Position numbers and translations under genes: made by a program | Virus record (IMG/VR): IMGVR_UViG_2541047942_000002 | DNA from: a virus | Lineage: Duplodnaviria; Heunggongvirae; Uroviricota; Caudoviricetes | Length of the DNA stretch: 39,163 bases | Direction: 5' to 3' (one strand) | The notes under the pieces: model-generated | Told to the model about the DNA's origin: nothing | Seen by the model: only the letters and a program-made list of their open reading frames with translations | Databases searched by the model: none | Part shown: piece by piece, positions 1 to 39,163 of the stretch | Position numbering within the stretch: position 1 is the first letter of the stretch | Layout: each line of letters starts with the position of its first letter

Positions 1-1638
1 CACTTTTACCTTCACGCCGTCGGTGACGGACTGAACCTCCACGCTGACCGGATTGCCACTTCCGTCAACCAGGCTTATCAGCGTGGTGGCGGAGGATGGC
101 AGCATGATTTCACGGTCGAGCGTCAGTGTCCGCGCCTGGCTGTTCACCGCCAGCACGCGCCCGCCGGTGCTGATACCCGCATAGTCATCATCGCAGATTT
201 CAATGACATCGCCCGGTACATGACGAAGCCCTTCTGCGCCCACGCTGAAGTCCACGGTCTGCGTTTCCAGCAGCTCCGTTTTAATCAGCCACAGCCCGGC
301 GCGGTGTGCCTGCCCCCGACTGGTACAGCCAAAGGCATCCATCTTCGTGACGTTACGACCGTAACGGGCAATGGCCTGCGTGTCCTCCACAAGCTCTGTC
401 GCCGTCTCCCAGCCGTTATCCGGGTCAATCCAGTTCACCTCAACGGCATTATGGCGGTCTTTCAGGGCGCTGAAGCTGTAGCGGAACGGCGCGCCATCAT
501 CCGGCATCACCACATTGCTGCGGTTATAGATCCACACCTTATCCGACGGTCGGTCCTGCACGAATGTCAGCGTCTGCCCGTTCCATACCGGCATACAGCG
601 CATCGCCGAGCAAAAATCACTGAGAACATCCCACGCCTTGCGCTGTGTGGTCAGGTAGGCATTACAGGTGATGCGCGGCTCCGTGCCACCAAAGCCATCC
701 GGCACCGACTGGTCGCAATTCTGGCCGATGACATACAGCGCCCATTTGTCCACATCCGCCGCACCGAGACGCTTCCCCATGCCGTAGCGCGGATGGGTCA
801 GCATATCCCACAGACACCAGGCCATGTTGTTGCTGTATGCTGGCTTAAACGTTCCGTCCCAGATACCGCTGTATTGCCGCGTCTGCGGGTTATAGTTCGA
901 CGGCACCTGCAGAATGCGCCCGCGAAGATGATAATTACGGCTCACCTGCTGGCTGCCGAACTGTTCCGAGTCCACCTGCACGCCGACCAGTGCCGTGTTC
1001 GGGTAGCACTGTTTCACATCGATGATTTCGGTGTATGACGACCAGAGCGTTTTGTTCTGCAGCTGGTCTGTGGTGCTGTCCGGCGTCATTCTGCGCATCC
1101 GGATATTAAACGGGCGCGGCGGCAGGTTATCCACCACCACCGAGGCCAGATACTGCGAGGTGGTTTTGCCCTTAATGGTGATGTCTTTTTCCGTCACCCA
1201 GCCACCATTACGCTGTATCTGAACCAGCAGGCGAACTTCCGACGGATTCCGGTCCCCCTTTGAGGTAGTTTCCACCAGTGCCTGCACACCGAAGGTAAAG
1301 CGCAGTCGGTCGATGTTTGCCGACGTGATGGCGCGGGTGATCGGCGTGTCGTATTTCACTTCCGTACCCAACACCGTCTCGGAGCCGGAGGATTCAAATC
1401 CCTCCGGCGGAGTCTGCTCCTGCTCACCAGCCCGGAACACCACCGTGACACCGGCGATGTTGGTATTCCCATCACTGTCCAGCACCGGCGTACTGTTCAG
1501 CAGCACGCTTTTTAATCCATCCACCGGACCTTCAATCGGCCCTTCACTGATGGCATCAATCACACTCAGCAACTGCGTGGACTTCAGGTTGTCCTTCGCT
1601 TCGCGCGGGGTATGCCCCTTACTGCTTCCTTTACCCAT
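1..1638 (-). CDS. J: host-specificity / tail tip protein J, N-terminal ~546 codons; gene continues beyond window start
   Basis: Minus-strand ATG at 1636-1638 translates to MGKGSSKGHTPREAKDNLKSTQLLSVIDAISEGPIEGPVDG..., recognisably lambda gpJ; no stop before the window edge, so it is missing from the ORF track; directly downstream of I as in lambda. Confidence 0.9.
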   Translation of the reverse strand, partial: MGKGSSKGHTPREAKDNLKSTQLLSVIDAISEGPIEGPVDGLKSVLLNSTPVLDSDGNTNIAGVTVVFRAGEQEQTPPEGFESSGSETVLGTEVKYDTPITRAITSANIDRLRFTFGVQALVETTSKGDRNPSEVRLLVQIQRNGGWVTEKDITIKGKTTSQYLASVVVDNLPPRPFNIRMRRMTPDSTTDQLQNKTLWSSYTEIIDVKQCYPNTALVGVQVDSEQFGSQQVSRNYHLRGRILQVPSNYNPQTRQYSGIWDGTFKPAYSNNMAWCLWDMLTHPRYGMGKRLGAADVDKWALYVIGQNCDQSVPDGFGGTEPRITCNAYLTTQRKAWDVLSDFCSAMRCMPVWNGQTLTFVQDRPSDKVWIYNRSNVVMPDDGAPFRYSFSALKDRHNAVEVNWIDPDNGWETATELVEDTQAIARYGRNVTKMDAFGCTSRGQAHRAGLWLIKTELLETQTVDFSVGAEGLRHVPGDVIEICDDDYAGISTGGRVLAVNSQARTLTLDREIMLPSSATTLISLVDGSGNPVSVEVQSVTDGVKVKV

Positions 1639-1698
1639 TCCTCACGCTCCATAAACGACAAAACCGCCCGCAGGCGGTTTCACATAAAACATTTTGCA

Positions 1699-2370
1699 TC
1701 AGCGACCAATCACCACAACCTGACCACCGTCCCCTTCGTCTGCCGTGCTGATCTCCTGAGAAACCACGCGTGACCCCACGCGCATTTCACCGTACAGAAC
1801 CGGCAGAACATTGCCCTGGGCAACCATGTTATCCAGTGAGGAGAAATAGGTGTTCTGTTTGCCGTTATCCGTTGTCTGTGTACGGGGAGTTCTGGCTTTC
1901 GGTGCCAGCATCTGCGCCACACCACCGAGCACCATACTGGCACCGAGAGAAAACAGGATGCCGGTCATACCACCGGCCCCAATGGCTGCCCCCCATGCTG
2001 CAAGGGTGGCTCCGGCGGTAAAGAATGATCCGGCAATGGCGGCAGCCCCCAGGACAATCTGGAATACGCCACCTGACTTGGCCCCGGCGACTCTGGGAAC
2101 AATATGAATCACAGCGCCATCAGGCAGAGTCTCATGTAACTGCGCCGTTAACCCGGACGTGCTGACGTCCCGCCCGGCAATCCGTACCTGATACCAGCCG
2201 TCGCTCAGTTTCTGACGAAACGCCGGGAGCTGTGTGGCCAGTGCCCGGATGGCTTCAGCCCCCGTTTTCACACGAAGGTCGATGCGGCGACCAAATCGTT
2301 GTAAATCCCCGTAAAGGCAGATGCGCGCCATGCCCGGTGACGCCAGAGGGAGTGTGTGCGTCGCTGCCAT
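1699..2370 (-). CDS. I: tail assembly protein I
   Basis: 223-aa ORF (MAATHTLPLASPGMARICLYGDLQRF...) matching lambda gpI in length and sequence; overlaps K 3' end as in lambda. Confidence 0.9.
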   Translation of the reverse strand: MAATHTLPLASPGMARICLYGDLQRFGRRIDLRVKTGAEAIRALATQLPAFRQKLSDGWYQVRIAGRDVSTSGLTAQLHETLPDGAVIHIVPRVAGAKSGGVFQIVLGAAAIAGSFFTAGATLAAWGAAIGAGGMTGILFSLGASMVLGGVAQMLAPKARTPRTQTTDNGKQNTYFSSLDNMVAQGNVLPVLYGEMRVGSRVVSQEISTADEGDGGQVVVIGR

Positions 2371-3011
2371 TTGTCGGTGTACCTCTCTCGTTTGCTCAGT
2401 TGTTCAGGAATATGGTGCAGCAGCTCGCCGTCGCCGCAGTAAATTGCGGCGTGATTCGGCACCGATGAACCAAAACAGCACAGCAGCACATCGCCCGGCT
2501 GTGCCGCTGACAACGGCACCTGATACAGCCCCGTCGCCTCCAGATTATCCAGATAGAGATTCTGGCCGTTACGCCACCAGTCATCCTCACGATGAAAGTC
2601 CGGCATCTCAATCCCCGCCAGATGATAAGCATCCCGGAACAGTGTGTAACAGTCCGTCACACCGTGCTCAAAGCGCCGCCCGGTGAGATGCGGCACACAG
2701 CGGAACTTATGAATCGTCCCCCGGCAGACCAGCCACCACGGCAAATCACTCTGCACCTGCAGCCGCCGGTCGGCCTCACTCAGCCAGGGCAGACCACCGG
2801 GGTGGCTGTGGACCAGCGCCACAATCTCACCCTGCATTTCTGCCTGCAGCCAGTCTTCCGGCGACATACGGAAATACGCCTCCGGCTCACCGGAGATATT
2901 CACGCAGGGGAAATATCTTTCCCCCTCCGGCGTGCTTACCACGAAGCCGCACGACTCCGCTGGCGCACATCGCCGGGCGTGCGCCAGAATCGCTGATTCT
3001 GTCTGTGTCAT
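2268..3011 (-). CDS. K: tail assembly protein K (NlpC/P60-JAB type)
   Basis: 247-aa ORF with ATG start at 3009-3011; HSHP motif typical of the JAB/MPN domain; synteny L-K-I. Confidence 0.85.
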   Translation of the reverse strand: MTQTESAILAHARRCAPAESCGFVVSTPEGERYFPCVNISGEPEAYFRMSPEDWLQAEMQGEIVALVHSHPGGLPWLSEADRRLQVQSDLPWWLVCRGTIHKFRCVPHLTGRRFEHGVTDCYTLFRDAYHLAGIEMPDFHREDDWWRNGQNLYLDNLEATGLYQVPLSAAQPGDVLLCCFGSSVPNHAAIYCGDGELLHHIPEQLSKRERYTDKWQRRTHSLWRHRAWRASAFTGIYNDLVAASTFV

Positions 3012-3016
3012 GGGAT

Positions 3017-3715
3017 TTACTGCGAAAGTTTGTTAATGGAAAGGAAGCCGCCAAAGTTGCCGACGTTATTGCGGAACTTACAACCGCTCAGGCATTTGCT
3101 GCATTTATCCTTCGTGATATCGGACGTTGGCTGGTCATATTCATCCGCGACAGCCGGACCGCTATAACCGCACTCGTCACCGCGATAGGTCCAGGTGCAG
3201 GTGTTGGCCAGCATGATACGTCCCGGAAAAACAGCGCCATCCGTTTCCGTCGGCGTGGACAGTACAAAAGAGGCACTCACCGCGCTCAGTTCGCTGCACT
3301 GCTCAATGCGCCAGCGGCTGATCACCTCCTGCTCCGGATCGGCGCCACTGTTTCCGTTGACGAAGTTCACCGCATCCAGAAAACGGGCGTAAACCTTACG
3401 CCGGACCACCGTTCCACCGACCAGACTCTGCAGATCTTCCGCCATCCCGGTGACCATACCGTACAGGTTAGAAACCGTCAGTGTGGGGCGCGTACTGGTG
3501 CCTTTGCCATTCAGTTCAAAACCACTCCCCTGAATGGGATACGGCTGATACTGTCGCCCCTGCCAGGTGACCGGCTCACCTTTTTCGTTCTGCTCATTAC
3601 AGAAAAAATAACGTTCTCCACCGACCTCTGTCAGGTCGATTTCCCAGAGCACCACGCTGGCCGACTGCTCCGCACGGGTGCATTCATTCAGTGTTTCCTG
3701 CCGGATATCCTGCAT
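3017..3715 (-). CDS. L: minor tail protein L
   Basis: 232-aa ORF (MQDIRQETLNECTRAEQSASVVLWEIDLTEVGG...), same length as lambda gpL, conserved Cys cluster near C-terminus. Confidence 0.9.
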   Translation of the reverse strand: MQDIRQETLNECTRAEQSASVVLWEIDLTEVGGERYFFCNEQNEKGEPVTWQGRQYQPYPIQGSGFELNGKGTSTRPTLTVSNLYGMVTGMAEDLQSLVGGTVVRRKVYARFLDAVNFVNGNSGADPEQEVISRWRIEQCSELSAVSASFVLSTPTETDGAVFPGRIMLANTCTWTYRGDECGYSGPAVADEYDQPTSDITKDKCSKCLSGCKFRNNVGNFGGFLSINKLSQ

Positions 3716-4044
3716 CAGTTCACCACCTGTTCAAACTCTGCGCTGAACTCAACACGCAGCATACTGACCCGCGACGACCATTTTGCGCAGGTCACCTTTA
3801 TCTGCCGCCACTCATAAGGCGGCGTCCACAGAAAGGCTTTCCAGCCCCCGTGCTCAGCCAGAAACGACTCCAGCGCCGTGGCCTCCCAACGGGGAACAGA
3901 AAGCGTCACGCTGTACGTTTTCAGGTCGGCATTCAGCCCGGCAGGCGCTCGCTGGGAATAGCCATCACCAAAGCGCACTTTCCTGACGGAAGGGGCCGAA
4001 GCCACATCCATACCGGGTTTCACTTTCCAGCGGAAGGTCTTCAT
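3715..4044 (-). CDS. M: minor tail protein M
   Basis: 109-aa ORF (MKTFRWKVKPGMDVASAPSVRKVRFGDGYSQ...), lambda gpM-like, overlapping H stop and L start. Confidence 0.9.
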   Translation of the reverse strand: MKTFRWKVKPGMDVASAPSVRKVRFGDGYSQRAPAGLNADLKTYSVTLSVPRWEATALESFLAEHGGWKAFLWTPPYEWRQIKVTCAKWSSRVSMLRVEFSAEFEQVVN

Positions 4045-6617
4045 CGTCCACCTCCGGAGAACAGACCACCATCGCGCATCTGTGCCTGAATTTCATCACG
4101 GGCACCCTTGCGGGCCATGTCATACACTGCCTTCATCATCTGTGGACCTGGCAGACCATTCGTACCGTCGTTCTGAATCACCACGTGATTGTTCTGATTA
4201 AAATTAATGCCTTCAGCCCGCCGCATCTGCGCCGGACTTCCGGCACCGCCCACATAACCACCTTCCGCATAGCCCCGCATCAGGCGGTACAGGTTGCCGA
4301 CACCAATTCGGCTGGTTGCCTCCTTCGTGAAGACAAATTCACCACGGTGAACAATCCCCGCTGGCTCATATTTGCCGCCGGTTCCCGTAAATCCTCCGGT
4401 TGCAAAATGGAATTTCGCCGCAGCGGCCTGAATGGCTGTACCGCCTGATGCGGATGCGCCACCAACAGCCCCGCCAATGGCGCTACCGATACTCCCGACA
4501 ATCCCCACCATTGCCTGCTTAAGCAGAATTTCTGTCATCATGGACAGCACGGAACGGGTGAAGCTGCGCCAGTTCTGCTCACTGCCGGTCAGCATCGCCG
4601 CCATATTCTGCGCAATACCATCAAAGGTCTGCGTGGCTGCACTTTTAACCTGCGACATACTGTCCGTGGCGCTCTCTTCCCACTCACTCCAGCCGGACCT
4701 GAGGCCTGCCATCCAGCTCCCGCGAAGCTGGTCTTCAGCCGCCCAGGTCTTTTTCTGCTCTGACATGACGTTATTCAGCGCCAGCGAATTATCGCCATAC
4801 TGTTCCTTCAGGCGCTGTTCTGTGGCTTCCCGCGCTGCCTGCCGGTCAGTAAGCCCCCGGTTTTTCGCCTCAATGGCTGCCCGTTTTGCCCGTTGTTGCT
4901 GTGCGAACTTATCCGCCTGCTGCGCCAGCGCGTTCAGGCGCTCCTGATACGTAACCTTGTCGCCAAGTGCAGCCAGCTGGCGTTTGTACTCCAGCGTCTC
5001 ATCTTTATGCGCCAGCAGGGATTTCTCCTGTGCGGACAGCTGGCGACGTTGCGCCGCCTCCTCCAGTACCGCGAACTGACTCTCCGCCTTCCACAAATCC
5101 CGGCGCTGCTGGCTGATTTTCTCATTTGCTCCGGCATGCTTCTCCAGCGTCCGGAGTTCAGCCTGAAGCGTCAGCAGGGCAGCATGAGCACTGTCTTCCT
5201 GACGATCGCCCGCAGACACTTTCACGCCGGACTGTTTCGGCTTTTTCAGCGTCGCTTCATAATCCTTTTTCGCCGCCGCCATCAGCGTGTTGTAATCTGC
5301 CTGCAGGATTTTCCCGTCTTTCAGTGCCTTGTTCAGTTCTTCCTGACGGGCAGTATATTTCTCCAGCGGCGTCTGCAGGCGTTCGTAAGCCTTCTGCGCC
5401 TCTTCGGTATATTTCAGCCGTGATGCCTCAGACTCGGCCCAGTCCTTTGCTGCCATCTCTCTGGCCTTTTCAAGATCGGCCTGCAACGTGGCGGCTGAAA
5501 GCCCAAGTTGCGCATTCGCTCTGTCCTCCCATGCTCCCCGGAGATTGGCAAGAAATGCTGAGGTTTTACCGCGCCGGTGGCTTCGGCTCTGATACCACTG
5601 CCATTTTTTGTCCGCCTCATCAAAAGCCTTTTCTGCTTTCTCCAGCATTCCCTGGGCAGTGTCCGGGCGACCAATATCCAGCACCGAATCCCACATGGAT
5701 TTGAATGCCCGTGCTGTCCTGTCTGCCCAGGTCTCCAGCGTGCCCATGTTCTCTTTCAGGCGGCGGGTCTGGTCATCAAACCCTTTCGTTGCGGCCTCGT
5801 TCGCCGCCTGCAATGCCCCGGCTTCATCTCCGGAACGCTGCAACTGAGCAACATACGCAATCTGCTCCGCCGTCACGTTATGGAACTGACGTGCCATCGC
5901 TGTCAGTCCCGACGTCGGGTCTGTGGTCAGCTTCCCGAAGGCTTCAGCGACCTTGTCCACCTCCACGCCGGATGCAGAGGAGAAACGCGCCACACTCTGG
6001 CTGATCGCCTCAAACTGCTCACCACCACGCACACCGGCATTCACCAGCGCCGTCAGTGACTCGCTGGTCTGGTTAAACGTCAGCCCTGCCGCCTGCCCGG
6101 CTCTGGACAGGGCCAGAATACGATCTGCCGTCAGTCCCGCCTGATTGCCGGAAAGGACCAGCGTTTTGTTGAAATCGGACAGGGTTGAGTTGCCCTGATA
6201 CCAGGCATACGCCAGCGCACCGGTCGCCACCGCCAGCGAGGTGGCCCCCACCATCGGCAGGGTGATCGCACCGGCAAGCCCCCTGAACATGGGGATCATC
6301 CCGCCGAAGGAGTCCTTAACCTGACCACCCTGTTGCAGCAGGATCAGCCACGGACTTTGCCCGCCTGCAAGCTGCGTGGCCACGTCGGTGAACTGTGCAG
6401 GCAGCATACGCATGGCGGCTTTATACTGCCCGACGGAAATCCCCGCTTTCTGTGCAGCCAGCGCCTGTCGGCTCAGCGACTGTTCAACGACTGCCGCTGT
6501 TTTTTTCGCATCAGTTTCCGTACCGGAAAAATGACGCCTGACTCTGGCCATCTGCTCGTCAAATCTGGCCGCATCCAGACTTAAATCAACGACCAGATCG
6601 CCTACCGGTTCAGCCAT
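4041..6617 (-). CDS. H: tail tape measure protein H
   Basis: 858-aa ORF, coiled-coil-rich with Gly-rich C-terminal region; position between G/T and M; lambda gpH-like. Confidence 0.95.
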   Translation of the reverse strand: MAEPVGDLVVDLSLDAARFDEQMARVRRHFSGTETDAKKTAAVVEQSLSRQALAAQKAGISVGQYKAAMRMLPAQFTDVATQLAGGQSPWLILLQQGGQVKDSFGGMIPMFRGLAGAITLPMVGATSLAVATGALAYAWYQGNSTLSDFNKTLVLSGNQAGLTADRILALSRAGQAAGLTFNQTSESLTALVNAGVRGGEQFEAISQSVARFSSASGVEVDKVAEAFGKLTTDPTSGLTAMARQFHNVTAEQIAYVAQLQRSGDEAGALQAANEAATKGFDDQTRRLKENMGTLETWADRTARAFKSMWDSVLDIGRPDTAQGMLEKAEKAFDEADKKWQWYQSRSHRRGKTSAFLANLRGAWEDRANAQLGLSAATLQADLEKAREMAAKDWAESEASRLKYTEEAQKAYERLQTPLEKYTARQEELNKALKDGKILQADYNTLMAAAKKDYEATLKKPKQSGVKVSAGDRQEDSAHAALLTLQAELRTLEKHAGANEKISQQRRDLWKAESQFAVLEEAAQRRQLSAQEKSLLAHKDETLEYKRQLAALGDKVTYQERLNALAQQADKFAQQQRAKRAAIEAKNRGLTDRQAAREATEQRLKEQYGDNSLALNNVMSEQKKTWAAEDQLRGSWMAGLRSGWSEWEESATDSMSQVKSAATQTFDGIAQNMAAMLTGSEQNWRSFTRSVLSMMTEILLKQAMVGIVGSIGSAIGGAVGGASASGGTAIQAAAAKFHFATGGFTGTGGKYEPAGIVHRGEFVFTKEATSRIGVGNLYRLMRGYAEGGYVGGAGSPAQMRRAEGINFNQNNHVVIQNDGTNGLPGPQMMKAVYDMARKGARDEIQAQMRDGGLFSGGGR

Positions 6618-7044
6618 ACCGGACTCCTCCTGCGATCCCTTCTGATACTGTCATCAGCATTACGTCATCCTCCGTCATGTCCGCCACATCCGGGGAAGCG
6701 GGGATAACTTCATTCCCGTCCGGGCCAAAACGAACGCCTCCGGCAAGCCCTGCCGCTTTCTGCATCAGCACATCATCTTCAGTCTCTTCGTCAGCCTCGC
6801 GCCGGTTCAGCAGACTGAAATCCAGCGGATGCATATCCGGATCGCTGAAAAACAGGCTGAGCACGGTGTACGTCAGCCCGGAAAAGTGCATATCCAGCAG
6901 AACATCATGAAAATAATGGGTACTGTAAAAGCGGTGCCAGTCGGCATACTCCGTGGATGACATCCCGGCAAGCATGGCACGCCAGTCGGGTCGCCCCATC
7001 TCGCGCGCCAGTTTCAGGGCAAAACTCAGCTCACCGTCGAACAC
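6610..7044 (-). CDS. T: tail assembly chaperone T reading frame, expressed only as a G-T fusion by -1 programmed frameshift
   Basis: ORF in the -1 frame relative to G, beginning inside the GGGAAAG slippery heptamer (minus strand, plus coordinates 7044-7050); post-slip codons read GKVFDGELSFALK, matching the ORF-track protein. Confidence 0.8.
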   Translation of the reverse strand: MFDGELSFALKLAREMGRPDWRAMLAGMSSTEYADWHRFYSTHYFHDVLLDMHFSGLTYTVLSLFFSDPDMHPLDFSLLNRREADEETEDDVLMQKAAGLAGGVRFGPDGNEVIPASPDVADMTEDDVMLMTVSEGIAGGVRYG

Positions 7045-7448
7045 TTTCCCGCAGAAACAGGCTCTGCAGGCCCGGCGTCCTCTGCCTGTTCAGGGGCATC
7101 ATTCACCACAAACTCATACATACCGGACAGCCGGTACACCACGTTTTCAGCATGAGAAATTGCCTCTGTAGGCCAGGTGGTAAGCACTTCCTGCTCAATC
7201 TGTTTAACGGCTTCATTCATGGAAGGCATCTGCGTCTTCTGCGGATGGTTATGCCACAGGGACATCGCCACCACACAAGCACCGGTTCTGATGGCGTCTT
7301 CCACAGTAAACTTCCGGTTGCTGTCTGACTCCGCCTGTTCTGCCTGCCGTTTCATCAGGGCGAGATGCTCAATACGCTGCAGGGCTGACAGTTCAGAAAG
7401 CGTGACGGTCACACCGTTATGTTCAAATGATTCGGTTTTCAGGAACAT
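7026..7448 (-). CDS. G: tail assembly chaperone G
   Basis: 140-aa ORF (MFLKTESFEHNGVTVTLSELSALQRIEHLALMKRQ...), lambda gpG-like; slippery site G GGA AAG near its 3' end. Confidence 0.9.
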   Translation of the reverse strand: MFLKTESFEHNGVTVTLSELSALQRIEHLALMKRQAEQAESDSNRKFTVEDAIRTGACVVAMSLWHNHPQKTQMPSMNEAVKQIEQEVLTTWPTEAISHAENVVYRLSGMYEFVVNDAPEQAEDAGPAEPVSAGKCSTVS

Positions 7449-7463
7449 CGCTGACTCTCCGGA

Positions 7464-8204
7464 TTAACTGGCGGTGACGTTGATTTCTGCAACCGCAGCA
7501 AGTTCACCATTACCGGATACGACCGGAATGTTGACCTTGCCTGCAGCAACACCTTTCACGGTGATGGTCATACCACTGACCGACACGGTGGCTTTTGTTT
7601 TATCCGCTGACACCGCACGGAAGCTCTTGTCGGTTGCGCCTTCCGGCTGGAATGCCACGGTCAGCGTGGTGCTCTGCCCTTTCACCACCGAGGTGCTGGC
7701 AGGCGTCACGGTCATGCCGGTTGCTGCTGTGACCGTGCTGCGATCTTCTGCCATCGACGGACGGCCCACATTGGTGACCTTCACCGTGCGGGTGATCACT
7801 TCCTTCGCCGTCACCGCCTTACCGATACTGCTGACCCAGCCGCGGAACACATCGACCGTGCCATTCGGGAAGCGGATTTTATAGGCTCGGGTATCCCCTT
7901 CATTAAACCACGCCAGCAGCGCCTGCTGCCCCTGCTCTCCGGGCATCCACGCCAGCGTGAAGCTGGTATCTCCGGCAGATTTCTGCCCCTGCCCGGTCGC
8001 AGTCCAGTCCGCATCTTCATCATCGAGATAGCTGTCGTCATAGGACTCAGCGGTCAGTTCGCCGGGCGTCAGGTCTTTAACTTTAGCCAGACGCGACCAG
8101 TCAACGTCTGAAAGCGGGTTCGCATAAGGGTCACCGTTCCCCTTATAAACCCACAGTGTGGTCCCGGCCCCTTTCACCGGCATTACTGGATTTGGTACAG
8201 GCAT
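7464..8204 (-). CDS. V: major tail tube protein V
   Basis: ORF-track protein trimmed to internal ATG (8202-8204) giving [22 protein letters not shown]..., preceded by GAGGA; lambda gpV-like with C-terminal Ig-like region. Confidence 0.9.
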
Positions 8205-8211
8205 AGCGTCC

Positions 8212-8607
8212 TCACATTTCATAGGTAATGACATAAGTCAGATCGGCTGAACTCCACAGGCCCGCATCATCGTCGCGCCGGTAGTCATAGCCGCTGGCCA
8301 CCATACTGGTGATCAAATCTGACAGTGCCGGGATATCGCTCATCACCGGATAAATCCGGGACTCCATCCACGAATCCAGCTCTGAATCCGGCACCTGAGC
8401 AGGCAGGAAAACTTCAATATGCAGCTCCGCCTGCCAGGTATCGCTGTCCAGCTCTTCGCCCGTGTATTCAGCGCCGGTGAGATAAACGGCAATTGCCGGA
8501 AAATCCGCCTCATCAAAAACAGCGGGGCGACCATCAAAAAGCGTCGCCCCGGTGTCATGCTTCTCCAGTGCATCCAGTACGGCTGCACGGAGTTCAGTAT
8601 GTTTCAT
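8212..8607 (-). CDS. U: tail terminator protein U
   Basis: 131-aa ORF ([21 protein letters not shown]...); its ATG overlaps the Z stop (ATGA). Confidence 0.9.
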
Positions 8608-9182
8608 CGCTTTATTACCATTCTCAGTTGATGCTGCAGCGCATAGCCCAGCTCTTTCGGAAGACGTTCACGCCGTATCCGTTCAATATTCTGTTTAAAC
8701 GCCGTGGTCAGCGGCACCGCCATCGGGATTTTCACCACATCAATGGGGTAACGGTTTTTCCCGGCCACACGCTGCATGACATGCCACCGGCCATTTTTCA
8801 GTTGCTGAATAAACGCGCCGGGAATACGACGGTTTCCCACCACAAGCACGCTGCCGCCACCTTTCAGGGCTGAACGCTGCCCCTTTTTACGACGTCTGCG
8901 GCGGGAAAGGACAACCCGCGCGTTACCCAGCCTGATTACGGGCAAATCCCCCCGGTTAACCCTGATTCTGGCCTGCGGATTTTTGACCGTGGCCCTTTTC
9001 AGCCTGGCCCTTTCCTTTACCAGTTTCCGGCGTACCTTTGTCTCACGGGCAACCTGTGCCACCGACTGCGATATCGCGGATGAAGCAACGCGGTTAATGG
9101 CCATTGCGGCGGCACCGGGCACCGCCGTTCTGCTGATACGGCTGAGGTTTTCAACGGCCTGCTCAAGACCTTTTATGGCCAT
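8604..9182 (-). CDS. Z: tail completion protein Z
   Basis: 192-aa ORF (MAIKGLEQAVENLSRISRTAVPGAAAMAINR...), lambda gpZ-like, with RRRRRKKGQR basic stretch. Confidence 0.9.
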   Translation of the reverse strand: MAIKGLEQAVENLSRISRTAVPGAAAMAINRVASSAISQSVAQVARETKVRRKLVKERARLKRATVKNPQARIRVNRGDLPVIRLGNARVVLSRRRRRKKGQRSALKGGGSVLVVGNRRIPGAFIQQLKNGRWHVMQRVAGKNRYPIDVVKIPMAVPLTTAFKQNIERIRRERLPKELGYALQHQLRMVIKR

Positions 9183-9193
9183 ACATCCCCCTT

Positions 9194-9547
9194 TCAGCGG
9201 CGACGGTTAACGGCAGGCGGTACGCCCCGCCCAAGCCAGAGATGACAGCTTCCGCCATCATCCGGCGAAATCCGGTCTATCCAGAAGTTTTCCTCACCGA
9301 TGGTCAGCGTGTCGCCGCGCCGCAGCTGCCGCACATCATCAGTCTGGACAAACAGGGACGGGCTGGAGCCTTCAACGCGCACGCCCTGTCCGGCATAGCT
9401 GATATTTTCAGGGTCATCAAAAACACCACGTATCACAGCACCGGACTGCTCACCGGATGTCATGGTGGCTGACGTTCCCATGTACCCGCGTATCGTTTCA
9501 TCGGCGCAGGCAATGGCAGCATCGAACAGGTTATCGAAATCAGCCAC
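9194..9547 (-). CDS. FII: head-tail joining protein FII
   Basis: 117-aa ORF (MADFDNLFDAAIACADETIRGYMGTSA...), lambda gpFII-like. Confidence 0.9.
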   Translation of the reverse strand: MADFDNLFDAAIACADETIRGYMGTSATMTSGEQSGAVIRGVFDDPENISYAGQGVRVEGSSPSLFVQTDDVRQLRRGDTLTIGEENFWIDRISPDDGGSCHLWLGRGVPPAVNRRR

Positions 9548-9558
9548 AGCGCCTCCCG

Positions 9559-9954
9559 TTATTGCATTCTGGCCAGGCCGCGCTCTGTCATTTCAGCTGC
9601 CACACCGGCAGAGACACGGAACGCCGTTCCCGGCAGCACAAATGCCACAGCCTCATCCCGCGTGGCGTGAAGTGCATCAGTATGCAGCGTCACCAGTGCC
9701 ACAACCGTGACCAGATCAGCCGTATCAGTCACGGTATCCGGCTGCGCTGATACAACCTCATTTTCATGTCCGGTCAGCACATTTTCCGGGCTGAGAGGGG
9801 TATCCTGACCGGCAGTGTCGCCCGTGTCATCAAGCTCTTCTTCCAGCTCTGCCACACGGAGCGCCAGTTCTTCTTTCGTCCCCGTCAGGCTGATATCACG
9901 GTTCAGTTGTTCACCCAGCGAGCGGAGACGGGCAATCAGTTCATCTTTCGTCAT
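9559..9954 (-). CDS. FI: DNA packaging / head completion protein FI
   Basis: ORF trimmed to ATG at 9952-9954 (MTKDELIARLRSLGEQLNRD...), preceded by GGAGGA; lambda gpFI-like. Confidence 0.85.
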   Translation of the reverse strand: MTKDELIARLRSLGEQLNRDISLTGTKEELALRVAELEEELDDTGDTAGQDTPLSPENVLTGHENEVVSAQPDTVTDTADLVTVVALVTLHTDALHATRDEAVAFVLPGTAFRVSAGVAAEMTERGLARMQ

Positions 9955-9995
9955 GGACTCCTCCACAGAGAAACAATGGCCCCGAAGGGCCATGA

Positions 9996-11021
9996 TTACG
10001 CCAGTTGAACGGACACGAACTCATCAGGATCAGCCAGCAGCATCAGCGGTGCTGACTGAATCATGGTGAACTCTCGCGCCGGATCGCCGGATGTCTTCCA
10101 GTTTTTCGGATAACGGGGAGACGCATTAATACCCTCACTCAATGCATCCGCATCCTGAATACAGCCATAGGTGCGCAGACCGCGTGCATGAGTGTTACCC
10201 AGCACCATCGTGTCGTCCGGCAGGAAGTTCTTTTTGACGCCGTTTTCCACGTACTGTCCGGAATACACGACGATGGCCACATCGCCATACATCCCCTTAT
10301 AGGACACCGCTTTACCCAGGTCTTTCACCGCTGTCTCCAGCTCGGAATGAGAGCCGCGACGGGTATCCAGCTTCTCCTTGACGGCTTTGAAGGAACGGAA
10401 CAGCGCCCAGCCTTTCGGATCAAACACGATGATATTCACCACGCCGCTGGCGTTCAGCGCGTAGGCTTCGATATCGTCGGTCGGGTCATACGTGGACTTG
10501 TCACGCTTGCTCCACTCCGTGCCGCCGGACTGCGTGATGTTGTTCGCCGCACTGCGGCCCATATCCACCTCAACCGGATCGAAGGCTTCACCGGTCATGG
10601 TGTATTTGCCCTTGAGCACGGCAGAAACTGCCTGCATCTCTTCGACCTGAGCAATGGCCAGCTCTTCGTCACGCATGTTCTGCAGGATGATGCGACGGCG
10701 GCGGTAAGCCGGGTCCGCCAGATTCTGCGGATCTTCATCCGGCAGGCGACGCAGGGTCATCTGCGGATTCACTTCATGCTTGGGTTTGACATATCCCGGC
10801 GTAAATTCAGAGGTGGAGCCGCCACGGGAACGGATAACCTCACCGGAAACAATCGGCGAAACGTACAGCGCCATGTTTACCAGTCCCGGAATTTGTGAGA
10901 GATAGACTTTCTCCGTAGTGAAGGGATAGCTCTCACGGAAAAAGAGACGCAGAAACAGCGGATCAAACTTAAATTTCTGCTCATTTGCCGCCAGCAGCTG
11001 GGCGGTTGTGTACATCGACAT
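9996..11021 (-). CDS. E: major capsid protein E
   Basis: ORF trimmed to ATG at 11019-11021 (MSMYTTAQLLAANEQKFKFDPLFLRLFFRESYPF...), lambda gpE-like, 341 aa. Confidence 0.9.
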   Translation of the reverse strand: MSMYTTAQLLAANEQKFKFDPLFLRLFFRESYPFTTEKVYLSQIPGLVNMALYVSPIVSGEVIRSRGGSTSEFTPGYVKPKHEVNPQMTLRRLPDEDPQNLADPAYRRRRIILQNMRDEELAIAQVEEMQAVSAVLKGKYTMTGEAFDPVEVDMGRSAANNITQSGGTEWSKRDKSTYDPTDDIEAYALNASGVVNIIVFDPKGWALFRSFKAVKEKLDTRRGSHSELETAVKDLGKAVSYKGMYGDVAIVVYSGQYVENGVKKNFLPDDTMVLGNTHARGLRTYGCIQDADALSEGINASPRYPKNWKTSGDPAREFTMIQSAPLMLLADPDEFVSVQLA

Positions 11022-11076
11022 AAAAAAATCCCGTAAAAAAAGCCGCACAGGCGGCCTTTAGTGATGAAGGGTAAAG

Positions 11077-11409
11077 TTAAACGATGCTGATTGCCGTTCC
11101 GGCAAACGCGGTCCGTTTTTTCGTCTCGTCGCTGGCAGCCTCCGGCCAGAGCACATCCTCATAACGGAACGTGCCGGACTTGTAGAACGTCAGCGTGGTG
11201 CTGGTCTGGTCAGCATCAACCGCCAGAATGCCAACGGCAGCACCGTCGGTGGTGCCATCCCACGCAACCAGCTTACGGGTGGAGGTATCCAGCATCAGCG
11301 GGGTCATTGCAGGCGCTTTCGCACTCAATCCGCCGGGCGCGGTTGCCGTATGTGCCGGGTCACTGTTGCCCAGCGGCTGGTAATGGGTAAAGGTTTCTTT
11401 GCTCGTCAT
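11077..11409 (-). CDS. D: head decoration protein D
   Basis: ORF trimmed to [27 protein letters not shown]..., lambda gpD-like. Confidence 0.9.
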
Positions 11410-11418
11410 AAACATCCC

Positions 11419-12718
11419 TTACACTGGTGTGTTCAGCAAATCGTTAACGGCATCAGATGCCGGGTTACCTGCAGCCAGCGGTGCCGGTGCCCCCTGCATC
11501 AGACGATCCAGCGCAGTGTCACTGCGCGCCTGTGCACTCTGTGGTGCAGCTGCCAGAATGCGGCGGGCCGTTTCCACGGTCATACCGGGGGTTTCGGCCA
11601 GCACGCGGGCCTGTTCTTCGCGTCCGTGAGCCTCCTCACAGTTGAGGATCCCCATAATGCGGCTGTTTTCTGCCGCAACCGCAGCGGTGATCTGCGCGTT
11701 CACGTCCGGCTGCGCCGCGCTGGCGTTTTCGCCCTCCGTCGCTGGCACCACGTCAGTAACGTCAGTCTGCGAAGCAGTGGCTGAAACAGTTGTTGATTGA
11801 GTCTCTTTGGTCATTCGCCCTCCTGAGAGACGGGATTTACGCGCATCCAGTGCATCACGCATGACGGTGATCGCATCGGTGCTGTTAACAAGTTCATCAG
11901 CCAGTCCGGCATCAATGGCCTCCTGACCGCTGTACACTGCAGCCTCGGTATCCAGCACAGCCTGCACAGACAGGCCGGTATATGCCGACACCTTCTGTGC
12001 AAACATCTGGCGGGTTGCGTCCATCCGGGACTGCAGTGTCTCCCGGACGTCATCCGGAAGATGGCTGTAGGGATTGCCATCCACCTTATGGCTGCCGCTG
12101 TAAATCAGCGTGATTTCCACACCCTGTTTCTCCAGGGCAGCACCGTAATTACTGTGAGCCATCATGACGCCGATGGAGCCTGTCCGGGCGGTCTGCGTGA
12201 CCAGACGCCGGGAGGCGGCACTGGCAAGCAGCTGACCTGCACTGCAGTTCATGTCGTTGGCCAGCGCCCATACCGGTTTTATGTCACGCACACGGGCGAT
12301 GATGTCAGCGCAGTCAAATGCCCCCGCCACCATTCCGCCTGGCGTGTCCATATCGAGCAGAATGCCGTCCACCATCGGGTCGCTGGCAGCCTGTTGCAGA
12401 CGGGCGATAATGCCGTTGTAACCGGTCATCCCCGAGTACGGCTGCAGCGCCCGCGTCCGGCTGACCAGCGTGCCGGACACCGGCAGCACGGCGATGCCGT
12501 TCATGACCTGATAACTGCGGGCCTGTCGTGGTCCGTCATCATCACCGGATAATGCCAGCGTCGCGAGTGCCTCCTGGGCAGTCAGGCTGTCGCCGGACAC
12601 CGCATCCGTCAGGCGGCTGATCCCAAGCTGGCCTGCAAGCGCACAAAAGAAAACCCGCGCATAGGCGGGTTCAAGCATCAGCGGCTCATTAAAAGCCATA
12701 CTGGCAATATGCGGGAGA

Positions 12719-12738
<20 letters not shown>
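11419..12738 (-). CDS. C: capsid assembly protease C (ClpP-like S49 family); scaffold Nu3 is expected to be nested in-frame in its 3' part
   Basis: Long ORF; lambda gpC-like sequence begins at VTAELRNLPHIASMAFNEPLMLEPAYARVFF..., implying a GTG start at ~12736-12738 preceded by AGGAGG with a 6-nt spacer; overlaps B 3' end. Confidence 0.8.
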
Positions 12739-16419
<3,681 letters not shown>

Positions 16420-16445
<26 letters not shown>

Positions 16446-16965
16446 TCAGCAACCCCGGTATCAGTTCATCCAGCGCGGCTGCTTTGTTCATGGCTTTGAT
16501 GATATCCCGTTTCAGGAAATCAACATGTCGGTTTTCCAGTTCCGGAAAACGCCGCTGCACCGACAGGGGGATCCCGTCGAGAATACTGGCAATTTCACCT
16601 GCGATCCGCGACAGCACGAAAGTACAGAATGCGGTTTCCACCACTTCAGTGGAGTCTCTGGCATTTTTCAGCTCCTGTGCGTCGGCCTGCGCACGCGTAA
16701 GTCGATGGCGTTCGTACTCAATAGTCCCTGGCTGGAGATCTGTCTCGCTGGCCTGCCGCAGTTCTTCAACTTCCCGGCGCAGCTTTTCGTTCTCAATTTC
16801 AGCATCCCTTTCGGCATACCATCTTATAACGGCGGCAGAGTCATAAAGCACCTCATTACCCTTGCCACCGCCTCGCAGAACGGGCATTCCCTGTTCCTGC
16901 CAGTTCTGAATGGTACGGATACTCGCACCGAAAATGTCAGCCAGCTGCTTTTTGTTGACTTCCAT
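16420..16965 (-). CDS. Nu1: terminase small subunit Nu1
   Basis: 181-aa ORF (MEVNKKQLADIFGASIRTIQNWQEQGMPVLRGGGKGNEVLYD...), lambda Nu1-like winged-helix N-terminus; immediately adjacent to cos. Confidence 0.95.
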
Positions 16966-17200
16966 TGTTCATTCCACGGCCAAAAACAGAGAAAGGAAAC
17001 GACAGAGGCCCAAAAGCTCGTTTTCAGCACCTGTCGTTTCCTTTCTTTTCAGGGGGTATTTTAAATAAAAACATTAAGTTACGACGAAGAAGAACGGAAA
17101 TGCCTTAAACCGGAAAATTTTCATAAATAGCGAAAACCCGCGAGGTCGCCGCCCCGTAACCTGTCGGATCGCCGGAAAGGACCCGCAAAATGATAATAAT
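16966..17200. other. cos: cos region: cosN 12-nt cohesive-end sequence AGGTCGCCGCCC (plus strand, ~17143-17154; reverse complement of lambda GGGCGGCGACCT) with cosB-like sequence toward Nu1 and lambda right-end-like sequence on the other side
   Basis: Direct read of 17143-17154; flanking CGTAACCTGTCGGATCGCCGGAAAGGACCCG is the reverse complement of the lambda right-end sequence as I recall it. Confidence 0.85.
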
Positions 17201-17353
17201 TATCATCTACATGTCACAACGTGCATCTACGCCATCAAACCACGTCAAATAATCAATTATGACGCAGGTATCGTATTAATTGATCTGCATCAACTTAACG
17301 TAAAAACAACTTCAGACAATACAAATCAGCGACACTGAATACAGGGCAACCTC

Positions 17354-17548
17354 ATGTCAACGAAGAACAGAACCCGCAGAACAACAACCCGCAACATCCG
17401 CTTTCCTAACCAAATGATTGAACAAATTAACATCGCTCTTGATCAAAAAGGGTCCGGGAATTTCTCAGCCTGGGTCATTGAAGCCTGCCGCCGGAGACTA
17501 ACGTCAGAAAAGAGAGCATATACATCAATCCAGAGTGATGATGGATGA
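17354..17548 (+). CDS. hypothetical small basic protein (possible ribbon-helix-helix DNA-binding fold)
   Basis: 64-aa ATG-initiated ORF between cos and IS3; weak RBS; no recognised homolog. Confidence 0.3.
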   Translation: MSTKNRTRRTTTRNIRFPNQMIEQINIALDQKGSGNFSAWVIEACRRRLTSEKRAYTSIQSDDG

Positions 17549-17808
17549 ACATCCCGGTTTCTTGACCTTCCCTCCCTCCCCGCACAGAACTGGCGAGCGT
17601 GAGGGACCAATATGTGAGCCATAAATGCCTTATCTTCAGAAATGTAGTTGGTATCCGAATAGAACGATATTGTAAATTCACCTAAATACGAGGCATTGCT
17701 GTAGTTGAATTGCAGTACTGTATTAGCCTGACAGTGACAGAATACGATATTGACTCTGTCACTTGTGAAATGGTCAGATGATCCTACCCACGTAATATGG
17801 ACACAGGC

Positions 17809-18675
17809 CTAAGCGAGGTTCTTGTTTTCAAATTGTTCCGGACTGAGGCCGCCACACCAACTGTGCCGCCGCCACCGATTGTAATCACATTCGATATAAT
17901 TAAACACCGTTGCCCGCATTATTTCCCGGCTGATAAAGTGTTCTCCATGGATACATTCCACTTTCAGCGAATGAAAGAAGCTTTCCACGCAGGCATTATC
18001 GTAGCAGCAACCTTTTGCGCTCATACTTCCACGCAGATTATGCCGCTTCAGTTGCGCCTGATAATCTGCTGAACAGTACTGGCCTCCACGGTCCGTGTGA
18101 ACGATAACGTTCCGGGGCCTCTTACGCCGCCACAGCGCCATCTGCAGGGCATCGCAGGCCAGTTGCGCCGTCATGCGTGGCGACATTGACCAGCCAATAA
18201 CGGCACGTGACCACAGGTCAATGACCACTGCCAGATACAGCCAGCCTTCATCTGTACGTAAGTACGTGATGTCTCCTGCCCACTTCTGGTTCGGGCCACT
18301 GGCGTAAAAATCCTGCTCCAACAGATTTTCTGACACAGGCAGGCCGTGTGCGCGGTAGCTGACCGGGCTGAACTTCCGGGAGGCCTTTGCCCTCAGTCCC
18401 TGACGGCGCAGGCTTGCCGCCACGGTTTTTACGTTAAAGGGGTAACCCTGAGCACGCAGTTCATCCGTCAGGCGTGGGGCACCGTAACGCTGTTTTGACC
18501 GGGTAAAAGCCGCGAGGACAACGCTGTCGCAGTGTTGGCGGAACTGCTGACGCGTGCTTATCCTTGTCCGCCGCTGACACCACGTATACCAGCCGCTGCG
18601 GGCCACCCGGAGCACGCGGCACATTGCTTTGATGCTGAACTCAGCCTGATGTTTTTCAATAAAGACATACTTCAT
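17809..18675 (-). CDS. insF: IS3 transposase OrfB (DDE integrase core; normally made as an OrfAB frameshift fusion)
   Basis: 288-aa ORF ([30 protein letters not shown]...) recognisable as IS3 InsF. Confidence 0.9.
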
Positions 18676-18971
18676 TTCAGGCGCTTCGCGAAGTATGTCG
18701 CGGCCTTTTGGAGGATAGCCAGCTCTTCATCCCGTTCTGCCAGCTGGCGTTTGAGACGTGCAATCTCGGTAGACATCTCCAGTTCACGTTCAGAAGACGT
18801 CTGCTGATTTTGCTGTTTACTGCGCCAGTTGTAGAGTTGTGATTCATACAGGCTGAGTTCACGGGCTGCGGCAGTAACACCGATGCGTTCAGCAAGCTTC
18901 AGGGCTTCACTGCGAAATTCAGGCGAATGCTGTTTACGGGGTTTTTTACTGGTTGATACTGTTTTTGTCAT
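18672..18971 (-). CDS. insE: IS3 transposase OrfA (HTH)
   Basis: ORF trimmed to ATG at 18969-18971 ([31 protein letters not shown]...), 99 aa. Confidence 0.9.
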
Positions 18972-19059
18972 GTGAGTCACCTCTGACTGAGAGTTTACTC
19001 ACTTAGCCGCGTGTCCACTATTGCTGGGTAAGATCAAGAATGGTTAGCAGTTATGGTGA

Positions 19060-19266
19060 TCAGTCAACCACCAGGGAATAATCCTTCGTATTCTTATCGT
19101 GCTTTACTAACGCGGCCTCAATTGCCCTGAATGCTTCCAGAGATACTTGATGTTCTATACATGCAATTACAACATCCGGGTAACCCATCGAAATGGTGCT
19201 ATTAAGCATAGTTTTTACACGAACCTGCTCCTGGGAGGGGGCATCAATGTATTGATCTTTATGCAT
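19060..19266 (-). CDS. hypothetical protein (68 aa)
   Basis: ORF-track ORF ending 24 bp from the IS3 end; no recognised homolog. Confidence 0.35.
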
Positions 19267-19561
19267 TTTGTCGCTCCATTCGTTTGCTCTTCACTTGCGG
19301 CTAAAAATATAACGTCAAATCACTCAGCATGAAAGAGTGAAAGTTTCAGCGCGTTTCCCTTACATAATCTGTCGTTTGTATTCTCTTCAGGCATACCGGA
19401 AAGACTAGGTATTGTCACACAACCAATACCATCGACAATCGAGATTTATATCTATTCGGTAATGTTTAAATATAACAAAACCCCGTAAAAACGAGGTTTA
19501 TGGGTAATTTGTATTGTTGAATAGCATCTGATGAGAAATTGATGCTAATACTATAAACATA

Positions 19562-19735
19562 CTAGATTAAATCAATCTTGATATCATAGCTTTCAAGACC
19601 AGTCATTTTTTCCCGTGCAGTAAACTGGATACTGGTAACTTCTTTCCCGGTCTTTTTCTTAAGCTCAATGATTTTTTTTGTTATATATTCAGAAATATCT
19701 GCTTCTGTTTTTGTTTTTAACTCTTCAATGTTCAT
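19562..19735 (-). CDS. gnsB: GnsA/GnsB-family small protein
   Basis: 57-aa product from the second of two adjacent ATGs (MNIEELKTKTEADISEYITKKIIELKKKTGKEVTSIQFTAREKMTGLESYDIKIDLI) resembling GnsB; GAGG RBS upstream. Confidence 0.7.
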   Translation of the reverse strand: MNIEELKTKTEADISEYITKKIIELKKKTGKEVTSIQFTAREKMTGLESYDIKIDLI

Positions 19736-19907
19736 CATTTCCTCTTTTAGTCTGTTATGACTTTCTTGGTACACAGTAGTGTCAATTATATGGAGCAAAC
19801 GTATAAAAGATAAGATGAAACATCGCAATAATCAACATACGACGGTCTAAATTTCACACAAACAGATAAAGATGATTATCATTTATTATCAATGCATTAG
19901 AATCAAA

Positions 19908-20138
19908 TCAATTCAAGAGTCTCATTGCTGCTTCCAGAATTTCTTCTGAAGTTACATGTCGATCCGCTGCTACATAAATGACTTTATGATCTCCGGTCAG
20001 AGATGGAAACCCTGCAGCCATTACAGTGAGGTGTGTTGTTTCGCCATTTGGGTATTCACGCATGATGGTGTTAACTCCGGTCATCACTGGCACTACCATT
20101 GCTGGTTCAGAGTTAAAAAAAACTATTATTTTTTTCAT
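19908..20138 (-). CDS. hypothetical protein (76 aa)
   Basis: ORF-track ORF between gnsB and cspI; no recognised homolog. Confidence 0.35.
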   Translation of the reverse strand: MKKIIVFFNSEPAMVVPVMTGVNTIMREYPNGETTHLTVMAAGFPSLTGDHKVIYVAADRHVTSEEILEAAMRLLN

Positions 20139-20408
20139 ATGTTACCGTAATATGTGAGTATCCATCGACTAGACACTAAGCAAAAAAGCTCCCGAAGGAG
20201 CCTTCATTTTCACTTTCTTAAATCTAACGACAGATGGCTAACATTTAAGTATTGTGAAATATTATCAAATGTAATCATCATTGATTTACAAAAGATACAT
20301 TTTGCCCCGAAAGGATTTCTGTCAGAAACATCAAAAGATGATGTTCTATACTGAGAACCATGGCAACACGGGCATCTAAAGTGAATATGGTTTGTAATAT
20401 TTTCTACC

Positions 20409-20621
20409 TCAAAGTGCCACTACATGAACAGCTGCAGGGCCTTTAGGTCCGTTCTCAATACCAAATTCGACTTCCTGATTCTCAGTTAACGTTTTGAAAT
20501 CGTTGCTCTGAATAGCTGAGAAATGCACAAACACATCTTTGCTACCATCTTTCGGCGTGATGAAACCAAAACCTTTTTCAGGGTTAAACCATTTCACTAA
20601 ACCAGTCATTTTGTTAGACAT
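20409..20621 (-). CDS. cspI: cold-shock protein, CspA family
   Basis: 70-aa [45 protein letters not shown]... with RNP1/RNP2 motifs; long AT-rich upstream leader typical of csp genes. Confidence 0.85.
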
Positions 20622-20984
20622 TATTATTACCTTTTGAAGAAGTTAGCCCTTGGGCAGAATGGTCCGAAAAAAAATATCAGAGAGAAAAACCAACAAGGAA
20701 ATCTCAAGAGGTACAAATAATAAAATTATAACAATGACTGCTTCAGATAATTTTGTAACAAACCAGAACACCATTAACGCATGATTAACCAACCATAGCA
20801 AGGATTACTTTTGTAAAGAAAAACACACGAATGAAACAATAGCTTTATTTATTAATAAAACGTGTCATTCTGTCTAATGACCTTTTATCTTACCCTTAAG
20901 ATTTCAAGGATTTTGACTCATGGAAGAGTCCTTTTTATTTAAATTTCACATTCAGCGCTAAAAATAATCCGATTTAATATTAAT

Positions 20985-22012
<1,028 letters not shown>

Positions 22013-22067
22013 GGATATTTATCAGGATGCTACCAATGAAAGATACTGGAAAGCCAACTGCAAAAAG

Positions 22068-22382
22068 CTAACAACCCGTAATCGAGTTATCTGAACTGTT
22101 AATTTTTATGGTATACCGAGCCTCTGAACAGGGTCGCGTTTCTGGCAACAGCTCGTCCCCTTCACATAACCCGGCAGCAACATCCAGGAAGACCTGTCTG
22201 ATGCTCCTTCTGGCTGCTGCCTCATAAAACTCCAGCGCGGCACCTTCAACATGGTCCAGCGAGATGTCCAGGTCAAAAATTTCACCGTCAAAGCGTTCTT
22301 TGTCCTGTAAGGCTACAGTTACCGTAACTTTATTCTCAAAATTACGGACTCCTTTCACAACCAGTTCATAGTCTTGAGTCAT
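22068..22382 (-). CDS. ydfR: hypothetical protein located between holin and endolysin
   Basis: 104-aa ORF; symbol assigned from position (holin - this gene - endolysin, as I recall for Qin) and length, not from verified sequence identity. Confidence 0.5.
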   Translation of the reverse strand: MTQDYELVVKGVRNFENKVTVTVALQDKERFDGEIFDLDISLDHVEGAALEFYEAAARRSIRQVFLDVAAGLCEGDELLPETRPCSEARYTIKINSSDNSITGC

Positions 22383-22386
22383 TGGA

Positions 22387-22602
22387 TTACTCTCCTCTCG
22401 CAGCCTTACGCCTGTCTTCTTTAATCTTGAAATAAAGATTTGTCAGATACGTCAGCAGGCCAAAAACCAGGCTACCCAGCACACCGATTGCAGCCCACTG
22501 TGACGGAGTTACTTTATCGAGTAACTGCAATGCCCAGAAACCAGCATTACCCGCCGATGTGCCATAGGCAACACCTGTTGTTAACTTATCCATTGATTTC
22601 AT
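22387..22602 (-). CDS. essQ: class II holin (phage-21 S21-like pinholin), probable dual-start holin/antiholin
   Basis: 71-aa product [71 protein letters not shown] with two TM segments and charged C-terminus; two in-frame ATGs three codons apart; directly upstream of a SAR endolysin. Confidence 0.85.
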
Positions 22603-22821
22603 ATCCTCACCCCGATGTACACGGATGGTGCAATATGTTTGAAAAGATCGGAGTCTACGGGGTAGTTTTGACAGCACACGTTGTTCTCAACGGCGCTAAA
22701 AAAACATACACATTAAAAATGTGGGTAATTATTTTGAAAGAAAGTCATATATAAAATAATAATACGAGAAATGTTTTCATATTTAGTGTACTGTATACGG
22801 CCATTTATACAGGAAAAGCCT

Positions 22822-22992
22822 ATGTCAGAACGTAAAAACTCAAAATCACGCCGTAATTATCTCGTTAAATGTTCCTGCCCAAACTGCACCCAAGAGTCAG
22901 AACACAGTTTTTCAAGAGTACAAAAAGGTGCCCTTTTGATCTGCCCTCATTGCAACAAAGTATTCCAGACAAATCTTAAAGCTGTAGCCTGA
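22822..22992 (+). CDS. hypothetical small zinc-ribbon protein (CxxC...CxxC)
   Basis: 56-aa product MSERKNSKSRRNYLVKCSCPNCTQESEHSFSRVQKGALLICPHCNKVF... from an internal ATG preceded by AGGAAAAG; opposite strand to the late operon. Confidence 0.4.
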   Translation: MSERKNSKSRRNYLVKCSCPNCTQESEHSFSRVQKGALLICPHCNKVFQTNLKAVA

Positions 22993-23045
22993 TTGATTTT
23001 ATTAGTAACAAGTATTTTTTATATTTTAATAATATATTTAAAGCA

Positions 23046-23073
23046 GATAATAAAAAACCCGCCTGAGCGGGTT
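23046..23073 (-). terminator. putative intrinsic terminator (hairpin AACCCGC-CTGA-GCGGGTT with U-tract on the minus strand; possibly bidirectional)
   Basis: Perfect 7-bp GC-rich stem read from the sequence, followed on the minus strand by TTTTTTATTAT. Confidence 0.5.
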
Positions 23074-23355
23074 TGAGATTGTGGTGCTTTTTGTGGGAGT
23101 CATCCACTTACGCACTTTGTTTTGCCATGCCAGCAGTTAGCTTCTGCTGTAAAACTATTCATGCAGCAAACCTGCACTTCACCACAATGGTTAGCATACT
23201 TTTCCTGATTAAGATTTTGCCAAATATGCTAGCCATTGTTTCATGTATTGGACCTCCTTACTTTTTATTAAAGAGATCCAATATTCACTACTCTGTCCGT
23301 ATCTCTACTCAGGCATCAGCCTTCTTCGTTATCGTATACAGACGAGCGATGAATT

Positions 23356-23571
23356 TTAATCAGTAATGATGACATTTGCTGCTGCAGGACCTTTAGCACC
23401 ACTCTCTATAGAGAAGGTAACCTTTTGACCTTCAAATAAGGTTCGATAATTATCATTCTGAATCGCAGAAAAATGCACAAACACATCTTTACTACCATCA
23501 ACAGGAGAAATAAAGCCGAAACCTTTATCAGCGTTAAACCATTTTACTAAACCAGTCATTTTATTTGACAT
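23356..23571 (-). CDS. cspB: cold-shock protein, CspA family
   Basis: 71-aa [56 protein letters not shown]...; divergent from cspF as in Qin. Confidence 0.85.
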
Positions 23572-23871
23572 TCTACATTCCTTAACTTGAGCCTTTCGGC
23601 ATAAATGGTTTGCATAACAGAAACGACTTCGTACTTAATTGGAGAGACTCAAAGAAGGAATAAGTGAATAACACCTGAAATGAGAACTGCTTTAGTAAAC
23701 TACTTCGTATATCGTCTGTTCTTCAAACCGACGCAATCATTAACGCATAGTTGAACATATGAAGCAATGTTTATTTTAGACATCCAGCCGTCTTCAACCC
23801 CATCAAAAAACTATAGCTTTCTTCAGGAACGTGTGTATAGTGCGCCAAGTTATCAGTATTAAGGAATTTTT

Positions 23872-24084
23872 TTGTCCCGTAAAATGACAGGAATTGTCAA
23901 AACCTTTGACGGCAAAAGCGGCAAGGGTCTTATCACCCCATCCGATGGTCGTATCGATGTCCAGCTTCATGTTTCAGCGCTCAATCTCCGCGATGCAGAA
24001 GAAATTACCACCGGATTACGCGTGGAATTTTGCCGGATAAATGGTCTGCGTGGCCCTTCAGCTGCCAATGTTTACCTTTCATGA
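23872..24084 (+). CDS. cspF: cold-shock-like protein (divergent CspA-family paralog)
   Basis: 70-aa [47 protein letters not shown]... Confidence 0.85.
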
Positions 24085-24376
24085 GCTATATTAAAGCTTT
24101 AATTTCAGGCCCCATCGGATCACACATGGAGAGTTTTTATGAATAACCCCGTCTGTCTTGATGACTGGTTGATTGGCTTTAAAAGCTTATGCTGTACTTT
24201 GGCCGTAATAGCTCTGCTAATAATATAATAAGCAGACTCATTGTGTTTAGGGACATTGTACTGGAAGAAAACATTTTAAACATCAGGCAAATAACCAAGT
24301 CACCAGCTAAATAATAAGTTAACAGACATGAGTCCCGGGATGAGATTCAACATTACCATTGCCCCATTTAAAGCAC

Positions 24377-24400
24377 AAAACCCGCTCATCAGCGGGTTTT
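24377..24400 (-). terminator. tR'-like hairpin downstream of the late promoter (AAAACCCGC-TCATCA-GCGGGTTTT); possibly bidirectional
   Basis: Perfect GC-rich stem ~50-60 nt downstream of the predicted pR' start; on the plus strand it is followed by CTACTTTTTCTT, on the minus strand by GUGCUUU. Confidence 0.6.
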
Positions 24401-24445
24401 CTACTTTTTCTTAACGTCGGGTATACAAAGCCCATCGTTGAAAAA

Positions 24446-24474
24446 ATTTTATCCATATTTTTTGAAAAATGCAA
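24446..24474 (-). promoter_or_regulatory. late promoter pR' candidate (minus strand -35 TTGCAT, 17-nt spacer, -10 TAAAAT) immediately downstream of Q
   Basis: Hexamers read directly as reverse complement of ATGCAA (24469-24474) and ATTTTA (24446-24451); position relative to Q and the tR' hairpin mirrors lambda pR'-qut-tR'. Confidence 0.65.
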
Positions 24475-24505
24475 ACATCATGTCGCCATCTTCAGCAAAA
24501 ATCAT

Positions 24506-25258
24506 TTATCTCGTCACCTTCCTCAATTGCGCTTCCGCGTATGCTTCTTCCTGCCAGCACTTTGTTACCAGTTTACCAATGACGTCCGCATACCCCTTAT
24601 ACCACTGATAATCGGTCAGGTCTGGTACCAGCTTCTGGACATGACGTCGTGCCAGCGTGGTCGGTAAACGACTAAACCGGTTTCCATTACAACGCCCACA
24701 AATCTTATATACCGGTACGCCATGAAACCGGGTTCTTTTTTCATCCAGAACAATCCCTTTACCCTTACACCCTCTGCACGCTGTGCTGGCTTCGCCCTTA
24801 CCATGGCAATGCTGACATAGTTCCTTCACCCATTCTTCCTTGATTACAGATTCCCCGCGTCTGTAGTGTTTCACCACTTCGCGCAATACATTATAAAATC
24901 CCGTACCTGAACAATGCTCACAGCGAGCCTTACTTGCCGCAGACCTGGAGTAATCAGCAAAGGCAAAACTCACGAGGTAAGGAATAATCTGTAACCGGAT
25001 TTCTTCACTCAATTTGTTCAATGTCGGGTTATCCAGTGCCATCGCGTAATTTAGCAGGCCTTCAATCGCAAACTGAGGGTCCTGAACACCAACTTTTGCC
25101 AGAAATAAGGCCAACCCAAGTGGTGCTTTCGACTGCACCATCCCCTGCGCTGCCATTACATCCGTAATTGTTAAACAACCGGTGCCTGTCGCTGGAGCGT
25201 CATCGCTCAATTTTGGAGATTTTGGGGAGTAATATTTTGGTAAGGCTTCAAGGTTCAT
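24506..25258 (-). CDS. quuQ: late-gene antiterminator Q
   Basis: ORF trimmed to MNLEALPKYYSPKSPKLSDD... (250 aa); four CxxCxGxG-type motifs (CEHCSGTG, CQHCHGKG, CRGCKGKG, CGRCNGNR); located immediately upstream of pR'/tR'. Confidence 0.8.
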   Translation of the reverse strand: MNLEALPKYYSPKSPKLSDDAPATGTGCLTITDVMAAQGMVQSKAPLGLALFLAKVGVQDPQFAIEGLLNYAMALDNPTLNKLSEEIRLQIIPYLVSFAFADYSRSAASKARCEHCSGTGFYNVLREVVKHYRRGESVIKEEWVKELCQHCHGKGEASTACRGCKGKGIVLDEKRTRFHGVPVYKICGRCNGNRFSRLPTTLARRHVQKLVPDLTDYQWYKGYADVIGKLVTKCWQEEAYAEAQLRKVTR

Positions 25259-25271
25259 GCTCGTTCTCCAC

Positions 25272-26321
25272 TTACGCCAGTACGCCAATTGCCAGCGCGC
25301 GATCGATAAAACGAAATATCAGCTCCAGTTGGGAGCCATACTTATCTTCAAATGCCACTGTATCCGTATGCAGCTCGTTGTGATGCTTTCTGCACAAAGG
25401 CAACACAAAGAGATCATGTGCTTTTGTTCCCATTCCGCCCTGCCCGTGACCAATCAGATGATGCGGATCGTCGGCTGGCATACCGCAGCAAGCACACGGC
25501 TGTGTCTTAACCCAACGTGTGTATTTCTCCTTAACCCAGCGGCGACGTTTAGGCAGCTTCATGAAAGATTCCGGAGACTCTGGATCAACGGTGATGCTTA
25601 CCACCGTCTTTTCCTGTGGTGATTTTTGTTGCTGGTGGGCGTAAGGCAACGGTGCAAGATTTTTTGTGCGTTGTTTCAATATGCTGGTGGCGGTCTGCTC
25701 TCCCGGTACGATGTCGCTTTCGCGGTACACCGAGCAGATTTTTTCCGCTGGTAATCCCAGCGAACGACGCGATACAGCCTCAGGTAGTGCATCCACCACC
25801 TGATTGCAGACCGCCCACCAGGATAATTCAGCCAAAGATAATTCCCGCTCCTGCGTACCGCTTATTGCGTGACGGATGACGTCAATCACCCATGCTGTCA
25901 GATTTTGTTGAGCAAGCAGCTCCAGTGATTCCGATGTCTGGTCACGCAGTTGGTTGTCGCAGTGCCAGCACAACACCATTGCGCCGGTACCATAACGGTG
26001 AATGACTGTTTCAGTGTGATGGTAATCGCCATTAGGCCACTGGCAGGATGTAACATGACGTAATAGCCAGTCGGACAATGCGCCAACGCCGCCAGCAGCA
26101 CGAATCACCCGTTCGTTACTAAAAAACGGCAGCAATGTTTTGTCTTCCGCCAGCGGCTGGCGAACGGCAGGAACGACTCCGGATGGCAGATTACGCATGC
26201 TTTTTGGTTCCGGTTCCACCAGCACTCGAGGATTATGAAATATCTGTATGGATTCACGGCCCGGCTTAAGGACCACCAGCCCAAGCTCAGGCACCAGAAC
26301 AGGTCTAAGTAATACCCGCAC
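25272..26321 (-). CDS. ydfU: nin-region protein with C-terminal HNH-like zinc-finger nuclease motif
   Basis: 349-aa product from a GTG at ~26319-26321 preceded by GGAGG; C-terminal CACCG...DPHHLIGHG...CRKHHNELH motif. Confidence 0.7.
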   Translation of the reverse strand: MRVLLRPVLVPELGLVVLKPGRESIQIFHNPRVLVEPEPKSMRNLPSGVVPAVRQPLAEDKTLLPFFSNERVIRAAGGVGALSDWLLRHVTSCQWPNGDYHHTETVIHRYGTGAMVLCWHCDNQLRDQTSESLELLAQQNLTAWVIDVIRHAISGTQERELSLAELSWWAVCNQVVDALPEAVSRRSLGLPAEKICSVYRESDIVPGEQTATSILKQRTKNLAPLPYAHQQQKSPQEKTVVSITVDPESPESFMKLPKRRRWVKEKYTRWVKTQPCACCGMPADDPHHLIGHGQGGMGTKAHDLFVLPLCRKHHNELHTDTVAFEDKYGSQLELIFRFIDRALAIGVLA

Positions 26322-26322
26322 G

Positions 26323-26601
26323 TTACCTCCAGATCCGTTGCTGGAAAGTGCGGGACGCACGTGGTGGGCGTTCGGAATAAGGCAGCCTGACAGAGATTAT
26401 CCAGTGCCGATAGTCGAGACTGAGAGCTTTCTTAACCTCGAACCCGCGCCTGCGGTAAGAATGAATCAGCCATTCGGCCTGTTCTGCAGTGCATGGAGGG
26501 TGCTGGAACCATTCAGACTTGAATGCGTGAGAATACCGCCCGTGCGTGCAGGCAAGAACGGGCGAATTATCAGAATTGTAATATTTTGCGTTGCGTGCCA
26601 T
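26323..26601 (-). CDS. hypothetical protein (92 aa), tightly coupled upstream of ydfU
   Basis: ORF-track ORF ending 2 nt before the proposed ydfU start; no recognised homolog. Confidence 0.35.
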   Translation of the reverse strand: MARNAKYYNSDNSPVLACTHGRYSHAFKSEWFQHPPCTAEQAEWLIHSYRRRGFEVKKALSLDYRHWIISVRLPYSERPPRASRTFQQRIWR

Positions 26602-26667
26602 CGGTTTTCTCCGGTGGCACGGTGTTACTCAGCGGGAGTTCAGCCCCGCGCAAGATTGTAGATGAGT

Positions 26668-26919
26668 TTATTCTCCTGAAAAAGCAGAAAAGCCAGCTTT
26701 TATTCCGATCTCTTTCAATGCCTGTAATGAAGTGACAAACTCACCTTCGCGCAAGATAAATCCGTCCGTGACCCGAGCATCCACAAAATTAATTAACGCA
26801 GCCCCATTCTTTCGCAAACACATAATGCGGTAATGACTAACAAGATTTCCATTTTCAACGCACACAGCATAGAGGCCATCTTCACAAAAAATTTTACGCA
26901 GTTCTTCGATGTTCATCAT
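26668..26919 (-). CDS. rem: small prophage protein Rem
   Basis: 83-aa ORF MMNIEELRKIFCEDGLYAVCVENGNLVSHYRIMCLRKNGAALINF..., in the position rem occupies in Qin. Confidence 0.7.
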   Translation of the reverse strand: MMNIEELRKIFCEDGLYAVCVENGNLVSHYRIMCLRKNGAALINFVDARVTDGFILREGEFVTSLQALKEIGIKAGFSAFSGE

Positions 26920-27032
26920 CAGAATCCTTCCGGATAATTAGCTCTCCCCTTTAAGGGACCATCCCTCTTATCCCTGCGCGCTACTTAAGTATTTTTGATT
27001 CTATTCCGGCACCGTCCAGAACTTCAAACGCG

Positions 27033-27067
27033 TTGAAAATAAAAACAAAAACCCGCCGAAGCGGGTT
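27033..27067 (-). terminator. intrinsic terminator of the relB-relE-hokD operon (hairpin AACCCGC-TTCG-GCGGGTT followed by a long U-tract on the minus strand)
   Basis: Perfect stem with tetraloop read from the sequence, followed on the minus strand by TTTTTGTTTTTATTTT; ~70 nt downstream of the hokD stop. Confidence 0.75.
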
Positions 27068-27135
27068 AAGTGCGGGTGCGTTGAGGATGCCTGCCACATC
27101 AGAGGTGGCGAGGGATTTCTCCCCCGCCGGGTCTC

Positions 27136-27291
27136 TTACTCCTCAGGTTCGTAAGCTGTGAAGACAGCGACCTCCGTCTGGCCGGTTCGGATTCGTACCT
27201 CGCAGAGGTCTTTCCTCGTTACCAGTGCCGTCACTATGACGGTTAAACAGATGACGATCAGGGCGATTAACATCGCCTTTTGCTGCTTCAT
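27136..27291 (-). CDS. hokD: Hok-family type I toxin (small membrane peptide)
   Basis: Not in the ORF track (51 aa). Minus-strand ATG at 27289-27291 to TAA at 27136-27138 translates to MKQQKAMLIALIVICLTVIVTALVTRKDLCEVRIRTGQTEVAVFTAYEPEE, a Hok/Gef-family sequence; located downstream of relE. Confidence 0.85.
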   Translation of the reverse strand: MKQQKAMLIALIVICLTVIVTALVTRKDLCEVRIRTGQTEVAVFTAYEPEE

Positions 27292-27362
27292 AGCCTGCTT
27301 CTCCTGTCAACGCAAAGCAGAAGTGTCACCTTCGGTGCGAAACAGAGATGTCATGCTTTGGT

Positions 27363-27650
27363 TCAGAGAATGCGTTTGACCGCCTCGCTATATACTTCCG
27401 AGCGTTCTCTTTTCCCAACAGAAATCACGAAAACGACAACTTTCTCGTCTATAACCTGGTATACAAGGCGATAGCCTGAAGACCGGAGCTTAATCTTGTA
27501 ACAATCAGGCATACCACGGAGCTTGTTTGCTTCAATCCGGGGTGACTCAAGTACTTCAACCAGCTTCTTTTTCAACTGTTCACGTACCGTCGAGCCCAGC
27601 TTTCGCCATTCCTTTAGTGCCCGCTCGTCAAAATCCAGAAAATACGCCAT
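27363..27650 (-). CDS. relE: mRNA interferase toxin RelE
   Basis: 95-aa ORF MAYFLDFDERALKEWRKLGSTVREQLKKKLVEVLESPRIEANKLRGMPDCYKIKLRSSGYRLVYQVIDEKVVVFVISVGKRERSEVY... Confidence 0.95.
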   Translation of the reverse strand: MAYFLDFDERALKEWRKLGSTVREQLKKKLVEVLESPRIEANKLRGMPDCYKIKLRSSGYRLVYQVIDEKVVVFVISVGKRERSEVYSEAVKRIL

Positions 27651-27889
27651 CAGAGTTCATCCAGCGTCACACGTACTGGCTTAGGATTACGAAGCCGTTC
27701 TTTCACTATCTCCACAAGTTCAGCATCTTCATCACTCAGGAGTGTCTGTTTGAACGGCAAGCGTTCATTGTCAGCGATATACTCGAGCATGAGACGAAGC
27801 GCTTCAGAAGGAGTTACACCCATTTTTTCAAGCGCGGCGTAAGAACGCGCTTTAAGTTCATCGTCAATACGCAGGTTAATGCTACCCAT
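27650..27889 (-). CDS. relB: antitoxin RelB
   Basis: 79-aa ORF MGSINLRIDDELKARSYAALEKMGVTPSEALRLMLEYIADNERLPFKQTLLSDEDAELVEIVKERLRNPKPVRVTLDEL; stop overlaps the relE start. Confidence 0.95.
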   Translation of the reverse strand: MGSINLRIDDELKARSYAALEKMGVTPSEALRLMLEYIADNERLPFKQTLLSDEDAELVEIVKERLRNPKPVRVTLDEL

Positions 27890-27894
27890 GTCTT

Positions 27895-27930
27895 ACACCT
27901 ATTGTAATTACAAATGTCATTACAAGTATC
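27895..27930. promoter_or_regulatory. relBE promoter/operator region containing the perfect palindrome TTGTAATTACAA and an adjacent TGTCATTACAA half-site
   Basis: Palindrome read directly at ~27902-27913, 13 nt upstream of the relB start codon. Confidence 0.6.
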
Positions 27931-28219
27931 GCACTACAACATGCTTAGGGCAAGTCACGAAGGAAGTCAGAAAGTAGTCGTAAGAACGGTGATCACTGTC
28001 CGCTTTGTGCCAGGAGCAGCCATTGCTAAGTCCATCCTGTATTGTGCAGGTCAGCTCGTTTTTAAAGAGTCCGGCCATCATCTTACTGGTACAGACACCA
28101 TATACTTTGTGACGGTCAGGCTACATATGCACAACTCAACTTATTCATCTATTTTTTGCTTTAGCATGTCAGTGTTGCTTTCTCGTCGGCGGGTGAGCGG
28201 TGACCTGACCTGTCGATAA
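27914..28219 (+). CDS. ydfV: hypothetical protein (101 aa)
   Basis: ORF-track ORF between relB and flxA; symbol assigned by position and length only; coding potential uncertain. Confidence 0.35.
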   Translation: MSLQVSHYNMLRASHEGSQKVVVRTVITVRFVPGAAIAKSILYCAGQLVFKESGHHLTGTDTIYFVTVRLHMHNSTYSSIFCFSMSVLLSRRRVSGDLTCR

Positions 28220-28371
28220 AGGAACGTAGCACGTTTTATGCAACACCCGCATGCGGCAGAAAATTATTGCCGAACGTTTACCCCTGTCAACAAGCTTTAC
28301 TTTCTGAGGCGCGCCAGCCCGCGAGGAAAACAATCTGAACATCAAACAATTAATGACACAAGAAATACGAT

Positions 28372-28398
28372 TAAAGATTTTTTTGTGCATGCCGATAG
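28372..28398 (+). promoter_or_regulatory. sigma-28 (FliA) class 3 flagellar promoter: TAAAGATT, 11-nt spacer, GCCGATAG
   Basis: Near-consensus match to TAAAGTTT-N11-GCCGATAA read directly, ~25 nt upstream of the flxA ATG. Confidence 0.75.
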
Positions 28399-28421
28399 TG
28401 CTTTTTTAAAAGGAGAAATCT

Positions 28422-28754
28422 ATGTCTGTCACAATTCAGGGAAATACCTCAACCGTTATTTCAAACAACTCCGCCCCGGAAGGAACATCAGAAATAGCCA
28501 AAATCACAAGACAAATTCAGGTGCTGACTGAAAAGCTTGGGAAAATCTCATCGGAAGAGGGGATGACGACACAGCAGAAAAAAGAAATGGCTGCATTGGT
28601 ACAGAAGCAAATTGAAAGCCTCAGGGCTCAACTGGAGCAGTTGTTAAGGCAGCAGGCAGAGAAAAAGAATAAAGACGCGACAGTTCAGCCTGATAAAAAA
28701 GAAGAGAAAAAAGACGATACAAATACCGCTGGCACCATTGATATTTACGTCTAA
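28422..28754 (+). CDS. flxA: FliA-regulated protein FlxA
   Basis: 110-aa ORF MSVTIQGNTSTVISNNSAPEGTSEIAKITRQIQVLTEKLGKISSEEGMTTQQKKEM... Confidence 0.85.
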   Translation: MSVTIQGNTSTVISNNSAPEGTSEIAKITRQIQVLTEKLGKISSEEGMTTQQKKEMAALVQKQIESLRAQLEQLLRQQAEKKNKDATVQPDKKEEKKDDTNTAGTIDIYV

Positions 28755-28768
28755 GTGACAGCCGTATT

Positions 28769-28795
28769 GTGGCCCTCATCGGGCCACTTTTCGCC
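28769..28795 (+). terminator. intrinsic terminator after flxA (GTGGCCC-TCATC-GGGCCAC followed by TTTTCGCC)
   Basis: Perfect 7-bp GC stem directly after the flxA stop. Confidence 0.6.
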
Positions 28796-29190
28796 ATCAG
28801 CCTTTTCTTTAAAGACATATTATCTTTGTATCATTTCTGATAGTTAACATTACAAGATATAAGTAATGGACGCACTCCCAATTAGTCTATTTAAATCGCC
28901 ACGAGTTTAACTGACAACCCATGATCAATTATGAATTGCAACTATTTCTGTAGTCACTTTTGTGGGGACAGTCCACAAAACTGCCAACTTCCGCTTCTTG
29001 CTCTTAGCGGACATTAGCATAGGCTATTTACCATAACGCCTCATTACGCGCACCGCCCAGACTGACTCAGCGCGTTTCTGGCATATCCCCGGTAAAACAA
29101 GTAACAAACCACCCGAAAATGAACACCAGAAACGCGACTTAAGAATCTACCCTATGAATGGATATGCACTCAACCGAATCGATCTTGGTT

Positions 29191-30531
29191 TCAATCTATT
29201 TTATCGGGATCAGGCTTCTTTTTAGGTAACTTCGGGGGCTTAACTTGCTGATGACTTTGCGTTCGGCGCGTAAGCCAGGGATGGTCAGCTTTAGATTTAA
29301 CATAGTATTTTGAGCGTAAATCAATACGGGCATTATCCACTCGTTCATGGACACTCTTTTCATCATCCAGTGGTATAGGCTCCGGGCCATCAACATACTT
29401 TTCCCAGCCCAGCGCTTTCCCGTCATACAGAACGTTAATTTCACCGTCAAAGTTCTCACATACAGTAACAACCGAATGCCTAAGTCGATATCCCCGGCCC
29501 TCACTGCGTACCTGAAACGCACTGCTTTTGTACTGGAAAGTGAGATTTTTAGACAGAACGCGCTTCGCCTGTAGGCTGAAGATATAACCCAGTTCCTCTT
29601 CAGAATGGTGCACATCAAGATGAGCATTATCAGTAGTACGAGGCGACGTAGCGAACCGGTTGTTATAGGCTTCAATAAAGGTCGGCAACCATGCATTTGC
29701 TGTTTCAATATCACTGATATTCTGAAGCCGCATTTCTTTGACCAGCCTGTCCTGTAGTGTCTGATTGGCGCGCTCTACCCGCCCTTTTGCCTGCGGGCTG
29801 TTGGCATGGATTGGCTCGATGCCCTGTGTCTTTATCGCACGAGTGAACTGGGTCAGCTCACCTTCCCGCTCTGGGTTATTTACCCTGAATATACTGTGTC
29901 TATCAGAGTAGAGAGCGAGCGGTACGCCATGATCATTAAGGTAACCCCGGAGGGTTTCCATGTAAGCCCGGGTTGTTTCAGCAGGCACAAAACGCAACGC
30001 CATCAACGCACTGGTGGCATCATCAATGAAAACGATCAGTGTACATCTGGGGCCTCGATTTTCAAACCAGTCATGAGGTGAGCCATCAATCTGGATCAGT
30101 TCACCGTAAGATGGTCGTCGCATGCGGCGTTGATATATACGGGCAATTTTACGACGGCGTTCACGCCATAACCCCTCTTCTATCATCCACTTTCTGAGAG
30201 TTTCAACGGATAAAGATAAACCGTGTATCTCGCGCAATTTTTCGCACGCAAACGTAGGTCCAAAATCAGCGTAACGGCCTTTGAGGAGTGAAATTACTGT
30301 TGCTCTGAATTCAGTAGAAAAGGAATTATTAGGATGCTTTCCACGTCGGTGGGAAACCAGACCAGAAGGCCCTTCATTTCTATACCGTTGCACCAGACGT
30401 TTAACCTGCCGAATAGAAATGCCAATGCGTGCCGCAGCTTGTTCCTGAGTAATATGTCGATTAATTGACTCCTGAATAATCTGAAGTCGGTGGAGTTCCT
30501 TATGACTCATCGTAACAGTCTCTTTGATCAT
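29191..30531 (-). CDS. DDE transposase of the retroviral-integrase (rve) superfamily, IS481/IS21-IstA-like, with N-terminal HTH
   Basis: 446-aa ORF with HTH-like N-terminus and an rve-type catalytic core (QIDGSPHDW ... LALYSDRHSIF ... SPQAKGRVERANQTLQD); element ends not resolved. Confidence 0.8.
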   Translation of the reverse strand: MIKETVTMSHKELHRLQIIQESINRHITQEQAAARIGISIRQVKRLVQRYRNEGPSGLVSHRRGKHPNNSFSTEFRATVISLLKGRYADFGPTFACEKLREIHGLSLSVETLRKWMIEEGLWRERRRKIARIYQRRMRRPSYGELIQIDGSPHDWFENRGPRCTLIVFIDDATSALMALRFVPAETTRAYMETLRGYLNDHGVPLALYSDRHSIFRVNNPEREGELTQFTRAIKTQGIEPIHANSPQAKGRVERANQTLQDRLVKEMRLQNISDIETANAWLPTFIEAYNNRFATSPRTTDNAHLDVHHSEEELGYIFSLQAKRVLSKNLTFQYKSSAFQVRSEGRGYRLRHSVVTVCENFDGEINVLYDGKALGWEKYVDGPEPIPLDDEKSVHERVDNARIDLRSKYYVKSKADHPWLTRRTQSHQQVKPPKLPKKKPDPDKID

Positions 30532-30564
30532 GAAAAATCCCCCAGAGAATTGTCTGGGGACATT

Positions 30565-30984
30565 TTAGAATGGTTCAAAGGGGACATTACAGCTTGGTGT
30601 TAACAATAGCCTGCTTCTCCTTGCCTTCCGGCACTCGCGACAGATTATGTTTAGACGACTGTCGTAGCGACGTATTTCTCCGTCAGGTAATGACCAGATA
30701 AGGTCCGGATCAACCACAGCAGGTTTCTTCACCTTTGCCCTCGAGAGTTTTTTGCGGGCGTTTTGCCAGTCCTTACGCGCCTGTTCAGACGGGAATAACC
30801 CGTAACCAGAGCTGTATACATCGCCACTGGCAACCAGCTCTCTGGCCAGAACGCTCATCAGATATCTTGTTGCCCCAGTTTTAGCTTCCAGTTGTCGTAA
30901 CGTCTCGCGCCCACTCTGGCGTACGAGTTCCACCACCTGCCCTTTAATTTTTTCCCGCTCTTCTTGTGTAAAAACTTTTGCCAC
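30565..30984 (-). CDS. hypothetical prophage early protein (139 aa), possibly altered at its 3' end by the adjacent transposase insertion
   Basis: ORF-track ORF downstream of the replication gene; C-terminal 25 residues are low-complexity and run into the hairpin flanking the transposase gene. Confidence 0.45.
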   Translation of the reverse strand: MAKVFTQEEREKIKGQVVELVRQSGRETLRQLEAKTGATRYLMSVLARELVASGDVYSSGYGLFPSEQARKDWQNARKKLSRAKVKKPAVVDPDLIWSLPDGEIRRYDSRLNIICRECRKARRSRLLLTPSCNVPFEPF

Positions 30985-31024
30985 AAGTCCTCCTGAACAT
31001 TACTTTATACCCTAAAATCAACAC

Positions 31025-31990
31025 TTATCCCCTGAAACCAGGCGGAATTTCTGTATCCGGTTCAGAAATATGATTCACACAACGCTGTACAGGTGAACGT
31101 CCCAGGCGGATGACCAGTTCGTCCCATTTTTCGCGGAGTTTTGACGGGCTCATGATGTTTTTTACCCAGAATTGATCTCGCTGTACCCGACCAAACATTT
31201 CGCAAATTTGTCTGTGGCTTCTGCCATCCAGCATCCGCATTGTGCGCACGTCATTGGCCCAGGCTGTCCAGTTAGGCTCTTTTGGTCGCATGATCTCTCC
31301 ATCGTCGCTGGCAGCCTGTTCGTAAAGGTTCACGATCCGCCCCCAAATCCACTGCGCACACGCCAAATCCTCCCTGCTACCCCACTGGCGTTTTTTCGCA
31401 CTAAACACAACCGCGTCGGGGTTCCGGGTTAAAAAATCCTGTTCAGCGGTCTGCGGGTCCGGTTGCGAAGCTTCCGGACGAAAAGTGTTTTTATTCTCTG
31501 TAGTAATCTCTGTTGTATTCTCTGTAAGATCATCAGGCCATTTTGACCCGATGACATTGGGTCGTTTTGAACCAATGGAGCGTTTCATTTTGACCTCTTC
31601 CATCGTGTCATTTTGACCTGATGGAGCGGCGCATTTTAAACCGATGGATTCGCTCAATTTGCCACCATCTAAAAGCTCGCTCCCGTAGTTGATCGTGTAG
31701 AAATTGGTCATATCGCGCTTTGATTTATTGAGCTTTTCACAACGCAAAAGCCCCAGCGTTTTCAGACTTGCAAACGCGCGCTTTAACGTTGACTCTGACC
31801 AGAATGGGAACTGTTCCAGCCATTGTTCCGTTGTGTTGTAAATCCAGCGAACACCATCACATTCCATGCCGGAATTGGTATCTCTCAACCAGTAATGCAA
31901 CTGCTGCAACACAATGGCTTCATTTAAGCCAATCTTCATCGCAAGCTGTGTGTTTATAACCAGTGGGCGTTCAGCAAAAAGAAGGCTCAT
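31025..31990 (-). CDS. replication initiator, lambda O-like replisome organiser containing the origin iterons
   Basis: ORF trimmed to internal ATG (MSLLFAERPLVINTQLAMKIGLNEAIVLQQLHYWL...) because the ORF-track start is a TTG overlapping the upstream gene; five ~23-bp iterons inside the coding region. Confidence 0.7.
   Translation of the reverse strand: MSLLFAERPLVINTQLAMKIGLNEAIVLQQLHYWLRDTNSGMECDGVRWIYNTTEQWLEQFPFWSESTLKRAFASLKTLGLLRCEKLNKSKRDMTNFYTINYGSELLDGGKLSESIGLKCAAPSGQNDTMEEVKMKRSIGSKRPNVIGSKWPDDLTENTTEITTENKNTFRPEASQPDPQTAEQDFLTRNPDAVVFSAKKRQWGSREDLACAQWIWGRIVNLYEQAASDDGEIMRPKEPNWTAWANDVRTMRMLDGRSHRQICEMFGRVQRDQFWVKNIMSPSKLREKWDELVIRLGRSPVQRCVNHISEPDTEIPPGFRG
31538..31650. repeat. 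origin-of-replication iteron array: five direct repeats of ~19 bp (CATTTTGACC-type) at ~23-bp periodicity, with an AT-rich/TCTCTGT-repeat region on the low-coordinate side
   Basis: Repeats read directly: CCATTTTGACCCGATGACA, CGTTTTGAACCAATGGAGC, CATTTTGACCTCTTCCATC, CATTTTGACCTGATGGAGC, CATTTTAAACCGATGGATT. Confidence 0.75.
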
Positions 31991-32492
31991 AATTCCATCC
32001 AGCTTTTTGTTGGTATTGCTGTCGATACGCAAGTTTGAAAGCAATTGCTTTTTCTATAAGTTCGTCAGTTTCACGATCCACTACGGCAGGATCAGCAAAA
32101 AGCAGTCCGGACTCCACCACATCGCCATATTCTTTGTTTAACCCGGCGATCATGTACGTGATGCTTTTTCCGTCACTAATTTCACGATACAACCTGAAAT
32201 CATTAATCCGAATAGCCTCCATAATTGCAGGCACTAGCGCCGTGAACTTTTCACGCTTATCCCTGGTGTCGATAGCCTTCCAGCGTTCGAATATCTTCAC
32301 TCGATTAACGCCAAGTGCTCGCTGATCAACCGCGCCACCTTCATCTGTGACACGCTGAACATCGATGTTCGGGCGCTCTTTCAAAGCCCAGAATGCTTCA
32401 GTGATTAATATCGTCGCCTGCTCCTGTGTCATTCCTGGTCGACATATCCAGGCATCCAGAGCCTCACGAGCCTGTTCAGGAGTGATTTTCAT
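31971..32492 (-). CDS. hypothetical early protein (173 aa) immediately downstream of the cro-like dicC
   Basis: ORF-track ORF MKITPEQAREALDAWICRPGMTQEQATILITEAFWALK...; start overlaps the dicC stop; no recognised function. Confidence 0.55.
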   Translation of the reverse strand: MKITPEQAREALDAWICRPGMTQEQATILITEAFWALKERPNIDVQRVTDEGGAVDQRALGVNRVKIFERWKAIDTRDKREKFTALVPAIMEAIRINDFRLYREISDGKSITYMIAGLNKEYGDVVESGLLFADPAVVDRETDELIEKAIAFKLAYRQQYQQKAGWNYEPSFC

Positions 32493-32706
32493 TGTTCAAC
32501 CGCCCCGCCCGCTTCGTCTTACGATATTCATCATAAACTTTGGGATCATACTGAAGCTCCCCGCCAGATGCCTCCTGTAGACGCATCGCGCGACCTTCGG
32601 GAACTAAATCCCCTTTCCAGCTATAAAGCGAAGCCAAACGAATACCTGCTGCTTGTGCAAGTTTTGTTTTTGAACCGAAATACAAAAGAGCGTCAGTTTT
32701 AAGCAT
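32476..32706 (-). CDS. dicC: Cro-like repressor DicC
   Basis: 76-aa ORF MLKTDALLYFGSKTKLAQAAGIRLASLYSWKGDLVPEGRAMRLQEASGGELQYDPKVYDEYRKTKRAGRLNNENHS; divergent from dicA. Confidence 0.9.
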   Translation of the reverse strand: MLKTDALLYFGSKTKLAQAAGIRLASLYSWKGDLVPEGRAMRLQEASGGELQYDPKVYDEYRKTKRAGRLNNENHS

Positions 32707-32789
32707 TTAAAACATCTATCTTGTTAGTCATAACTAACAAGATAGATGTTAACAAAAACATAGTCAATACGATTTAGCATTAGCTAACT
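32707..32789. promoter_or_regulatory. dicA-dicC divergent promoter/operator region with a ~38-bp near-perfect palindrome (ACATCTATCTTGTTAGT-CATA-ACTAACAAGATAGATGT)
   Basis: 17-bp inverted arms read directly at ~32711-32748; a second shorter TTAGC...GCTAA dyad lies closer to dicA. Confidence 0.7.
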
Positions 32790-33197
32790 ATGGAAACAAA
32801 AAATTTAACTATCGGCGAACGCATCAGGTATCGTCGGAAAAACCTCAAACACACCCAAAGGTCTCTTGCTAAAGCCCTGAAAATCTCCCATGTGTCTGTA
32901 TCACAATGGGAACGGGGTGATAGTGAACCTACAGGGAAGAACCTTTTTGCCCTCAGCAAAGTATTGCAATGCTCACCAACATGGATTCTATTTGGCGATG
33001 AAGACAAGCAACCAACACCACCTGTTGAGAAGCCAGTTGCCTTATCCCCCAAAGAACTAGAGCTCCTTGAGCTGTTTAATGCACTGCCAGAATCAGAACA
33101 GGATACCCAGCTCGCCGAAATGCGAGCTCGAGTAAAAAACTTCAATAAACTCTTTGAAGAATTACTAAAAGCCCGTCAGCGGACAAATAAAAGATAA
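32790..33197 (+). CDS. dicA: cI-like HTH repressor DicA
   Basis: 135-aa ORF METKNLTIGERIRYRRKNLKHTQRSLAKALKISHVSVSQWERGDSEPTGKNLFALSKVLQCSPTWILFG... with XRE-type HTH. Confidence 0.9.
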   Translation: METKNLTIGERIRYRRKNLKHTQRSLAKALKISHVSVSQWERGDSEPTGKNLFALSKVLQCSPTWILFGDEDKQPTPPVEKPVALSPKELELLELFNALPESEQDTQLAEMRARVKNFNKLFEELLKARQRTNKR

Positions 33198-33363
33198 CAT
33201 CATCAATGAGTTATCTTTTACCACATCAATTATGTTAGCTATAGCATACAAAATCACTTGACCGATATGTTAGTCATGGCTAATCTTGTTTGCATCAACA
33301 CACCGCACGGTGTTCTCAGCAAACAGTTCCGCTACCCCAGCGTTAAGGGGAAATGAGGTCAGC

Positions 33364-33519
33364 ATGGATACTATCGATCTTGGCAACAACGAATCTCTGG
33401 TGTACGGCGTGTTTCCAAACCAGGACGGCACGTTCACCGCAATGACGTATACCAAAAGCAAAACGTTTAAAACCGAAAATGGTGCCCGTCGCTGGCTGGA
33501 AAGAAACTCAGGTGAGTGA
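33364..33519 (+). CDS. ydfA: small early-left operon protein YdfA
   Basis: 51-aa product MDTIDLGNNESLVYGVFPNQDGTFTAMTYTKSKTFKTENGARRWLERNSGE from an internal ATG preceded by GAGGT. Confidence 0.7.
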   Translation: MDTIDLGNNESLVYGVFPNQDGTFTAMTYTKSKTFKTENGARRWLERNSGE

Positions 33520-33520
33520 T

Positions 33521-34096
33521 ATGGATTTCGACACAATCATGGAAAAGGCTTACGAAGAATACTTCGAAGGCCTTGCCGAAGGCGAAGAAGCTCTCAGCTT
33601 CAGTGAGTTTAAACAGGCACTCAGAATAAGAATGTGCTCTCACAATGACGCGGAGCACAAATATGAGAAGCAAAATCAGACCGCAGAAAATTTTGTTCTG
33701 GAACCCGGAGAAACGCTTTTCAAAATTCCCGTTACGTGCCCCATTTGCGGTTTTACATCAGAAGAACTTGACGACTCCTGTAACAATCAGGAAACAACCA
33801 AGTATGTCGAAGATGATACCGAGTGCGCACGAAGAACGATTATATCCACGAGTCCAAACTCCAGGACCAATAAATCTCACTATGAGAGGGTGATTAATCC
33901 ACTCCCCCAAACCAATAAAAAAGATGCCGGAGGACAAAAAACCCAATGGAACAACGGGATATCTGTCAAAAAAAGACGTTCCATTAAAGACAAACAACGC
34001 AGCGCCAACAACTGTAAGCGCTTTATACCAGTAATCAATTTTCATGTTCTTAAGCGGATTTATTGGTGGTTGCGACATTGCTTAATGAATCCTTAA
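33521..34096 (+). CDS. YdfB/YdfC-like protein as a single uninterrupted ORF (acidic N-terminus, CPICG zinc-ribbon-like motif, low-complexity basic C-terminus); 3' extent uncertain
   Basis: ATG at 33521 overlapping the ydfA stop (MDFDTIMEKAYEEYFEGLAEGEEALSFSEFKQAL...); a hydrophobic antisense ORF (33758-34078) covers the C-terminal half, so the true end is unclear. Confidence 0.45.
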   Translation: MDFDTIMEKAYEEYFEGLAEGEEALSFSEFKQALRIRMCSHNDAEHKYEKQNQTAENFVLEPGETLFKIPVTCPICGFTSEELDDSCNNQETTKYVEDDTECARRTIISTSPNSRTNKSHYERVINPLPQTNKKDAGGQKTQWNNGISVKKRRSIKDKQRSANNCKRFIPVINFHVLKRIYWWLRHCLMNP

Positions 34097-34355
34097 AACT
34101 GTGGTGATTTTAAGGATACCACCTCGCCTGACGTGGTTAAAAGCAGGCACACAACACGAAAGCGCACGGCGAAGTTCGTCTCACTGTACGGTGTCGTTAA
34201 ATTTAATTCGACCGTGCGCTTCCGGTTGTGGCAACCCGCAAAATGGCGCGGCGGTAAGTATGGCGGGGTTATTCCTTCCCCGTTGAGGACACCGGGTTGT
34301 CAGGTTGACCATACGCTTAAGTGACAACCCCGCTGCAACGCCCTCTGTTATCAAT

Positions 34356-34413
34356 TTTCTGGTGACGTTTGGCGGTATCAGTTTTACTCCGTGACTGCTC
34401 TGCCGCCCTTTTT
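34356..34413 (+). ncRNA. dicF: DicF small regulatory RNA (ftsZ-targeting) with its intrinsic terminator
   Basis: Sequence TTTCTGGTGACGTTTGGCGGTATCAGTTTTACTCCGTGACTGCTCTGCCGCCCTTTTT matches DicF as I recall it; GGCGG...CCGCC stem plus U-tract; located between the ydfB/C-like ORF and dicB. Confidence 0.8.
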
Positions 34414-34582
34414 AAAGTGAATTTTGTGATGCGGTGAATACGGCTAAGCGCACGCGGAACAGTTAAAACCAAAAACAGTGTTATGGGTGGATTCTCTGTA
34501 TCCGACGTTAATTGTTAACTGGTTAACGTCACCTGGAGGCACCAGGCACTGCATCACAAAATTCATTGTTGAGGACGCGATA

Positions 34583-34771
34583 ATGAAAACGTTATTACCA
34601 AACGTTAATACGTCTGAAGGTTGTTTTGAAATTGGTGTCACTATCAGTAACCCTGTATTTACTGAAGATGCCATTAACAAGAGAAAACAAGAACGGGAGC
34701 TATTAAATAAAATATGCATTGTTTCAATGCTGGCTCGTTTACGTCTGATGCCAAAAGGATGTGCACAATGA
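34583..34771 (+). CDS. dicB: cell-division inhibitor DicB (MinC-activating)
   Basis: 62-aa product MKTLLPNVNTSEGCFEIGVTISNPVFTEDAINKRKQERELLNKICIVSMLARLRLMPKGCAQ from the ATG at 34583. Confidence 0.9.
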   Translation: MKTLLPNVNTSEGCFEIGVTISNPVFTEDAINKRKQERELLNKICIVSMLARLRLMPKGCAQ

Positions 34772-34959
34772 ATTCAGCATTTGCGCTTGTTCTGACAGTT
34801 TTTCTTGTTTCCGGAGTGCCAGTTGATATTGCAGTCAGTGTTCACAGGACAATGCAGGAGTGTATGACTGCAGCAACCGAACAGAAAATTCCCGGTAACT
34901 GTTACCCGGTCGATAAAGTTATTCACCAGGATAATATCGAAATCCCGGCAGGTCTTTAA
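34768..34959 (+). CDS. ydfD: small membrane protein YdfD (reported lysis-inducing protein)
   Basis: 63-aa product MNSAFALVLTVFLVSGVPVDIAVSVHRTMQECMTAATEQKIPGNCYPVDKVIHQDNIEIPAGL; ATG overlaps the dicB stop (ATGA); N-terminal TM helix. Confidence 0.8.
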   Translation: MNSAFALVLTVFLVSGVPVDIAVSVHRTMQECMTAATEQKIPGNCYPVDKVIHQDNIEIPAGL

Positions 34960-35052
34960 AACAGTTCCGTAATAAATATCCGGTTTCATTCTTATATGCC
35001 AGCAATGGCAGGGATTTGTTCATCCTTAAATCTGTCATGAGGTTAAAACAAA

Positions 35053-37524
35053 ATGAGTAAAGTCTTTATTTGCGCCGCTATTCCTGACGAACTGGCAACA
35101 AGGGAAGAAGGCGCTGTGGCTGTAGCCACAGCCATTGAAGCTGGCGACGAACGCCGTGCTCGAGCAAAATTTCACTGGCAGTTCCTGGAACATTATCCGG
35201 CTGCTCAGGACTGCGCTTATAAATTTATTGTCTGCGAGGATAAACCTGGCATACCCCGCCCTGCCCTCGATTCATGGGATGCTGAATATATGCAGGAAAA
35301 CCGCTGGGATGAGGAGTCTGCTTCTTTTGTCCCGGTTGAGACTGAATCCGATCCGATGAACGTCACTTTTGACAAGCTGGCCCCTGAAGTACAGAACGCT
35401 GTCATGGTTAAGTTCGACACATGTGAAAACATCACCGTTGATATGGTTATTAGCGCACAGGAATTGTTGCAGGAAGACATGGCAACATTCGACGGACATA
35501 TCGTTGAAGCGTTGATGAAAATGCCAGAAGTTAACGCCATGTATCCGGAGCTTAAGTTGCACGCCATTGGGTGGGTTAAGCATAAATGTATTCCTGGTGC
35601 TAAATGGCCCGAAATTCAGGCAGAGATGCGCATCTGGAAAAAACGTCGCGAAGGTGAACGCAAGGAAACCGGAAAATACACGTCTGTTGTTGATCTCGCC
35701 CGCGCCAGAGCCAATCAACAGTACACTGAAAATTCAACAGGAAAAATCAGCCCGGTCATTGCTGCCATTCATCGCGAATACAAGCAGACATGGAAAACAC
35801 TGGATGACGAACTGGCCTACGCTCTCTGGCCTGGTGATGTGGATGCCGGAAACATTGACGGCAGCATCCATCGCTGGGCAAAAAAAGAAGTTATCGACAA
35901 CGACCGCGAAGACTGGAAGCGTATCTCGGCATCAATGCGCAAACAGCCTGATGCCCTTCGCTACGACCGCCAAACTATTTTTGGCCTTGTCCGTGAGCGT
36001 CCGATCGACATTCACAAAGATCCCGTAGCACTGAACAAATATATCTGCGAATACCTGACGACAAAGGGCGTGTTTGAGAATGAAGAAACAGACCTGGGCA
36101 CTGTTGATGTTCTCCAGTCATCAGAAACACAAACTGATGCAGTGGAAACTGAGGTATCTGATATCCCAAAAAATGAAACCGCGCCGGAAGCTGAACCATC
36201 TGTAGAGCGTGAGGGGCCGTTCTATTTCCTCTTCGCAGATAAGGACGGAGAAAAATACGGTCGCGCAAACAAACTTTCTGGTCTGGATAAGGCACTGGCT
36301 GCTGGCGCCACTGAAATCACAAAAGAAGAATATTTTGCCCGAAAAAATGGCACATACACGGGCTTACCGCAAAATGTAGATACCGCTGAAGATTCAGAAC
36401 AACCAGAGCCGATAAAAGTTACCGCTGACGAAGTAAACAAAATTATGCAGGCAGCCAATATCAGCCAGCCTGACGCCGATAAGTTGCTTGCTGCATCACG
36501 TGGTGAATTTGTTGAAGGGATTAGTGACCCGAATGATCCGAAATGGGTTAAGGGGATCCAGACCCGCGATTCTGTGAACCAGAACCAGCATGAATCGGAA
36601 CGGAACTACCAAAAAGCGGAACAAAACAGTCCAAATGCGTTACAAAACGAGCCAGAAACGAAACAGCCTGAACCAGTGGCGCAACAGGAAGTGGAAAAAG
36701 CCTGCACCGCCTGCGGTCAGACCGGCGGCGGCAACTGCCCTGATTGTGGCGCGGTGATGGGCGACGCAACATACCAAGAAACATTCGATGAAGAGTATCA
36801 GGTTGAAGTTCAGGAAGATGATCCGGAGGAAATGGAAGGCGCTGAACATCCACACAAGGAGAACACTGGCGGCAATCAGCATCACAATAGCGATAATGAA
36901 ACTGGCGAGACGGCAGATCACCCAATTAAGGTGAACGGTCATCACGAAATCACATCCACCAGCAGGACGTGTGACCATCTAATGATCGACCTTGAAACCA
37001 TGGGAAAAAATCCTGATGCCCCGATCATCTCAATAGGTGCAATATTTTTCGATCCGCAAACCGGAGATATGGGACCGGAATTTAGTAAGACTATCGATCT
37101 GGAAACTGCTGGCGGAGTCATTGATCGGGACACCATTAAATGGTGGCTTAAGCAATCACGCGAAGCGCAATCTGCCATTATGACCGATGAAATCCCGTTA
37201 GATGATGCACTGTTACAATTGCGGGAATTTATCGACGAAAACTCCGGTGAATTTTTTGTTCAGGTTTGGGGAAATGGAGCCAACTTCGACAACACGATTT
37301 TGCGCCGTTCATACGAACGGCAGGGGATCCCCTGCCCGTGGCGTTACTACAACGATCGCGATGTACGCACAATCGTTGAGCTGGGGAAAGCCATAGACTT
37401 CGATGCCAGAACGGCTATTCCATTCGAAGGTGAGCGCCATAATGCACTTGATGACGCCCGTTACCAGGCAAAATACGTTTCAGTTATCTGGCAAAAACTG
37501 ATCCCGAGTCAGGCTGATTCTTAA
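35053..37524 (+). CDS. ydfE: full-length YdfE-like multidomain protein: N-terminal region of unknown function, central CxxC...CxxC zinc ribbon, C-terminal DEDDh (DnaQ-like) 3'-5' exonuclease domain
   Basis: 823-aa ATG-initiated ORF; C-terminal motifs Exo I MIDLETMG, Exo II WGNGANFDNTIL, Exo III ERHNALDDARYQAKY; zinc ribbon CTACGQTGGGNCPDCG; located between ydfD and xis. Confidence 0.8.
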   Translation: MSKVFICAAIPDELATREEGAVAVATAIEAGDERRARAKFHWQFLEHYPAAQDCAYKFIVCEDKPGIPRPALDSWDAEYMQENRWDEESASFVPVETESDPMNVTFDKLAPEVQNAVMVKFDTCENITVDMVISAQELLQEDMATFDGHIVEALMKMPEVNAMYPELKLHAIGWVKHKCIPGAKWPEIQAEMRIWKKRREGERKETGKYTSVVDLARARANQQYTENSTGKISPVIAAIHREYKQTWKTLDDELAYALWPGDVDAGNIDGSIHRWAKKEVIDNDREDWKRISASMRKQPDALRYDRQTIFGLVRERPIDIHKDPVALNKYICEYLTTKGVFENEETDLGTVDVLQSSETQTDAVETEVSDIPKNETAPEAEPSVEREGPFYFLFADKDGEKYGRANKLSGLDKALAAGATEITKEEYFARKNGTYTGLPQNVDTAEDSEQPEPIKVTADEVNKIMQAANISQPDADKLLAASRGEFVEGISDPNDPKWVKGIQTRDSVNQNQHESERNYQKAEQNSPNALQNEPETKQPEPVAQQEVEKACTACGQTGGGNCPDCGAVMGDATYQETFDEEYQVEVQEDDPEEMEGAEHPHKENTGGNQHHNSDNETGETADHPIKVNGHHEITSTSRTCDHLMIDLETMGKNPDAPIISIGAIFFDPQTGDMGPEFSKTIDLETAGGVIDRDTIKWWLKQSREAQSAIMTDEIPLDDALLQLREFIDENSGEFFVQVWGNGANFDNTILRRSYERQGIPCPWRYYNDRDVRTIVELGKAIDFDARTAIPFEGERHNALDDARYQAKYVSVIWQKLIPSQADS

Positions 37525-37596
37525 TGTTCAACTGTCGCCGGTTGTGACTGGTATTCTGCAACCGGCGCTCGTCTGATGTAAGAGATAAAGAAATCG

Positions 37597-37848
37597 ATGA
37601 GCGAAGTAATCATGATTGTCTCTCCCGGCAAATGGGTATCCGAAGAGCAGTTAATTGCGCTGAAAGGAATAAAAAAAGGTACGTTAAAAAAGGCCCGGGA
37701 AAAATCGTTTATGGAAGGAAGGGAATATAAGCATGTCGCTCATGACGGTATGCCATGGGATAACAGTCCATGCTTTTACAACCTGGAAGAAATTGATCGC
37801 TGGATTGAGCGCCAGGCATCAGCGAGACCAAGACGTCATCTTACTTGA
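37597..37848 (+). CDS. putative excisionase / small DNA-binding protein
   Basis: 83-aa ORF directly upstream of the integrase; position-based call. Confidence 0.55.
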   Translation: MSEVIMIVSPGKWVSEEQLIALKGIKKGTLKKAREKSFMEGREYKHVAHDGMPWDNSPCFYNLEEIDRWIERQASARPRRHLT

Positions 37849-37867
37849 CTAAAAGCCACACTAACTA

Positions 37868-39163
37868 ATGAGAGAAGTTGAAATGAAATATCCGACAGGC
37901 GTGGAAAACCATGGAGGGAAATTACGTATCTGGTTTGTTTATAAAGGCGTAAGAGTCAGGGAAAATCTGGGGGTTCCTGACACAGCAAAAAACAGGCGCG
38001 TTGCAGGTGAACTACGCTCCTCTGTTTGTTACGCAATAAAAACTGGTGTTTTCGACTATGCAAAACAGTTTCCCTCCTCACGCAATCTGGAAAAATTTGG
38101 TGAGGCCCGACAAGATTTAACCATAAAAGAACTGGTTGAAAAATTTCTGGCACTGAAAGAAACTGAAGTCGCCAAAACATCACTCAACACATACCGTGCC
38201 GTCATCAAAAATATCCTGAGCATAATCGGTGAAAAAAATCTTGCCTCATCGATTAATAAAGAAAAATTACTGGAGGTTCGTAAAGAGCTACTGACTGGAT
38301 ACCAGATCCCCAAAAGTAACTATATTGTTACACAACCAGGGAGATCGGCTGTAACTGTAAATAATTACATGACAAATCTTAACGCCGTGTTCCAGTTTGG
38401 TGTTGATAACGGTTACCTGGCAGATAATCCGTTTAAGGGGATCTCGCCATTAAAGGAATCAAGAACCATTCCGGATCCTCTTTCGCGGGAGGAATTTATC
38501 CGTCTTATCGATGCGTGCAGAAATCAGCAAGCAAAAAATTTATGGTGTGTTTCTGTTTATACTGGCGTTCGCCCTGGTGAGCTGTGTGCACTTGGATGGG
38601 AGGACATAGATCTGAAAAATGGAACAATGATGATCAGGAGAAATTTAGCAAAAGACCGTTTCACGGTACCAAAAACACAGGCGGGAACCAATCGGGTCAT
38701 TCATCTTATTAAGCCAGCAATCGACGCTCTCCGGAGTCAGATGACATTAACGAGACTGAGCAAAGAGCATATCATTGATGTTCACCTCAGAGAGTATGGC
38801 AGAACAGAAAAACAAAAATGCACCTTTGTTTTTCAACCTGAAGTGTCAGCGAGAGTAAAAAATTATGGTGACCATTTTACCGTTGACTCAATAAGGCAGA
38901 TGTGGGACGCAGCGATAAAACGTGCCGGACTCCGCCATCGAAAATCATATCAGTCGAGACATACTTATGCCTGCTGGTCGCTGACAGCTGGTGCTAACCC
39001 GGCATTTATAGCAAACCAGATGGGCCATGCAGATGCGCAAATGGTATTTCAGGTATACGGAAAATGGATGTCTGAAAACAATAATGCACAGGTAGCTTTG
39101 TTAAATACACAGTTAAGCGAGTTTGCCCCAACCATGCCCCATAACGAAGCAATGAAAAATTAA
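37868..39163 (+). CDS. intQ: tyrosine site-specific integrase (complete; stop codon is the last three bases of the window)
   Basis: 431-aa ORF with C-terminal tyrosine-recombinase catalytic region (R...HxxR...Y: YTGVRPGE, SRHTYACW, MGHADAQMVFQVYGKW); terminal position in the prophage next to xis. Confidence 0.85.
   Translation: MREVEMKYPTGVENHGGKLRIWFVYKGVRVRENLGVPDTAKNRRVAGELRSSVCYAIKTGVFDYAKQFPSSRNLEKFGEARQDLTIKELVEKFLALKETEVAKTSLNTYRAVIKNILSIIGEKNLASSINKEKLLEVRKELLTGYQIPKSNYIVTQPGRSAVTVNNYMTNLNAVFQFGVDNGYLADNPFKGISPLKESRTIPDPLSREEFIRLIDACRNQQAKNLWCVSVYTGVRPGELCALGWEDIDLKNGTMMIRRNLAKDRFTVPKTQAGTNRVIHLIKPAIDALRSQMTLTRLSKEHIIDVHLREYGRTEKQKCTFVFQPEVSARVKNYGDHFTVDSIRQMWDAAIKRAGLRHRKSYQSRHTYACWSLTAGANPAFIANQMGHADAQMVFQVYGKWMSENNNAQVALLNTQLSEFAPTMPHNEAMKN

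Follow-up and report, generated by a model that had tools for sequence, protein, structure and literature searches.

An intact IS3 copy in the non-coding spacer between the lysis genes and cos of a lambda/Qin-type prophage

The prophage and the spacer occupied by IS3

The window (the whole stretch of 39,163 nucleotides analysed here) belongs to a lambda/Qin-type prophage that has Q, the lysis genes, an integrase and a complete head-tail module, and is nearly colinear with the annotated prophages of VG1046-3E9 and STEC276. On the minus strand the order is Q, cspB, cspF, the holin gene essD, ydfR, the endolysin gene rrrQ, the spanin gene rzpQ, cspI, ymcF, ynfN, gnsB, a ybcW-like gene, IS3, then (past ylcI, which lies on the plus strand) cosN, Nu1 and terminase A (Table 1). 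Complete lambda-type head and tail genes follow terminase A as far as J, which the end of the window truncates. This is the layout of a lambdoid late operon, with Q, the lysis genes, cosN and Nu1 to J sharing the minus strand. Further right, the window carries a dicA/dicC immunity region, DicF, an O-like replication gene, an exonuclease gene and the integrase gene; the repressor, of DicA type, lacks an evident autocleavage domain. The preliminary description had placed IS3 in the minus-strand late operon, between the lysis and accessory genes and cos/Nu1, and both the gene order and the cosN match agree with this position.

On the late transcript, the stop codon of the ybcW-like gene is found 23 bp upstream of IS3 (at its IRL end) and cosN 625 bp downstream of the element. 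The flanks of IS3 share homology with lambda 47629-48257 (88% identity), at the right end of the phage genome; mapped onto lambda, the insertion falls at about position 47,966, some 22 bp past the lambdap79 stop codon, with about 536 bp left to the right cohesive end. IS3 is thus intergenic: it sits in a non-coding, AT-rich spacer between convergent small genes and interrupts none. A gene split at the site was considered and rejected, as only ORFs of 36-39 aa with TTG starts span the empty form and PGAP annotates nothing there; the same goes for a structured RNA, for which Rfam gave no match at the site, its matches in the window being two cspA-type leaders and DicF.

Some further features of this region deserve mention. 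Beside the insertion point, at 17729-17764, there is an imperfect inverted repeat, ACAGTGACAGA-N13-TCTGTCACTTGT, for which a hairpin is predicted on both strands. Phage lambda has nothing equivalent to the part of the spacer at 17564-17653 (about 90 bp, next to ylcI), while the parts that flank it are 96% and 81% identical; judged by this alignment, it is a small mosaic replacement. The cspA-type thermoregulator leaders lie on the minus strand at 20363-20768, before cspI (110.6 bits), and at 23340-23732, before cspB (158.8 bits), and the DicF sRNA at 34357-34408 on the plus strand (76.7 bits). Leaders and DicF are typical Qin-type cargo, within and beside the late operon.

Table 1. Features of the window around IS3, and IS3 junctions in related prophages of other genomes (junction rows in the coordinates of the emptied window)
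Feature	Position	Strand or orientation	Remarks
Nu1, terminase small subunit	16420..16965	minus	first morphogenesis gene downstream of IS3
cosN 12-mer GGGCGGCGACCT (minus-strand letters)	17143..17154	minus	exact match
YlcI/YnfO-family (DUF3950) gene	17354..17548	plus	convergent with the late operon; undisrupted
Left AGA of 3-bp target-site duplication	17776..17778		
IRR, right-end inverted repeat	17779..17817		begins TGATCCTACCCACGTAATATGGACAC..., terminal TG; alignment to other end
orfB (InsF), 288 aa	17809..18675	minus	DDE/RNase-H-fold catalytic domain; Pfam rve E = 5e-28, rve_2 E = 5e-22, HTH_21
orfA (InsE), 99 aa	18672..18971	minus	ATG at 18971; helix-turn-helix DNA-binding protein; Pfam HTH_Tnp_1 E = 5e-10
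A-AAA-G slippery site	18709-18705	minus	predicted programmed -1 frameshift; translation and PGAP annotation
IRL, left-end inverted repeat	18998..19036		reverse complement TGATCTTACCCAGCAATAGTGGACAC...; alignment to other end
Right AGA of 3-bp target-site duplication	19037..19039		
ybcW-like gene, 68 aa, lambdap79 homologue	19060..19266	minus	PHROG 657 E = 2e-47; undisrupted
Q antiterminator gene, ydfT/quuQ type	24506..25288	minus	Pfam Antiterm E = 4e-54; PGAP
IS3 of A30	17669	window orientation	cos-side deletion
IS3 of REL606 (E. coli B), ATCC 8739, ATCC 11303, others	17676	opposite orientation	deletion into J
IS3 of STEC276	17693-95	window orientation	GCA duplication; 83 bp from window site
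IS3 of XH988	17713-15	window orientation	CAG duplication
IS3 of PD7	17743	opposite orientation	with deletion
IS3 of GB089, 09-00049, OkiPb01715	about 17774	window orientation	GTT; DLP12-type prophage, another chromosomal locus
IS3 of window and VG1046-3E9	17776-78	window orientation	AGA duplication
IS3 of WCHEC050613	17790/17929	opposite orientation	
IS3 of B18271	17800-02	window orientation	CAG/TAG
IS3 of EC21Z-063	17802-04	opposite orientation	GTC duplication
IS3 of HUE1 group	17929	opposite orientation	with deletion

An intact IS3 and its empty site

The element occupies positions 17779-19036 (1258 bp) and carries its transposase genes on the minus strand; it is therefore co-directional with late transcription, and the transcript would enter at IRL and exit at IRR. 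In plus-strand letters it begins with TGATCCTACCCAC... (or TGATCCTACCCACGTAATATGGACAC...) and finishes with ...GGGTAAGATCA (or ...GTGTCCACTATTGCTGGGTAAGATCA). Its termini are TG...CA, and its ends are imperfect inverted repeats, in which 28 of the first 39 positions agree when TGATCCTACCCAC... is aligned directly with TGATCTTACCCAG...; an automated repeat search, which required an exact seed of 9 nt, missed them because they are too imperfect. Both orfA and orfB are intact and overlap at ATGA, orfB being in the -1 phase. A -1 shift at AAAAG would yield, by computed translation, an OrfAB protein of 387 aa free of stop codons, and PGAP annotates the identical copy in VG1046-3E9 as 'IS3-like element IS3 family transposase, programmed frameshift', with a joined CDS.

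Taking IS3A of E. coli K-12 MG1655 (insE1/insF1) as the reference, identity is 100% over 1255 bp, and ORFs, frameshift site, inverted repeats and the length of the target duplication (3 bp) are the same. IS3A as annotated lacks the terminal 3 bp at the IRL end, whereas the copy in the window has the full 1258 bp; apart from those 3 bp, location alone sets the two apart. Copies at least 99% identical to that of the window are present in more than 4,000 records. Every hallmark of IS3 that a sequence can reveal is therefore found here (length and identity, ends, ORFs and slippery site, domains, 3-bp duplication), and on these features the element is a member of IS3 (IS3 family, IS3 group) and no variant of it. 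The copy is canonical and intact, and probably still active. The preliminary description, which had reported a complete 1258-bp IS3 with both transposase ORFs, was exact in boundaries and length.

The same description had proposed a simple transposition event with a clean duplication of AGA. We reconstructed the empty site by removing IS3 and one AGA. At least 22 complete E. coli genomes contain the resulting 406 bp from end to end without a mismatch (100% identity) and carry AGA there once; at a coverage of 80% or more, the number is 1,959 genomes. Deleting the element hence restores a sequence that occurs naturally in other genomes, and exact alignment, which could have spoken against the IS ends or the duplication, upheld both. 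One could argue that a match of 3 bp is expected at random in 1 of 64 cases, and that several related IS3 copies nearby have no duplications and border deletions, so that the AGA repeats would be fortuitous and IS3 would have come through recombination or a larger rearrangement. However, the empty site is decisive in telling the duplication from a 1-in-64 coincidence, and the prophage is colinear with its relatives on either side of IS3. We consider an arrival by rearrangement next to impossible, and already refuted by the alignment of the empty site.

Among 5,426 complete E. coli genomes, the exact junction of the window is found in one, VG1046-3E9, whose prophage matches window positions 1-26658 (26.6 kb) with 99.989% identity. 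This insertion is in that sense already known, since the same junction is annotated by PGAP in the RefSeq genome of VG1046-3E9. The perfect duplication, the identity of the copy with that of K-12 and the presence of the junction in a single genome argue for a recent and lineage-specific insertion, and its rarity makes the junction usable as a lineage marker. Identity between VG1046-3E9 and the window stops at window position 26658, where VG1046-3E9 carries an IS1A (locus 29259-30012); beyond it, the early region of the prophage has been replaced by chromosomal genes (rspA side). It follows that this prophage and that of the window diverged after the insertion of IS3.

As to how the element arrived, a single copy-out-paste-in transposition through a circular intermediate would be the route expected for the family; IS3 circles have been reported in K-12 (bioRxiv 10.1101/2024.07.17.603846). 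The circle would then have entered the AT-rich spacer of the lambda/Qin-type prophage, duplicating AGA.

Late transcription across the element

IS elements, IS3 included, were first discovered as polar insertions, and the preliminary description had suggested that this one may be polar. Here IS3 lies between the lysis genes and Nu1 on a single late transcription path, so that a polar element would stop or strongly attenuate transcription from pR' before cos/Nu1, and the host would lyse releasing few or no virions. Also, ribosomes reach orfB only by way of a rare frameshift, which would leave a long ribosome-free RNA; the roughly 870 nt of largely untranslated orfB RNA could be a substrate for Rho, and a partial polar effect on the downstream genes may exist. 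A full IS3 is found in none of 50,697 phage records, a count that can be held in favour of polarity and that leaves no natural virion-derived example for or against tolerance. IS3 adds 1.26 kb to the packaged length of the genome, of which the window is a part.

Several points stand against a polar IS3. Lambda Q suppresses polarity, a result reportedly established by Forbes and Herskowitz in 1982 (among the references of PMC12360218). The minus strand of IS3 contains no terminator-like site in a consensus scan for intrinsic terminators. Moreover, the late transcript would already have to read past terminator-like hairpins on the minus strand upstream of IS3 (23074-23055 and 19499-19478), which means that, even in relatives free of the IS, a polymerase that reaches Nu1 from pR' must be termination-resistant. 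Indeed, RNA polymerase loaded with Q runs past pause sites and terminators for long distances (PMC9388147), and Q complexes are likely to be Rho-resistant too, although this still needs validation (review, PMC12360218). In the literature on IS3 polarity our search found nothing specific. Polarity on the morphogenesis genes is without support and disfavoured by inference, and we regard strong polarity as unlikely.

Most probably, the late transcript instead continues across IS3 and the head and tail genes are expressed almost or entirely as before, because the late operon would be transcribed by a Q-modified, termination-resistant RNA polymerase; phages of this type need Q for late transcription, and a Q gene is present here. 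We infer this read-through from the biology of lambda Q, and the neutrality of the insertion likewise; the Q of this prophage is of the Qin/ydfT type and not Q-lambda itself. The situation resembles the classical polar IS insertions and their suppression by N and Q in that an IS lies in a long phage operon transcribed by an antiterminated polymerase, and it differs from the classical lambda cases in that IS3 is intergenic and Q is Qin-type. Under this reading the modified polymerase would pass IS3, and expression of the head and tail genes would be little changed or unchanged. For annotation purposes, the late region of the prophage would have to be read as contiguous across IS3. Just downstream of Q, on the minus strand, a promoter-like TTTGCA-18-TAAAAT (24475-24446) is followed by a GC-rich palindromic hairpin of 10 bp (24400-24377), an arrangement resembling pR'/tR'.

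IS3 has also been reported to activate adjacent genes, and its own transcription exits here toward ylcI, cos and Nu1. Together with weak promoter-like hexamers on the minus strand near IRR (18064-18037 and 17947-17918), this could make the element a mobile promoter, in which orfB read-out or a hybrid promoter at IRR would drive transcription antisense to ylcI and into Nu1/A in the lysogen, with a selectable phenotype. However, promoter-like matches are about as frequent as in shuffled sequence (nine found versus 7.8 expected), and related insertions occur in both orientations, so that no orientation-dependent selection is apparent. A role as mobile promoter is in our view very improbable.

We therefore hold with considerable confidence that the locus carries a canonical, intact IS3 that inserted recently and simply into a non-coding spacer, hit no gene, and is probably read through by Q-modified polymerase. 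As an event it is ordinary: a textbook copy of IS3, that matters little as an individual feature.

Recurrent insertions in the spacer and the decay of the prophage

The spacer has received IS3 more than once. Other E. coli genomes show 9-10 distinct IS3 junctions within 136 bp (17669-17804 of the emptied window, that is, window positions 17669-17778 plus 19040-19066, between the ybcW-like gene and ylcI), in both orientations and with differing duplications (Table 1). Those of STEC276, XH988, B18271, EC21Z-063 and the GB089 group are, like that of the window, simple insertions with 3-bp duplications, from -83 to +26 bp of the window site, but they are independent events, at other nucleotides and in either orientation relative to the IS3 of the window.

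Three possible regularities of these insertions were considered and discarded. The first seven related copies all had the orientation of the window, an apparent bias that proved to be an artefact of the query, since a query with the IS inverted added 20 genomes and revealed both orientations. A target resembling the ends of IS3, as used by some elements of the IS3 and IS30 families, gave best matches of 13/25 and 9/15, values that 80-87% of shuffled sequences reach. And the duplicated triplets (AGA, GCA, CAG, GTC, GTT, AAA and AGG) have no common motif.

Further independent IS3 insertions are spread over the window equivalent of 19478-22012: two sites are in ynfN, at least three in rzpQ, and others in rrrQ, the cspI-rzpQ spacer, the hairpin that follows gnsB and the DNA downstream of a DUF1398 gene. 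IS3 is also found in ynfO. Across genomes, IS3 copies abound between the lysis genes and cos. In STEC276, an IS21 (istA/istB, locus 24714-26683) sits between rrrQ and ydfR (window 22012/22009) in addition to the prophage's own IS3, which shows that one late region can hold multiple IS insertions.

As a control, we searched for IS3 in either orientation between 380-bp flanks taken from the portal/protease genes. These flanks are present in 3,249 genomes, and none of them has IS3 in the head-gene zone of about 3.8 kb that this search covers, versus 28 of the 1,959 genomes recovered with the spacer query (nominal Fisher p ~1e-12, the genomes not being independent). An earlier control at the cspI-rzpQ spacer was confounded, as pieces up to 1.5 kb apart were joined and the same IS3 copies were counted again; that search also exposed the copies in rzpQ and rrrQ. 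GC content is 39% in the 136-bp core, 36% in the stretch from the ybcW-like gene to cspI and 59% in the head zone.

This clustering suggests, without amounting to a formal result, either a regional preference of IS3 or a greater tolerance to insertion and a long residence of the region. We think it plausible, at somewhat less than even odds, that IS3 lands preferentially in the AT-rich lysis-to-cos stretch of lambda/Qin/DLP12-type prophages, most of all in the 136-bp spacer. Alternatively, the clusters could have arisen with no target preference at all, if insertions are neutral and Qin-type remnants have long been resident in E. coli lineages: IS3 is also found in rzpQ, rrrQ, ynfN, ynfO and the cspI-rzpQ spacer, Qin-type late-region remnants are inherited vertically in many lineages, and the genomes of the collection are not independent. 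Yet the host can equally do without the head genes, which more genomes contain, and these carry no IS3 in the control; besides, the junctions within 136 bp are distinct, and IS3 transposes rarely, contributing 10 of the 758 insertions that arose in mutation-accumulation lines, where its target preference is described as uncharacterised (PMC5009759). A purely neutral origin of the clusters thus seems plausible to us, somewhat short of an even chance. In the literature our search found nothing specific on Qin-type prophages as an IS3 hot spot.

Whatever brings IS3 to the spacer, what happens next to it is visible in several relatives. In REL606 and other strains of E. coli B type, PD7, A30 and HUE1, everything from cos through the tail genes has been lost in deletions that border an IS3 lying between a few and 110 bp away. 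Copies of IS3 within or next to the spacer that have no target duplication and border deletions of cos and the head and tail genes are seen in REL606, PD7, A30, HUE1 and S43. Because they border these deletions, IS3 copies mark where Qin-type prophage remnants end, also in E. coli B. The IS3 of the REL606 type lies in the same spacer of the same type of prophage, 100 bp from the insertion of the window, but it has the opposite orientation and no duplication, and the spacer, cos, head and tail genes are deleted into J, whereas in the window the insertion is simple and everything is intact.

A more realistic long-term effect of IS3 at this site would therefore be that of a seed for IS-adjacent deletions that strip the prophage of its morphogenesis genes, as in these relatives. 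In the scenario we propose, IS3 would first insert and later seed the adjacent deletions. If the landing-zone reading is true, IS3 would be the recurrent first step leading from an intact lambdoid prophage to a remnant devoid of head and tail, such as that of E. coli B, and the window would catch this first step before any deletion. Should the pattern hold, a specific IS would be tied to a specific and repeatable route of prophage domestication in E. coli.

A second transposase-like gene, which may belong to another IS that damaged the prophage, is found in the early region of the window, between flxA/ydfV and a Ren-like gene. It is an ORF of 446 aa on the minus strand (29191-30531) with HTH domains and a weak rve_3 match, assigned to PHROG 8463 'transposase' (E = 4e-137). 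In the near-identical prophage of STEC276, PGAP annotates two separate features over this stretch, 'ydfW' and a partial ISEsa1 (IS1202-like) transposase.

Follow-up and report, generated by a model that had tools for sequence, protein, structure and literature searches.

Positions 27033–27930 of this DNA raise the question of whether three small genes form a complete operon that joins two kinds of toxin–antitoxin (TA) system, a type II pair and a Hok toxin of the type I class, and of what would control the Hok toxin there. In what follows, the window is the whole analysed stretch of 39,163 nucleotides. The three genes, consecutive minus-strand ORFs, are relB, relE and a 51-aa hokD. The relBEF operon has been known in sequence since the 1980s; operator, structures and regulation are all solved, and hokD is catalogued among the five hok genes of Escherichia coli K-12. 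We consider it very probable that what lies here is the canonical relBEF operon, carried by a Qin-type lambdoid prophage, and that in this operon hokD is a normally silent or very weakly made passenger cistron without an RNA antitoxin.

Identity and layout of the operon

RelB, RelE and HokD are each 100% identical to the proteins of E. coli K-12 MG1655, where they are encoded by relB (b1564), relE (b1563) and hokD/relF (b1562) in the cryptic prophage Qin. The earlier note had called the operon complete and proposed an alignment to K-12 relBEF; this alignment showed no inactivating mutation in relB, relE or hokD and a single DNA difference, at 27901, in the 961 bp of 27000–27960, so the operon is indeed intact. 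A megablast search of 27000–27960 against 5,426 complete E. coli genomes recovered the whole unit in 1,162 of them, annotated as relB/relE/hokD in all, and RefSeq labels the identical DNA relB/relE/hokD within 'cryptic prophage Qin'. The likeness to K-12 relBEF covers genes, order, strand relations, operator, spacer, 3′ UTR and terminator, as well as the flanks, with rem, ydfU and ydfT on one side and ydfV and flxA on the other. The location in a prophage, also claimed before, agrees with this neighbourhood, which is that of a lambdoid (Qin-type) one, and 22177–29375 aligns to K-12 Qin without gaps at 99.7%. The host prophage nevertheless differs from that of K-12. Over 23000–31960 it matches strain STEC276 at 99.99% identity, and about 2.8 kb of additional DNA lie between ydfW and dicC, an IS remnant and a DUF977 gene among them. 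Nothing that we found contradicts the relBEF identification; the unit is long known, intact and, as a discovery, ordinary. Its features, in transcriptional order, are:

27948–27953, minus strand: −35 box TTGCCC of the promoter PrelBE, read by eye, with a 17-nt spacer to the −10 box
27925–27930, minus strand: −10 box GATACT of PrelBE, from sequence and conservation; its final T is the first base of relO
27902–27925, minus strand: operator relO, 24 bp, from an exact, unique match and a repeat finder
27900–27896, minus strand: relB ribosome-binding site AGGTG, read from the sequence (27896–27901 with the variant base)
27650–27889, minus strand: relB, 79-aa ribbon-helix-helix antitoxin and repressor (Pfam RelB, K-12 identity)
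27363–27650, minus strand: relE, 95-aa ribosome-dependent mRNA endonuclease toxin (Pfam ParE_toxin, K-12 identity)
27292–27362, minus strand: relE–hokD spacer, 71 nt, the first 58 nt of which (to TTGACA at 27305) belong to the relBE module
27305–27301, minus strand: hokD Shine–Dalgarno (SD) sequence AGGAG, 9 nt from the ATG
27136–27291, minus strand: hokD (relF), 51-aa Hok/Gef membrane toxin (HOK_GEF, K-12 identity)
27074–27086, minus strand: orphan fbi (fold-back inhibition) element CCUCAACGCACCC in the hokD 3′ UTR, its 5′ partner tac being absent
27040–27067, minus strand: intrinsic terminator, stem-loop AACCCGC-UUCG-GCGGGUU and then UUUUUGUUUUU

All of these features lie on the minus strand, which corrects the earlier description. 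The range given there, 27033–27930, holds the three genes, relO, the −10 box and the terminator but leaves out the −35 box. RelB matches Pfam RelB over residues 1–79 (E = 1e-32) and, at full length, PDB 4FXE chain A, 2K29 and 2KC8_B. RelE belongs to the RelE/ParE superfamily (Pfam ParE_toxin, 2e-13) and matches at full length the RelE chains of 4FXE and 2KC8 and of the ribosome-bound 4V7J/4V7K, and HokD matches Pfam HOK_GEF at 1.2e-23. As expected of a RelBE system, the antitoxin gene comes first in the bicistron, and the TGA of relB and the ATG of relE share base 27650 (TGATG); the overlap, reported before as one codon, is really one base. With the ORFs and Pfam matches, an exact match to relO and a terminator hairpin, the operon is present with its operator and terminator, as had been proposed. 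The absence of hokD from the ORF track, also pointed out before, simply reflects the length of the gene, which falls short of the 60 aa usually required.

On the gene strand, the order is TTGCCC, 17 nt, GATACT, TTGTAATGACAT TTGTAATTACAA, T, AGGTG, 6 nt and ATG. The −35 box scores 8/12 and was hence missed by a consensus scan set at 9/12; it is kept as CTTGCC in the relBE modules of many genera, where the promoter hexamers and relO are conserved. The 24-mer TTGTAATGACATTTGTAATTACAA (0 expected) consists of two adjacent 12-bp half-sites that overlap the promoter and abut the −10 box, as in RelBE systems: the pseudo-palindromic TTGTAATGACAT at 27925–27914 and the perfect TTGTAATTACAA at 27913–27902, which occurs once in the window (0.1 expected at up to one mismatch). 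The perfect palindrome noticed earlier upstream of the genes thus exists, but it is merely the right half-site of relO. Together, the two half-sites make up four hexads [A/T]TGT[A/C]A, and the operator is identical to the one dissected by mutagenesis and footprinting, in which scanning mutagenesis and hydroxyl-radical footprinting placed RelB dimers on the four hexads of one pseudo-palindromic half-site and one perfect one, between which no spacing is tolerated (PMC2812701). In that work, the protected region spans −10 to +17 relative to the start site, and therefore transcription from PrelBE probably starts near 27918.

The one difference from K-12, at 27901 (A in the window and C in K-12; T instead of G on the gene strand), turns GAGGTG into TAGGTG just 3′ of relO, between the operator and the relB ribosome-binding site. 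The gene strand carries G here in K-12 and in every other relBE module examined; the effect of the change is probably small. At the other end of the unit, the terminator has a 7-bp stem with five G-C pairs and a UUCG loop (27067–27050), followed by TTTTTGTTTTT. Its predicted fold of −12.8 kcal/mol (z = −3.1) and the T-run are those of a Rho-independent terminator, in line with the strong intrinsic terminator of the earlier note.

Given the literature on the identical K-12 genes, a single promoter (TTGCCC-17-GATACT) would yield a relB-relE-hokD transcript of about 875 nt that ends at the intrinsic terminator; co-transcription of relB, relE and relF is known from northern blots (PMC3598666). Through the ribbon-helix-helix fold, RelB dimers would bind the four hexads of relO, which overlaps the −10 box and the start site, with the RelE:RelB ratio tuning repression. 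In studies of identical proteins and an identical operator, RelB is labile through Lon-dependent turnover, RelE cuts mRNAs at the A site of the ribosome, and RelB2-RelE binds relO cooperatively; RelE tightens repression by RelB with RelB in excess and lifts it with RelE in excess, which is known as conditional cooperativity (PMC2812701, PMC3507626).

A hok gene without its sok leader

As read from the sequence, hokD is here an incomplete type I system, the whole mok/sok leader being missing. The Rfam sok model (RF01794) gave no match at E ≤ 10 in 26900–28300; as positive controls, it scored 112 bits in the sok-bearing prophage copies L002/L003, 106 in L089 and 90 in L088. Homology to L002/L003 starts abruptly at AGGAGAAGCAGGCTATG (27305, the hokD ribosome-binding site), upstream of which the window has the relE 3′ end and the spacer. 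In L002/L003, the same gene is preceded by a promoter (TTGGCG-17-TAGAAT), a sok-matching leader and an in-frame mok start (70-aa ORF). The mok start of L002 lies upstream of the point at which homology breaks off, and we found no equivalent of it in the window and no tac-like sequence above chance. The tac/ucb refolding elements are likewise lacking, their 5′ leader part being absent from the window. The Hok-family gene reported earlier is thus a real HOK_GEF ORF but not a full type I TA locus. The earlier note had also proposed a search for a sok-like antisense promoter around the hokD 5′ end; the sok/mok leader is gone from the window, and therefore such a search has no target. A sigma-70 consensus scan detected no antisense promoter there, but it also detected none in the intact L002, missing its sok promoter, and we relied on the Rfam model and the alignment instead.

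The comparison with known hok loci points the same way. From 27305 downstream, the coding sequence, SD, 3′ UTR with fbi and terminator are 93–99% identical to hokW-sokW (mokW/hokW) of the Stx2 phages Sp5/933W and to the 'hokD' of L002/L003, which have their own promoter, tac, in-frame mok start and sok region where the window has relBE instead. L002 is a lambdoid prophage without relBE and shares with the window the neighbours rem, ydfU and ydfT. The hokD coding region and its 3′ flank occur in about 4,700 E. coli genomes, mostly without relBE, at up to nine copies per genome. With hok/sok of plasmid R1/IncF, the window shares a Hok/Gef toxin and a highly folded mRNA with a 3′ fold-back element, but the HokD coding sequence has clearly diverged from IncFII-plasmid hok (HokW, a close relative of HokD, is 44% identical to R1 Hok; PMC8621323), and the window lacks the Sok RNA, mok and the tac/ucb switch, with transcription coming from a protein-repressed type II promoter. 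Apart from hokB, the K-12 hok genes have been stripped of canonical TA components by IS elements or rearrangement (PMC12214031), and the leader loss in the window agrees with that view of K-12 hokD as a rearranged copy.

What is left of the hok architecture is its 3′ part. The hokD 3′ UTR is near-identical to that of the sok-bearing L002, fbi included. Minimum free energy (MFE) prediction gave the hokD mRNA body one and the same fold, whether taken from the window or from the intact L002 locus, and this fold places the SD and AUG in long-range stems; the predicted fold of the window RNA has z = −3.0. On these models, hokD would keep both the 3′ fbi element and a structured mRNA body. In the predicted L002 fold (z = −7.2), fbi pairs with the 5′ end (tac) GGGUGCUUGAGG. 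The Tyr47 codon of hokD, TAC at 27153–27151, is followed by G at 27150, a TACG context for TadA editing; A-to-I editing of hokD mRNA, at a Tyr codon that becomes Cys, is low at about 6% (PMC12214031).

Several candidate remnants or substitutes were considered and set aside. The 55-aa ORF at 27143–27310 (TTG start, out of frame) is a poor mok relic, with no Pfam match and no SD, and mok in the sok-bearing relatives is in the hok frame. For the spacer as a substitute for tac, the MFE structure pairs spacer UGCGUUGA with the orphan fbi UCAACGCA, though no better than shuffled spacers do: RNAduplex runs of spacer against 3′ UTR gave 376/500 for the window, and the spacer was no better than shuffled ones in four of the five loci tested (L012, 48/500). 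Weak Rfam matches on the hokD 3′ UTR (isrK at 25 bits against a gathering score of 50, rsmX and P9) are below threshold, recur in L002/L003 and amount to terminator-hairpin noise. Matches to a CRP-S site, a possible cause of the reported Sxy induction of hokD, were no commoner than chance.

Put together, these features show from the sequence that everything which controls a hok/sok locus from its 5′ side (the hok promoter, tac and ucb, the start of mok and the sok gene) was lost and that the relBE module stands in its place. hokD is here a passenger third cistron that keeps its own SD, coding sequence, 3′ fold-back element and terminator. HokD would have no RNA antitoxin and would be restrained solely by RelB/RelE transcriptional repression and by the long-range mRNA fold that appears to bury its start region, and therefore it should normally be silent or very weakly made. 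The usual cycle of activation and neutralization presumably cannot run when mok, tac/ucb and Sok are all missing; HokD output would be set by relBE transcription and by whatever opens the mRNA fold, with a very low default expectation. Speaking against a silent passenger are the good SD 9 nt from the ATG and an intact hokD ORF in about 1,160 E. coli genomes. Moreover, several toxins, once induced, cause cleavage of the relBEF transcript, of which the relF part is then the most abundant piece (PMC3598666); this would allow expression under stress. The HokD protein itself is toxic when over-expressed (bioRxiv 10.1101/2025.08.07.668861).

The relBE module outside this prophage

A separate observation concerns the upstream part of the unit, which recurs as a block:

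27305–28017, minus strand: conserved relBE module (promoter, relO, relB, relE and 58 nt of spacer), about 713 bp, with about 99% identity to other genera and plasmids

RelE relatives were found at 80 loci when one genome per species was scanned, and 35 of these loci have a RelE with at least 90% identity. The DNA of 28017–27305 is conserved in most of these 35 loci, reaching 98–99% in the closest group, which includes Kluyvera, Enterobacter, Citrobacter, Klebsiella, Pseudocitrobacter, Huaxiibacter and Superficieibacter. Homology ends sharply on both sides of the module, at its 3′ end with ...GCGTTGACA. A hok gene follows directly after TTGACA in 14 of the 35 loci, two further copies are disrupted, and the other module loci run on into unrelated DNA. 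At least six hok variants, all HOK_GEF, are found after the module: HokD, a 70%-identical relative, R1/IncF-like forms and others. The junction with the module lies 1–13 nt ahead of the ATG in every case, without a sok match in any; the module DNA is 99% identical, whereas the hok DNA aligns at only about 71–79%. One locus (L016) has a complete inverted sok leader after the module, joined exactly at the hok start codon. Prophage-type and plasmid-type hok copies lose homology to their sok-bearing counterparts at the same place, the hok SD.

The module is common on plasmids; at ≥99%, one particular hok is found on about 480 large, mostly conjugative plasmids of the Klebsiella type. In the relBE-hok units of large conjugative plasmids of Klebsiella, Enterobacter and Citrobacter (for example pA_F11, NZ_CP092902), the module is 99% identical to that of the window, promoter, relO and spacer included, and a sok-less hok is joined at the identical point, TTGACA followed by GGAGAA. 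These units differ in their hok, which is of the R1/IncF type and far more diverged from hokD than the module is, and in their replicon and flanks. Terminal inverted repeats were considered as transposon-like ends and rejected: a ~37-nt imperfect repeat (0/2000 shuffles in the window; weaker in L006, 5/2000; missed by a gapless repeat finder) is not conserved, being absent in the diverged L025 and L040. No target-site duplication was visible at the module ends.

In the literature searched, the key 1999 paper on chromosomal hok genes aside, we found no description of a portable module or of a repeated relBE-hok junction, and this modular, repeated junction may be new, the sole part of the locus with some potential for novelty. 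It may have arisen through one old fusion followed by exchange among hok paralogues, through a recombination hot spot or through selection for the hybrid. The occurrence of an intact hok after the same relBE module in other genera and on hundreds of plasmids could mean that the third gene is selected rather than tolerated. As a tentative and rather doubtful generalization, relBE with a sok-less hok might be a conserved hybrid, a type II repressor complex controlling a type I toxin, that circulates as a cassette among enterobacterial chromosomes, prophages and plasmids instead of being a one-off accident of K-12.

Possible roles of hokD in the operon

If hokD is more than a passenger, relBE might have replaced Sok: RelB/RelE repression, released under stress or at a high RelE:RelB ratio, would control Hok as a second, membrane-directed effector of the switch. 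We regard this as possible, though on balance doubtful. The ~713-bp module, 99% identical across genera, precedes at least six different intact, sok-less HOK_GEF genes with junctions 1–13 nt before the ATG, and the ~480 large, mostly Klebsiella, plasmids with one such hok at ≥99% identity, like the build-up of the relF part of the mRNA after toxin-induced cleavage (PMC3598666), are consistent with it. However, hok appears dispensable, as 21 of the 35 species-level loci with RelE at least 90% identical have none after the module and two more are broken (L017 and L034). The linkage is also explicable by one old fusion and hitch-hiking, the literature regards hokD as inactivated by rearrangement (PMC12214031), and in the literature examined we found no phenotype of chromosomal hokD. 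A role at prophage induction, like that of hokW-sokW in the Stx phage Sp5, is unlikely. Here, early-right read-through transcription towards Q would cross relBE-hokD, make HokD regardless of RelB and speed lysis or release. The unit does have replication-region genes on one side and the Q antiterminator (ydfT) on the other, and it shares its strand with Q and the lysis genes. The hokD coding sequence and 3′ UTR are closely paralogous to hokW, with 93% identity to phage 933W, and the hokW-sokW primers published in PMC8621323 fit the L002 leader and the 3′ UTR of the window. In that study, hokW-sokW doubled Sp5 release after mitomycin C, and a deposited complete phage genome, PhiR42_1 (48.7 kb), has the whole unit at 99.9% identity. 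Yet K-12 Qin is cryptic and defective, and the window prophage has IS remnants in its replication region; the read-through or antitermination step is suggested by position, translation may stay blocked without a mok start, and RelE made alongside would inhibit phage protein synthesis.

The earlier note had favoured prophage stabilization or abortive infection, in which infection or prophage loss would deplete RelB and free RelE, and with it HokD, to stop or kill the cell. This is speculation, which nothing found here supports, and we consider it quite improbable. It draws on features common to type II and type I TA systems in general, on a roughly fourfold enrichment of hok genes in prophages (bioRxiv 10.1101/2025.08.07.668861) and on the frequency of the relBE module on large conjugative plasmids. 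Against it, RelB, RelE and HokD match none of the PADLOC-DB 2.0 defence families at E ≤ 0.01, the chromosomal hok loci tested gave no post-segregational killing (summarized in bioRxiv 10.1101/2025.08.07.668861), and HokD lacks the pair of stable mRNA and unstable antisense RNA that hok post-segregational killing requires; nor did we find, in the literature examined, a phage-defence phenotype for K-12 relBEF. The reading that we prefer is thus still that of the canonical relBEF operon with hokD as a mostly silent passenger.

As the re-identification of a textbook locus, the main value of this analysis is quality control: gene calls and coordinates are right and the unit is intact, and hokD should be labelled 'type I TA' only with the caveat that there is no antitoxin RNA. 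A portable module with interchangeable sok-less hok genes, present in about 500 Klebsiella-type conjugative plasmids, could be of modest importance for understanding how TA modules come together and spread, and it could bear on the question of whether the RelBE switch really has HokD-like peptides as effectors.

The relBE module and its junctions

The window relBE segment (positions 27305-28017) was compared with the relBE loci of other species (L006-L040) and with L086. It forms a module of ~713 bp with sharp ends, conserved at 98-99% identity across many enterobacterial genera and plasmids. Directly after the module end ...GCGTTGACA, some loci continue with unrelated DNA and others with a sok-less hok gene, of which at least six different versions occur. 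At the Citrobacter portucalensis locus (L016, 2846-3011), a complete inverted sok/hok leader, with an Rfam sok match of 94.7 bits on the opposite strand, adjoins the right end of the module; the junction falls exactly at the hok ATG, and no hok coding sequence is present.

An imperfect inverted repeat of ~37 nt (27984-28021 and 27297-27333) flanks the module on both sides in the window, and the Shine-Dalgarno sequence of hokD falls within it. The window repeat scored higher than all 2000 of 2000 shuffles; its counterpart in L006 is weaker, and the repeat was not found in the diverged relBE modules L025 and L040.

At the left end, one annotated reading frame crosses the module boundary (~28017), starting inside the RelB operator relO:

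27914-28219, plus strand: ydfV

This ORF has no Pfam match, and conservation of its 3' part is lost in loci where the module has other surroundings; ydfV is probably not a real gene. The sole difference between the operon and that of K-12 lies at 27901, which is the first base of GAGGTG and directly adjoins relO on its 3' side; here the gene strand reads T in the window and G in K-12. The same T is found in STEC276, a strain 99.99% identical to window 23000-31960, and all other modules examined carry G.

Leaders and 3' UTRs of hok loci

In two sok-bearing loci of the hokW/hokD type, namely L002 (3137-3349, minus strand) and L003, the mok start and hok share one frame, and translation from this start gives a 70-aa ORF that corresponds to Hok with an N-terminal extension. 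In the IncFII/R1-type leader (L089), the ATG of mok lies in a different frame from hok. The hokD 3' UTR and terminator (27046-27127, minus strand) gave weak, sub-threshold Rfam matches, such as isrK at 25 bits, where the gathering score is 50. Because the same matches recur in L002 and L003, we regard them as probable noise from a hairpin followed by a U-run.

Prophage surroundings and a phage-borne copy

Rfam searches of the window identified three further RNA features, all exceeding their gathering thresholds:

20363-20768, minus strand: cspA-type thermoregulator 5' leader
23340-23732, minus strand: cspA-type thermoregulator 5' leader
34357-34408, plus strand: DicF small RNA

The leaders sit upstream of cspI- and cspB-like genes and, together with DicF, are as expected for a Qin-type prophage. 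Window positions 1-16436 and around 17517-19424 had no match to the K-12 region compared. Between ydfW and dicC, the window carries ~2.8 kb (29376-32212) missing from K-12 Qin; in the 99.99%-identical STEC276 region, this segment is annotated with a truncated ISEsa1-family transposase, a DUF977 protein and a hypothetical protein. The whole relB-relE-hokD unit is also present, at 99.9% identity, in Escherichia phage PhiR42_1 (PV340562, 5001-6018), deposited as a complete phage genome of 48.7 kb with ECOR13 as host. Its record names the downstream gene rem 'Antitoxin Rem', a label of the record itself.

Follow-up and report, generated by a model that had tools for sequence, protein, structure and literature searches.

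The window analysed here, a 39,163-nt stretch of DNA from the virus record IMGVR_UViG_2541047942_000002 (Caudoviricetes), carries an intact transposase gene together with relB, relE and the toxin gene hokD (Table 1). Read along the minus strand, the order of features between 30605 and 27305 is left inverted repeat (IRL), leader hairpin, transposase, palindrome, cargo (flxA, ydfV), relB-relE and right inverted repeat (IRR); the transposase, flxA, ydfV, relB and relE are the only genes in this interval.

Table 1. Features of the hokD-transposase region, in window coordinates.
Feature	Position	Strand	Basis and remarks
hokD	27136-27291	minus	tblastn, 100% identity to HokD; Pfam HOK_GEF, E 1e-23; RefSeq annotation
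Target-site duplication, right-hand copy	27290-27304	.	ATAGCCTGCTTCTCC on the plus strand, GGAGAAGCAGGCTAT on the transposase strand
Right terminal inverted repeat (IRR)	27305-27330	plus	TGTCAACGCAAAGCAGAAGTGTCACC; tip at 27305
relE	27363-27650	minus	Pfam ParE_toxin, E 2e-13
relB	27650-27889	minus	Pfam RelB, E 1e-32
ydfV ORF	27914-28219	.	mostly in the Qin-specific cargo
Qin-specific cargo	28017-28987	.	most of the ydfV ORF, flxA and its terminator
flxA	28422-28754		Pfam FlxA; followed by a terminator
Transposase module, 1,618 bp, catalogued as 'ISEsa1'	28988-30605	minus	alignment ends in >20 loci; module boundaries
Transposase gene	29191-30531	minus	intact ORF; product of 446 aa, or 439 aa if started at the second ATG (30510)
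Leader hairpin followed by a U-run	30539-30560	minus	terminator-like match, fold; right-hand hairpin of the sequence-only reading
DUF977 gene	30565-30984	minus	Pfam DUF977; compared with the undeleted form in L098
Left terminal inverted repeat (IRL)	30580-30605	minus	TGTTAACACCAAGCTGTAATGTCCCC on the transposase strand; tip at 30605
Target-site duplication, left-hand copy	30606-30620	.	same 15-mer, at the left tip
sok/mok leader remnant of hokD, 28 nt	30606-30633	minus	rest gone in a 1.97-kb deletion

The 446-aa product of the minus-strand ORF 29191-30531 had been taken in an earlier, sequence-only reading for an rve-family (DDE) transposase of a mobile element, and this assignment holds: Pfam finds HTH domains (HTH_28/29/23/32) in the N-terminal part and an rve_3 core, and the NCBIfam model NF033594, 'ISNCY family transposase', matches with 459.9 bits against a cut-off of 250. 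A PDB sequence search gave a marginal match to a retroviral integrase core only. The gene shows ~99% nucleotide identity to copies named in RefSeq as 'IS1202-like element ISEsa1 family transposase'. IS1202-family transposases have been described as large DDE enzymes of 394-507 aa, with an HTH N-terminal region, an RNase H-fold core and Q, not K/R, as the seventh residue past the catalytic E (Harmer & Hall 2023, PMC10132070). Such a size, N-terminal HTH and core are found in the 446-aa protein, and Q stands at +7 after E in its translation (...KGRVERANQTLQDRL), the catalytic E being assigned by motif resemblance only. The 446-aa gene is an ISEsa1-type transposase gene of the IS1202 family (ISNCY). 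E. coli K-12 matches the window up to 29375 only, and its ydfW equals the last 49 codons of the transposase; ydfW ('intK') is a 3' remnant of an ISEsa1-type transposase, which bears out the correspondence with an integrase-like pseudogene of K-12 Qin mentioned in the earlier reading. In the RefSeq annotation, an intact transposase is split into 'YdfW' and a pseudogene.

In the sequence-only reading, the transposase gene was flanked by two hairpins, each containing GGGGACA in direct orientation. Both hairpins exist, 5-7 nt away from the positions then given: TTTTGTGG/GGACAGT/CCACAAAA lies at 28958-28980 (not 28953-28975), and CCCCAGA/GAATTG/TCTGGGG at 30540-30559 (not 30547-30566). The 7-mers exist as well, with a third copy besides the two recorded, all of them on the plus strand (28964, 30556 and 30580); this count in the 39-kb window is not above the 4.7 expected. 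Perfect 8-bp hairpins number 13 in the window versus 4.4 in shuffles, and the folds score z = -1.3 to -1.6 (left hairpin) and z = -2.3 (right region). Taking into account these 7-mer counts, hairpin counts and z-scores, the left hairpin and its 7-mer (28964) are within chance expectations. The right hairpin and the right-hand 7-mers (30556 and 30580) are real features, since they are kept in relatives with only 70-90% nucleotide identity, in which the hairpin is retained with different stem sequences. The right hairpin belongs to the 5' leader of the transposase gene; the inner end repeat forms the 5' arm, and GGGGG, the Shine-Dalgarno sequence for the first ATG, forms the 3' arm. Together with the U-run, this hairpin may shield the transposase gene from transcripts of the hok promoter, either through termination or by hiding the ribosome-binding site.

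That these hairpins bound a ~1.6-kb element, with GGGGACA as target duplication or end-recognition motif, can be given practically no probability. The hairpins and 7-mers that this model draws on do exist, but the left pair falls mid-element, in cargo DNA, and is absent from plasmid copies, its fold being no better than shuffles, whereas the right hairpin is placed 45 nt inside the left-end tip. Moreover, by our own estimate, about one pair of ~40-nt regions in eight would be expected to share a 7-mer.

Comparison with more than 100 related loci places the left end of the element at 30605 (5'-TGTTAACACC...), where homology breaks sharply in about 20 different contexts. The right end is at 27305 (...GCGTTGACA-3'), 1.7 kb to the left of the region considered previously, and IRR was found there as the sole left-end-like sequence in the window. 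The two 26-bp terminal repeats match in inverted orientation at 19 of 26 positions (22/30), with tips TGTTAAC... at 30605 and ...GTTGACA at 27305, that is, 5'-TGT...ACA-3'; read outward, the IRR tip is a perfect TTGACA, and the IRR 26-mer is identical at the ends of copies L147, L148 and L166. Thus, the former statement that terminal inverted repeats were missing is right for the interval then searched and wrong for the element as a whole: a repeat search of 28700-30800 gave near the hairpins weak matches only, none of them at the break points. These inverted repeats are conventional and their ends do not lie at the hairpins, which is the outcome that the sequence-only reading itself had named as contrary to its model.

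Each end also carries two RRTGTCMCC repeats spaced 24-25 nt apart, TAATGTCCCC and the inner AAATGTCCCC (30556-30565) on the left, and AAGTGTCACC and AGATGTCATG on the right, where the second RRTGTC repeat is at 27346-27355. These motifs are conserved in relatives and are candidate transposase-binding repeats. GGGGACA at 30556 and 30580 corresponds to the left-end repeats, and the former idea of 'recognition structures' survives for these two copies only, which make up the motif repeated at the left end. The target duplication is not GGGGACA, as had been considered, but a perfect 15-bp direct repeat, GGAGAAGCAGGCTAT, which adjoins both element tips (27305 and 30605).

Members of the IS1202 family have imperfect terminal inverted repeats of ~22-29 bp and target duplications of 3-6, 15-18 or 24-29 bp; Harmer & Hall (2023, PMC10132070) count among the family features 5'-TGT...ACA-3' ends, Q at +7 and an additional binding site inside the element. 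The 27305-30605 unit shows tips and imperfect repeats of this kind, has the inverted-repeat motif once more a little inside each end, and is flanked by a duplication that in the window measures 15 bp. It is highly probable that the transposase gene is part of an IS1202-family unit transposon with a length of 3,301 bp (27305-30605 of the window), and not of a hairpin-bounded insertion sequence; the weakness of the inverted repeats counts against this assignment. The unit looks intact in the window: its ORF is complete, and at both tips it is identical to plasmid copies. The block in common with plasmids, 28986-30633, was also considered as the element and discarded: 30606-30633 is hok leader, held in common with plasmids because of the target specificity, and 28988 is a module boundary only. 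No 27-bp duplication was found outside this block.

The gene hokD lies outside the element and is its target, the element standing exactly at the hokD start. The insertion splits hokD from its sok/mok leader; the Shine-Dalgarno sequence and ATG of the gene are still in place, as the target duplication restores both. The hok/sok-type arrangement, a Hok/Gef peptide gene preceded by a mok/sok leader, is found here with 28 nt of leader left in the window. In Shigella, as in the majority of Qin contigs, the complete hok leader adjoins the left end, and Rfam sok (RF01794) matches stop at the left-end tip in 8 related loci. The deletion that removed 1.97 kb with the hok leader at the left flank would be later than the insertion; the last ~20 codons and the stop of the DUF977 gene now come from the hok-leader remnant and the transposon left end. 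Plain insertion into hok, with the remainder of hok adjoining 28988, was rejected by tblastn, which found no hok there.

An empty site is present in the Qin-like prophage of E. coli CP53, near ydfJ, where leader, one 15-mer and hokD are contiguous. Comparison with such a site in a related prophage, as had been advised with the first reading, is in line with the ends and the 15-bp duplication given above. Homology to the hokD side ends at 27305 in most E. coli genomes (thousands). On the flxA side no empty site was found, as is to be expected since flxA is cargo: the junction is present in nearly all flxA-bearing E. coli, and those with flxA and without the junction have IS1 or other rearrangements.

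Inside the element, the transposase module ends at an imperfect palindrome, GTCCGCT-N10-AGCGGAC (28988-29012). The right-hand module (27305-28016), with relBE, is conserved, being 98-99% identical in plasmid copies, and RefSeq lists the RelBE proteins of K-12 and those of plasmids under identical accessions. The Qin cargo stretch is replaced in other copies by DNA unrelated to it: by ncr/chr genes, by cytochrome b and a CDF transporter, or by SDR/LysR genes.

It could be thought that the mobile unit is just the catalogued 1.6-kb ISEsa1 (~28997-30605), which has no target duplication, and that flxA-relBE is neighbouring prophage DNA. The ISfinder entry for ISEsa1 gives 1,609 bp, a 15/22 inverted repeat and no duplication (PMC10132070), homology among copies with different cargo ends at 28988-28997, and several copies of the 1.6-kb module end in ...AAGCGGACA-3', with an ACA tip. 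Taking into account that ...GACA-3' module ends occur in many copies, the 1.6-kb module could once have been, or could still be, an independent insertion sequence. However, no copy of this module was found isolated or with its own duplication, and its end has no inverted-orientation similarity to the left end. All contexts with enough sequence run through the cargo to relBE, and then reach an identical right end of 26 bp and a duplication of 15-16 bp that is specific to the allele. Furthermore, the left tip is separated by 1,609-1,610 bp from an IS110-family ISEsa2 insertion, a distance equal to the catalogued length, which suggests that the catalogued ISEsa1 end is the ISEsa2 insertion junction. 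A 1,609-bp unit with a 15/22 inverted repeat and no duplication is not what was found at this locus, and the catalogued unit is very unlikely to be the mobile one.

At least 12 distinct hok-family sequences contain related elements with other cargo at the position used in hokD; the orientation, too, is almost invariably shared, the left end lying beside the hok leader. Counted from the first base of the hok Shine-Dalgarno sequence (GGAG), the insertion point lies ~15-16 nt downstream, and its distance is constant relative to GGAG, not to ATG. Five complete copies, including that of the window, each have their own perfect 15-16-bp duplication; the other four, of 4.6-12.8 kb, carry metal-resistance cargo and lie in different hok alleles. 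These are L147 (12,843 bp; duplication GGAGAAGTCAGCTAT, 15 bp), L148 (7,082 bp; GGAGAAAAAGGCTAT, 15 bp), L163 (4,600 bp; 16 bp) and L166 (6,094 bp; GGAGAAGAAGGCCAT, 15 bp). An intact copy of the pMRY16-398_1 target is present in plasmids, constituting an empty site. Tandem arrays of the type right end-15 nt-left end, seen in L162, L164 and L021, lend further support to the transposon; against it speak the insertion in L020, which has the opposite orientation, and the left ends in L009, L018, L019, L023, L036 and L037 (far ends not recovered), which stand beside non-hok DNA. In L116, the same 3,301-bp unit occupies a non-hok site with a 6-bp duplication, and one strand-transfer geometry does not explain both this length and that of 15 bp. 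A DNA palindrome or cruciform as the target is not supported and is speculative, the z-scores of target DNA folds (-0.3 to -1.4) not being significant.

Alternatively, the relBE-flxA-transposase block might have come into hok loci by homologous or illegitimate recombination, with no transposition, the 15-bp repeats being the hok ribosome-binding region present twice. Hok loci do resemble one another, recombinant copies with mismatched flanks exist (L002, L145 and L131), and earlier authors speak of 'integration' of relBE and name no vehicle. Nevertheless, the 15-mer stands once in an intact hok locus, and the 15-mer pair is identical within each element and different between elements. The 15-bp repeats adjoin the TGT/ACA tips of an inverted repeat of a DDE transposase family, and the 3,301-bp unit also occurs, with its own duplication, at the non-hok site mentioned above. 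Recombination as the sole origin is thus very improbable.

For the 3,301-bp transposon, a mechanism can be proposed from these sequence comparisons, which are the source of all that is said here on where the transposase binds and cuts and on how its targets are chosen. The DDE transposase would bind the repeated motif at both ends and cut at the TGT/ACA tips, and would then join the ends, with a stagger of 15 nt, to the translation-initiation region of hok, the hok target probably being recognised on the leader side. The insertion would part hok from its sok/mok control region and put it behind relBE, which would be the origin of the relB-relE-hokD (relBEF) operon of E. coli.

With ISEsa1 of Cronobacter sakazakii (ISNCY/IS1202 group), the element shares transposase, left end and transposase module, but the catalogued sequence has 1,609 bp, a 15/22 repeat, no duplication and no known target (PMC10132070), whereas the copies described here have 3.3-12.8 kb, contain relBE and cargo, and target hok. 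In the published tree, ISEsa1 falls outside the short-duplication (ISAjo2) and long-duplication (IS1202) sub-groups, and pairs with ISCARN112 in a third (PMC10132070). The ISAjo2/ISAba32 subgroup has a related DDE transposase (41% identity to TnpAjo2), TGT/ACA tips and a second internal repeat per end (PMC10132070), and it is likewise frequent on plasmids and inserts in an oriented, site-specific manner with the left end beside the recognised element. However, its targets are dif/pdif/xrs sites, where its members lie 5-6 bp from a XerC-binding arm and make 3-6-bp duplications, whereas the element of the window has a 15-16-bp duplication and uses the hok translation-initiation region, not Xer sites. 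The ISTde1 subgroup resembles it in its long duplication (15-18 bp), but neither target specificity nor relBE cargo has been reported for that subgroup. The IS1202-family 'transporter IS' tISKpn21 and tISKpn65 also have a transposase that moves extra genes between the ends; they differ in carrying one passenger ORF and making 5-bp duplications at dif-like sites, while a fixed relBE module and exchangeable multi-gene cargo are found here. As for Tn7, the ISAjo2 transposase has been modelled on TnsB, with which it has DDE-region motifs in common, and further likenesses are the TGT/ACA tips, the presence of several transposase-binding repeats at either end, and insertion in one orientation at a set distance from a recognised sequence (Harmer & Hall, PMC10132070). 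Nonetheless, the Tn7-like set of a TnsB-type transposase with TnsA, TnsC and a target selector is not found, as genes of the TnsA, TnsC and TnsD/E type are absent from 27305-30605, and the duplication is of 15 bp versus 5 bp.

On balance, we favour, with some reserve, the view that ISEsa1, rather than being an insertion sequence, represents the transposase arm of hok-targeting transposons, a family that had not been recognised before. Such transposons would enter Hok genes of plasmids and prophages at the ribosome-binding site and in one orientation, making 15-bp duplications and cutting the toxin off from its antisense control, and would carry their own relBE addiction module and exchangeable cargo (nickel, chromate and cation-efflux genes; IncF, IncHI1B and IncHI2 plasmids); a single event would have made both the relBEF operon and K-12 ydfW/'intK'. 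Within this proposal, the structure of the hok-targeting transposon is well supported, and both target choice by the transposase itself and unpublished status are uncertain. Ramisetty and Santhosh (2016) are cited by later papers for the 'integration of relBE' into hokD. In the literature searched, which did not extend to that work, no link of IS1202 or ISEsa1 to hok or relBE was found, and a 2026 preprint surveying Hok makes no mention of such a transposon.

These findings fill a gap in the IS1202-family paper (PMC10132070), in which ISEsa1 had neither a duplication nor a target: a duplication (15-16 bp) and a target (the hok translation-initiation region) were both found here. A second kind of site-specific targeting is added to the family, beside that of Xer/dif, making the basis of target choice testable by comparison. 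A vehicle can also be named for the horizontal spread of relBE, and a concrete origin proposed for the relB-relE-hokD operon, for the missing sok/mok leader of hokD and for the ydfW/'intK' and ydfV annotations of K-12. Likewise, hundreds of plasmid 'ISEsa1' calls are to be corrected to parts of larger transposons carrying metal resistance.

Comparison with related loci supports well the structure of 27305-30605 as an intact, relBE-carrying transposon of the IS1202 family (3,301 bp) that targets hok genes and is apparently still mobile. Such a unit, underlying the DDE transposase gene, hairpins and GGGGACA repeats picked out at 28950-30570 in the sequence-only reading, is of greater interest than an isolated insertion sequence would be.

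Features of the element and its borders in the window, in minus-strand order (gene identities from Pfam and RefSeq)
Feature	Position	Remark
Duplication, left copy	30606-30620	
Left repeat	30580-30605	inner repeat 30556-30565
Leader hairpin and U-run	30539-30560	
Transposase	29191-30531	minus strand
Palindrome ending the transposase module	28988-29012	
Cargo, including flxA and the left hairpin of the sequence-only reading	28017-28987	
relBE module	27305-28016	
Right repeat	27305-27330	
Duplication, right copy	27290-27304	
hokD	27136-27291	

The left end, upstream of the transposase, was compared in 78 loci from other genomes. Homology breaks sharply at 30605, and every copy, read in the orientation of the transposase, starts 5'-TGTTAACACCAAGCTGTAATGTCCCC regardless of the DNA outside. 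In most contexts a hok/sok leader adjoins this end, with full-length matches to Rfam sok (RF01794) ending at the left tip in eight loci. Similarity is only about 70-80% between these leaders but above 99% between the elements, which are therefore independent insertions at one spot. Downstream of the transposase, the shared sequence ends at 28988-28997; the rest of hok was never found in the DNA beyond this point, and one 'downstream flank' occurs there with different hok leaders. A search of the window for sequences resembling the left end gave a single, inverted match (27305-27330, 19/26), located directly upstream of the hokD start, and the 15 nt outside this right tip, GGAGAAGCAGGCTAT, are identical to those outside the left tip. 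The limits 28986-30633, comprising all that plasmid copies share with the window, were superseded by these ends.

An empty site exists in E. coli CP53, where leader, one 15-mer and hokD are contiguous in a Qin-like prophage beside ydfJ, relBE, flxA and the transposase being absent. The hokD-side match ends at 27305 in most E. coli genomes, and at least 80% of the element is present in about 760 of 5,426. The common right repeat also stands at the end, beside a hok coding sequence, of four further, independent copies: L147, on plasmid pMRY16-398_1 (12,843 bp; cargo ncrABCY and chrBA; duplication GGAGAAGTCAGCTAT), intact copies of whose target are present on related plasmids; L148, on plasmid pRHB39-C10_2 (7,082 bp; SDR and LysR, with an ISEc52 insertion; GGAGAAAAAGGCTAT); L166, on the IncHI2 plasmid pMS7884A (6,094 bp; cytochrome b and a CDF transporter, with an inserted ISEsa2; GGAGAAGAAGGCCAT); and L163, from a metagenome (4,600 bp; a membrane protein, CDF-like; 16-bp duplication).

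Pooling left-end and right-end junctions gives insertions at this position in at least 12 different hok-type sequences. In three loci differing in Shine-Dalgarno-ATG spacing (L010, L013, L145), the distance to the junction is constant from GGAG, not from ATG. One insertion (L020) is reversed in orientation and lies at the opposite edge of the 15 nt. Tandem arrays of right end, 15 nt and left end (L162, L164, L021) show that the duplication restores a usable target. The identical 3,301-bp unit also occurs at a non-hok site (L116, 1345-4645), flanked by a 6-bp duplication (CGCCTT) rather than one of 15 bp. Both here and in the hok targets, a TAGCC motif precedes the left edge of the duplication by 20 nt. 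Some copies are recombinant or rearranged: in L002 (pEnt261) a plasmid hok leader is adjoined by Qin-type cargo, L145 and L131 have mismatched flanks, and in L119 a deletion from the right end extends into hokD.

The 446-aa product of the transposase ORF combines an rve_3 integrase core with four overlapping Pfam matches of HTH type at its N-terminus. Its match to NCBIfam NF033594, 'ISNCY family transposase', reaches 459.9 bits, with the cut-off at 250. Near-identical copies are named 'IS1202-like element ISEsa1 family transposase' in RefSeq. In L084, 100% identical to the window, RefSeq gives 'protein YdfW' (29191-29340) and a 'partial' transposase pseudogene (29461-30510), despite the ORF being intact; the first label is the K-12 name carried over. 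In Harmer & Hall 2023 (PMC10132070), the IS1202 family is defined by tips of TGT/ACA, an additional internal binding site in each end, and Q in position +7 counted from the catalytic E; its sub-groups are distinguished by duplication length. At the sequence level, the ends at 27305 and 30605 show all of these features. In the same work, ISEsa1 is described as 1,609 bp long, with an inverted repeat of 15/22 and no duplication, and no targets were found for its group. The junction with ISEsa2, an insertion seen in many copies, lies 1,609-1,610 bp from the left tip, which is the length given for ISEsa1 in ISfinder; the catalogued right end is therefore probably that junction. ISEsa2, of the IS110 family, sits in the spacer of the first of two palindromes (L166 16336-17830; L007-L013).

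These similar, imperfect palindromes, GTCCGCT-N10-AGCGGAC(A), bracket every cargo variant (window 28988-29012 and about 28000-28024; L163, L166, L147), so that AAGCGGACA flanks the cargo on either side as a direct repeat of 9 bp. Cargos of at least four unrelated kinds begin directly after the first palindrome.

A preprint by Siguier et al. reports that another subgroup targets Xer sites in an oriented manner, and does not mention ISEsa1. A 2019 review describes hokD as the site of 'integration of the relBE system', citing Ramisetty & Santhosh 2016, and a later paper from that group treats such systems as units of promoter plus ORFs that move, the vehicle being unnamed. No link of ISEsa1 or IS1202 to hok or relBE was found in the searchable literature, which covered a survey of hok loci from 2026; the true ends, duplication and target described here seem to be new. 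A possible rationale for targeting hok is that one addiction module displaces another.

The finding from which this analysis started is largely explained away. Both hairpins exist, 5-7 nt away from where they had been placed (28958-28980 and 30540-30559), and GGGGACA is present in three copies, all on the plus strand (28964, 30556, 30580), but neither hairpins nor 7-mer mark the element ends. The 7-mer count compares with 4.7 expected in the whole window; perfect 8-bp hairpins are not rare there, since 13 are present (4.4 in shuffles), and the fold of the left hairpin (z about -1.3 to -1.6) is no improvement on shuffled sequence. Relatives of 70-90% identity retain the leader hairpin, built on different stem sequences (CCCCAGA/TCTGGGG, CCCCG/CGGGG, CACCCA/TGGTGGG); in all of them the inner end repeat pairs with the G-rich Shine-Dalgarno sequence, and a U-run follows the hairpin. 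This structure might block incoming transcription or translation, a reasonable role because the element enters a hok transcript.

Later deletions have altered the surroundings. The full sok/mok leader is retained at the left end in most Qin contigs and in Shigella. In the window, a deletion at a microhomology of 10-12 nt (gtgccgRaag) has taken out 1.97 kb between the leader and the 3' end of DUF977; the DUF977 gene lost its last ~20 codons, and its ORF now terminates inside the left end of the transposon (30565-30634). The undeleted form also has a methyltransferase-like pseudogene and small ORFs. In K-12, a 2,837-bp deletion removed 29376-32212, and the transposase remnant, annotated ydfW, is the integrase-like pseudogene of K-12 Qin to which the sequence-only reading referred.

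Read outward, the right tip (27305-27310) is TTGACA, a perfect -35 hexamer, and TGTAAT faces inward in the left end (30586-30591), at 14 nt from the tip. Joined in a circle, as happens in copy-out-paste-in elements, the two could make up a promoter spanning the junction. The ydfV ORF (27914-28219) straddles the boundary between cargo and relBE module, has no Pfam match and may not be a real gene. Elsewhere in the window, Rfam identifies two cspA-type thermoregulator leaders (20363-20768, 23340-23732) and DicF RNA (34357-34408), as expected for Qin.

Follow-up and report, generated by a model that had tools for sequence, protein, structure and literature searches.

In phage lambda, four annotated iterons lie inside the O gene. 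Experiments on lambda and Stx phages have established that O binds the iterons and that the AT-rich DNA is unwound (PMC7466680). The Stx phages P27 and 933W have a six-iteron variant of ori-lambda. P22 has an annotated rep_origin inside gene 18, where four TCGGTAAAAC-type repeats sit mid-gene at ∼21–24-bp spacing and the A-rich stretch after them holds ACAAAAGACAATA twice. In phi80, four annotated gp15-binding sites fall inside gene 15 as GGGAAAA-type repeats, also at ∼21–24-bp spacing. Outside phages, the RepA_N-type initiators of Gram-positive plasmids (5kbj, 4pql, 4pt7) bind iterons through a winged-helix N-domain, and their iterons too are found inside the rep gene. An origin inside the gene of its own binding protein is the textbook layout; the version described here is common, and unannotated, in E. 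coli genomes.

We analyzed a 39,163-nucleotide stretch of phage DNA (the window; IMG/VR record IMGVR_UViG_2541047942_000002). Judging from its layout and conservation, the segment at 31485–31646, possibly reaching to 31669, very probably serves a lambdoid temperate phage as its vegetative replication origin. The sequence supports the presence of the lambda-type origin features tested in the repeats, their place in the gene and the adjacent A-rich DNA. As in lambda, the iterons have internal dyad symmetry and a central A-tract, begin ∼350 nt into the initiator gene (gene nt 349 in lambda, 345 here), are spaced at 20–24 bp, and have an A-rich stretch next to them in the direction of transcription. 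The same gene position, with an A-rich repeat stretch after the iterons, is found in phi80 and P22 as well as in lambda. The iterons themselves differ from those of lambda, being five (possibly six) 23-bp units of unrelated sequence instead of four 18-bp ones, and an ordered array of ACAGAGAnTACn 12-mers is found here, compared to one CAGAGAAT in lambda. The N-domain of the initiator is not Pfam Phage_rep_O, and no sequence similarity between it and the lambda O N-domain could be detected. Unlike lambda, the phage has no P gene, and its initiator has an extra DnaT-like tail. From P22 and phi80 it differs in iteron sequences, N-domains and partner proteins; P22 encodes a DnaB-type helicase (gene 12) of its own and phi80 a P-like gp14, whereas this phage has neither.

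The initiator and its iteron array

The initiator gene in the ORF list occupies 31025–31990 on the minus strand (321 aa, ATG at 31990), with a longer TTG-started version of the ORF extending to 32044. The corresponding 966-nt CDS is annotated in phages HannyBb and mEp460_ev081, and the gene is 99.8% identical to that of Escherichia phage mEp460_ev081. Its product matched PHROG 391 (‘replication initiation O-like’) over the full length (E = 4.5e-93, residues 17–321 against positions 11–298 of 298), and no family in Pfam (E up to 0.01) or NCBIfam. The original prediction of an O-like initiator is right for the C-domain (codons 180–297; 31100–31453, minus strand), which is homologous to that of lambda O (34% identity over 148 aa, BLASTP E = 3e-28). 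This domain is modeled by AF2 as helical, with helices in residues 183–295.

The prediction does not extend to the N-domain (codons 1–108; 31667–31990, minus strand), the presumed iteron-binding module. Comparison by hhalign of an N-domain alignment with lambda O residues 1–120 gave a probability of 0.1%, while lambda O itself, as positive control, matched Pfam PF04492 Phage_rep_O at E = 5.7e-36. The AF2 model of the initiator, of medium-to-low confidence (mean pLDDT 57), has an H-H-E-E-H-H-E-E order over residues 14–100 (block pLDDT ∼52–75), suggesting a winged-helix-like fold. The best Foldseek matches of the N-domain were to the plasmid Rep N-domains 5kbj, 4pql and 4pt7, at a non-significant E of 0.06–0.2 (TM ∼0.45 on target). 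This likeness to RepA_N initiators comes from a modest model and has no counterpart in sequence, and theirs are plasmid, not phage, replicons. An HMM of the N-domain found no match among PDB sequences; tblastn picked up homologues in 155 phage records spanning many phyla. Residues 108–175, modeled without secondary structure and at pLDDT below 50, form a predicted disordered linker. The repeats span codons 115–154 of the 321, inside this linker and, as in ori-lambda, between the two domains of the initiator.

Five ∼19-bp direct repeats at ∼23-bp spacing, within the initiator coding region at 31538–31650, had been proposed from the sequence. Our repeat search (families of 23- and 37-nt copies) agreed on the place, the five copies, the location inside the minus-strand gene and the spacing, with start-to-start distances of 23, 23, 23 and 24; the unit was revised to 23 bp and the start to 31531, giving an array at 31531–31646. 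The iterons were detected through this search and an autocorrelation script; TRF reported a 12-bp repeat alone, and not the 23-bp iterons. The consensus, CATCGGGTCAAAATGACCCGATG, is a perfect 10-3-10 palindrome. All copies are read on the minus strand. Iterons 2 (CATCAGGTCAAAATGACACGATG, 31601–31623), 4 (CATTGGTTCAAAACGACCCAATG, 31555–31577) and 5 (CATCGGGTCAAAATGGCCTGATG, 31531–31553, closest to the AT-rich part) are palindromic, with 8/10 complementarity between the arms. Arm complementarity is 5/10 both for iteron 1 (CATCGGTTTAAAATGCGCCGCTC, 31624–31646), with a good left half-site, and for iteron 3 (GAAGAGGTCAAAATGAAACGCTC, 31578–31600), with the core only, so these two are closer to half-sites. 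The exact core CATTTTGACC occurs three times in the array, at 31539, 31586 and 31609, and the remaining two copies have the core variants CGTTTTGAACC and CATTTTAAACC. A possible weak sixth iteron (GATGGTGGCAAATTGAGCGAATC, 31647–31669, minus strand) matches the consensus at 14/23 positions, counted by eye, and is in 23-bp register with the array; at this position relatives carry a clearer copy, GAGGTCAAAGTGA.

Self-similarity of the 116-bp array peaks sharply at lags of 23 (0.55) and 46 (0.54), against ∼0.25 at other lags, and its score is the highest among 3905 windows tested across the 39 kb. The 23-mer pattern with up to three mismatches had two matches in the array and none in 100 shuffles. 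The 10-mer core alone, with one mismatch allowed, is not significant window-wide (seven found, 3.8 expected); all three exact copies fall within the array. The array thereby has the form expected of ori-lambda iterons, at least three direct repeats of ∼18–23 bp with internal dyad symmetry at about two helical turns. A second periodic signal, at ∼36540–36700, comes from coding DNA with an in-frame 21-nt period and has no connection with the origin.

The A-rich element and its 12-mers

Next to iteron 5 is an A-rich, easily melted element at 31485–31530 (minus strand). Because the gene is read from the minus strand, transcription reaches this element after passing the iterons. An AT-rich stretch with TCTCTGT repeats had been noted here, and TRF found a 12-bp unit in 2.7 copies at 31495–31526, in DNA of low GC content (0.275 at 31480–31519). 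Of the 46 nt on the sense strand of 31485–31530, 24 are A. No other DNA in the whole initiator gene is less stable, and the element falls in the lowest 1.3–1.6% of windows across the 39 kb. As at ori-lambda, transcription runs from the last iteron into an adjacent AT-rich, strand-asymmetric, meltable region, here presumed to serve for unwinding and helicase entry. With phased dyad iterons, a position midway in the initiator gene and this adjacent downstream stretch all found, the original comparison to ori-lambda is supported.

The element contains three ACAGAGAnTACn 12-mers, at 31514–31525, 31502–31513 and 31490–31501. Nucleotides 1–7 and 9–11 of the 12-mer are fixed while nucleotide 8 is freely variable, so that the third codon is N, I, T or S. 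One ACAGAGA copy of Bacillus phage TP21-L is read in a different frame. Klebsiella and Pantoea phages carry the A-rich stretch almost unchanged, as does a Stx phage with an N-domain unrelated at the BLAST level. Among 120 IMG/VR matches to the ACAGAGA motif, 117 were within initiator-like ORFs. We found no mention of the 12-mers in the literature searched, and papers naming mEp460 do not treat the origin.

At ori-lambda a GC-rich inverted repeat follows the AT-rich part. A GC-rich inverted repeat at 31457–31479 (GTCCGGAAGC-TTC-GCAACCGGAC) was considered as a third origin element; it recurs in Klebsiella and Pantoea relatives, but was rejected because 107 of 300 shuffles of the window did as well and because distant relatives lack it. 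There were no DnaA boxes near the origin, the single TTWTNCACA match (30973) being outside the gene.

Conservation in relatives and selection on the DNA

Loss of the repeats from homologous initiators had been named as evidence that would count against an origin; instead all relatives examined had them, at the same point in the gene. Since a profile search with the N-domain alignment returned 80 loci all ∼100% identical, of no use for divergence, we turned to tblastn on phage records and a DNA-pattern scan for divergent relatives. Ten initiators found through N-domain protein similarity, from Escherichia, Klebsiella, Pantoea, Erwinia, Pseudomonas, Staphylococcus and Bacillus phages, all had such iterons at gene nt ∼320–450 followed by at least one ACAGAGA unit, with two to four units in nine of the ten. 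Only one or two iterons were recognizable in Pseudomonas phage AF. The Pantoea AH07 iterons are of the type GGGCAAATTGCCC.

A larger sample of 82 distinct IMG/VR loci fell into 26 N-domain subgroups. Nearly every subgroup had its own 4–5 repeats at a ∼23-bp period just upstream of the common ACAGAGA element. The ACAGAGA pattern was itself the criterion for collecting this sample, which is therefore biased for the element, and many of the loci are close relatives. N-domain and iterons were inherited as one block; in P0112, a different N-domain and a different repeat-encoding segment are joined to the same ACAGAGA element and C-domain. From these sequence comparisons, N-domain and iterons appear to behave as a swappable specificity cassette, joined at a common unwinding element to interchangeable C-domains.

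Selection acts at the DNA level on the iterons and ACAGAGA repeats. Among codons conserved at the amino acid level between this phage and Klebsiella ST147-VIM1phi7.2, 34 of 36 were identical in the iteron and ACAGAGA part, compared to 35 of 76 in the N-domain (Fisher p = 2e-7); with mEp460_4F5 the counts were 33 of 36 and 43 of 76 (p = 1e-4). Amino acid identity in the iteron and ACAGAGA part was no higher than in the N-domain, and therefore a recent recombination patch does not explain the frozen codons.

These data bear on whether the repeats could be a by-product, without DNA function, of a repetitive low-complexity protein linker. The segment does encode the predicted disordered linker, with T-E-x-T repeats specified by its in-frame ACAGAGA units. 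The 23-bp period of the iterons is, by contrast, not a multiple of three; the first bases of the five copies fall in codon phases 3, 2, 1, 3 and 3, all three phases being used, and the peptides encoded differ. Synonymous sites are far more conserved than those of the folded N-domain without any rise in amino acid identity, and in the 12-mer the third codon swaps its amino acid while nucleotides one and three of that codon stay the same. A linker by-product is already contradicted by these frame and synonymous-site results, and we consider it barely credible. Nearly as improbable is that the palindromes act as RNA, forming hairpins in the initiator mRNA that slow translation, set mRNA stability or pause transcription. 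The sense RNA of 31480–31670 folds better than all of 200 shuffles (z = −3.16), with hairpins formed by iterons 2, 4 and 5, and by eye both arm mismatches of iteron 5 would be G-U pairs in RNA. Hairpins arise automatically from any palindromic protein-binding site, however, and the mismatches of iterons 2 and 4 are not wobble pairs. Iterons 1 and 3 cannot fold and yet keep the core and the 23-bp register, and hairpins would need neither strict 23-bp phasing nor co-variation with N-domain type.

A binding site need not be an origin, and the repeats might instead serve the initiator or another phage regulator in autoregulation, copy control or exclusion, with the true origin elsewhere. In many iteron replicons the same protein–iteron contacts also repress or handcuff, and the evidence computed here does not separate ‘binding site’ from ‘origin’. 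We nonetheless consider this alternative unlikely. The repeats invariably come with the A-rich, least stable element downstream of them, the layout is that of the annotated lambda, phi80 and P22 origins, and searches with the core and the 23-mer pattern found no second iteron cluster in the window. A dual role in regulation and as origin would be compatible with our main explanation.

Proposed initiation route and the DnaT-like tail

Taking 31485–31646 as the probable origin, we infer that the N-domain would bind the iterons and that the origin would fire by a lambda-like series of steps. Early rightward transcription (minus strand here) would yield the 321-aa initiator, whose N-terminal winged-helix domain would bind, probably as dimers, the palindromic 23-bp iterons in the linker-coding part of its own gene. 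The phased protein array could then distort the DNA so that the adjacent A-rich element of ACAGAGA repeats melts, after which the C-terminal part of the initiator may recruit the host replicative helicase, its DnaT-like tail docking it onto a DnaT partner such as PriA or DnaB-DnaC. A candidate pR-like promoter, TTGACT-17-TATCTT at 32739–32767 (minus strand), is a sigma-70-like consensus match only, in a region holding fewer such matches than shuffles do. It lies upstream of the cro-like, YdaT/CII-like and initiator genes on the same strand, so its transcription would cross the origin, with which the gene order is compatible.

The C-terminal tail (VQRCVNHISEPDTEIPPGFRG, codons 301–321; 31028–31090, minus strand) resembles that of E. 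coli DnaT. By phmmer against the PDB it matched the last 21 residues of DnaT chains 2ru8, 6aep and 9zbt (E = 0.014–0.043). The whole protein is not DnaT: NCBIfam NF002770 scored 16.3 bits against a cut-off of 201, with only residues 302–321 aligned. The RAST name ‘primosomal protein I’ in mEp460 records is a misnomer, the likeness being confined to those last 21 residues. This same tail was also found on initiators with other C-domains.

No P-type loader gene is directly downstream of the initiator gene; the next gene is DUF977/‘Ren-like’. Neither loader nor helicase appeared among annotations of the early operons of relatives or of the whole HannyBb genome. HannyBb, the complete genome of a phage isolate, has the module at 97.7% identity, and its annotation lists no helicase, loader or primase gene. 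As the phage is without a P, DnaC-like or DnaB-like protein, we propose the DnaT-like tail as its dock to host helicase loading. Enterobacterial phage initiators with no phage loader or helicase gene beside them carry this DnaT-type tail of ∼20 residues, which could link the origin complex to host replication restart or to DnaB-DnaC loading. A 2026 preprimosome paper makes no statement on what the extreme DnaT tail binds, and we found no mention of ‘initiator-solo’ modules in the literature searched. Loader-less, DnaT-tailed variants offer a route to testing host helicase recruitment without P, and may also reveal the binding partner of the DnaT tail itself.

The ACAGAGAnTACn array, for its part, may be a sequence-specific unwinding or helicase-entry signal, beyond mere AT-richness. 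It recurs across dozens of initiator/iteron specificity types that are otherwise unrelated, from phages of Gram-negative and Gram-positive hosts. If it is such a signal, a reader common to all types would be expected, either a replication protein of the host or an activity conserved among the initiators that binds single-stranded DNA. That the array has this function and that the tail also plugs a loader-less origin complex into host machinery is, as a joint proposal, speculative.

The module suggests a rule for finding phage origins: an N-domain, then ∼23-bp iterons, then ACAGAGA repeats. Recognizing the segment would show where a very common type of prophage has its replication origin, and which protein is its initiator; the 281 bp of the segment occur in 1996 of 5426 complete E. 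coli genomes, which label the gene ‘hypothetical protein’.

Iteron array and adjoining A-rich element

The repeats lie in a minus-strand ORF (31025–32044 from a TTG start), of which the 966-nt gene beginning at the ATG at 31990 and encoding 321 aa is the annotation in two phage records. The gene in the window is 99.8% identical to that of Escherichia phage mEp460_ev081 and 97.7% identical to that of HannyBb, a lambdoid siphovirus isolated on E. coli. Read on the sense (minus) strand, iterons 1–5 are 23-bp units at 31646–31624, 31623–31601, 31600–31578, 31577–31555 and 31553–31531. The five share a consensus, CATCGGGTCAAAATGACCCGATG, that forms a perfect 10-3-10 palindrome. Iterons 2, 4 and 5 are good palindromes, with 8/10 arm complementarity; iterons 1 and 3 reach 5/10, keeping mainly the left arm and A-tract. 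Three of these iterons carry the 10-mer core exactly, and 31647–31669 may be a weak sixth copy. The array is above chance: a degenerate iteron 23-mer matched twice within it and never in 100 shuffles, and the top self-similarity score among 3905 windows tested fell on it. The original prediction placed the array start at 31538 with ~19-bp repeats; the repeats are real, with the start corrected to 31531 and the unit to 23 bp. Its ~23-bp spacing was borne out by self-similarity peaks at lags 23 (0.55) and 46 (0.54), against ~0.25 at other lags.

An AT-rich repeat stretch had also been claimed to follow the iterons in the direction of transcription. We found ATCTTACAGAGAATACAACAGAGATTACTACAGAGAATAAAAACAC directly downstream, at 31530–31485, containing three 12-mers of form ACAGAGAnTACn (array at 31490–31525, minus strand). 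This ACAGAGA stretch has a GC content of 0.275, with 24 A in 46 nt on the sense strand; it is the gene's least stable DNA and ranks in the lowest 1.3–1.6% of windows across the 39 kb. With a non-chance array and an unstable A-rich stretch immediately downstream, the description first given is therefore correct and the observation confirmed. A GC-rich inverted repeat, GTCCGGAAGC-TTC-GCAACCGGAC (sense strand, 31457–31479), lies ~10 bp past the AT-rich part. It occupies the same place in Klebsiella and Pantoea relatives despite their different C-domains, is absent from distant relatives, and is not significant in the window, being equalled by 107 of 300 shuffles.

Constraint on the DNA and co-variation with the N-domain

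The iteron copies start in codon phases 3, 2, 1, 3 and 3 and encode SIGLKCAAP, PSGQNDTM, EEVKMKRS, SIGSKRPNV and VIGSKWPDD; with a 23-bp period a peptide repeat is impossible. In codon-level comparisons of the gene with relatives, we scored only positions at which the amino acid was unchanged. For Klebsiella phage ST147-VIM1phi7.2, the same codon was used at 34/36 positions in the iteron and ACAGAGA parts vs 35/76 in the N-domain (Fisher p 2e-7); for mEp460_4F5 the values were 33/36 and 43/76 (p 1e-4). Amino-acid identity was 28/40 in the iteron part, no higher than the 82/108 of the N-domain; a recently exchanged patch therefore does not account for the codon conservation. In the 12-mers, nucleotide 8 varies freely between the fixed nucleotides 1–7 and 9–11, and the third codon is accordingly AAT, ATT, ACT or AGT (N, I, T or S), a variation pattern that peptide constraint would not give. 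Bacillus phage TP21-L has one ACAGAGAATAC copy read in another frame. Judged by these comparisons, the iteron/ACAGAGA region is constrained as DNA, not as peptide.

A tblastn search with the N-domain (codons 1–108) found 155 phage records from many host phyla. Ten initiators were picked by protein similarity alone, from phages of Escherichia (two types), Klebsiella (two), Pantoea, Erwinia and Pseudomonas (two), plus Staphylococcus phage 96 and Bacillus TP21-L. The original prediction turned on repeats being conserved in homologous initiators, and they were present at the matching position (gene nt ~320–450) in 10/10, at ~23-bp spacing where there were several; Pseudomonas phage AF had one or two only. 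Their cores are related yet distinct (GGTCAAAATGACC, GGGCAAATTGCCC, GGACAAAATGGCC, TGTCAAAATGAAT). Two to four ACAGAGA units follow in nine of the ten, and one clear unit in Staphylococcus phage 96. The 12-mer array is thus found in initiator genes from phages of Escherichia, Klebsiella, Pantoea, Erwinia, Pseudomonas, Staphylococcus and Bacillus, conserved at nucleotide level behind many different iteron types; we found no mention of the motif in the literature searched.

Scanning IMG/VR for ACAGAGAWTACWACAGAGA yielded 120 loci, 117 of them in the same codon phase of an initiator-like ORF of ~320 aa, a set that was gathered by the ACAGAGA pattern, holds many close relatives and says little on universality of the element. 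At a 70% identity threshold, the 82 distinct sequences of the largest cluster fell into 26 N-domain subgroups, almost all with their own 4–5 repeats of ~23-bp period just upstream of the common ACAGAGA element, among them the Stx-phage type GGGGAAACCC and others such as ATGCGGAAAACCAGCAAAC, GTTAAGAAACTTAACAATGG and GAGTGAAATTCAC. Mosaics confirm, at the level of sequence, a joint at the ACAGAGA element. A Klebsiella phage shares the N-domain, iterons and ACAGAGA element and has Phg_2220_C as its C-domain instead; P0112, a related database protein, has another N-domain and another repeat segment and shares the ACAGAGA element and C-domain; and the 'O' of a Stx1 phage has nothing in common beyond the 40-bp ACAGAGA stretch (97.5% identity). 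N-domain and iterons thus appear to behave as one specificity cassette, as would be expected if the N-domain binds the iterons.

These data bear on other readings of the repeats. As a by-product of a protein linker only, which the codon frames and synonymous-site conservation contradict, they are hardly credible. Action of the palindromes as RNA is very improbable: none of the shuffles folded as well as the sense RNA (z −3.16), in which iterons 2, 4 and 5 form hairpins, but hairpins are expected from any palindrome, and an RNA role leaves the half-site copies, the strict phasing and the co-variation with the N-domain unexplained. Regulatory binding sites lacking origin function would be possible only if another origin exists; the window has no second iteron cluster, and we consider this unlikely. 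Dual use, in regulation and as origin, would not contradict the main reading.

The main reading is that this region very probably serves the phage as a replication origin with a lambda-like mode of action. That interpretation, offered in the original prediction by likeness to ori-lambda, is supported by comparison with annotated origins.

Lambda has four annotated iterons in O at gene nt 349–433, then ACACAAAAGACACTATTACAAAAGAAAAAAG; phi80 has four annotated gp15-binding sites in gene 15, then an A-rich stretch; and P22 has an annotated rep_origin inside gene 18, with four TCGGTAAAAC repeats, then ACAAAAGACAATA twice. The window agrees in position (first iteron at gene nt 345), order and strand asymmetry. 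It differs in a predicted non-lambda DNA-binding domain, in iteron sequence and in a more regular putative unwinding element. For lambda and Stx phages it is experimentally established that O binds the iterons, that the iterons bend DNA, and that the AT-rich tract is required for unwinding (PMC7466680). The window element is best classed as a further member of the lambda/phi80/P22 kind of origin.

Initiator protein and proposed helicase recruitment

The initiator sits in a standard lambdoid early-right operon (minus strand), together with a P22-Cro-like gene (32476–32706), a YdaT/'CII-like' gene (31971–32492) and a DUF977/'Ren-like' gene (30565–30984), and a divergent cI-like repressor on the plus strand (32790–33197). 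A sigma-70-like site at 32767..32739 is a consensus match only. The YdaT-toxin-like gene overlaps the initiator start by 20 nt (31971–31990), which suggests translational coupling; some 448-aa database proteins (P0002–P0004) are fusions of the two ORFs.

The initiator gave a full-length match to PHROG 391, 'replication initiation O-like' (E 4.5e-93), and none to any Pfam family; the positive control, lambda O, hit PF04492 (E 5.7e-36). As predicted, the iterons are in initiator coding sequence, at codons 115–154, and the ACAGAGA units at codons 155–166. Homology to lambda O is clear in the C-terminal part, which aligns at 34% over 148 aa (E 3e-28); the N-terminal 108 residues showed no similarity to the lambda O N-domain, profile comparison included. 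An AlphaFold model built from 15 homologues, of modest confidence (mean pLDDT 57), has an N-domain (residues 14–100) of helix-helix-strand-strand-helix-helix-strand-strand, a stretch without secondary structure (108–175, pLDDT <50) and a helical C-domain (183–295) followed by a floppy tail. All iteron and ACAGAGA codons fall within this modelled unstructured linker. The model's best Foldseek matches were N-domains of iteron-binding plasmid Reps (5kbj, 4pql, 4pt7), a possible likeness that is only a lead because E was 0.06–0.2.

Lambda O recruits P–DnaB. No loader or helicase gene was found after the initiator in the window or in the relatives' records examined, and none is annotated in the whole HannyBb genome. 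The final 21 residues of the initiator, VQRCVNHISEPDTEIPPGFRG (31028–31090, minus), match the 21 that end E. coli DnaT; the ~20-residue tail ...SEPDTEIPPGFRG is almost identical to that of the host protein. The initiator was rejected as a DnaT itself: it scored 16.3 bits vs a cut-off of 201, and outside the tail it is not DnaT, which makes 'Primosomal protein I', its RAST name, a misnomer. Initiators with three further types of C-domain also end in ...IP(P/A)GFR(G/S). Among 104 complete ACAGAGA-class IMG/VR initiators, the tail was present in 1/31 where the next gene was a DnaC-like loader, DnaB-like helicase or P-like loader, and in 35/37 where it was transcriptional-activator-like, DUF977 or Dam (Fisher p 8e-16, inflated because the loci are not independent; the counts ignore phylogeny). 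This supports the idea that the DnaT-like tail replaces a phage loader, in whose place it would recruit the helicase. In 2026 preprimosome structures the DnaT C-terminal domain docks on PriA; they leave the route of DnaB–DnaC recruitment open, and the extreme DnaT tail is not described (PMC13377028).

Occurrence and other features of the window

An origin here will not surprise phage-replication specialists; the finding is useful because the 281-bp origin segment is in 1996 of 5426 complete E. coli genomes (37%), its module passing as 'hypothetical protein'. NCBI uses that label for the initiator throughout, and 'O-like' comes from PHROG-based annotation only. The more novel threads are only partly established: an ACAGAGA array that is widely shared among initiator genes, and a DnaT-like tail on initiators that have no loader gene.

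About 3.3 kb (~27305–30625) is missing from HannyBb and includes a transposase ORF (29191–30531, minus, 446 aa) with HTH and rve_3 domains and a weak IS481 leucine-zipper match; in mEp460_ev081 an ORF of similar size occupies the corresponding region, on the other strand. HannyBb similarity ends at 30625, within the DUF977/'Ren-like' gene; the final ~20 codons of this gene are unlike intact copies, and the insertion seems to have replaced its 3' end. The window's second strongest periodic signal (~36540–36700, lag 21 nt, 0.59) is A/C-rich with a seven-codon period, in a region matching the large HannyBb 'exonuclease' gene; the repeat search reported no repeats there. Two full-length matches to the cspA thermoregulator 5' UTR (20363–20768 and 23340–23732, minus; 110.6 and 158.8 bits) therefore give the phage two cold-shock-protein-type genes with RNA thermometers. 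DicF antisense RNA (Rfam) matched at 34357–34408 on the plus strand (76.7 bits, gathering score 48), in keeping with related phages, in which dicB-type cell-division-inhibition genes are annotated.

Follow-up and report, generated by a model that had tools for sequence, protein, structure and literature searches.

Which strand of a short piece of prophage DNA is read into protein, and can it be both? The question is raised by a locus in the window, meaning the whole stretch of 39,163 nucleotides of viral DNA that was analysed (IMG/VR record IMGVR_UViG_2541047942_000002). One open reading frame of 191 amino acids (aa) runs along the plus strand at 33521-34096, and another of 106 aa runs along the minus strand at 33758-34078, entirely inside the first. 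An earlier note on this DNA, made from the letters alone, had described both ORFs, and their coordinates and lengths were correctly given. It also supposed that one of the two frames is probably a shadow of the other, and here our results disagree: the minus-strand ORF is real, and the plus frame is selected 5′ of the overlap and apparently kept free of stops across it. The explanation we consider probable is a two-strand module in which both strands are coding, with the minus-strand membrane-protein gene avoiding the codons TTA, CTA and TCA and so keeping the plus frame open.

Layout and boundaries of the module

This part of the window is the immunity and early-left region of a DicA/DicC-type lambdoid prophage. 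The prophage gene dicC lies on the minus strand at 32476-32706, and the repressor gene dicA (32790-33197) and ydfA (33364-33519) follow on the plus strand. Past the locus, also on the plus strand, are DicF (34357-34408, an Rfam match) and the prophage gene dicB (34583-34771). The dicBp transcript of K-12, which DicA represses, covers the stretch from ydfA to dicB, dicF included (PMC10448788). The plus ORF is the second ORF of this DicA-repressed early operon, starting one base past the ydfA stop (33519 to 33521); an alternative upstream ATG at 33479 would give a product of 205 aa.

The plus and minus frames are in exact codon register. They share 321 nt, which is the whole 107-codon membrane gene and takes up plus codons 80-186 of 191. 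The overlap is thus 56% of the plus ORF and not its C-terminal third, as first described. Because the register is exact, a stop on the plus strand can arise only from a TTA, CTA or TCA on the minus strand.

The plus ORF had also been read as spanning two K-12 genes, ydfB and ydfC, a claim that does not stand. YdfB is represented only by its residues 1-34, which form aa 1-34 of the plus ORF (33521-33622, plus strand; tblastn, 100% over these residues). The last 8 residues of YdfB and its stop are replaced, and the ORF continues to 191 aa. A tblastn search with the 72-aa K-12 YdfC found no match in the whole window (E <= 10), which rules out a ydfB-ydfC fusion; ydfC is found downstream of the module only in a group of variants (L125-L127). 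Where K-12 has the 3′ part of ydfB followed by ydfC, the window has a module of about 490 bp (roughly 33623-34112). These visible boundaries mark it as an exchangeable module at an immunity-region position. The locus is a roughly 0.5-kb two-strand module found in the immunity and early regions of temperate phages.

The position of the module recurs across lineages. In lambdoid contigs, the membrane gene always adjoins the repressor gene and points against the early-left operon. It lies beside dicA or CI-like repressors in the window, L007, L023, L116-L123 and L204. A search of the non-phage loci for a same-strand partner found a CI-like repressor as the only conserved neighbour of the membrane gene, plus a primase in one clade. 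In L117, the plus partner is the first ORF past a PL-like promoter, flanked by three operator-like repeats, and that promoter sits just past the terminator of the repressor gene. In Roseateles, the partner ORF comes after a cro-like gene and before primase.

The segment is common and mostly overlooked. It occurs in 806 of 5426 complete E. coli genomes (about 15%), nearly always at 99% identity or more. Strain ATCC 25922 has the module at 98.8% identity, and the isolated phage HannyBb (PP925841.1) has it as well. Of the 40 E. coli records sampled, 36 show no annotation under the segment. PGAP's calls, where it makes any, are of two kinds: WP_000344958.1, a hypothetical protein of 191 aa, and a truncated ydfB pseudogene with a stretch lacking genes behind it. 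Identical DNA is annotated three different ways among the records. NCBI entries name both products as hypothetical proteins only, and no description of the locus turned up in literature searches by gene name, by topic or by accession number. A conserved membrane-protein gene present in some 15% of complete E. coli genomes is unannotated in most RefSeq records.

The membrane-protein gene

The minus-strand product has relatives well beyond E. coli. Sixty homologs with 34-99% identity were recovered, from sources that include Yersinia, Herminiimonas, Reinekea and metagenomes; full-length homologs (100-115 aa, 34-58% identity) occur in all three of these genera and in many metagenomes. An exhaustive profile search gave 486 clusters at the 50% identity level; almost all are stand-alone proteins about 100-115 aa long. 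Genome and viral scans place the family in Proteobacteria, Nitrospirales, Desulfobulbia, MAGs of Actinomycetes and Phycisphaerae, and phage contigs, and some members are chromosomal and not phage-borne.

AlphaFold2 (AF2) predicts helices at residues 17-32, 42-62 and 85-105 together with a beta hairpin (mean pLDDT 85, pTM 0.72), in keeping with the three hydrophobic TM-like segments noticed at the outset. The conserved motifs of the 106-aa inner-membrane protein are NPLxxLxIDYWYKA and GLGEWINHPL. Invariant within the family are W-Y-K-A, where helix 1 begins, and G-x-G-E-W-x-N-H-P, where helix 2 ends. The best Pfam matches of the protein fall below the cut-off (E = 0.11 and 0.28), no family was found in NCBIfam, PHROGs or PADLOC even when all 42 family members were scanned, and the model has no significant fold match in PDB or BFVD. 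A type I toxin-antitoxin system, in which a toxin of under about 60 aa is paired with an antisense sRNA, does not fit: the protein has 106 aa, three helices and a conserved motif on the cytoplasmic face, half of the membrane family has no antisense partner ORF, and Rfam places no sRNA over the locus.

Selection within the overlap follows the minus frame. Substitutions between lineages peak at minus-frame position 3 (11/7/35, 8/10/22, 38/23/55 and 26/18/51 at positions 1/2/3). The minus-frame pN/pS is 0.17-0.42, and 0.17-0.28 in close pairs, which indicates purifying selection on the membrane gene; the plus-frame pN/pS over the same bases is 1.2-1.6. Codon-position conservation, the check that the earlier note had proposed, thus assigns the sequence of the overlap to the minus frame. 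The suspicion that the end of the plus ORF mirrors a hydrophobic protein was well founded, as the membrane gene dictates the sequence of that tail. By these measures the minus ORF is a real gene that determines the sequence of the overlap. Its product belongs to a widespread, uncharacterised family of membrane proteins with three helices.

The converse reading, that the plus ORF is the sole gene and the minus ORF its shadow, is already refuted and deserves practically no credence. Annotators' calls at this locus do favour the plus ORF, and a protein family, phrog_35040, exists for it. Searches of Pfam, NCBIfam, PHROGs and PADLOC gave only phrog_35040 for the plus ORF, but that family is the plus ORF itself as called in phage records and so is not independent evidence. 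Against this reading stand the minus-frame third-position peak, the full-length minus homologs in many phyla with 3-17 antisense stops, and the confident AF2 model of the minus product beside a poor one of the plus product.

Two non-coding elements lie at the start of the membrane gene. The first is a perfect 10-bp inverted repeat in the window sequence, ATCCTTAAAA-N9-TTTTAAGGAT, at 34089-34117. It contains both the stop codon of the plus ORF (34094-34096) and the Shine-Dalgarno (SD) sequence of the membrane gene (the complement of 34090-34094). The hairpin architecture recurs in five lineages with compensatory changes (AAAGC/GCTTT, AAAGG/CCTTT), and of these copies only the one in the window reaches a significant fold z-score. 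The second, next to the membrane gene start at 34112-34152, is a conserved element of the form AGGATACCAC..GCCTGA.GTGGTTAAAAGCAGGCAC. Its stem and core motifs are invariant where the coding regions have diverged to 51-58% amino-acid identity, and the element as a whole is conserved more strongly than the coding sequence. Rfam returned only DicF and a sub-threshold STnc100 over the region and no match to 34112-34152. Since z-scores from RNAalifold and single-sequence folds are weak outside the window's copy of the hairpin, we claim no RNA structure for this upstream element. The invariant TGGTATCCT on its minus strand is a possible extended -10. A consensus promoter scan upstream of the membrane gene found no promoter, and the promoter and terminator scan returned only a weak terminator-like site.

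The plus-strand frame and its open tail

The head of the plus ORF has a net charge of -9 and carries CPICGF at aa 73-78 (33737-33754), which bears out the original description of an acidic N-terminal half with a CPICG motif. This motif is part of a PG-x9-CPxCGF knuckle at aa 62-79 (33704-33757, plus strand) that directly abuts the overlap and is under plus-frame purifying selection. In the window, a linker joins the knuckle to the YdfB part. Codons of the knuckle differ between lineages only at plus-frame position 3 (ATT/ATC/ATA, CCC/CCG/CCA/CCT, TGC/TGT, GGT/GGA, TTT/TTC). Over its 18 codons pN/pS is 0.27-0.69, with a pS of 0.35-0.97 that is near saturation in most lineage pairs. The peptide (E)xxFxIPxxCPxCGF is kept in every enterobacterial-type lineage, even those in which the membrane protein is at 51-58% identity.

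The distance from the knuckle to the overlap is fixed as well. In the enterobacterial lineages, 7 codons separate the first Cys of PG...CPxCG[FCH] from the overlap, with the motif in the in-register frame, and motif, distance and frame are the same in a Roseateles aquae prophage, the viral contig L204 and several metagenome lineages. Sister lineages have PGSVxIDxxxxxVxLxGW at the equivalent position, with the Cys pair lost. The way in which the frame is entered is more variable. The plus ORF starts as a ydfB fusion in the window, from the ribosome-binding site and ATG of ydfA in L123-L127, and from an SD and ATG of its own in L117; an in-frame upstream start is present in all lineages with a partner ORF.

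A motif scan also found IPxxCPxCGF in unrelated small phage proteins that have a second Cys pair, and we therefore use only the term single rubredoxin-like knuckle. Assignment to a zinc ribbon or rubredoxin-like domain, in which two CxxC (or C/H) pairs are placed so as to hold one metal ion, was rejected: the plus ORF conserves CPxC only, neither the tail nor the part upstream of the motif has a second conserved pair, and there is no Pfam match. A Lar-like assignment was likewise dropped, the PHROG match having an E value of only 0.38.

Past the knuckle, aa 80-191 (33758-34093, plus strand) form a hydrophilic, basic tail, of which codons 80-186 are antisense to the membrane gene and in register with it; the frame ends a little past the membrane gene's start codon. 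The net charge of the tail is +9 in the window and +7 to +15 in the enterobacterial lineages, +2 in L204 and -4 in L006. In the AF2 model of the plus ORF, pLDDT is below 50 for residues 39-191; the underlying alignment is shallow, with 7 sequences, so that the model is consistent with a disordered tail and no proof of one. Since the tail shows no amino-acid constraint, its support comes from stop avoidance alone.

The membrane gene has no TTA, CTA or TCA in any partnered lineage, with 8-18 Leu and 2-6 Ser codons per gene and a GC3 of 0.36-0.45. General avoidance of rare codons or of TpA can be dismissed as the cause, because other rare codons (ATA, AGA, GGA) are used freely in the gene. The in-register antisense frame has 0 stops, compared with 2-16 in the four other alternative frames (2-10 in the window). 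The probability of an open frame, given the gene's own third-position composition, is 0.002 for the window and 0.001-0.022 per lineage. Given the codon usage of neighbouring genes, it is 0.12 for the window and 0.002-0.29 per lineage.

When all sampled sequences were pooled into 52 clusters at 70% amino-acid identity, 26 were fully open, compared with 0.72 expected; at a GC of 0.50 or less, 11 of 34 clusters were open, compared with 0.10 expected. Closed clusters have 3-17 stops, close to prediction (observed/predicted 5/5.9, 7/7.0, 11/8.9 and 17/15.4). With half of the clusters open while the closed ones match the null, the family is bimodal, consisting of solo genes and paired genes. The same null that predicts the antisense stop count well in one half of the family fails completely in the phage-borne half, which includes the window and has zero stops where 3-7 are expected. 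The earlier note had named antisense stops in most homologs as a result that would refute its reading, and the outcome is split. About half of the homologs do have a closed frame with many stops, and the phage-borne half has none.

Could the plus ORF beyond its YdfB part still be a chance shadow, unselected and not meaningfully translated, in the sense of the shadow that the earlier note had supposed? The in-register antisense frame is the most permissive one for shadow ORFs, the plus-frame pN/pS in the overlap exceeds 1, PGAP mostly leaves the ORF uncalled, and for the window alone the neighbour-usage null gives P = 0.12. Chance does not account for the synonymous-only pattern in the plus frame just upstream of the overlap, for the excess of open lineages over a null that the closed lineages fit, for the result of a Fisher test (4/4 vs 0/16, p = 2e-4), or for the motif-to-overlap spacing kept in distant hosts. 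We consider such a shadow very unlikely. On the evidence of the codons, the plus ORF is a real ORF of the early operon. Its openness is probably maintained by selection, and its tail within the overlap is a sequence-level mirror of the membrane gene.

The extent of the open frame varies at its edges. Nearly every paired lineage lacks stops across 85% or more of the overlap; in the CPxCG-bearing L374 and L380, the plus frame stops about 16 codons before the end of the overlap. Clades with no recognisable N-terminal domain (L207, L208 and L013) are open as well; in them, an SD and ATG lie 2-14 codons ahead of the overlap. The end of the plus ORF is variable too, and in L125-L127 it runs on into ydfC. 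Members with a closed frame are mostly co-directional with their neighbours, in an orientation analysis that is suggestive but noisy and has exceptions. These are L206 and the Desulfobulbia subfamily, whose copies form antisense islands with a closed antisense frame.

Among the 94-163 E. coli-type loci sampled, most have both ORFs intact. The plus frame is broken and the membrane gene intact in 5 of 28 and 4 of 37 unique E. coli-type sequences, in two samplings. The membrane gene alone is broken in 3 of 37 unique sequences, and both are broken by indels in 5. Since the two frames are disrupted at similar rates, these population counts do not discriminate between them.

Proposed choice of strand and comparison with known systems

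The module lies beside a repressor gene, and its membrane gene is antisense within a repressed early operon. The membrane protein would therefore be favoured in lysogeny and the plus ORF upon induction. In a lysogen, DicA or a CI-like repressor would keep the early operon off, leaving only the membrane gene expressible. The position of the gene suggests a role that benefits the lysogen, and the membrane protein may plausibly act in superinfection exclusion or another function at the host membrane. Upon derepression, RNA polymerase and ribosomes would travel head-on through the membrane gene, silencing it while the plus protein is made.

Why the frame is kept open can be explained in more than one way. 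Most simply, an open frame would let ribosomes translate the early transcript without a break where it crosses the embedded antisense gene. Such translation would prevent Rho-dependent polarity or RNA decay ahead of the downstream genes, dicF and dicB here and primase in Roseateles. A close second explanation would be that the disordered tail itself plays a direct part.

Taken to its limit, the first explanation makes the plus product irrelevant and the tail a by-product, with the frame open for the sake of ribosomes that hold off Rho termination and nucleases. It is a sub-variant of our two-strand explanation, not exclusive of it. The tail does evolve with a plus-frame pN/pS above 1, and the in-frame parts upstream of it are interchangeable, be they a ydfB fusion, a ydfA-start fusion, a start of its own or the 2-14 codons of L207, L208 and L013. 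The variable end of the plus ORF, the place of the module upstream of early genes on one transcript and the mostly co-directional setting of closed-frame lineages also fit. What this leaves unexplained is a conserved domain, PG...CPxCGF or PGSV...GW, in frame exactly at the boundary. Lambdoid early transcripts are, moreover, normally made termination-resistant by other means, the antisense islands of L206 and Desulfobulbia have closed frames, and no Rho or polarity data for the region were found in PMC10448788. We take the idea seriously as a possibility, without favouring it.

Alternatively, the full-length plus protein may itself be functional, with a knuckle and a basic, disordered tail in which composition matters over sequence, making the locus a true dual-function pair. 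Such a protein could regulate early genes in the manner of N, bind nucleic acids or antagonise the membrane protein. Across deep lineages the domain joins the tail at a fixed point and in frame, the frame is stop-free over most of the overlap in nearly all pairs, and the tail is net positive in the enterobacterial lineages. Moreover, the L117 ORF, as the first past a PL-like promoter, occupies the position that N has in lambda. Constraint at the amino-acid level is absent from the tail, however, and its charge is not conserved, as L204 and L006 show. No family, fold or literature match was found, and natural plus-frame nonsense variants persist. A functional full-length plus protein seems to us rather unlikely.

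A bolder proposal would combine these elements into an ancient, conserved sense/antisense pair. Both products would be functional, the lysis-lysogeny repressor would pick the strand that is decoded, and the tail would have a role of its own, such as N-like regulation of early genes or antagonism towards the membrane protein or its mRNA. We offer this only tentatively, and the odds are against it.

If the two-strand module is confirmed, it would offer a tractable model in common E. coli strains, in which two proteins of opposite physico-chemical character are made from the same codons and the choice of strand is tied to the lysis-lysogeny switch. It would also become a directly testable hypothesis that phages open frames across embedded antisense morons and thereby protect their early transcripts.

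Several known systems resemble parts of the locus. The second knuckle motif of rubredoxins and zinc ribbons is PGT.F..IP..W.CP.CG, and the plus-ORF knuckle shares its PG...IPxxCPxCG pattern. Unlike those domains, it has one conserved Cys pair, which is lost in the PGSV...GW variant, and it lacks a Pfam match.

The RexB protein of lambda and the Sie proteins of temperate phages are lysogen-expressed membrane proteins encoded beside the repressor gene. The membrane gene described here is likewise a small multi-pass membrane gene next to an immunity repressor, on an exchangeable module, and its expression in the lysogen is plausible. It has no sequence or fold similarity to these proteins. It also differs from them in lying against and inside the early lytic operon, in not being cotranscribed with the repressor, and in having family members outside phages.

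The closest relative by position is the ydfB-ydfC pair of the K-12 Qin prophage (PMC10448788), which likewise follows ydfA and precedes dicF and dicB, and whose YdfB has the same first 34 residues. K-12 YdfB stops at 42 aa and is followed by ydfC, whereas here the two-strand module takes the place of the last 8 ydfB codons and the whole of ydfC.

Claims of long antisense overlapping genes in bacteria and phages are disputed, since evolutionary support is missing for most candidates. Among those proposed in EHEC are oloz0137, ano, laoB and nog1 (PMC9927249, PMC5960689). The present pair shares with those cases of overprinting a second ORF opposite an established mother gene, read in the in-register antisense frame, and a younger product that is hydrophilic and probably disordered. 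The E. coli genes published so far are supported by Ribo-seq data and phenotypes, are short, at about 60-100 codons, and were reported outside phage-derived regions (PMC9927249, PMC5960689). The present locus differs in that its evidence is evolutionary, with stop avoidance in 26 of 52 lineages from several host groups. It differs also in that a whole mother gene of 107 codons is overlapped and that the overlapping ORF has a conserved, non-overlapping N-terminal domain. By these evolutionary criteria, the locus is an unusually well-supported candidate for antisense overlapping coding of a new form.

Conserved element and candidate RNA features along the early operon

Across lineages, the non-coding element that adjoins the start of the membrane gene (34089-34152) shows stronger conservation than the coding sequence itself. 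Three features make it up: a perfect palindrome of 10 bp, GCCTG/CAGGC repeats interleaved with CCAC/GTGG repeats, and TGGTATCCT, which is invariant. Fold statistics for this stretch are weak. The element could be a promoter with an operator, or it could be an RNA element.

In the L117 lineage, one of the sampled loci carrying the family, a tRNA-Asn gene on the early-operon strand lies just past the conserved element (L117 3952-4033), and PGAP calls a 'tRNA-OTHER' at the equivalent position in strain A34. The tRNA region of another sampled locus, L114, spans 2203-2280. The stretch of the window 5′ of dicF (about 34200-34350) can be aligned to the L117 tRNA region, and no tRNA was recognised in it. 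A match to the STnc100 sRNA (34406-34615) extends from the terminator of dicF to where dicB starts; at 34.6 bits it is below the Rfam gathering score of 47. The early leader of L117, between a PL-like promoter and the partner ORF (L117 4600-4860, minus strand), has a long hairpin rich in GC with a T run after it (GGCGGTTGCAGG...CCTGTAACCGCCCTTTTT), a terminator-like structure.

Variant copies of the module and their annotation

The plus ORF takes a longer form in L125-L127 (for example, L126 1890-2705), where it uses the ribosome-binding site and ATG of ydfA, runs through the membrane gene, then the conserved element, and continues in frame into ydfC. The called proteins of these variants are 227-271 aa. 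The copy of the two-strand module in Shigella flexneri CP182557.1 (L026, about 6001-6348) is decayed: both frames contain frameshifts and stops.

RefSeq records treat this locus inconsistently. For DNA near-identical to window 33521-34582, PGAP annotates a ydfB pseudogene with a gap of ~960 bp after it, a 191-aa hypothetical protein, or nothing. The membrane gene is annotated in none of the complete-genome records sampled, even though WP accessions for it exist.

Elsewhere in the window, a transposase-like ORF of 446 aa (29191-30531) lies amid the prophage replication and ydaT-like genes. dicC and the replication region are intact in the window and have been lost from strain 504239, which is identical at the flagged locus.

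Family members outside the DicA/DicC-type prophage

Three copies of a family member, with identical called CDS, are dispersed around one Arcobacter sp. chromosome (L015, L016 and L017). This dispersal suggests that a repeated mobile element carries them. In these copies the antisense frame is closed by 10 stops. In Desulfobulbia MAGs (L027-L032) the membrane protein is represented by a divergent subfamily, which lies in a conserved chromosomal neighbourhood. The neighbouring genes include some whose translations look hydrogenase-like, together with a small CxxC protein, and the context is non-prophage.

Follow-up and report, generated by a model that had tools for sequence, protein, structure and literature searches.

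The window analysed here, a 39,163-nucleotide stretch of DNA from a virus of the Caudoviricetes, carries an early-left operon whose genes follow the order DicA-like repressor, YdfA (DUF1391), a 205-aa ORF, the DicF sRNA, DicB, YdfD, an 823-aa gene, Xis and Int. The features around the 823-aa gene are these:

32790..33197, + strand: DicA/CI-like repressor gene opening the early-left region (Pfam HTH_3 and Phage_CI_repr; dicA synteny in loci L001 and L002)
34357..34408, + strand: DicF sRNA, in the same operon as the 823-aa gene (Rfam RF00039, 76.7 bits, E 4e-16)
34583..34959, + strand: dicB and ydfD (DUF1482), directly 5' of the 823-aa gene and in the same operon (Pfam DicB, E 9.6e-40; DUF1482, E 4.4e-25)
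35053..37524, + strand: full-length YdfE-type gene, 823 aa, with a RecE-like scaffold and a predicted DEDDh exonuclease domain (ORF, PHROG 2082, precomputed Pfam)
37597..39163, + strand: excisionase (DUF1233) and tyrosine integrase genes, directly 3' of the 823-aa gene (Pfam)

The reading frame opens with ATG, is intact over its 823 codons, as an earlier note on this DNA had described it, and is preceded by a GAGG Shine-Dalgarno sequence 10 nt 5' of the start. In the 93-nt gap between ydfD and this start, terminator structure is not significant (z = -0.36), and a search upstream of the gene found no promoter-like site. The dicBF transcript covers ydfDE, and DicA represses dicBp (PMC10448788). 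The 823-aa gene is the last cargo gene of this DicA-repressed dicBF early-left operon. Because it lies in a repressor-controlled operon, its product would be made upon prophage derepression or phage infection and not in the quiescent lysogen. The xis-int order on its 3' side is the same in L001 and L009-L013, and stand-alone DEDDh homologues occupy the same slot just before xis-int. Lambdoid phages keep recombination genes in this slot, and the Rac prophage carries recE-recT there. Pfam searches of the window's genes find no annealase in the operon and no recT between the 823-aa gene and xis/int, so the missing recT/bet-like partner is a real feature of the locus.

The protein consists of several segments, from an N-terminal stretch of low model confidence to a C-terminal nuclease domain:

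35053..35349, + strand: N-terminal segment, residues 1-99 (pLDDT 30-42; dN/dS 0.06-0.17)
35350..35676, + strand: helical domain D1, the YdfE-type N-terminal module, residues ~100-208 (pLDDT ~97)
35758..36102, + strand: conserved helical core D2, residues ~236-350 (pLDDT ~97; dN/dS 0.11-0.14)
36205..36366, + strand: small alpha/beta domain D3, residues ~385-438 (pLDDT 90-96; strand-strand-helix-strand-helix)
36472..36919, + strand: module shared at the DNA level with Rac recE, residues ~474-622 (blastn, BLASTP)
36970..37521, + strand: predicted DEDDh 3'-5' exonuclease domain (Rv2179c-like/DexA-like), residues ~640-823 (Pfam, catalytic residues, Foldseek)

Residues 1-99 form part of a 'YdfE_N' module common to homologues with other C-termini; they are modelled with low confidence by AlphaFold, yet strongly constrained. 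D1 has no significant structural relatives in the PDB or BFVD, and RecE-type members carry a PF06630 Exonuc_VIII module in its place. D2 is common to all 43 of the 43 matched long homologues in a local jackhmmer search, including RecE (~262-373), and has no relatives by sequence or fold in the PDB. D3 is the most constrained segment of the protein (dN/dS 0.05-0.07). The module at residues ~474-622 contains two helices, a zinc ribbon and an acidic linker. The zinc ribbon, the CxxC...CxxC pattern previously noticed ahead of the nuclease, is located at residues 551-565 as CTACGQTGGGNCPDC, with cysteines C551, C554, C562 and C565, and is modelled with moderate confidence only (pLDDT ~59). Apart from Rac RecE, only 6 of 48 long family representatives have it, which makes it an optional module.

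The C-terminus is predicted to be a catalytically complete DEDDh/DnaQ-like domain. Its motifs lie at DLET 646-649, NGANFD 741-746 and HNALDDA 796-802, giving D646/E648 as motif I (DxE), D746 as motif II and H796/D801 as motif III, the Hx4D arrangement of the 'h' subtype. None of these five residues varies when the domain is aligned with T4 DexA and five stand-alone homologues. Residues 642-813 match Pfam PF16473 (Rv2179c-like) with E 2.4e-67 and 226.5 bits against a cutoff of 27, covering model positions 2-177 of 177. AlphaFold gives an RNase H-like alpha/beta fold with pLDDT ~85-93 over residues 640-820, for which the best Foldseek match is T4 DexA (8kel, E 1.4e-8), followed by RNase T and the REXO2/Orn oligoribonucleases, with a probability of 1.00. 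In a PDB sequence search with the domain, DexA alone is matched and Rv2179c is absent from the results. The three DnaQ-like motifs proposed earlier are therefore supported by Pfam, alignment and Foldseek together; lack of a DEDD fold and non-conserved catalytic residues had been named as grounds against the assignment, and the fold is matched and the residues are invariant.

Upstream of the nuclease, the earlier note had placed some 600 residues of unknown function, which does not hold: residues 262-627 align to RecE 278-592 (BLASTP, E 3e-63). The RecE-homologous stretch spans ~236-630 overall and corresponds to the non-catalytic part of RecE; from about residue 470 to 627, across the zinc ribbon and acidic linker, it reaches near-identity with RecE 450-592, and the similarity ends at the nuclease boundary. 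At the DNA level, gene nt 1420-1867 are 78% identical to recE nt 1360-1765 (blastn). The NCBIfam RecE equivalog NF007259 scores 281 bits against a cutoff of 1269 and aligns over model positions 271-600 only. Since the upstream region is homologous to non-catalytic RecE, the positional analogy to recE reflects real homology. The two proteins are similar in size (866 aa in RecE), share the conserved core and the zinc-ribbon/acidic-linker module, and lie at the same place in the early-left operon, between the cell-division inhibitor genes and xis/int. They differ at both ends. RecE has PF06630 Exonuc_VIII at residues 2-178, whereas the N-terminal ~235 residues here are another module and PF06630 has no match in residues 1-641. 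RecE ends in a PD-(D/E)XK (DUF3799) nuclease of 5'-3' polarity, and Rac RecE gives a DUF3799 match; in the 823-aa protein neither Pfam nor local phmmer finds one, and the domain in its place is of DEDDh type, with a predicted 3'-5' polarity. Downstream, recT is adjacent to recE and usually overlaps it, whereas Xis lies directly next to the 823-aa gene. This gene is very common and already carries the annotation 'exonuclease' or '3'-5' exonuclease'; what is new is the homology of the region ahead of its nuclease to the non-catalytic portion of Rac RecE, combined with what the domain searches indicate is a swapped nuclease module.

By sequence comparison, the family forms a modular Enterobacterales prophage scaffold, made up of two N-terminal types, one conserved ~110-aa core and, at the C-terminus, a nuclease of PD-(D/E)XK or DEDDh type or else a third tail. 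All combinations of N- and C-terminal types occur: P0129 joins a RecE-type scaffold, with its independent N-terminal type, to DEDDh, and P0132 (L008) joins a YdfE-type scaffold to PD-(D/E)XK and has RecT. A broad alignment of the core is too divergent for pattern extraction. Among the loci sampled, a RecT gene lies downstream of 67/67 unique PD-(D/E)XK variants versus 0/58 DEDDh variants (individual examples L006, L008 and L004), counts drawn largely from E. coli prophages that are close relatives, and so not independent of one another. DEDDh variants lack RecT as a rule, and its absence here is nothing special to this window. The third tail (for example P0212 residues 470-734) may be Rad52-like: sub-threshold Pfam signals of this kind occur in 9/11 members (best E 0.0014), a PDB profile search with it finds no match, and hhalign against an approximate RAD52 sequence aligns 22 columns at 4% probability.

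The earlier view of K-12 ydfE as a fragment truncated by an IS element also holds. In a K-12-type genome only gene nt 1-767, the first ~256 codons, are kept, at 99.9% identity, and the remnant runs directly into truncated genes for an IS2 transposase and an integrase. Other disrupted copies include one interrupted by IS1203 and one split into three ORFs (L188). Full-length copies are present in 3537 of 5426 complete E. coli genomes (~65%), often several per genome, including lineages rich in Stx phages, and the isolated phages HannyBb, PhiR42_1 and Tritos carry the gene at 99-100% identity. Compared with E. albertii copies the gene has a dN/dS of 0.24-0.30, and purifying selection acts along its whole length, including the segments that AlphaFold models poorly.

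Taken together, these data are best explained by a modular phage nuclease built on the RecE scaffold, in which PD-(D/E)XK is replaced by a DexA/Rv2179c-type DEDDh domain; we put the probability of this reading as a whole at roughly 55%. The C-terminal domain holds a complete two-metal DEDDh site and is most similar to T4 DexA, a DNA 3'-5' exonuclease. The substrate is most likely DNA rather than RNA, given the greater similarity to DexA and the scaffold shared with RecE, and the protein is most likely a DexA-like 3'-5' DNA exonuclease of lytic growth that acts independently of an annealase. As the last cargo of the early-left operon, it would shorten DNA from the 3' end in lytic DNA metabolism, with linear DNA, 3' tails and oligonucleotides as substrates, possibly in the breakdown of host or competitor DNA or in the trimming of replication or recombination intermediates. 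The shared scaffold of D2, D3, optional zinc ribbon and acidic linker would target or regulate its effector, presumably with the same task here as in RecE. Co-occurrence indicates that the nuclease would work without a dedicated annealase, and the protein is therefore unlikely to be a two-component recombinase of the RecET/Red type.

T4 DexA (PDB 8kel/8ken), also phage-encoded, is its best sequence and fold match over residues 640-823 with catalytic residues conserved, although identity is only ~26-28% and DexA's surface insertions are missing here; DexA, from a virulent phage, moreover stands alone as a protein of 227 aa, and the domain here ends an 823-aa scaffold in a temperate phage. The Rv2179c-like family gives the full-length, high-scoring model match described above, yet Rv2179c itself is a small mycobacterial RNA exonuclease; the PDB sequence search puts the domain here nearer to DexA, and it is joined to a RecE-type scaffold. 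Phage two-component recombinases such as lambda Exo/Bet/Gam share the genomic slot and the early timing of expression but differ in having an annealase partner, the opposite exonuclease polarity and an unrelated fold.

Other readings of the same data are each far less probable. The protein could be a defence or exclusion nuclease of the 'HREX'/EcD type, which would selectively degrade the hydroxymethylcytosine (5hmC) DNA of superinfecting T-even phages and protect the lysogen. EcD, a short E. coli DexA homologue, is reported to digest 5hmC T4 DNA and not unmodified DNA, and to confer T4 resistance from a plasmid (2025, PMC12153337); like the domain here, it is a compact DexA-like DEDDh exonuclease described as being without DexA's extra surface loops, and DicB, from the same operon, is reported to protect against phage infection (PMC6832061). 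Its primers nevertheless show EcD to be another, short and free-standing protein that begins MIDTET. The best 120 homologues of the DEDDh domain do not include it, and its reverse-primer 20-mer has a single chance match in the viral contigs, where no DEDDh gene is present. DexA W152 and D169 are the residues proposed to read 5hmC; in a MAFFT alignment that is weak in this region, W152 corresponds to Y766, likewise aromatic but in a column that is C, W or V among homologues, and D169 to A780, with D782 nearby. PADLOC returns only a weak, generic DEDDh match. Little product is expected in the quiescent lysogen, because the gene lies in a DicA-repressed operon and has no promoter-like site of its own, and the RecE scaffold is left unexplained, which together make such a defence role unlikely. 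Rather less likely still is a 3'-5' exoribonuclease resembling Rv2179c, trimming the 3' ends of RNAs such as the dicBF transcript, DicF or host RNAs. PF16473 is annotated as a 3'-5' exoribonuclease domain, RNase T and oligoribonucleases are structural neighbours after DexA, and the operon is shared with DicF, a processed sRNA. Against this, the DNA exonuclease DexA is the nearest relative in sequence as well as in fold, RNase III and RNase E are credited with maturing DicF (PMC10448788), the scaffold is common to a DNA recombination nuclease, and at one and the same junction the family carries either the DEDDh domain or a DNA exonuclease domain.

Recombination or end joining by one protein would have 3'-5' resection expose 5' tails, which host factors or the scaffold itself anneal, making RecT dispensable. 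The operon slot and the scaffold are those of RecE, and according to a review citing Fu et al. 2012, it is full-length RecE and not the nuclease domain alone that enhances linear-linear recombination (PMC11611040). In the third branch of the family, the nuclease is replaced by a tail with weak Rad52-like signals, which suggests a scaffold dedicated to recombination effectors. Those signals are the sub-threshold ones given above, Pfam detects no annealing domain in the 823-aa protein, and the literature searched offers no experimental precedent; this reading is doubtful, at somewhat better odds than an RNA substrate. A broader version, in which the RecE N-terminal region is a portable platform for interchangeable DNA-end effectors and the DEDDh form a self-sufficient, RecT-independent device for end processing or recombination, is likewise tentative, about as unlikely as the defence role. 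The effectors would then be a PD-(D/E)XK nuclease (5'-3') in company with RecT, a DEDDh nuclease (3'-5') by itself and, by itself too, a possibly Rad52-like annealase, and the DEDDh form would resect in the direction opposite to every characterised phage recombination exonuclease. Finally, a functionless remnant, formed when a partly deleted recE-recT region fused to a neighbouring exonuclease gene and now hitch-hiking in prophages, would account for mosaic junctions that fall at module boundaries and for the disrupted copies. It is very improbable in view of the purifying selection over the whole length, the invariant catalytic residues, the intact copies that ~65% of complete E. coli genomes and several plaque-forming phages carry, and the recurrence of the architecture with a second N-terminal type.

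The RecE-scaffold nuclease bears on RecE itself. RecET serves routinely in recombineering and direct cloning, and the PD-(D/E)XK (DUF3799) part is sufficient for RecE function; the sole role assigned to the ~600 non-catalytic residues is the enhancement of linear-linear recombination. Part of this region appears to be a conserved, independently folding scaffold that is naturally paired with nucleases of opposite predicted polarity, and these natural domain swaps allow scaffold function to be separated directly from nuclease function. The earlier note called this the least characterised protein of the window. Experimentally that is fair, as a 2023 paper names DicF, DicB and YdfD as the only characterised products of the dicBF operon (PMC10448788), and searches of the literature on ydfE, Rv2179c and the N-terminus of RecE turned up no work on the function of the full-length protein. 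In databases it is less so, the gene being already annotated and extremely common: PHROG 2082 'exonuclease' matches the protein end to end, precomputed Pfam assigns PF27430 YdfE_N, PF27432 YdfE_C and Rv2179c-like to the exact sequence, and that sequence is indexed in 1649 blocks of an assembly collection. The 823-aa gene is among the most widespread uncharacterised E. coli prophage genes, so that an activity directed at DNA ends, at modified DNA or at RNA would matter for prophage induction, for competition between phages and for the mosaic structure of genomes. The label 'exodeoxyribonuclease VIII' on DEDDh-type genes is misleading. A scan of viral contigs returned 80 near-identical loci.

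Within the final ~180 residues encoded by the full-length YdfE-type gene, the entire model of PF16473 (Rv2179c-like 3'-5' exoribonuclease domain) is matched in Pfam (E 2.4e-67). All three DnaQ-like motifs claimed for this region in the earlier note are located, as is the CxxC...CxxC zinc ribbon preceding the nuclease (C551/C554/C562/C565).

Features of the gene, its operon and its 823-aa product (window coordinates for DNA, residue numbers for protein, pLDDT from AlphaFold)
33479-34096, + strand: 205-aa ORF (phrog_35040, no Pfam match)
34357-34408, + strand: DicF sRNA (Rfam RF00039, 76.7 bits, E 4e-16)
35053-37524, + strand: 823-codon ORF, ATG start
Residues ~100-208: D1, helical, pLDDT ~97
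Residues ~240-345: D2, helical, pLDDT ~97
Residues ~385-438: D3, small alpha/beta domain, pLDDT 90-96
Residues 458-500: helix pair, pLDDT 60-72
Residues 550-566: zinc ribbon, pLDDT ~59
Residues 646-649: DLET, DEDDh motif
Residues 741-746: NGANFD, DEDDh motif
Residues 796-802: HNALDDA, DEDDh motif

When the domain is aligned with T4 exonuclease A (DexA) and five stand-alone homologues, the five catalytic residues D646, E648, D746, H796 and D801 are shared by all. The domain is modelled confidently by AlphaFold2, and its top Foldseek match in the PDB is DexA (8kel, E 1.4e-8), ahead of RNase T and oligoribonucleases; DexA is the sole match in a PDB sequence search. By every sequence and fold criterion tried, the domain belongs to the DEDDh superfamily and to PF16473.

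Residues 1-641, which take in the ~600 residues described earlier as of unknown function, have no match in the local Pfam copy, but this scaffold is in part RecE-related and not an orphan. It consists of compact domains joined by low-confidence linkers in the AlphaFold model. BLASTP against RecE of the Rac prophage aligns residues 262-627 with RecE 278-592 (E 3e-63), reaching near-identity from about residue 470 across the zinc ribbon and acidic linker and stopping shortly before the two differing nuclease domains; at the DNA level, gene nt 1420-1867 correspond to recE nt 1360-1765 at 78%. The NCBIfam RecE equivalog is matched by residues 246-623 (model positions 271-600), with a score far under its cutoff. 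RecE itself carries PF06630 (residues 2-178) and a PD-(D/E)XK DUF3799 domain (615-850) in Pfam. Whereas the central scaffold is common to both, the 823-aa protein lacks the PD-(D/E)XK domain, the PF06630 N-terminus and a RecT partner. Because of these differences and the low NCBIfam score, the protein, judged by sequence, is not RecE, and the 'exodeoxyribonuclease VIII' labels on phage records are thus misleading. Records so annotated (ON470612, ON470619, ON470583 and ON470580; H18-H21) match gene nt 1361-2472 only, at 93-98% identity, which points to a second junction in the mosaic around residue 454-474, before the zinc-ribbon module.

Searched exhaustively with HMMER (E <= 1e-3), 1.84 billion representatives yield only 247 proteins that match residues 1-641, and many of these are fragments. 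With each species scanned through a single genome, relatives turn up in Enterobacterales only (Escherichia, Shigella, Pantoea, Erwinia, Enterobacter, Citrobacter and Symbiopectobacterium). Modules of the long members, mapped by local phmmer, comprise two alternative N-termini (YdfE-type and RecE-type), a ~110-aa core (query 236-350) present in all matched long homologues including RecE, an optional zinc ribbon (found in Rac RecE and in 6 of 48 long representatives) and at least four kinds of C-terminus: DEDDh, RecE-type PD-(D/E)XK, a ~260-aa tail unmatched in Pfam, and a fourth type (P0127, P0262, P0267), also lacking a Pfam match, which sits on a YdfE-type scaffold (phrog_26058). Each N-terminal type occurs with both nucleases: the homologue P0129 joins a RecE N-terminus to DEDDh, and P0132 a YdfE N-terminus to PD-(D/E)XK. 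Newer Pfam releases evidently model the scaffold as YdfE_N (PF27430) and YdfE_C (PF27432), both on record for the exact 823-aa protein.

The gene order in Rac is kilR-ydaE-racC-recE-recT-ralR-rcbA-xis-int; the window and its relatives have dicB-ydfD-gene-xis-int, with the gene in the slot before xis/int that had been proposed. All scaffold ORFs in 186 loci (155 unique sequences) were classified, and those with enough downstream DNA were counted. A RecT-family gene lies <= 2 kb downstream of the PD-(D/E)XK C-terminus in 67/67 cases, of DEDDh in 0/58 and of the third tail in 0/5, a rule with zero exceptions among the ORFs counted, although related E. coli prophages dominate the sample and the counts are not independent. 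The gene overlapping and following P0132 matches Pfam RecT (E 2e-36), and P0129 lies in a Rac-like prophage (kilR-ydaE-gene-xis-int) without recT. The reported lack of a recT/bet-like partner also holds, with no other annealase family detectable in the window's early-left operon. In a Salmonella prophage (L186, 5001-5570), a DEDDh homologue that truly stands alone (P0113, 189 aa, 57% identical) fills this slot just before xis-int. The gene directly upstream of it encodes 432 aa and has a PF04447 dATP/dGTP diphosphohydrolase domain, a neighbour that may tie the homologue to nucleotide metabolism.

The third-tail branch (loci L007 and L099-L102; P0212, P0135, P0130, P0240 and others) has, in the nuclease's place, the ~260-aa tail with an invariant KKSLTDAxKKALSxLGF motif. 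Rad52_Rad22 Pfam matches are sub-threshold in 9 of 11 members (best E 0.0014), and in hhalign the motif alone aligns, to RAD52 residues 140-161. Labelled 'exonuclease' in PHROGs, these proteins may be annealases fused to a RecE scaffold; in L007, a gene of the Sipho_Gp157 family comes next.

Upstream of the gene lie a DicA/CI-like repressor gene, ydfA, the 205-aa ORF, DicF, dicB and ydfD; the window has a complete dicBF-type operon. The 205-aa ORF, whose start overlaps ydfA and for which related genomes call a 191-aa product, stands where the K-12 prophage Qin has ydfB and ydfC. A GAGG Shine-Dalgarno sequence precedes the ATG by 10 nt, and the 93-nt gap from ydfD shows no significant secondary structure (z = -0.36). 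On the + strand from the repressor gene to the 823-aa gene there is no sigma-70-like site and no convincing terminator. In K-12, published transcription of dicBF begins at dicBp, a promoter that DicA represses, and runs through ydfABC, dicF, dicB and ydfDE, with only DicF, DicB and YdfD given as characterised products (PMC10448788). We therefore infer that the 823-aa protein would be made on derepression or infection and not in the quiescent lysogen.

The K-12 ydfE is, as the earlier note has it, an IS-cut fragment: in a K-12-type genome only nt 1-767 remain (99.9% identity), adjoining IS2 transposase and integrase genes, both truncated, in the Qin prophage. Other disrupted copies carry an IS1203 insertion or, in E. 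coli locus L188 (737-3127), are split into three consecutive ORFs of 456, 157 and 183 aa, colinear with residues 1-453, 465-591 and 644-822; some 'stand-alone' 183-aa entries (P0066) are hence fragments of a disrupted full-length gene. Of 5426 complete E. coli genomes, 3537 have a full-length copy (>= 80% coverage), and the median number of matching places in a genome is two. The isolated phages HannyBb, PhiR42_1 and Tritos carry the gene at 99% identity or unchanged. In comparison with two copies from E. albertii, dN/dS is 0.24-0.30 for the whole gene and lowest in D3 (0.05-0.07), residues 1-99 (0.06-0.17) and D2 (0.11-0.14), so the AlphaFold-uncertain N-terminus is constrained too. Given this prevalence, phage carriage and low dN/dS, the gene is real and in use; a functionless remnant, in favour of which the disrupted copies might speak, is contradicted by purifying selection, high prevalence and intact catalytic residues.

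By comparison, then, the protein has a complete predicted DEDDh site, a DNA 3'-5' exonuclease (DexA) as nearest kin, a scaffold common to RecE and no annealase partner. It would trim DNA 3' ends in lytic DNA metabolism, with the scaffold supplying the same targeting or regulatory function that RecE gets from it, a reading to which we give somewhat better than even odds (about 0.55). An exoribonuclease of the Rv2179c type, as the PF16473 name implies, fits less well with DexA as the nearer relative and a DNA enzyme's scaffold. A defence nuclease of the EcD/HREX type, specific for 5hmC DNA (PMC12153337), is a less likely reading: EcD is a short, different protein, the residues opposite W152 and D169 of DexA are Y766 and A780 (where the alignment is weak), and the operon is repressed in lysogens. 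A RecT-independent recombination device would be an attractive but less likely alternative, suggested by the RecE-type scaffold and the weak Rad52-like signals in the third tail.

The basic observation is already known, as databases name the gene exonuclease and model its domains. In the literature searched, we did not find stated the RecE relationship as a nuclease-module swap, the strict tie of RecT to the PD-(D/E)XK module alone, or the further effector tails on the RecE/YdfE scaffold.

Elsewhere in the window, a 446-aa transposase-like ORF (29191-30531, - strand; HTH and rve_3 domains) lies inside the prophage, adjoining replication and immunity genes; in L001, the annotation at the equivalent place is for a partial ISEsa1-family transposase. 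A 362-aa DUF968 protein (25272-26360, - strand), with weak HNH and RecA-dependent-nuclease matches, is encoded beside the Q-like antiterminator region and is another nuclease-like gene, one that could affect the recombination capacity of the phage. Positions 19001-24000, with a GC of 0.35-0.44 compared with about 0.55-0.60 in the structural region, are probably foreign DNA, either a tail-fibre or a cargo region.
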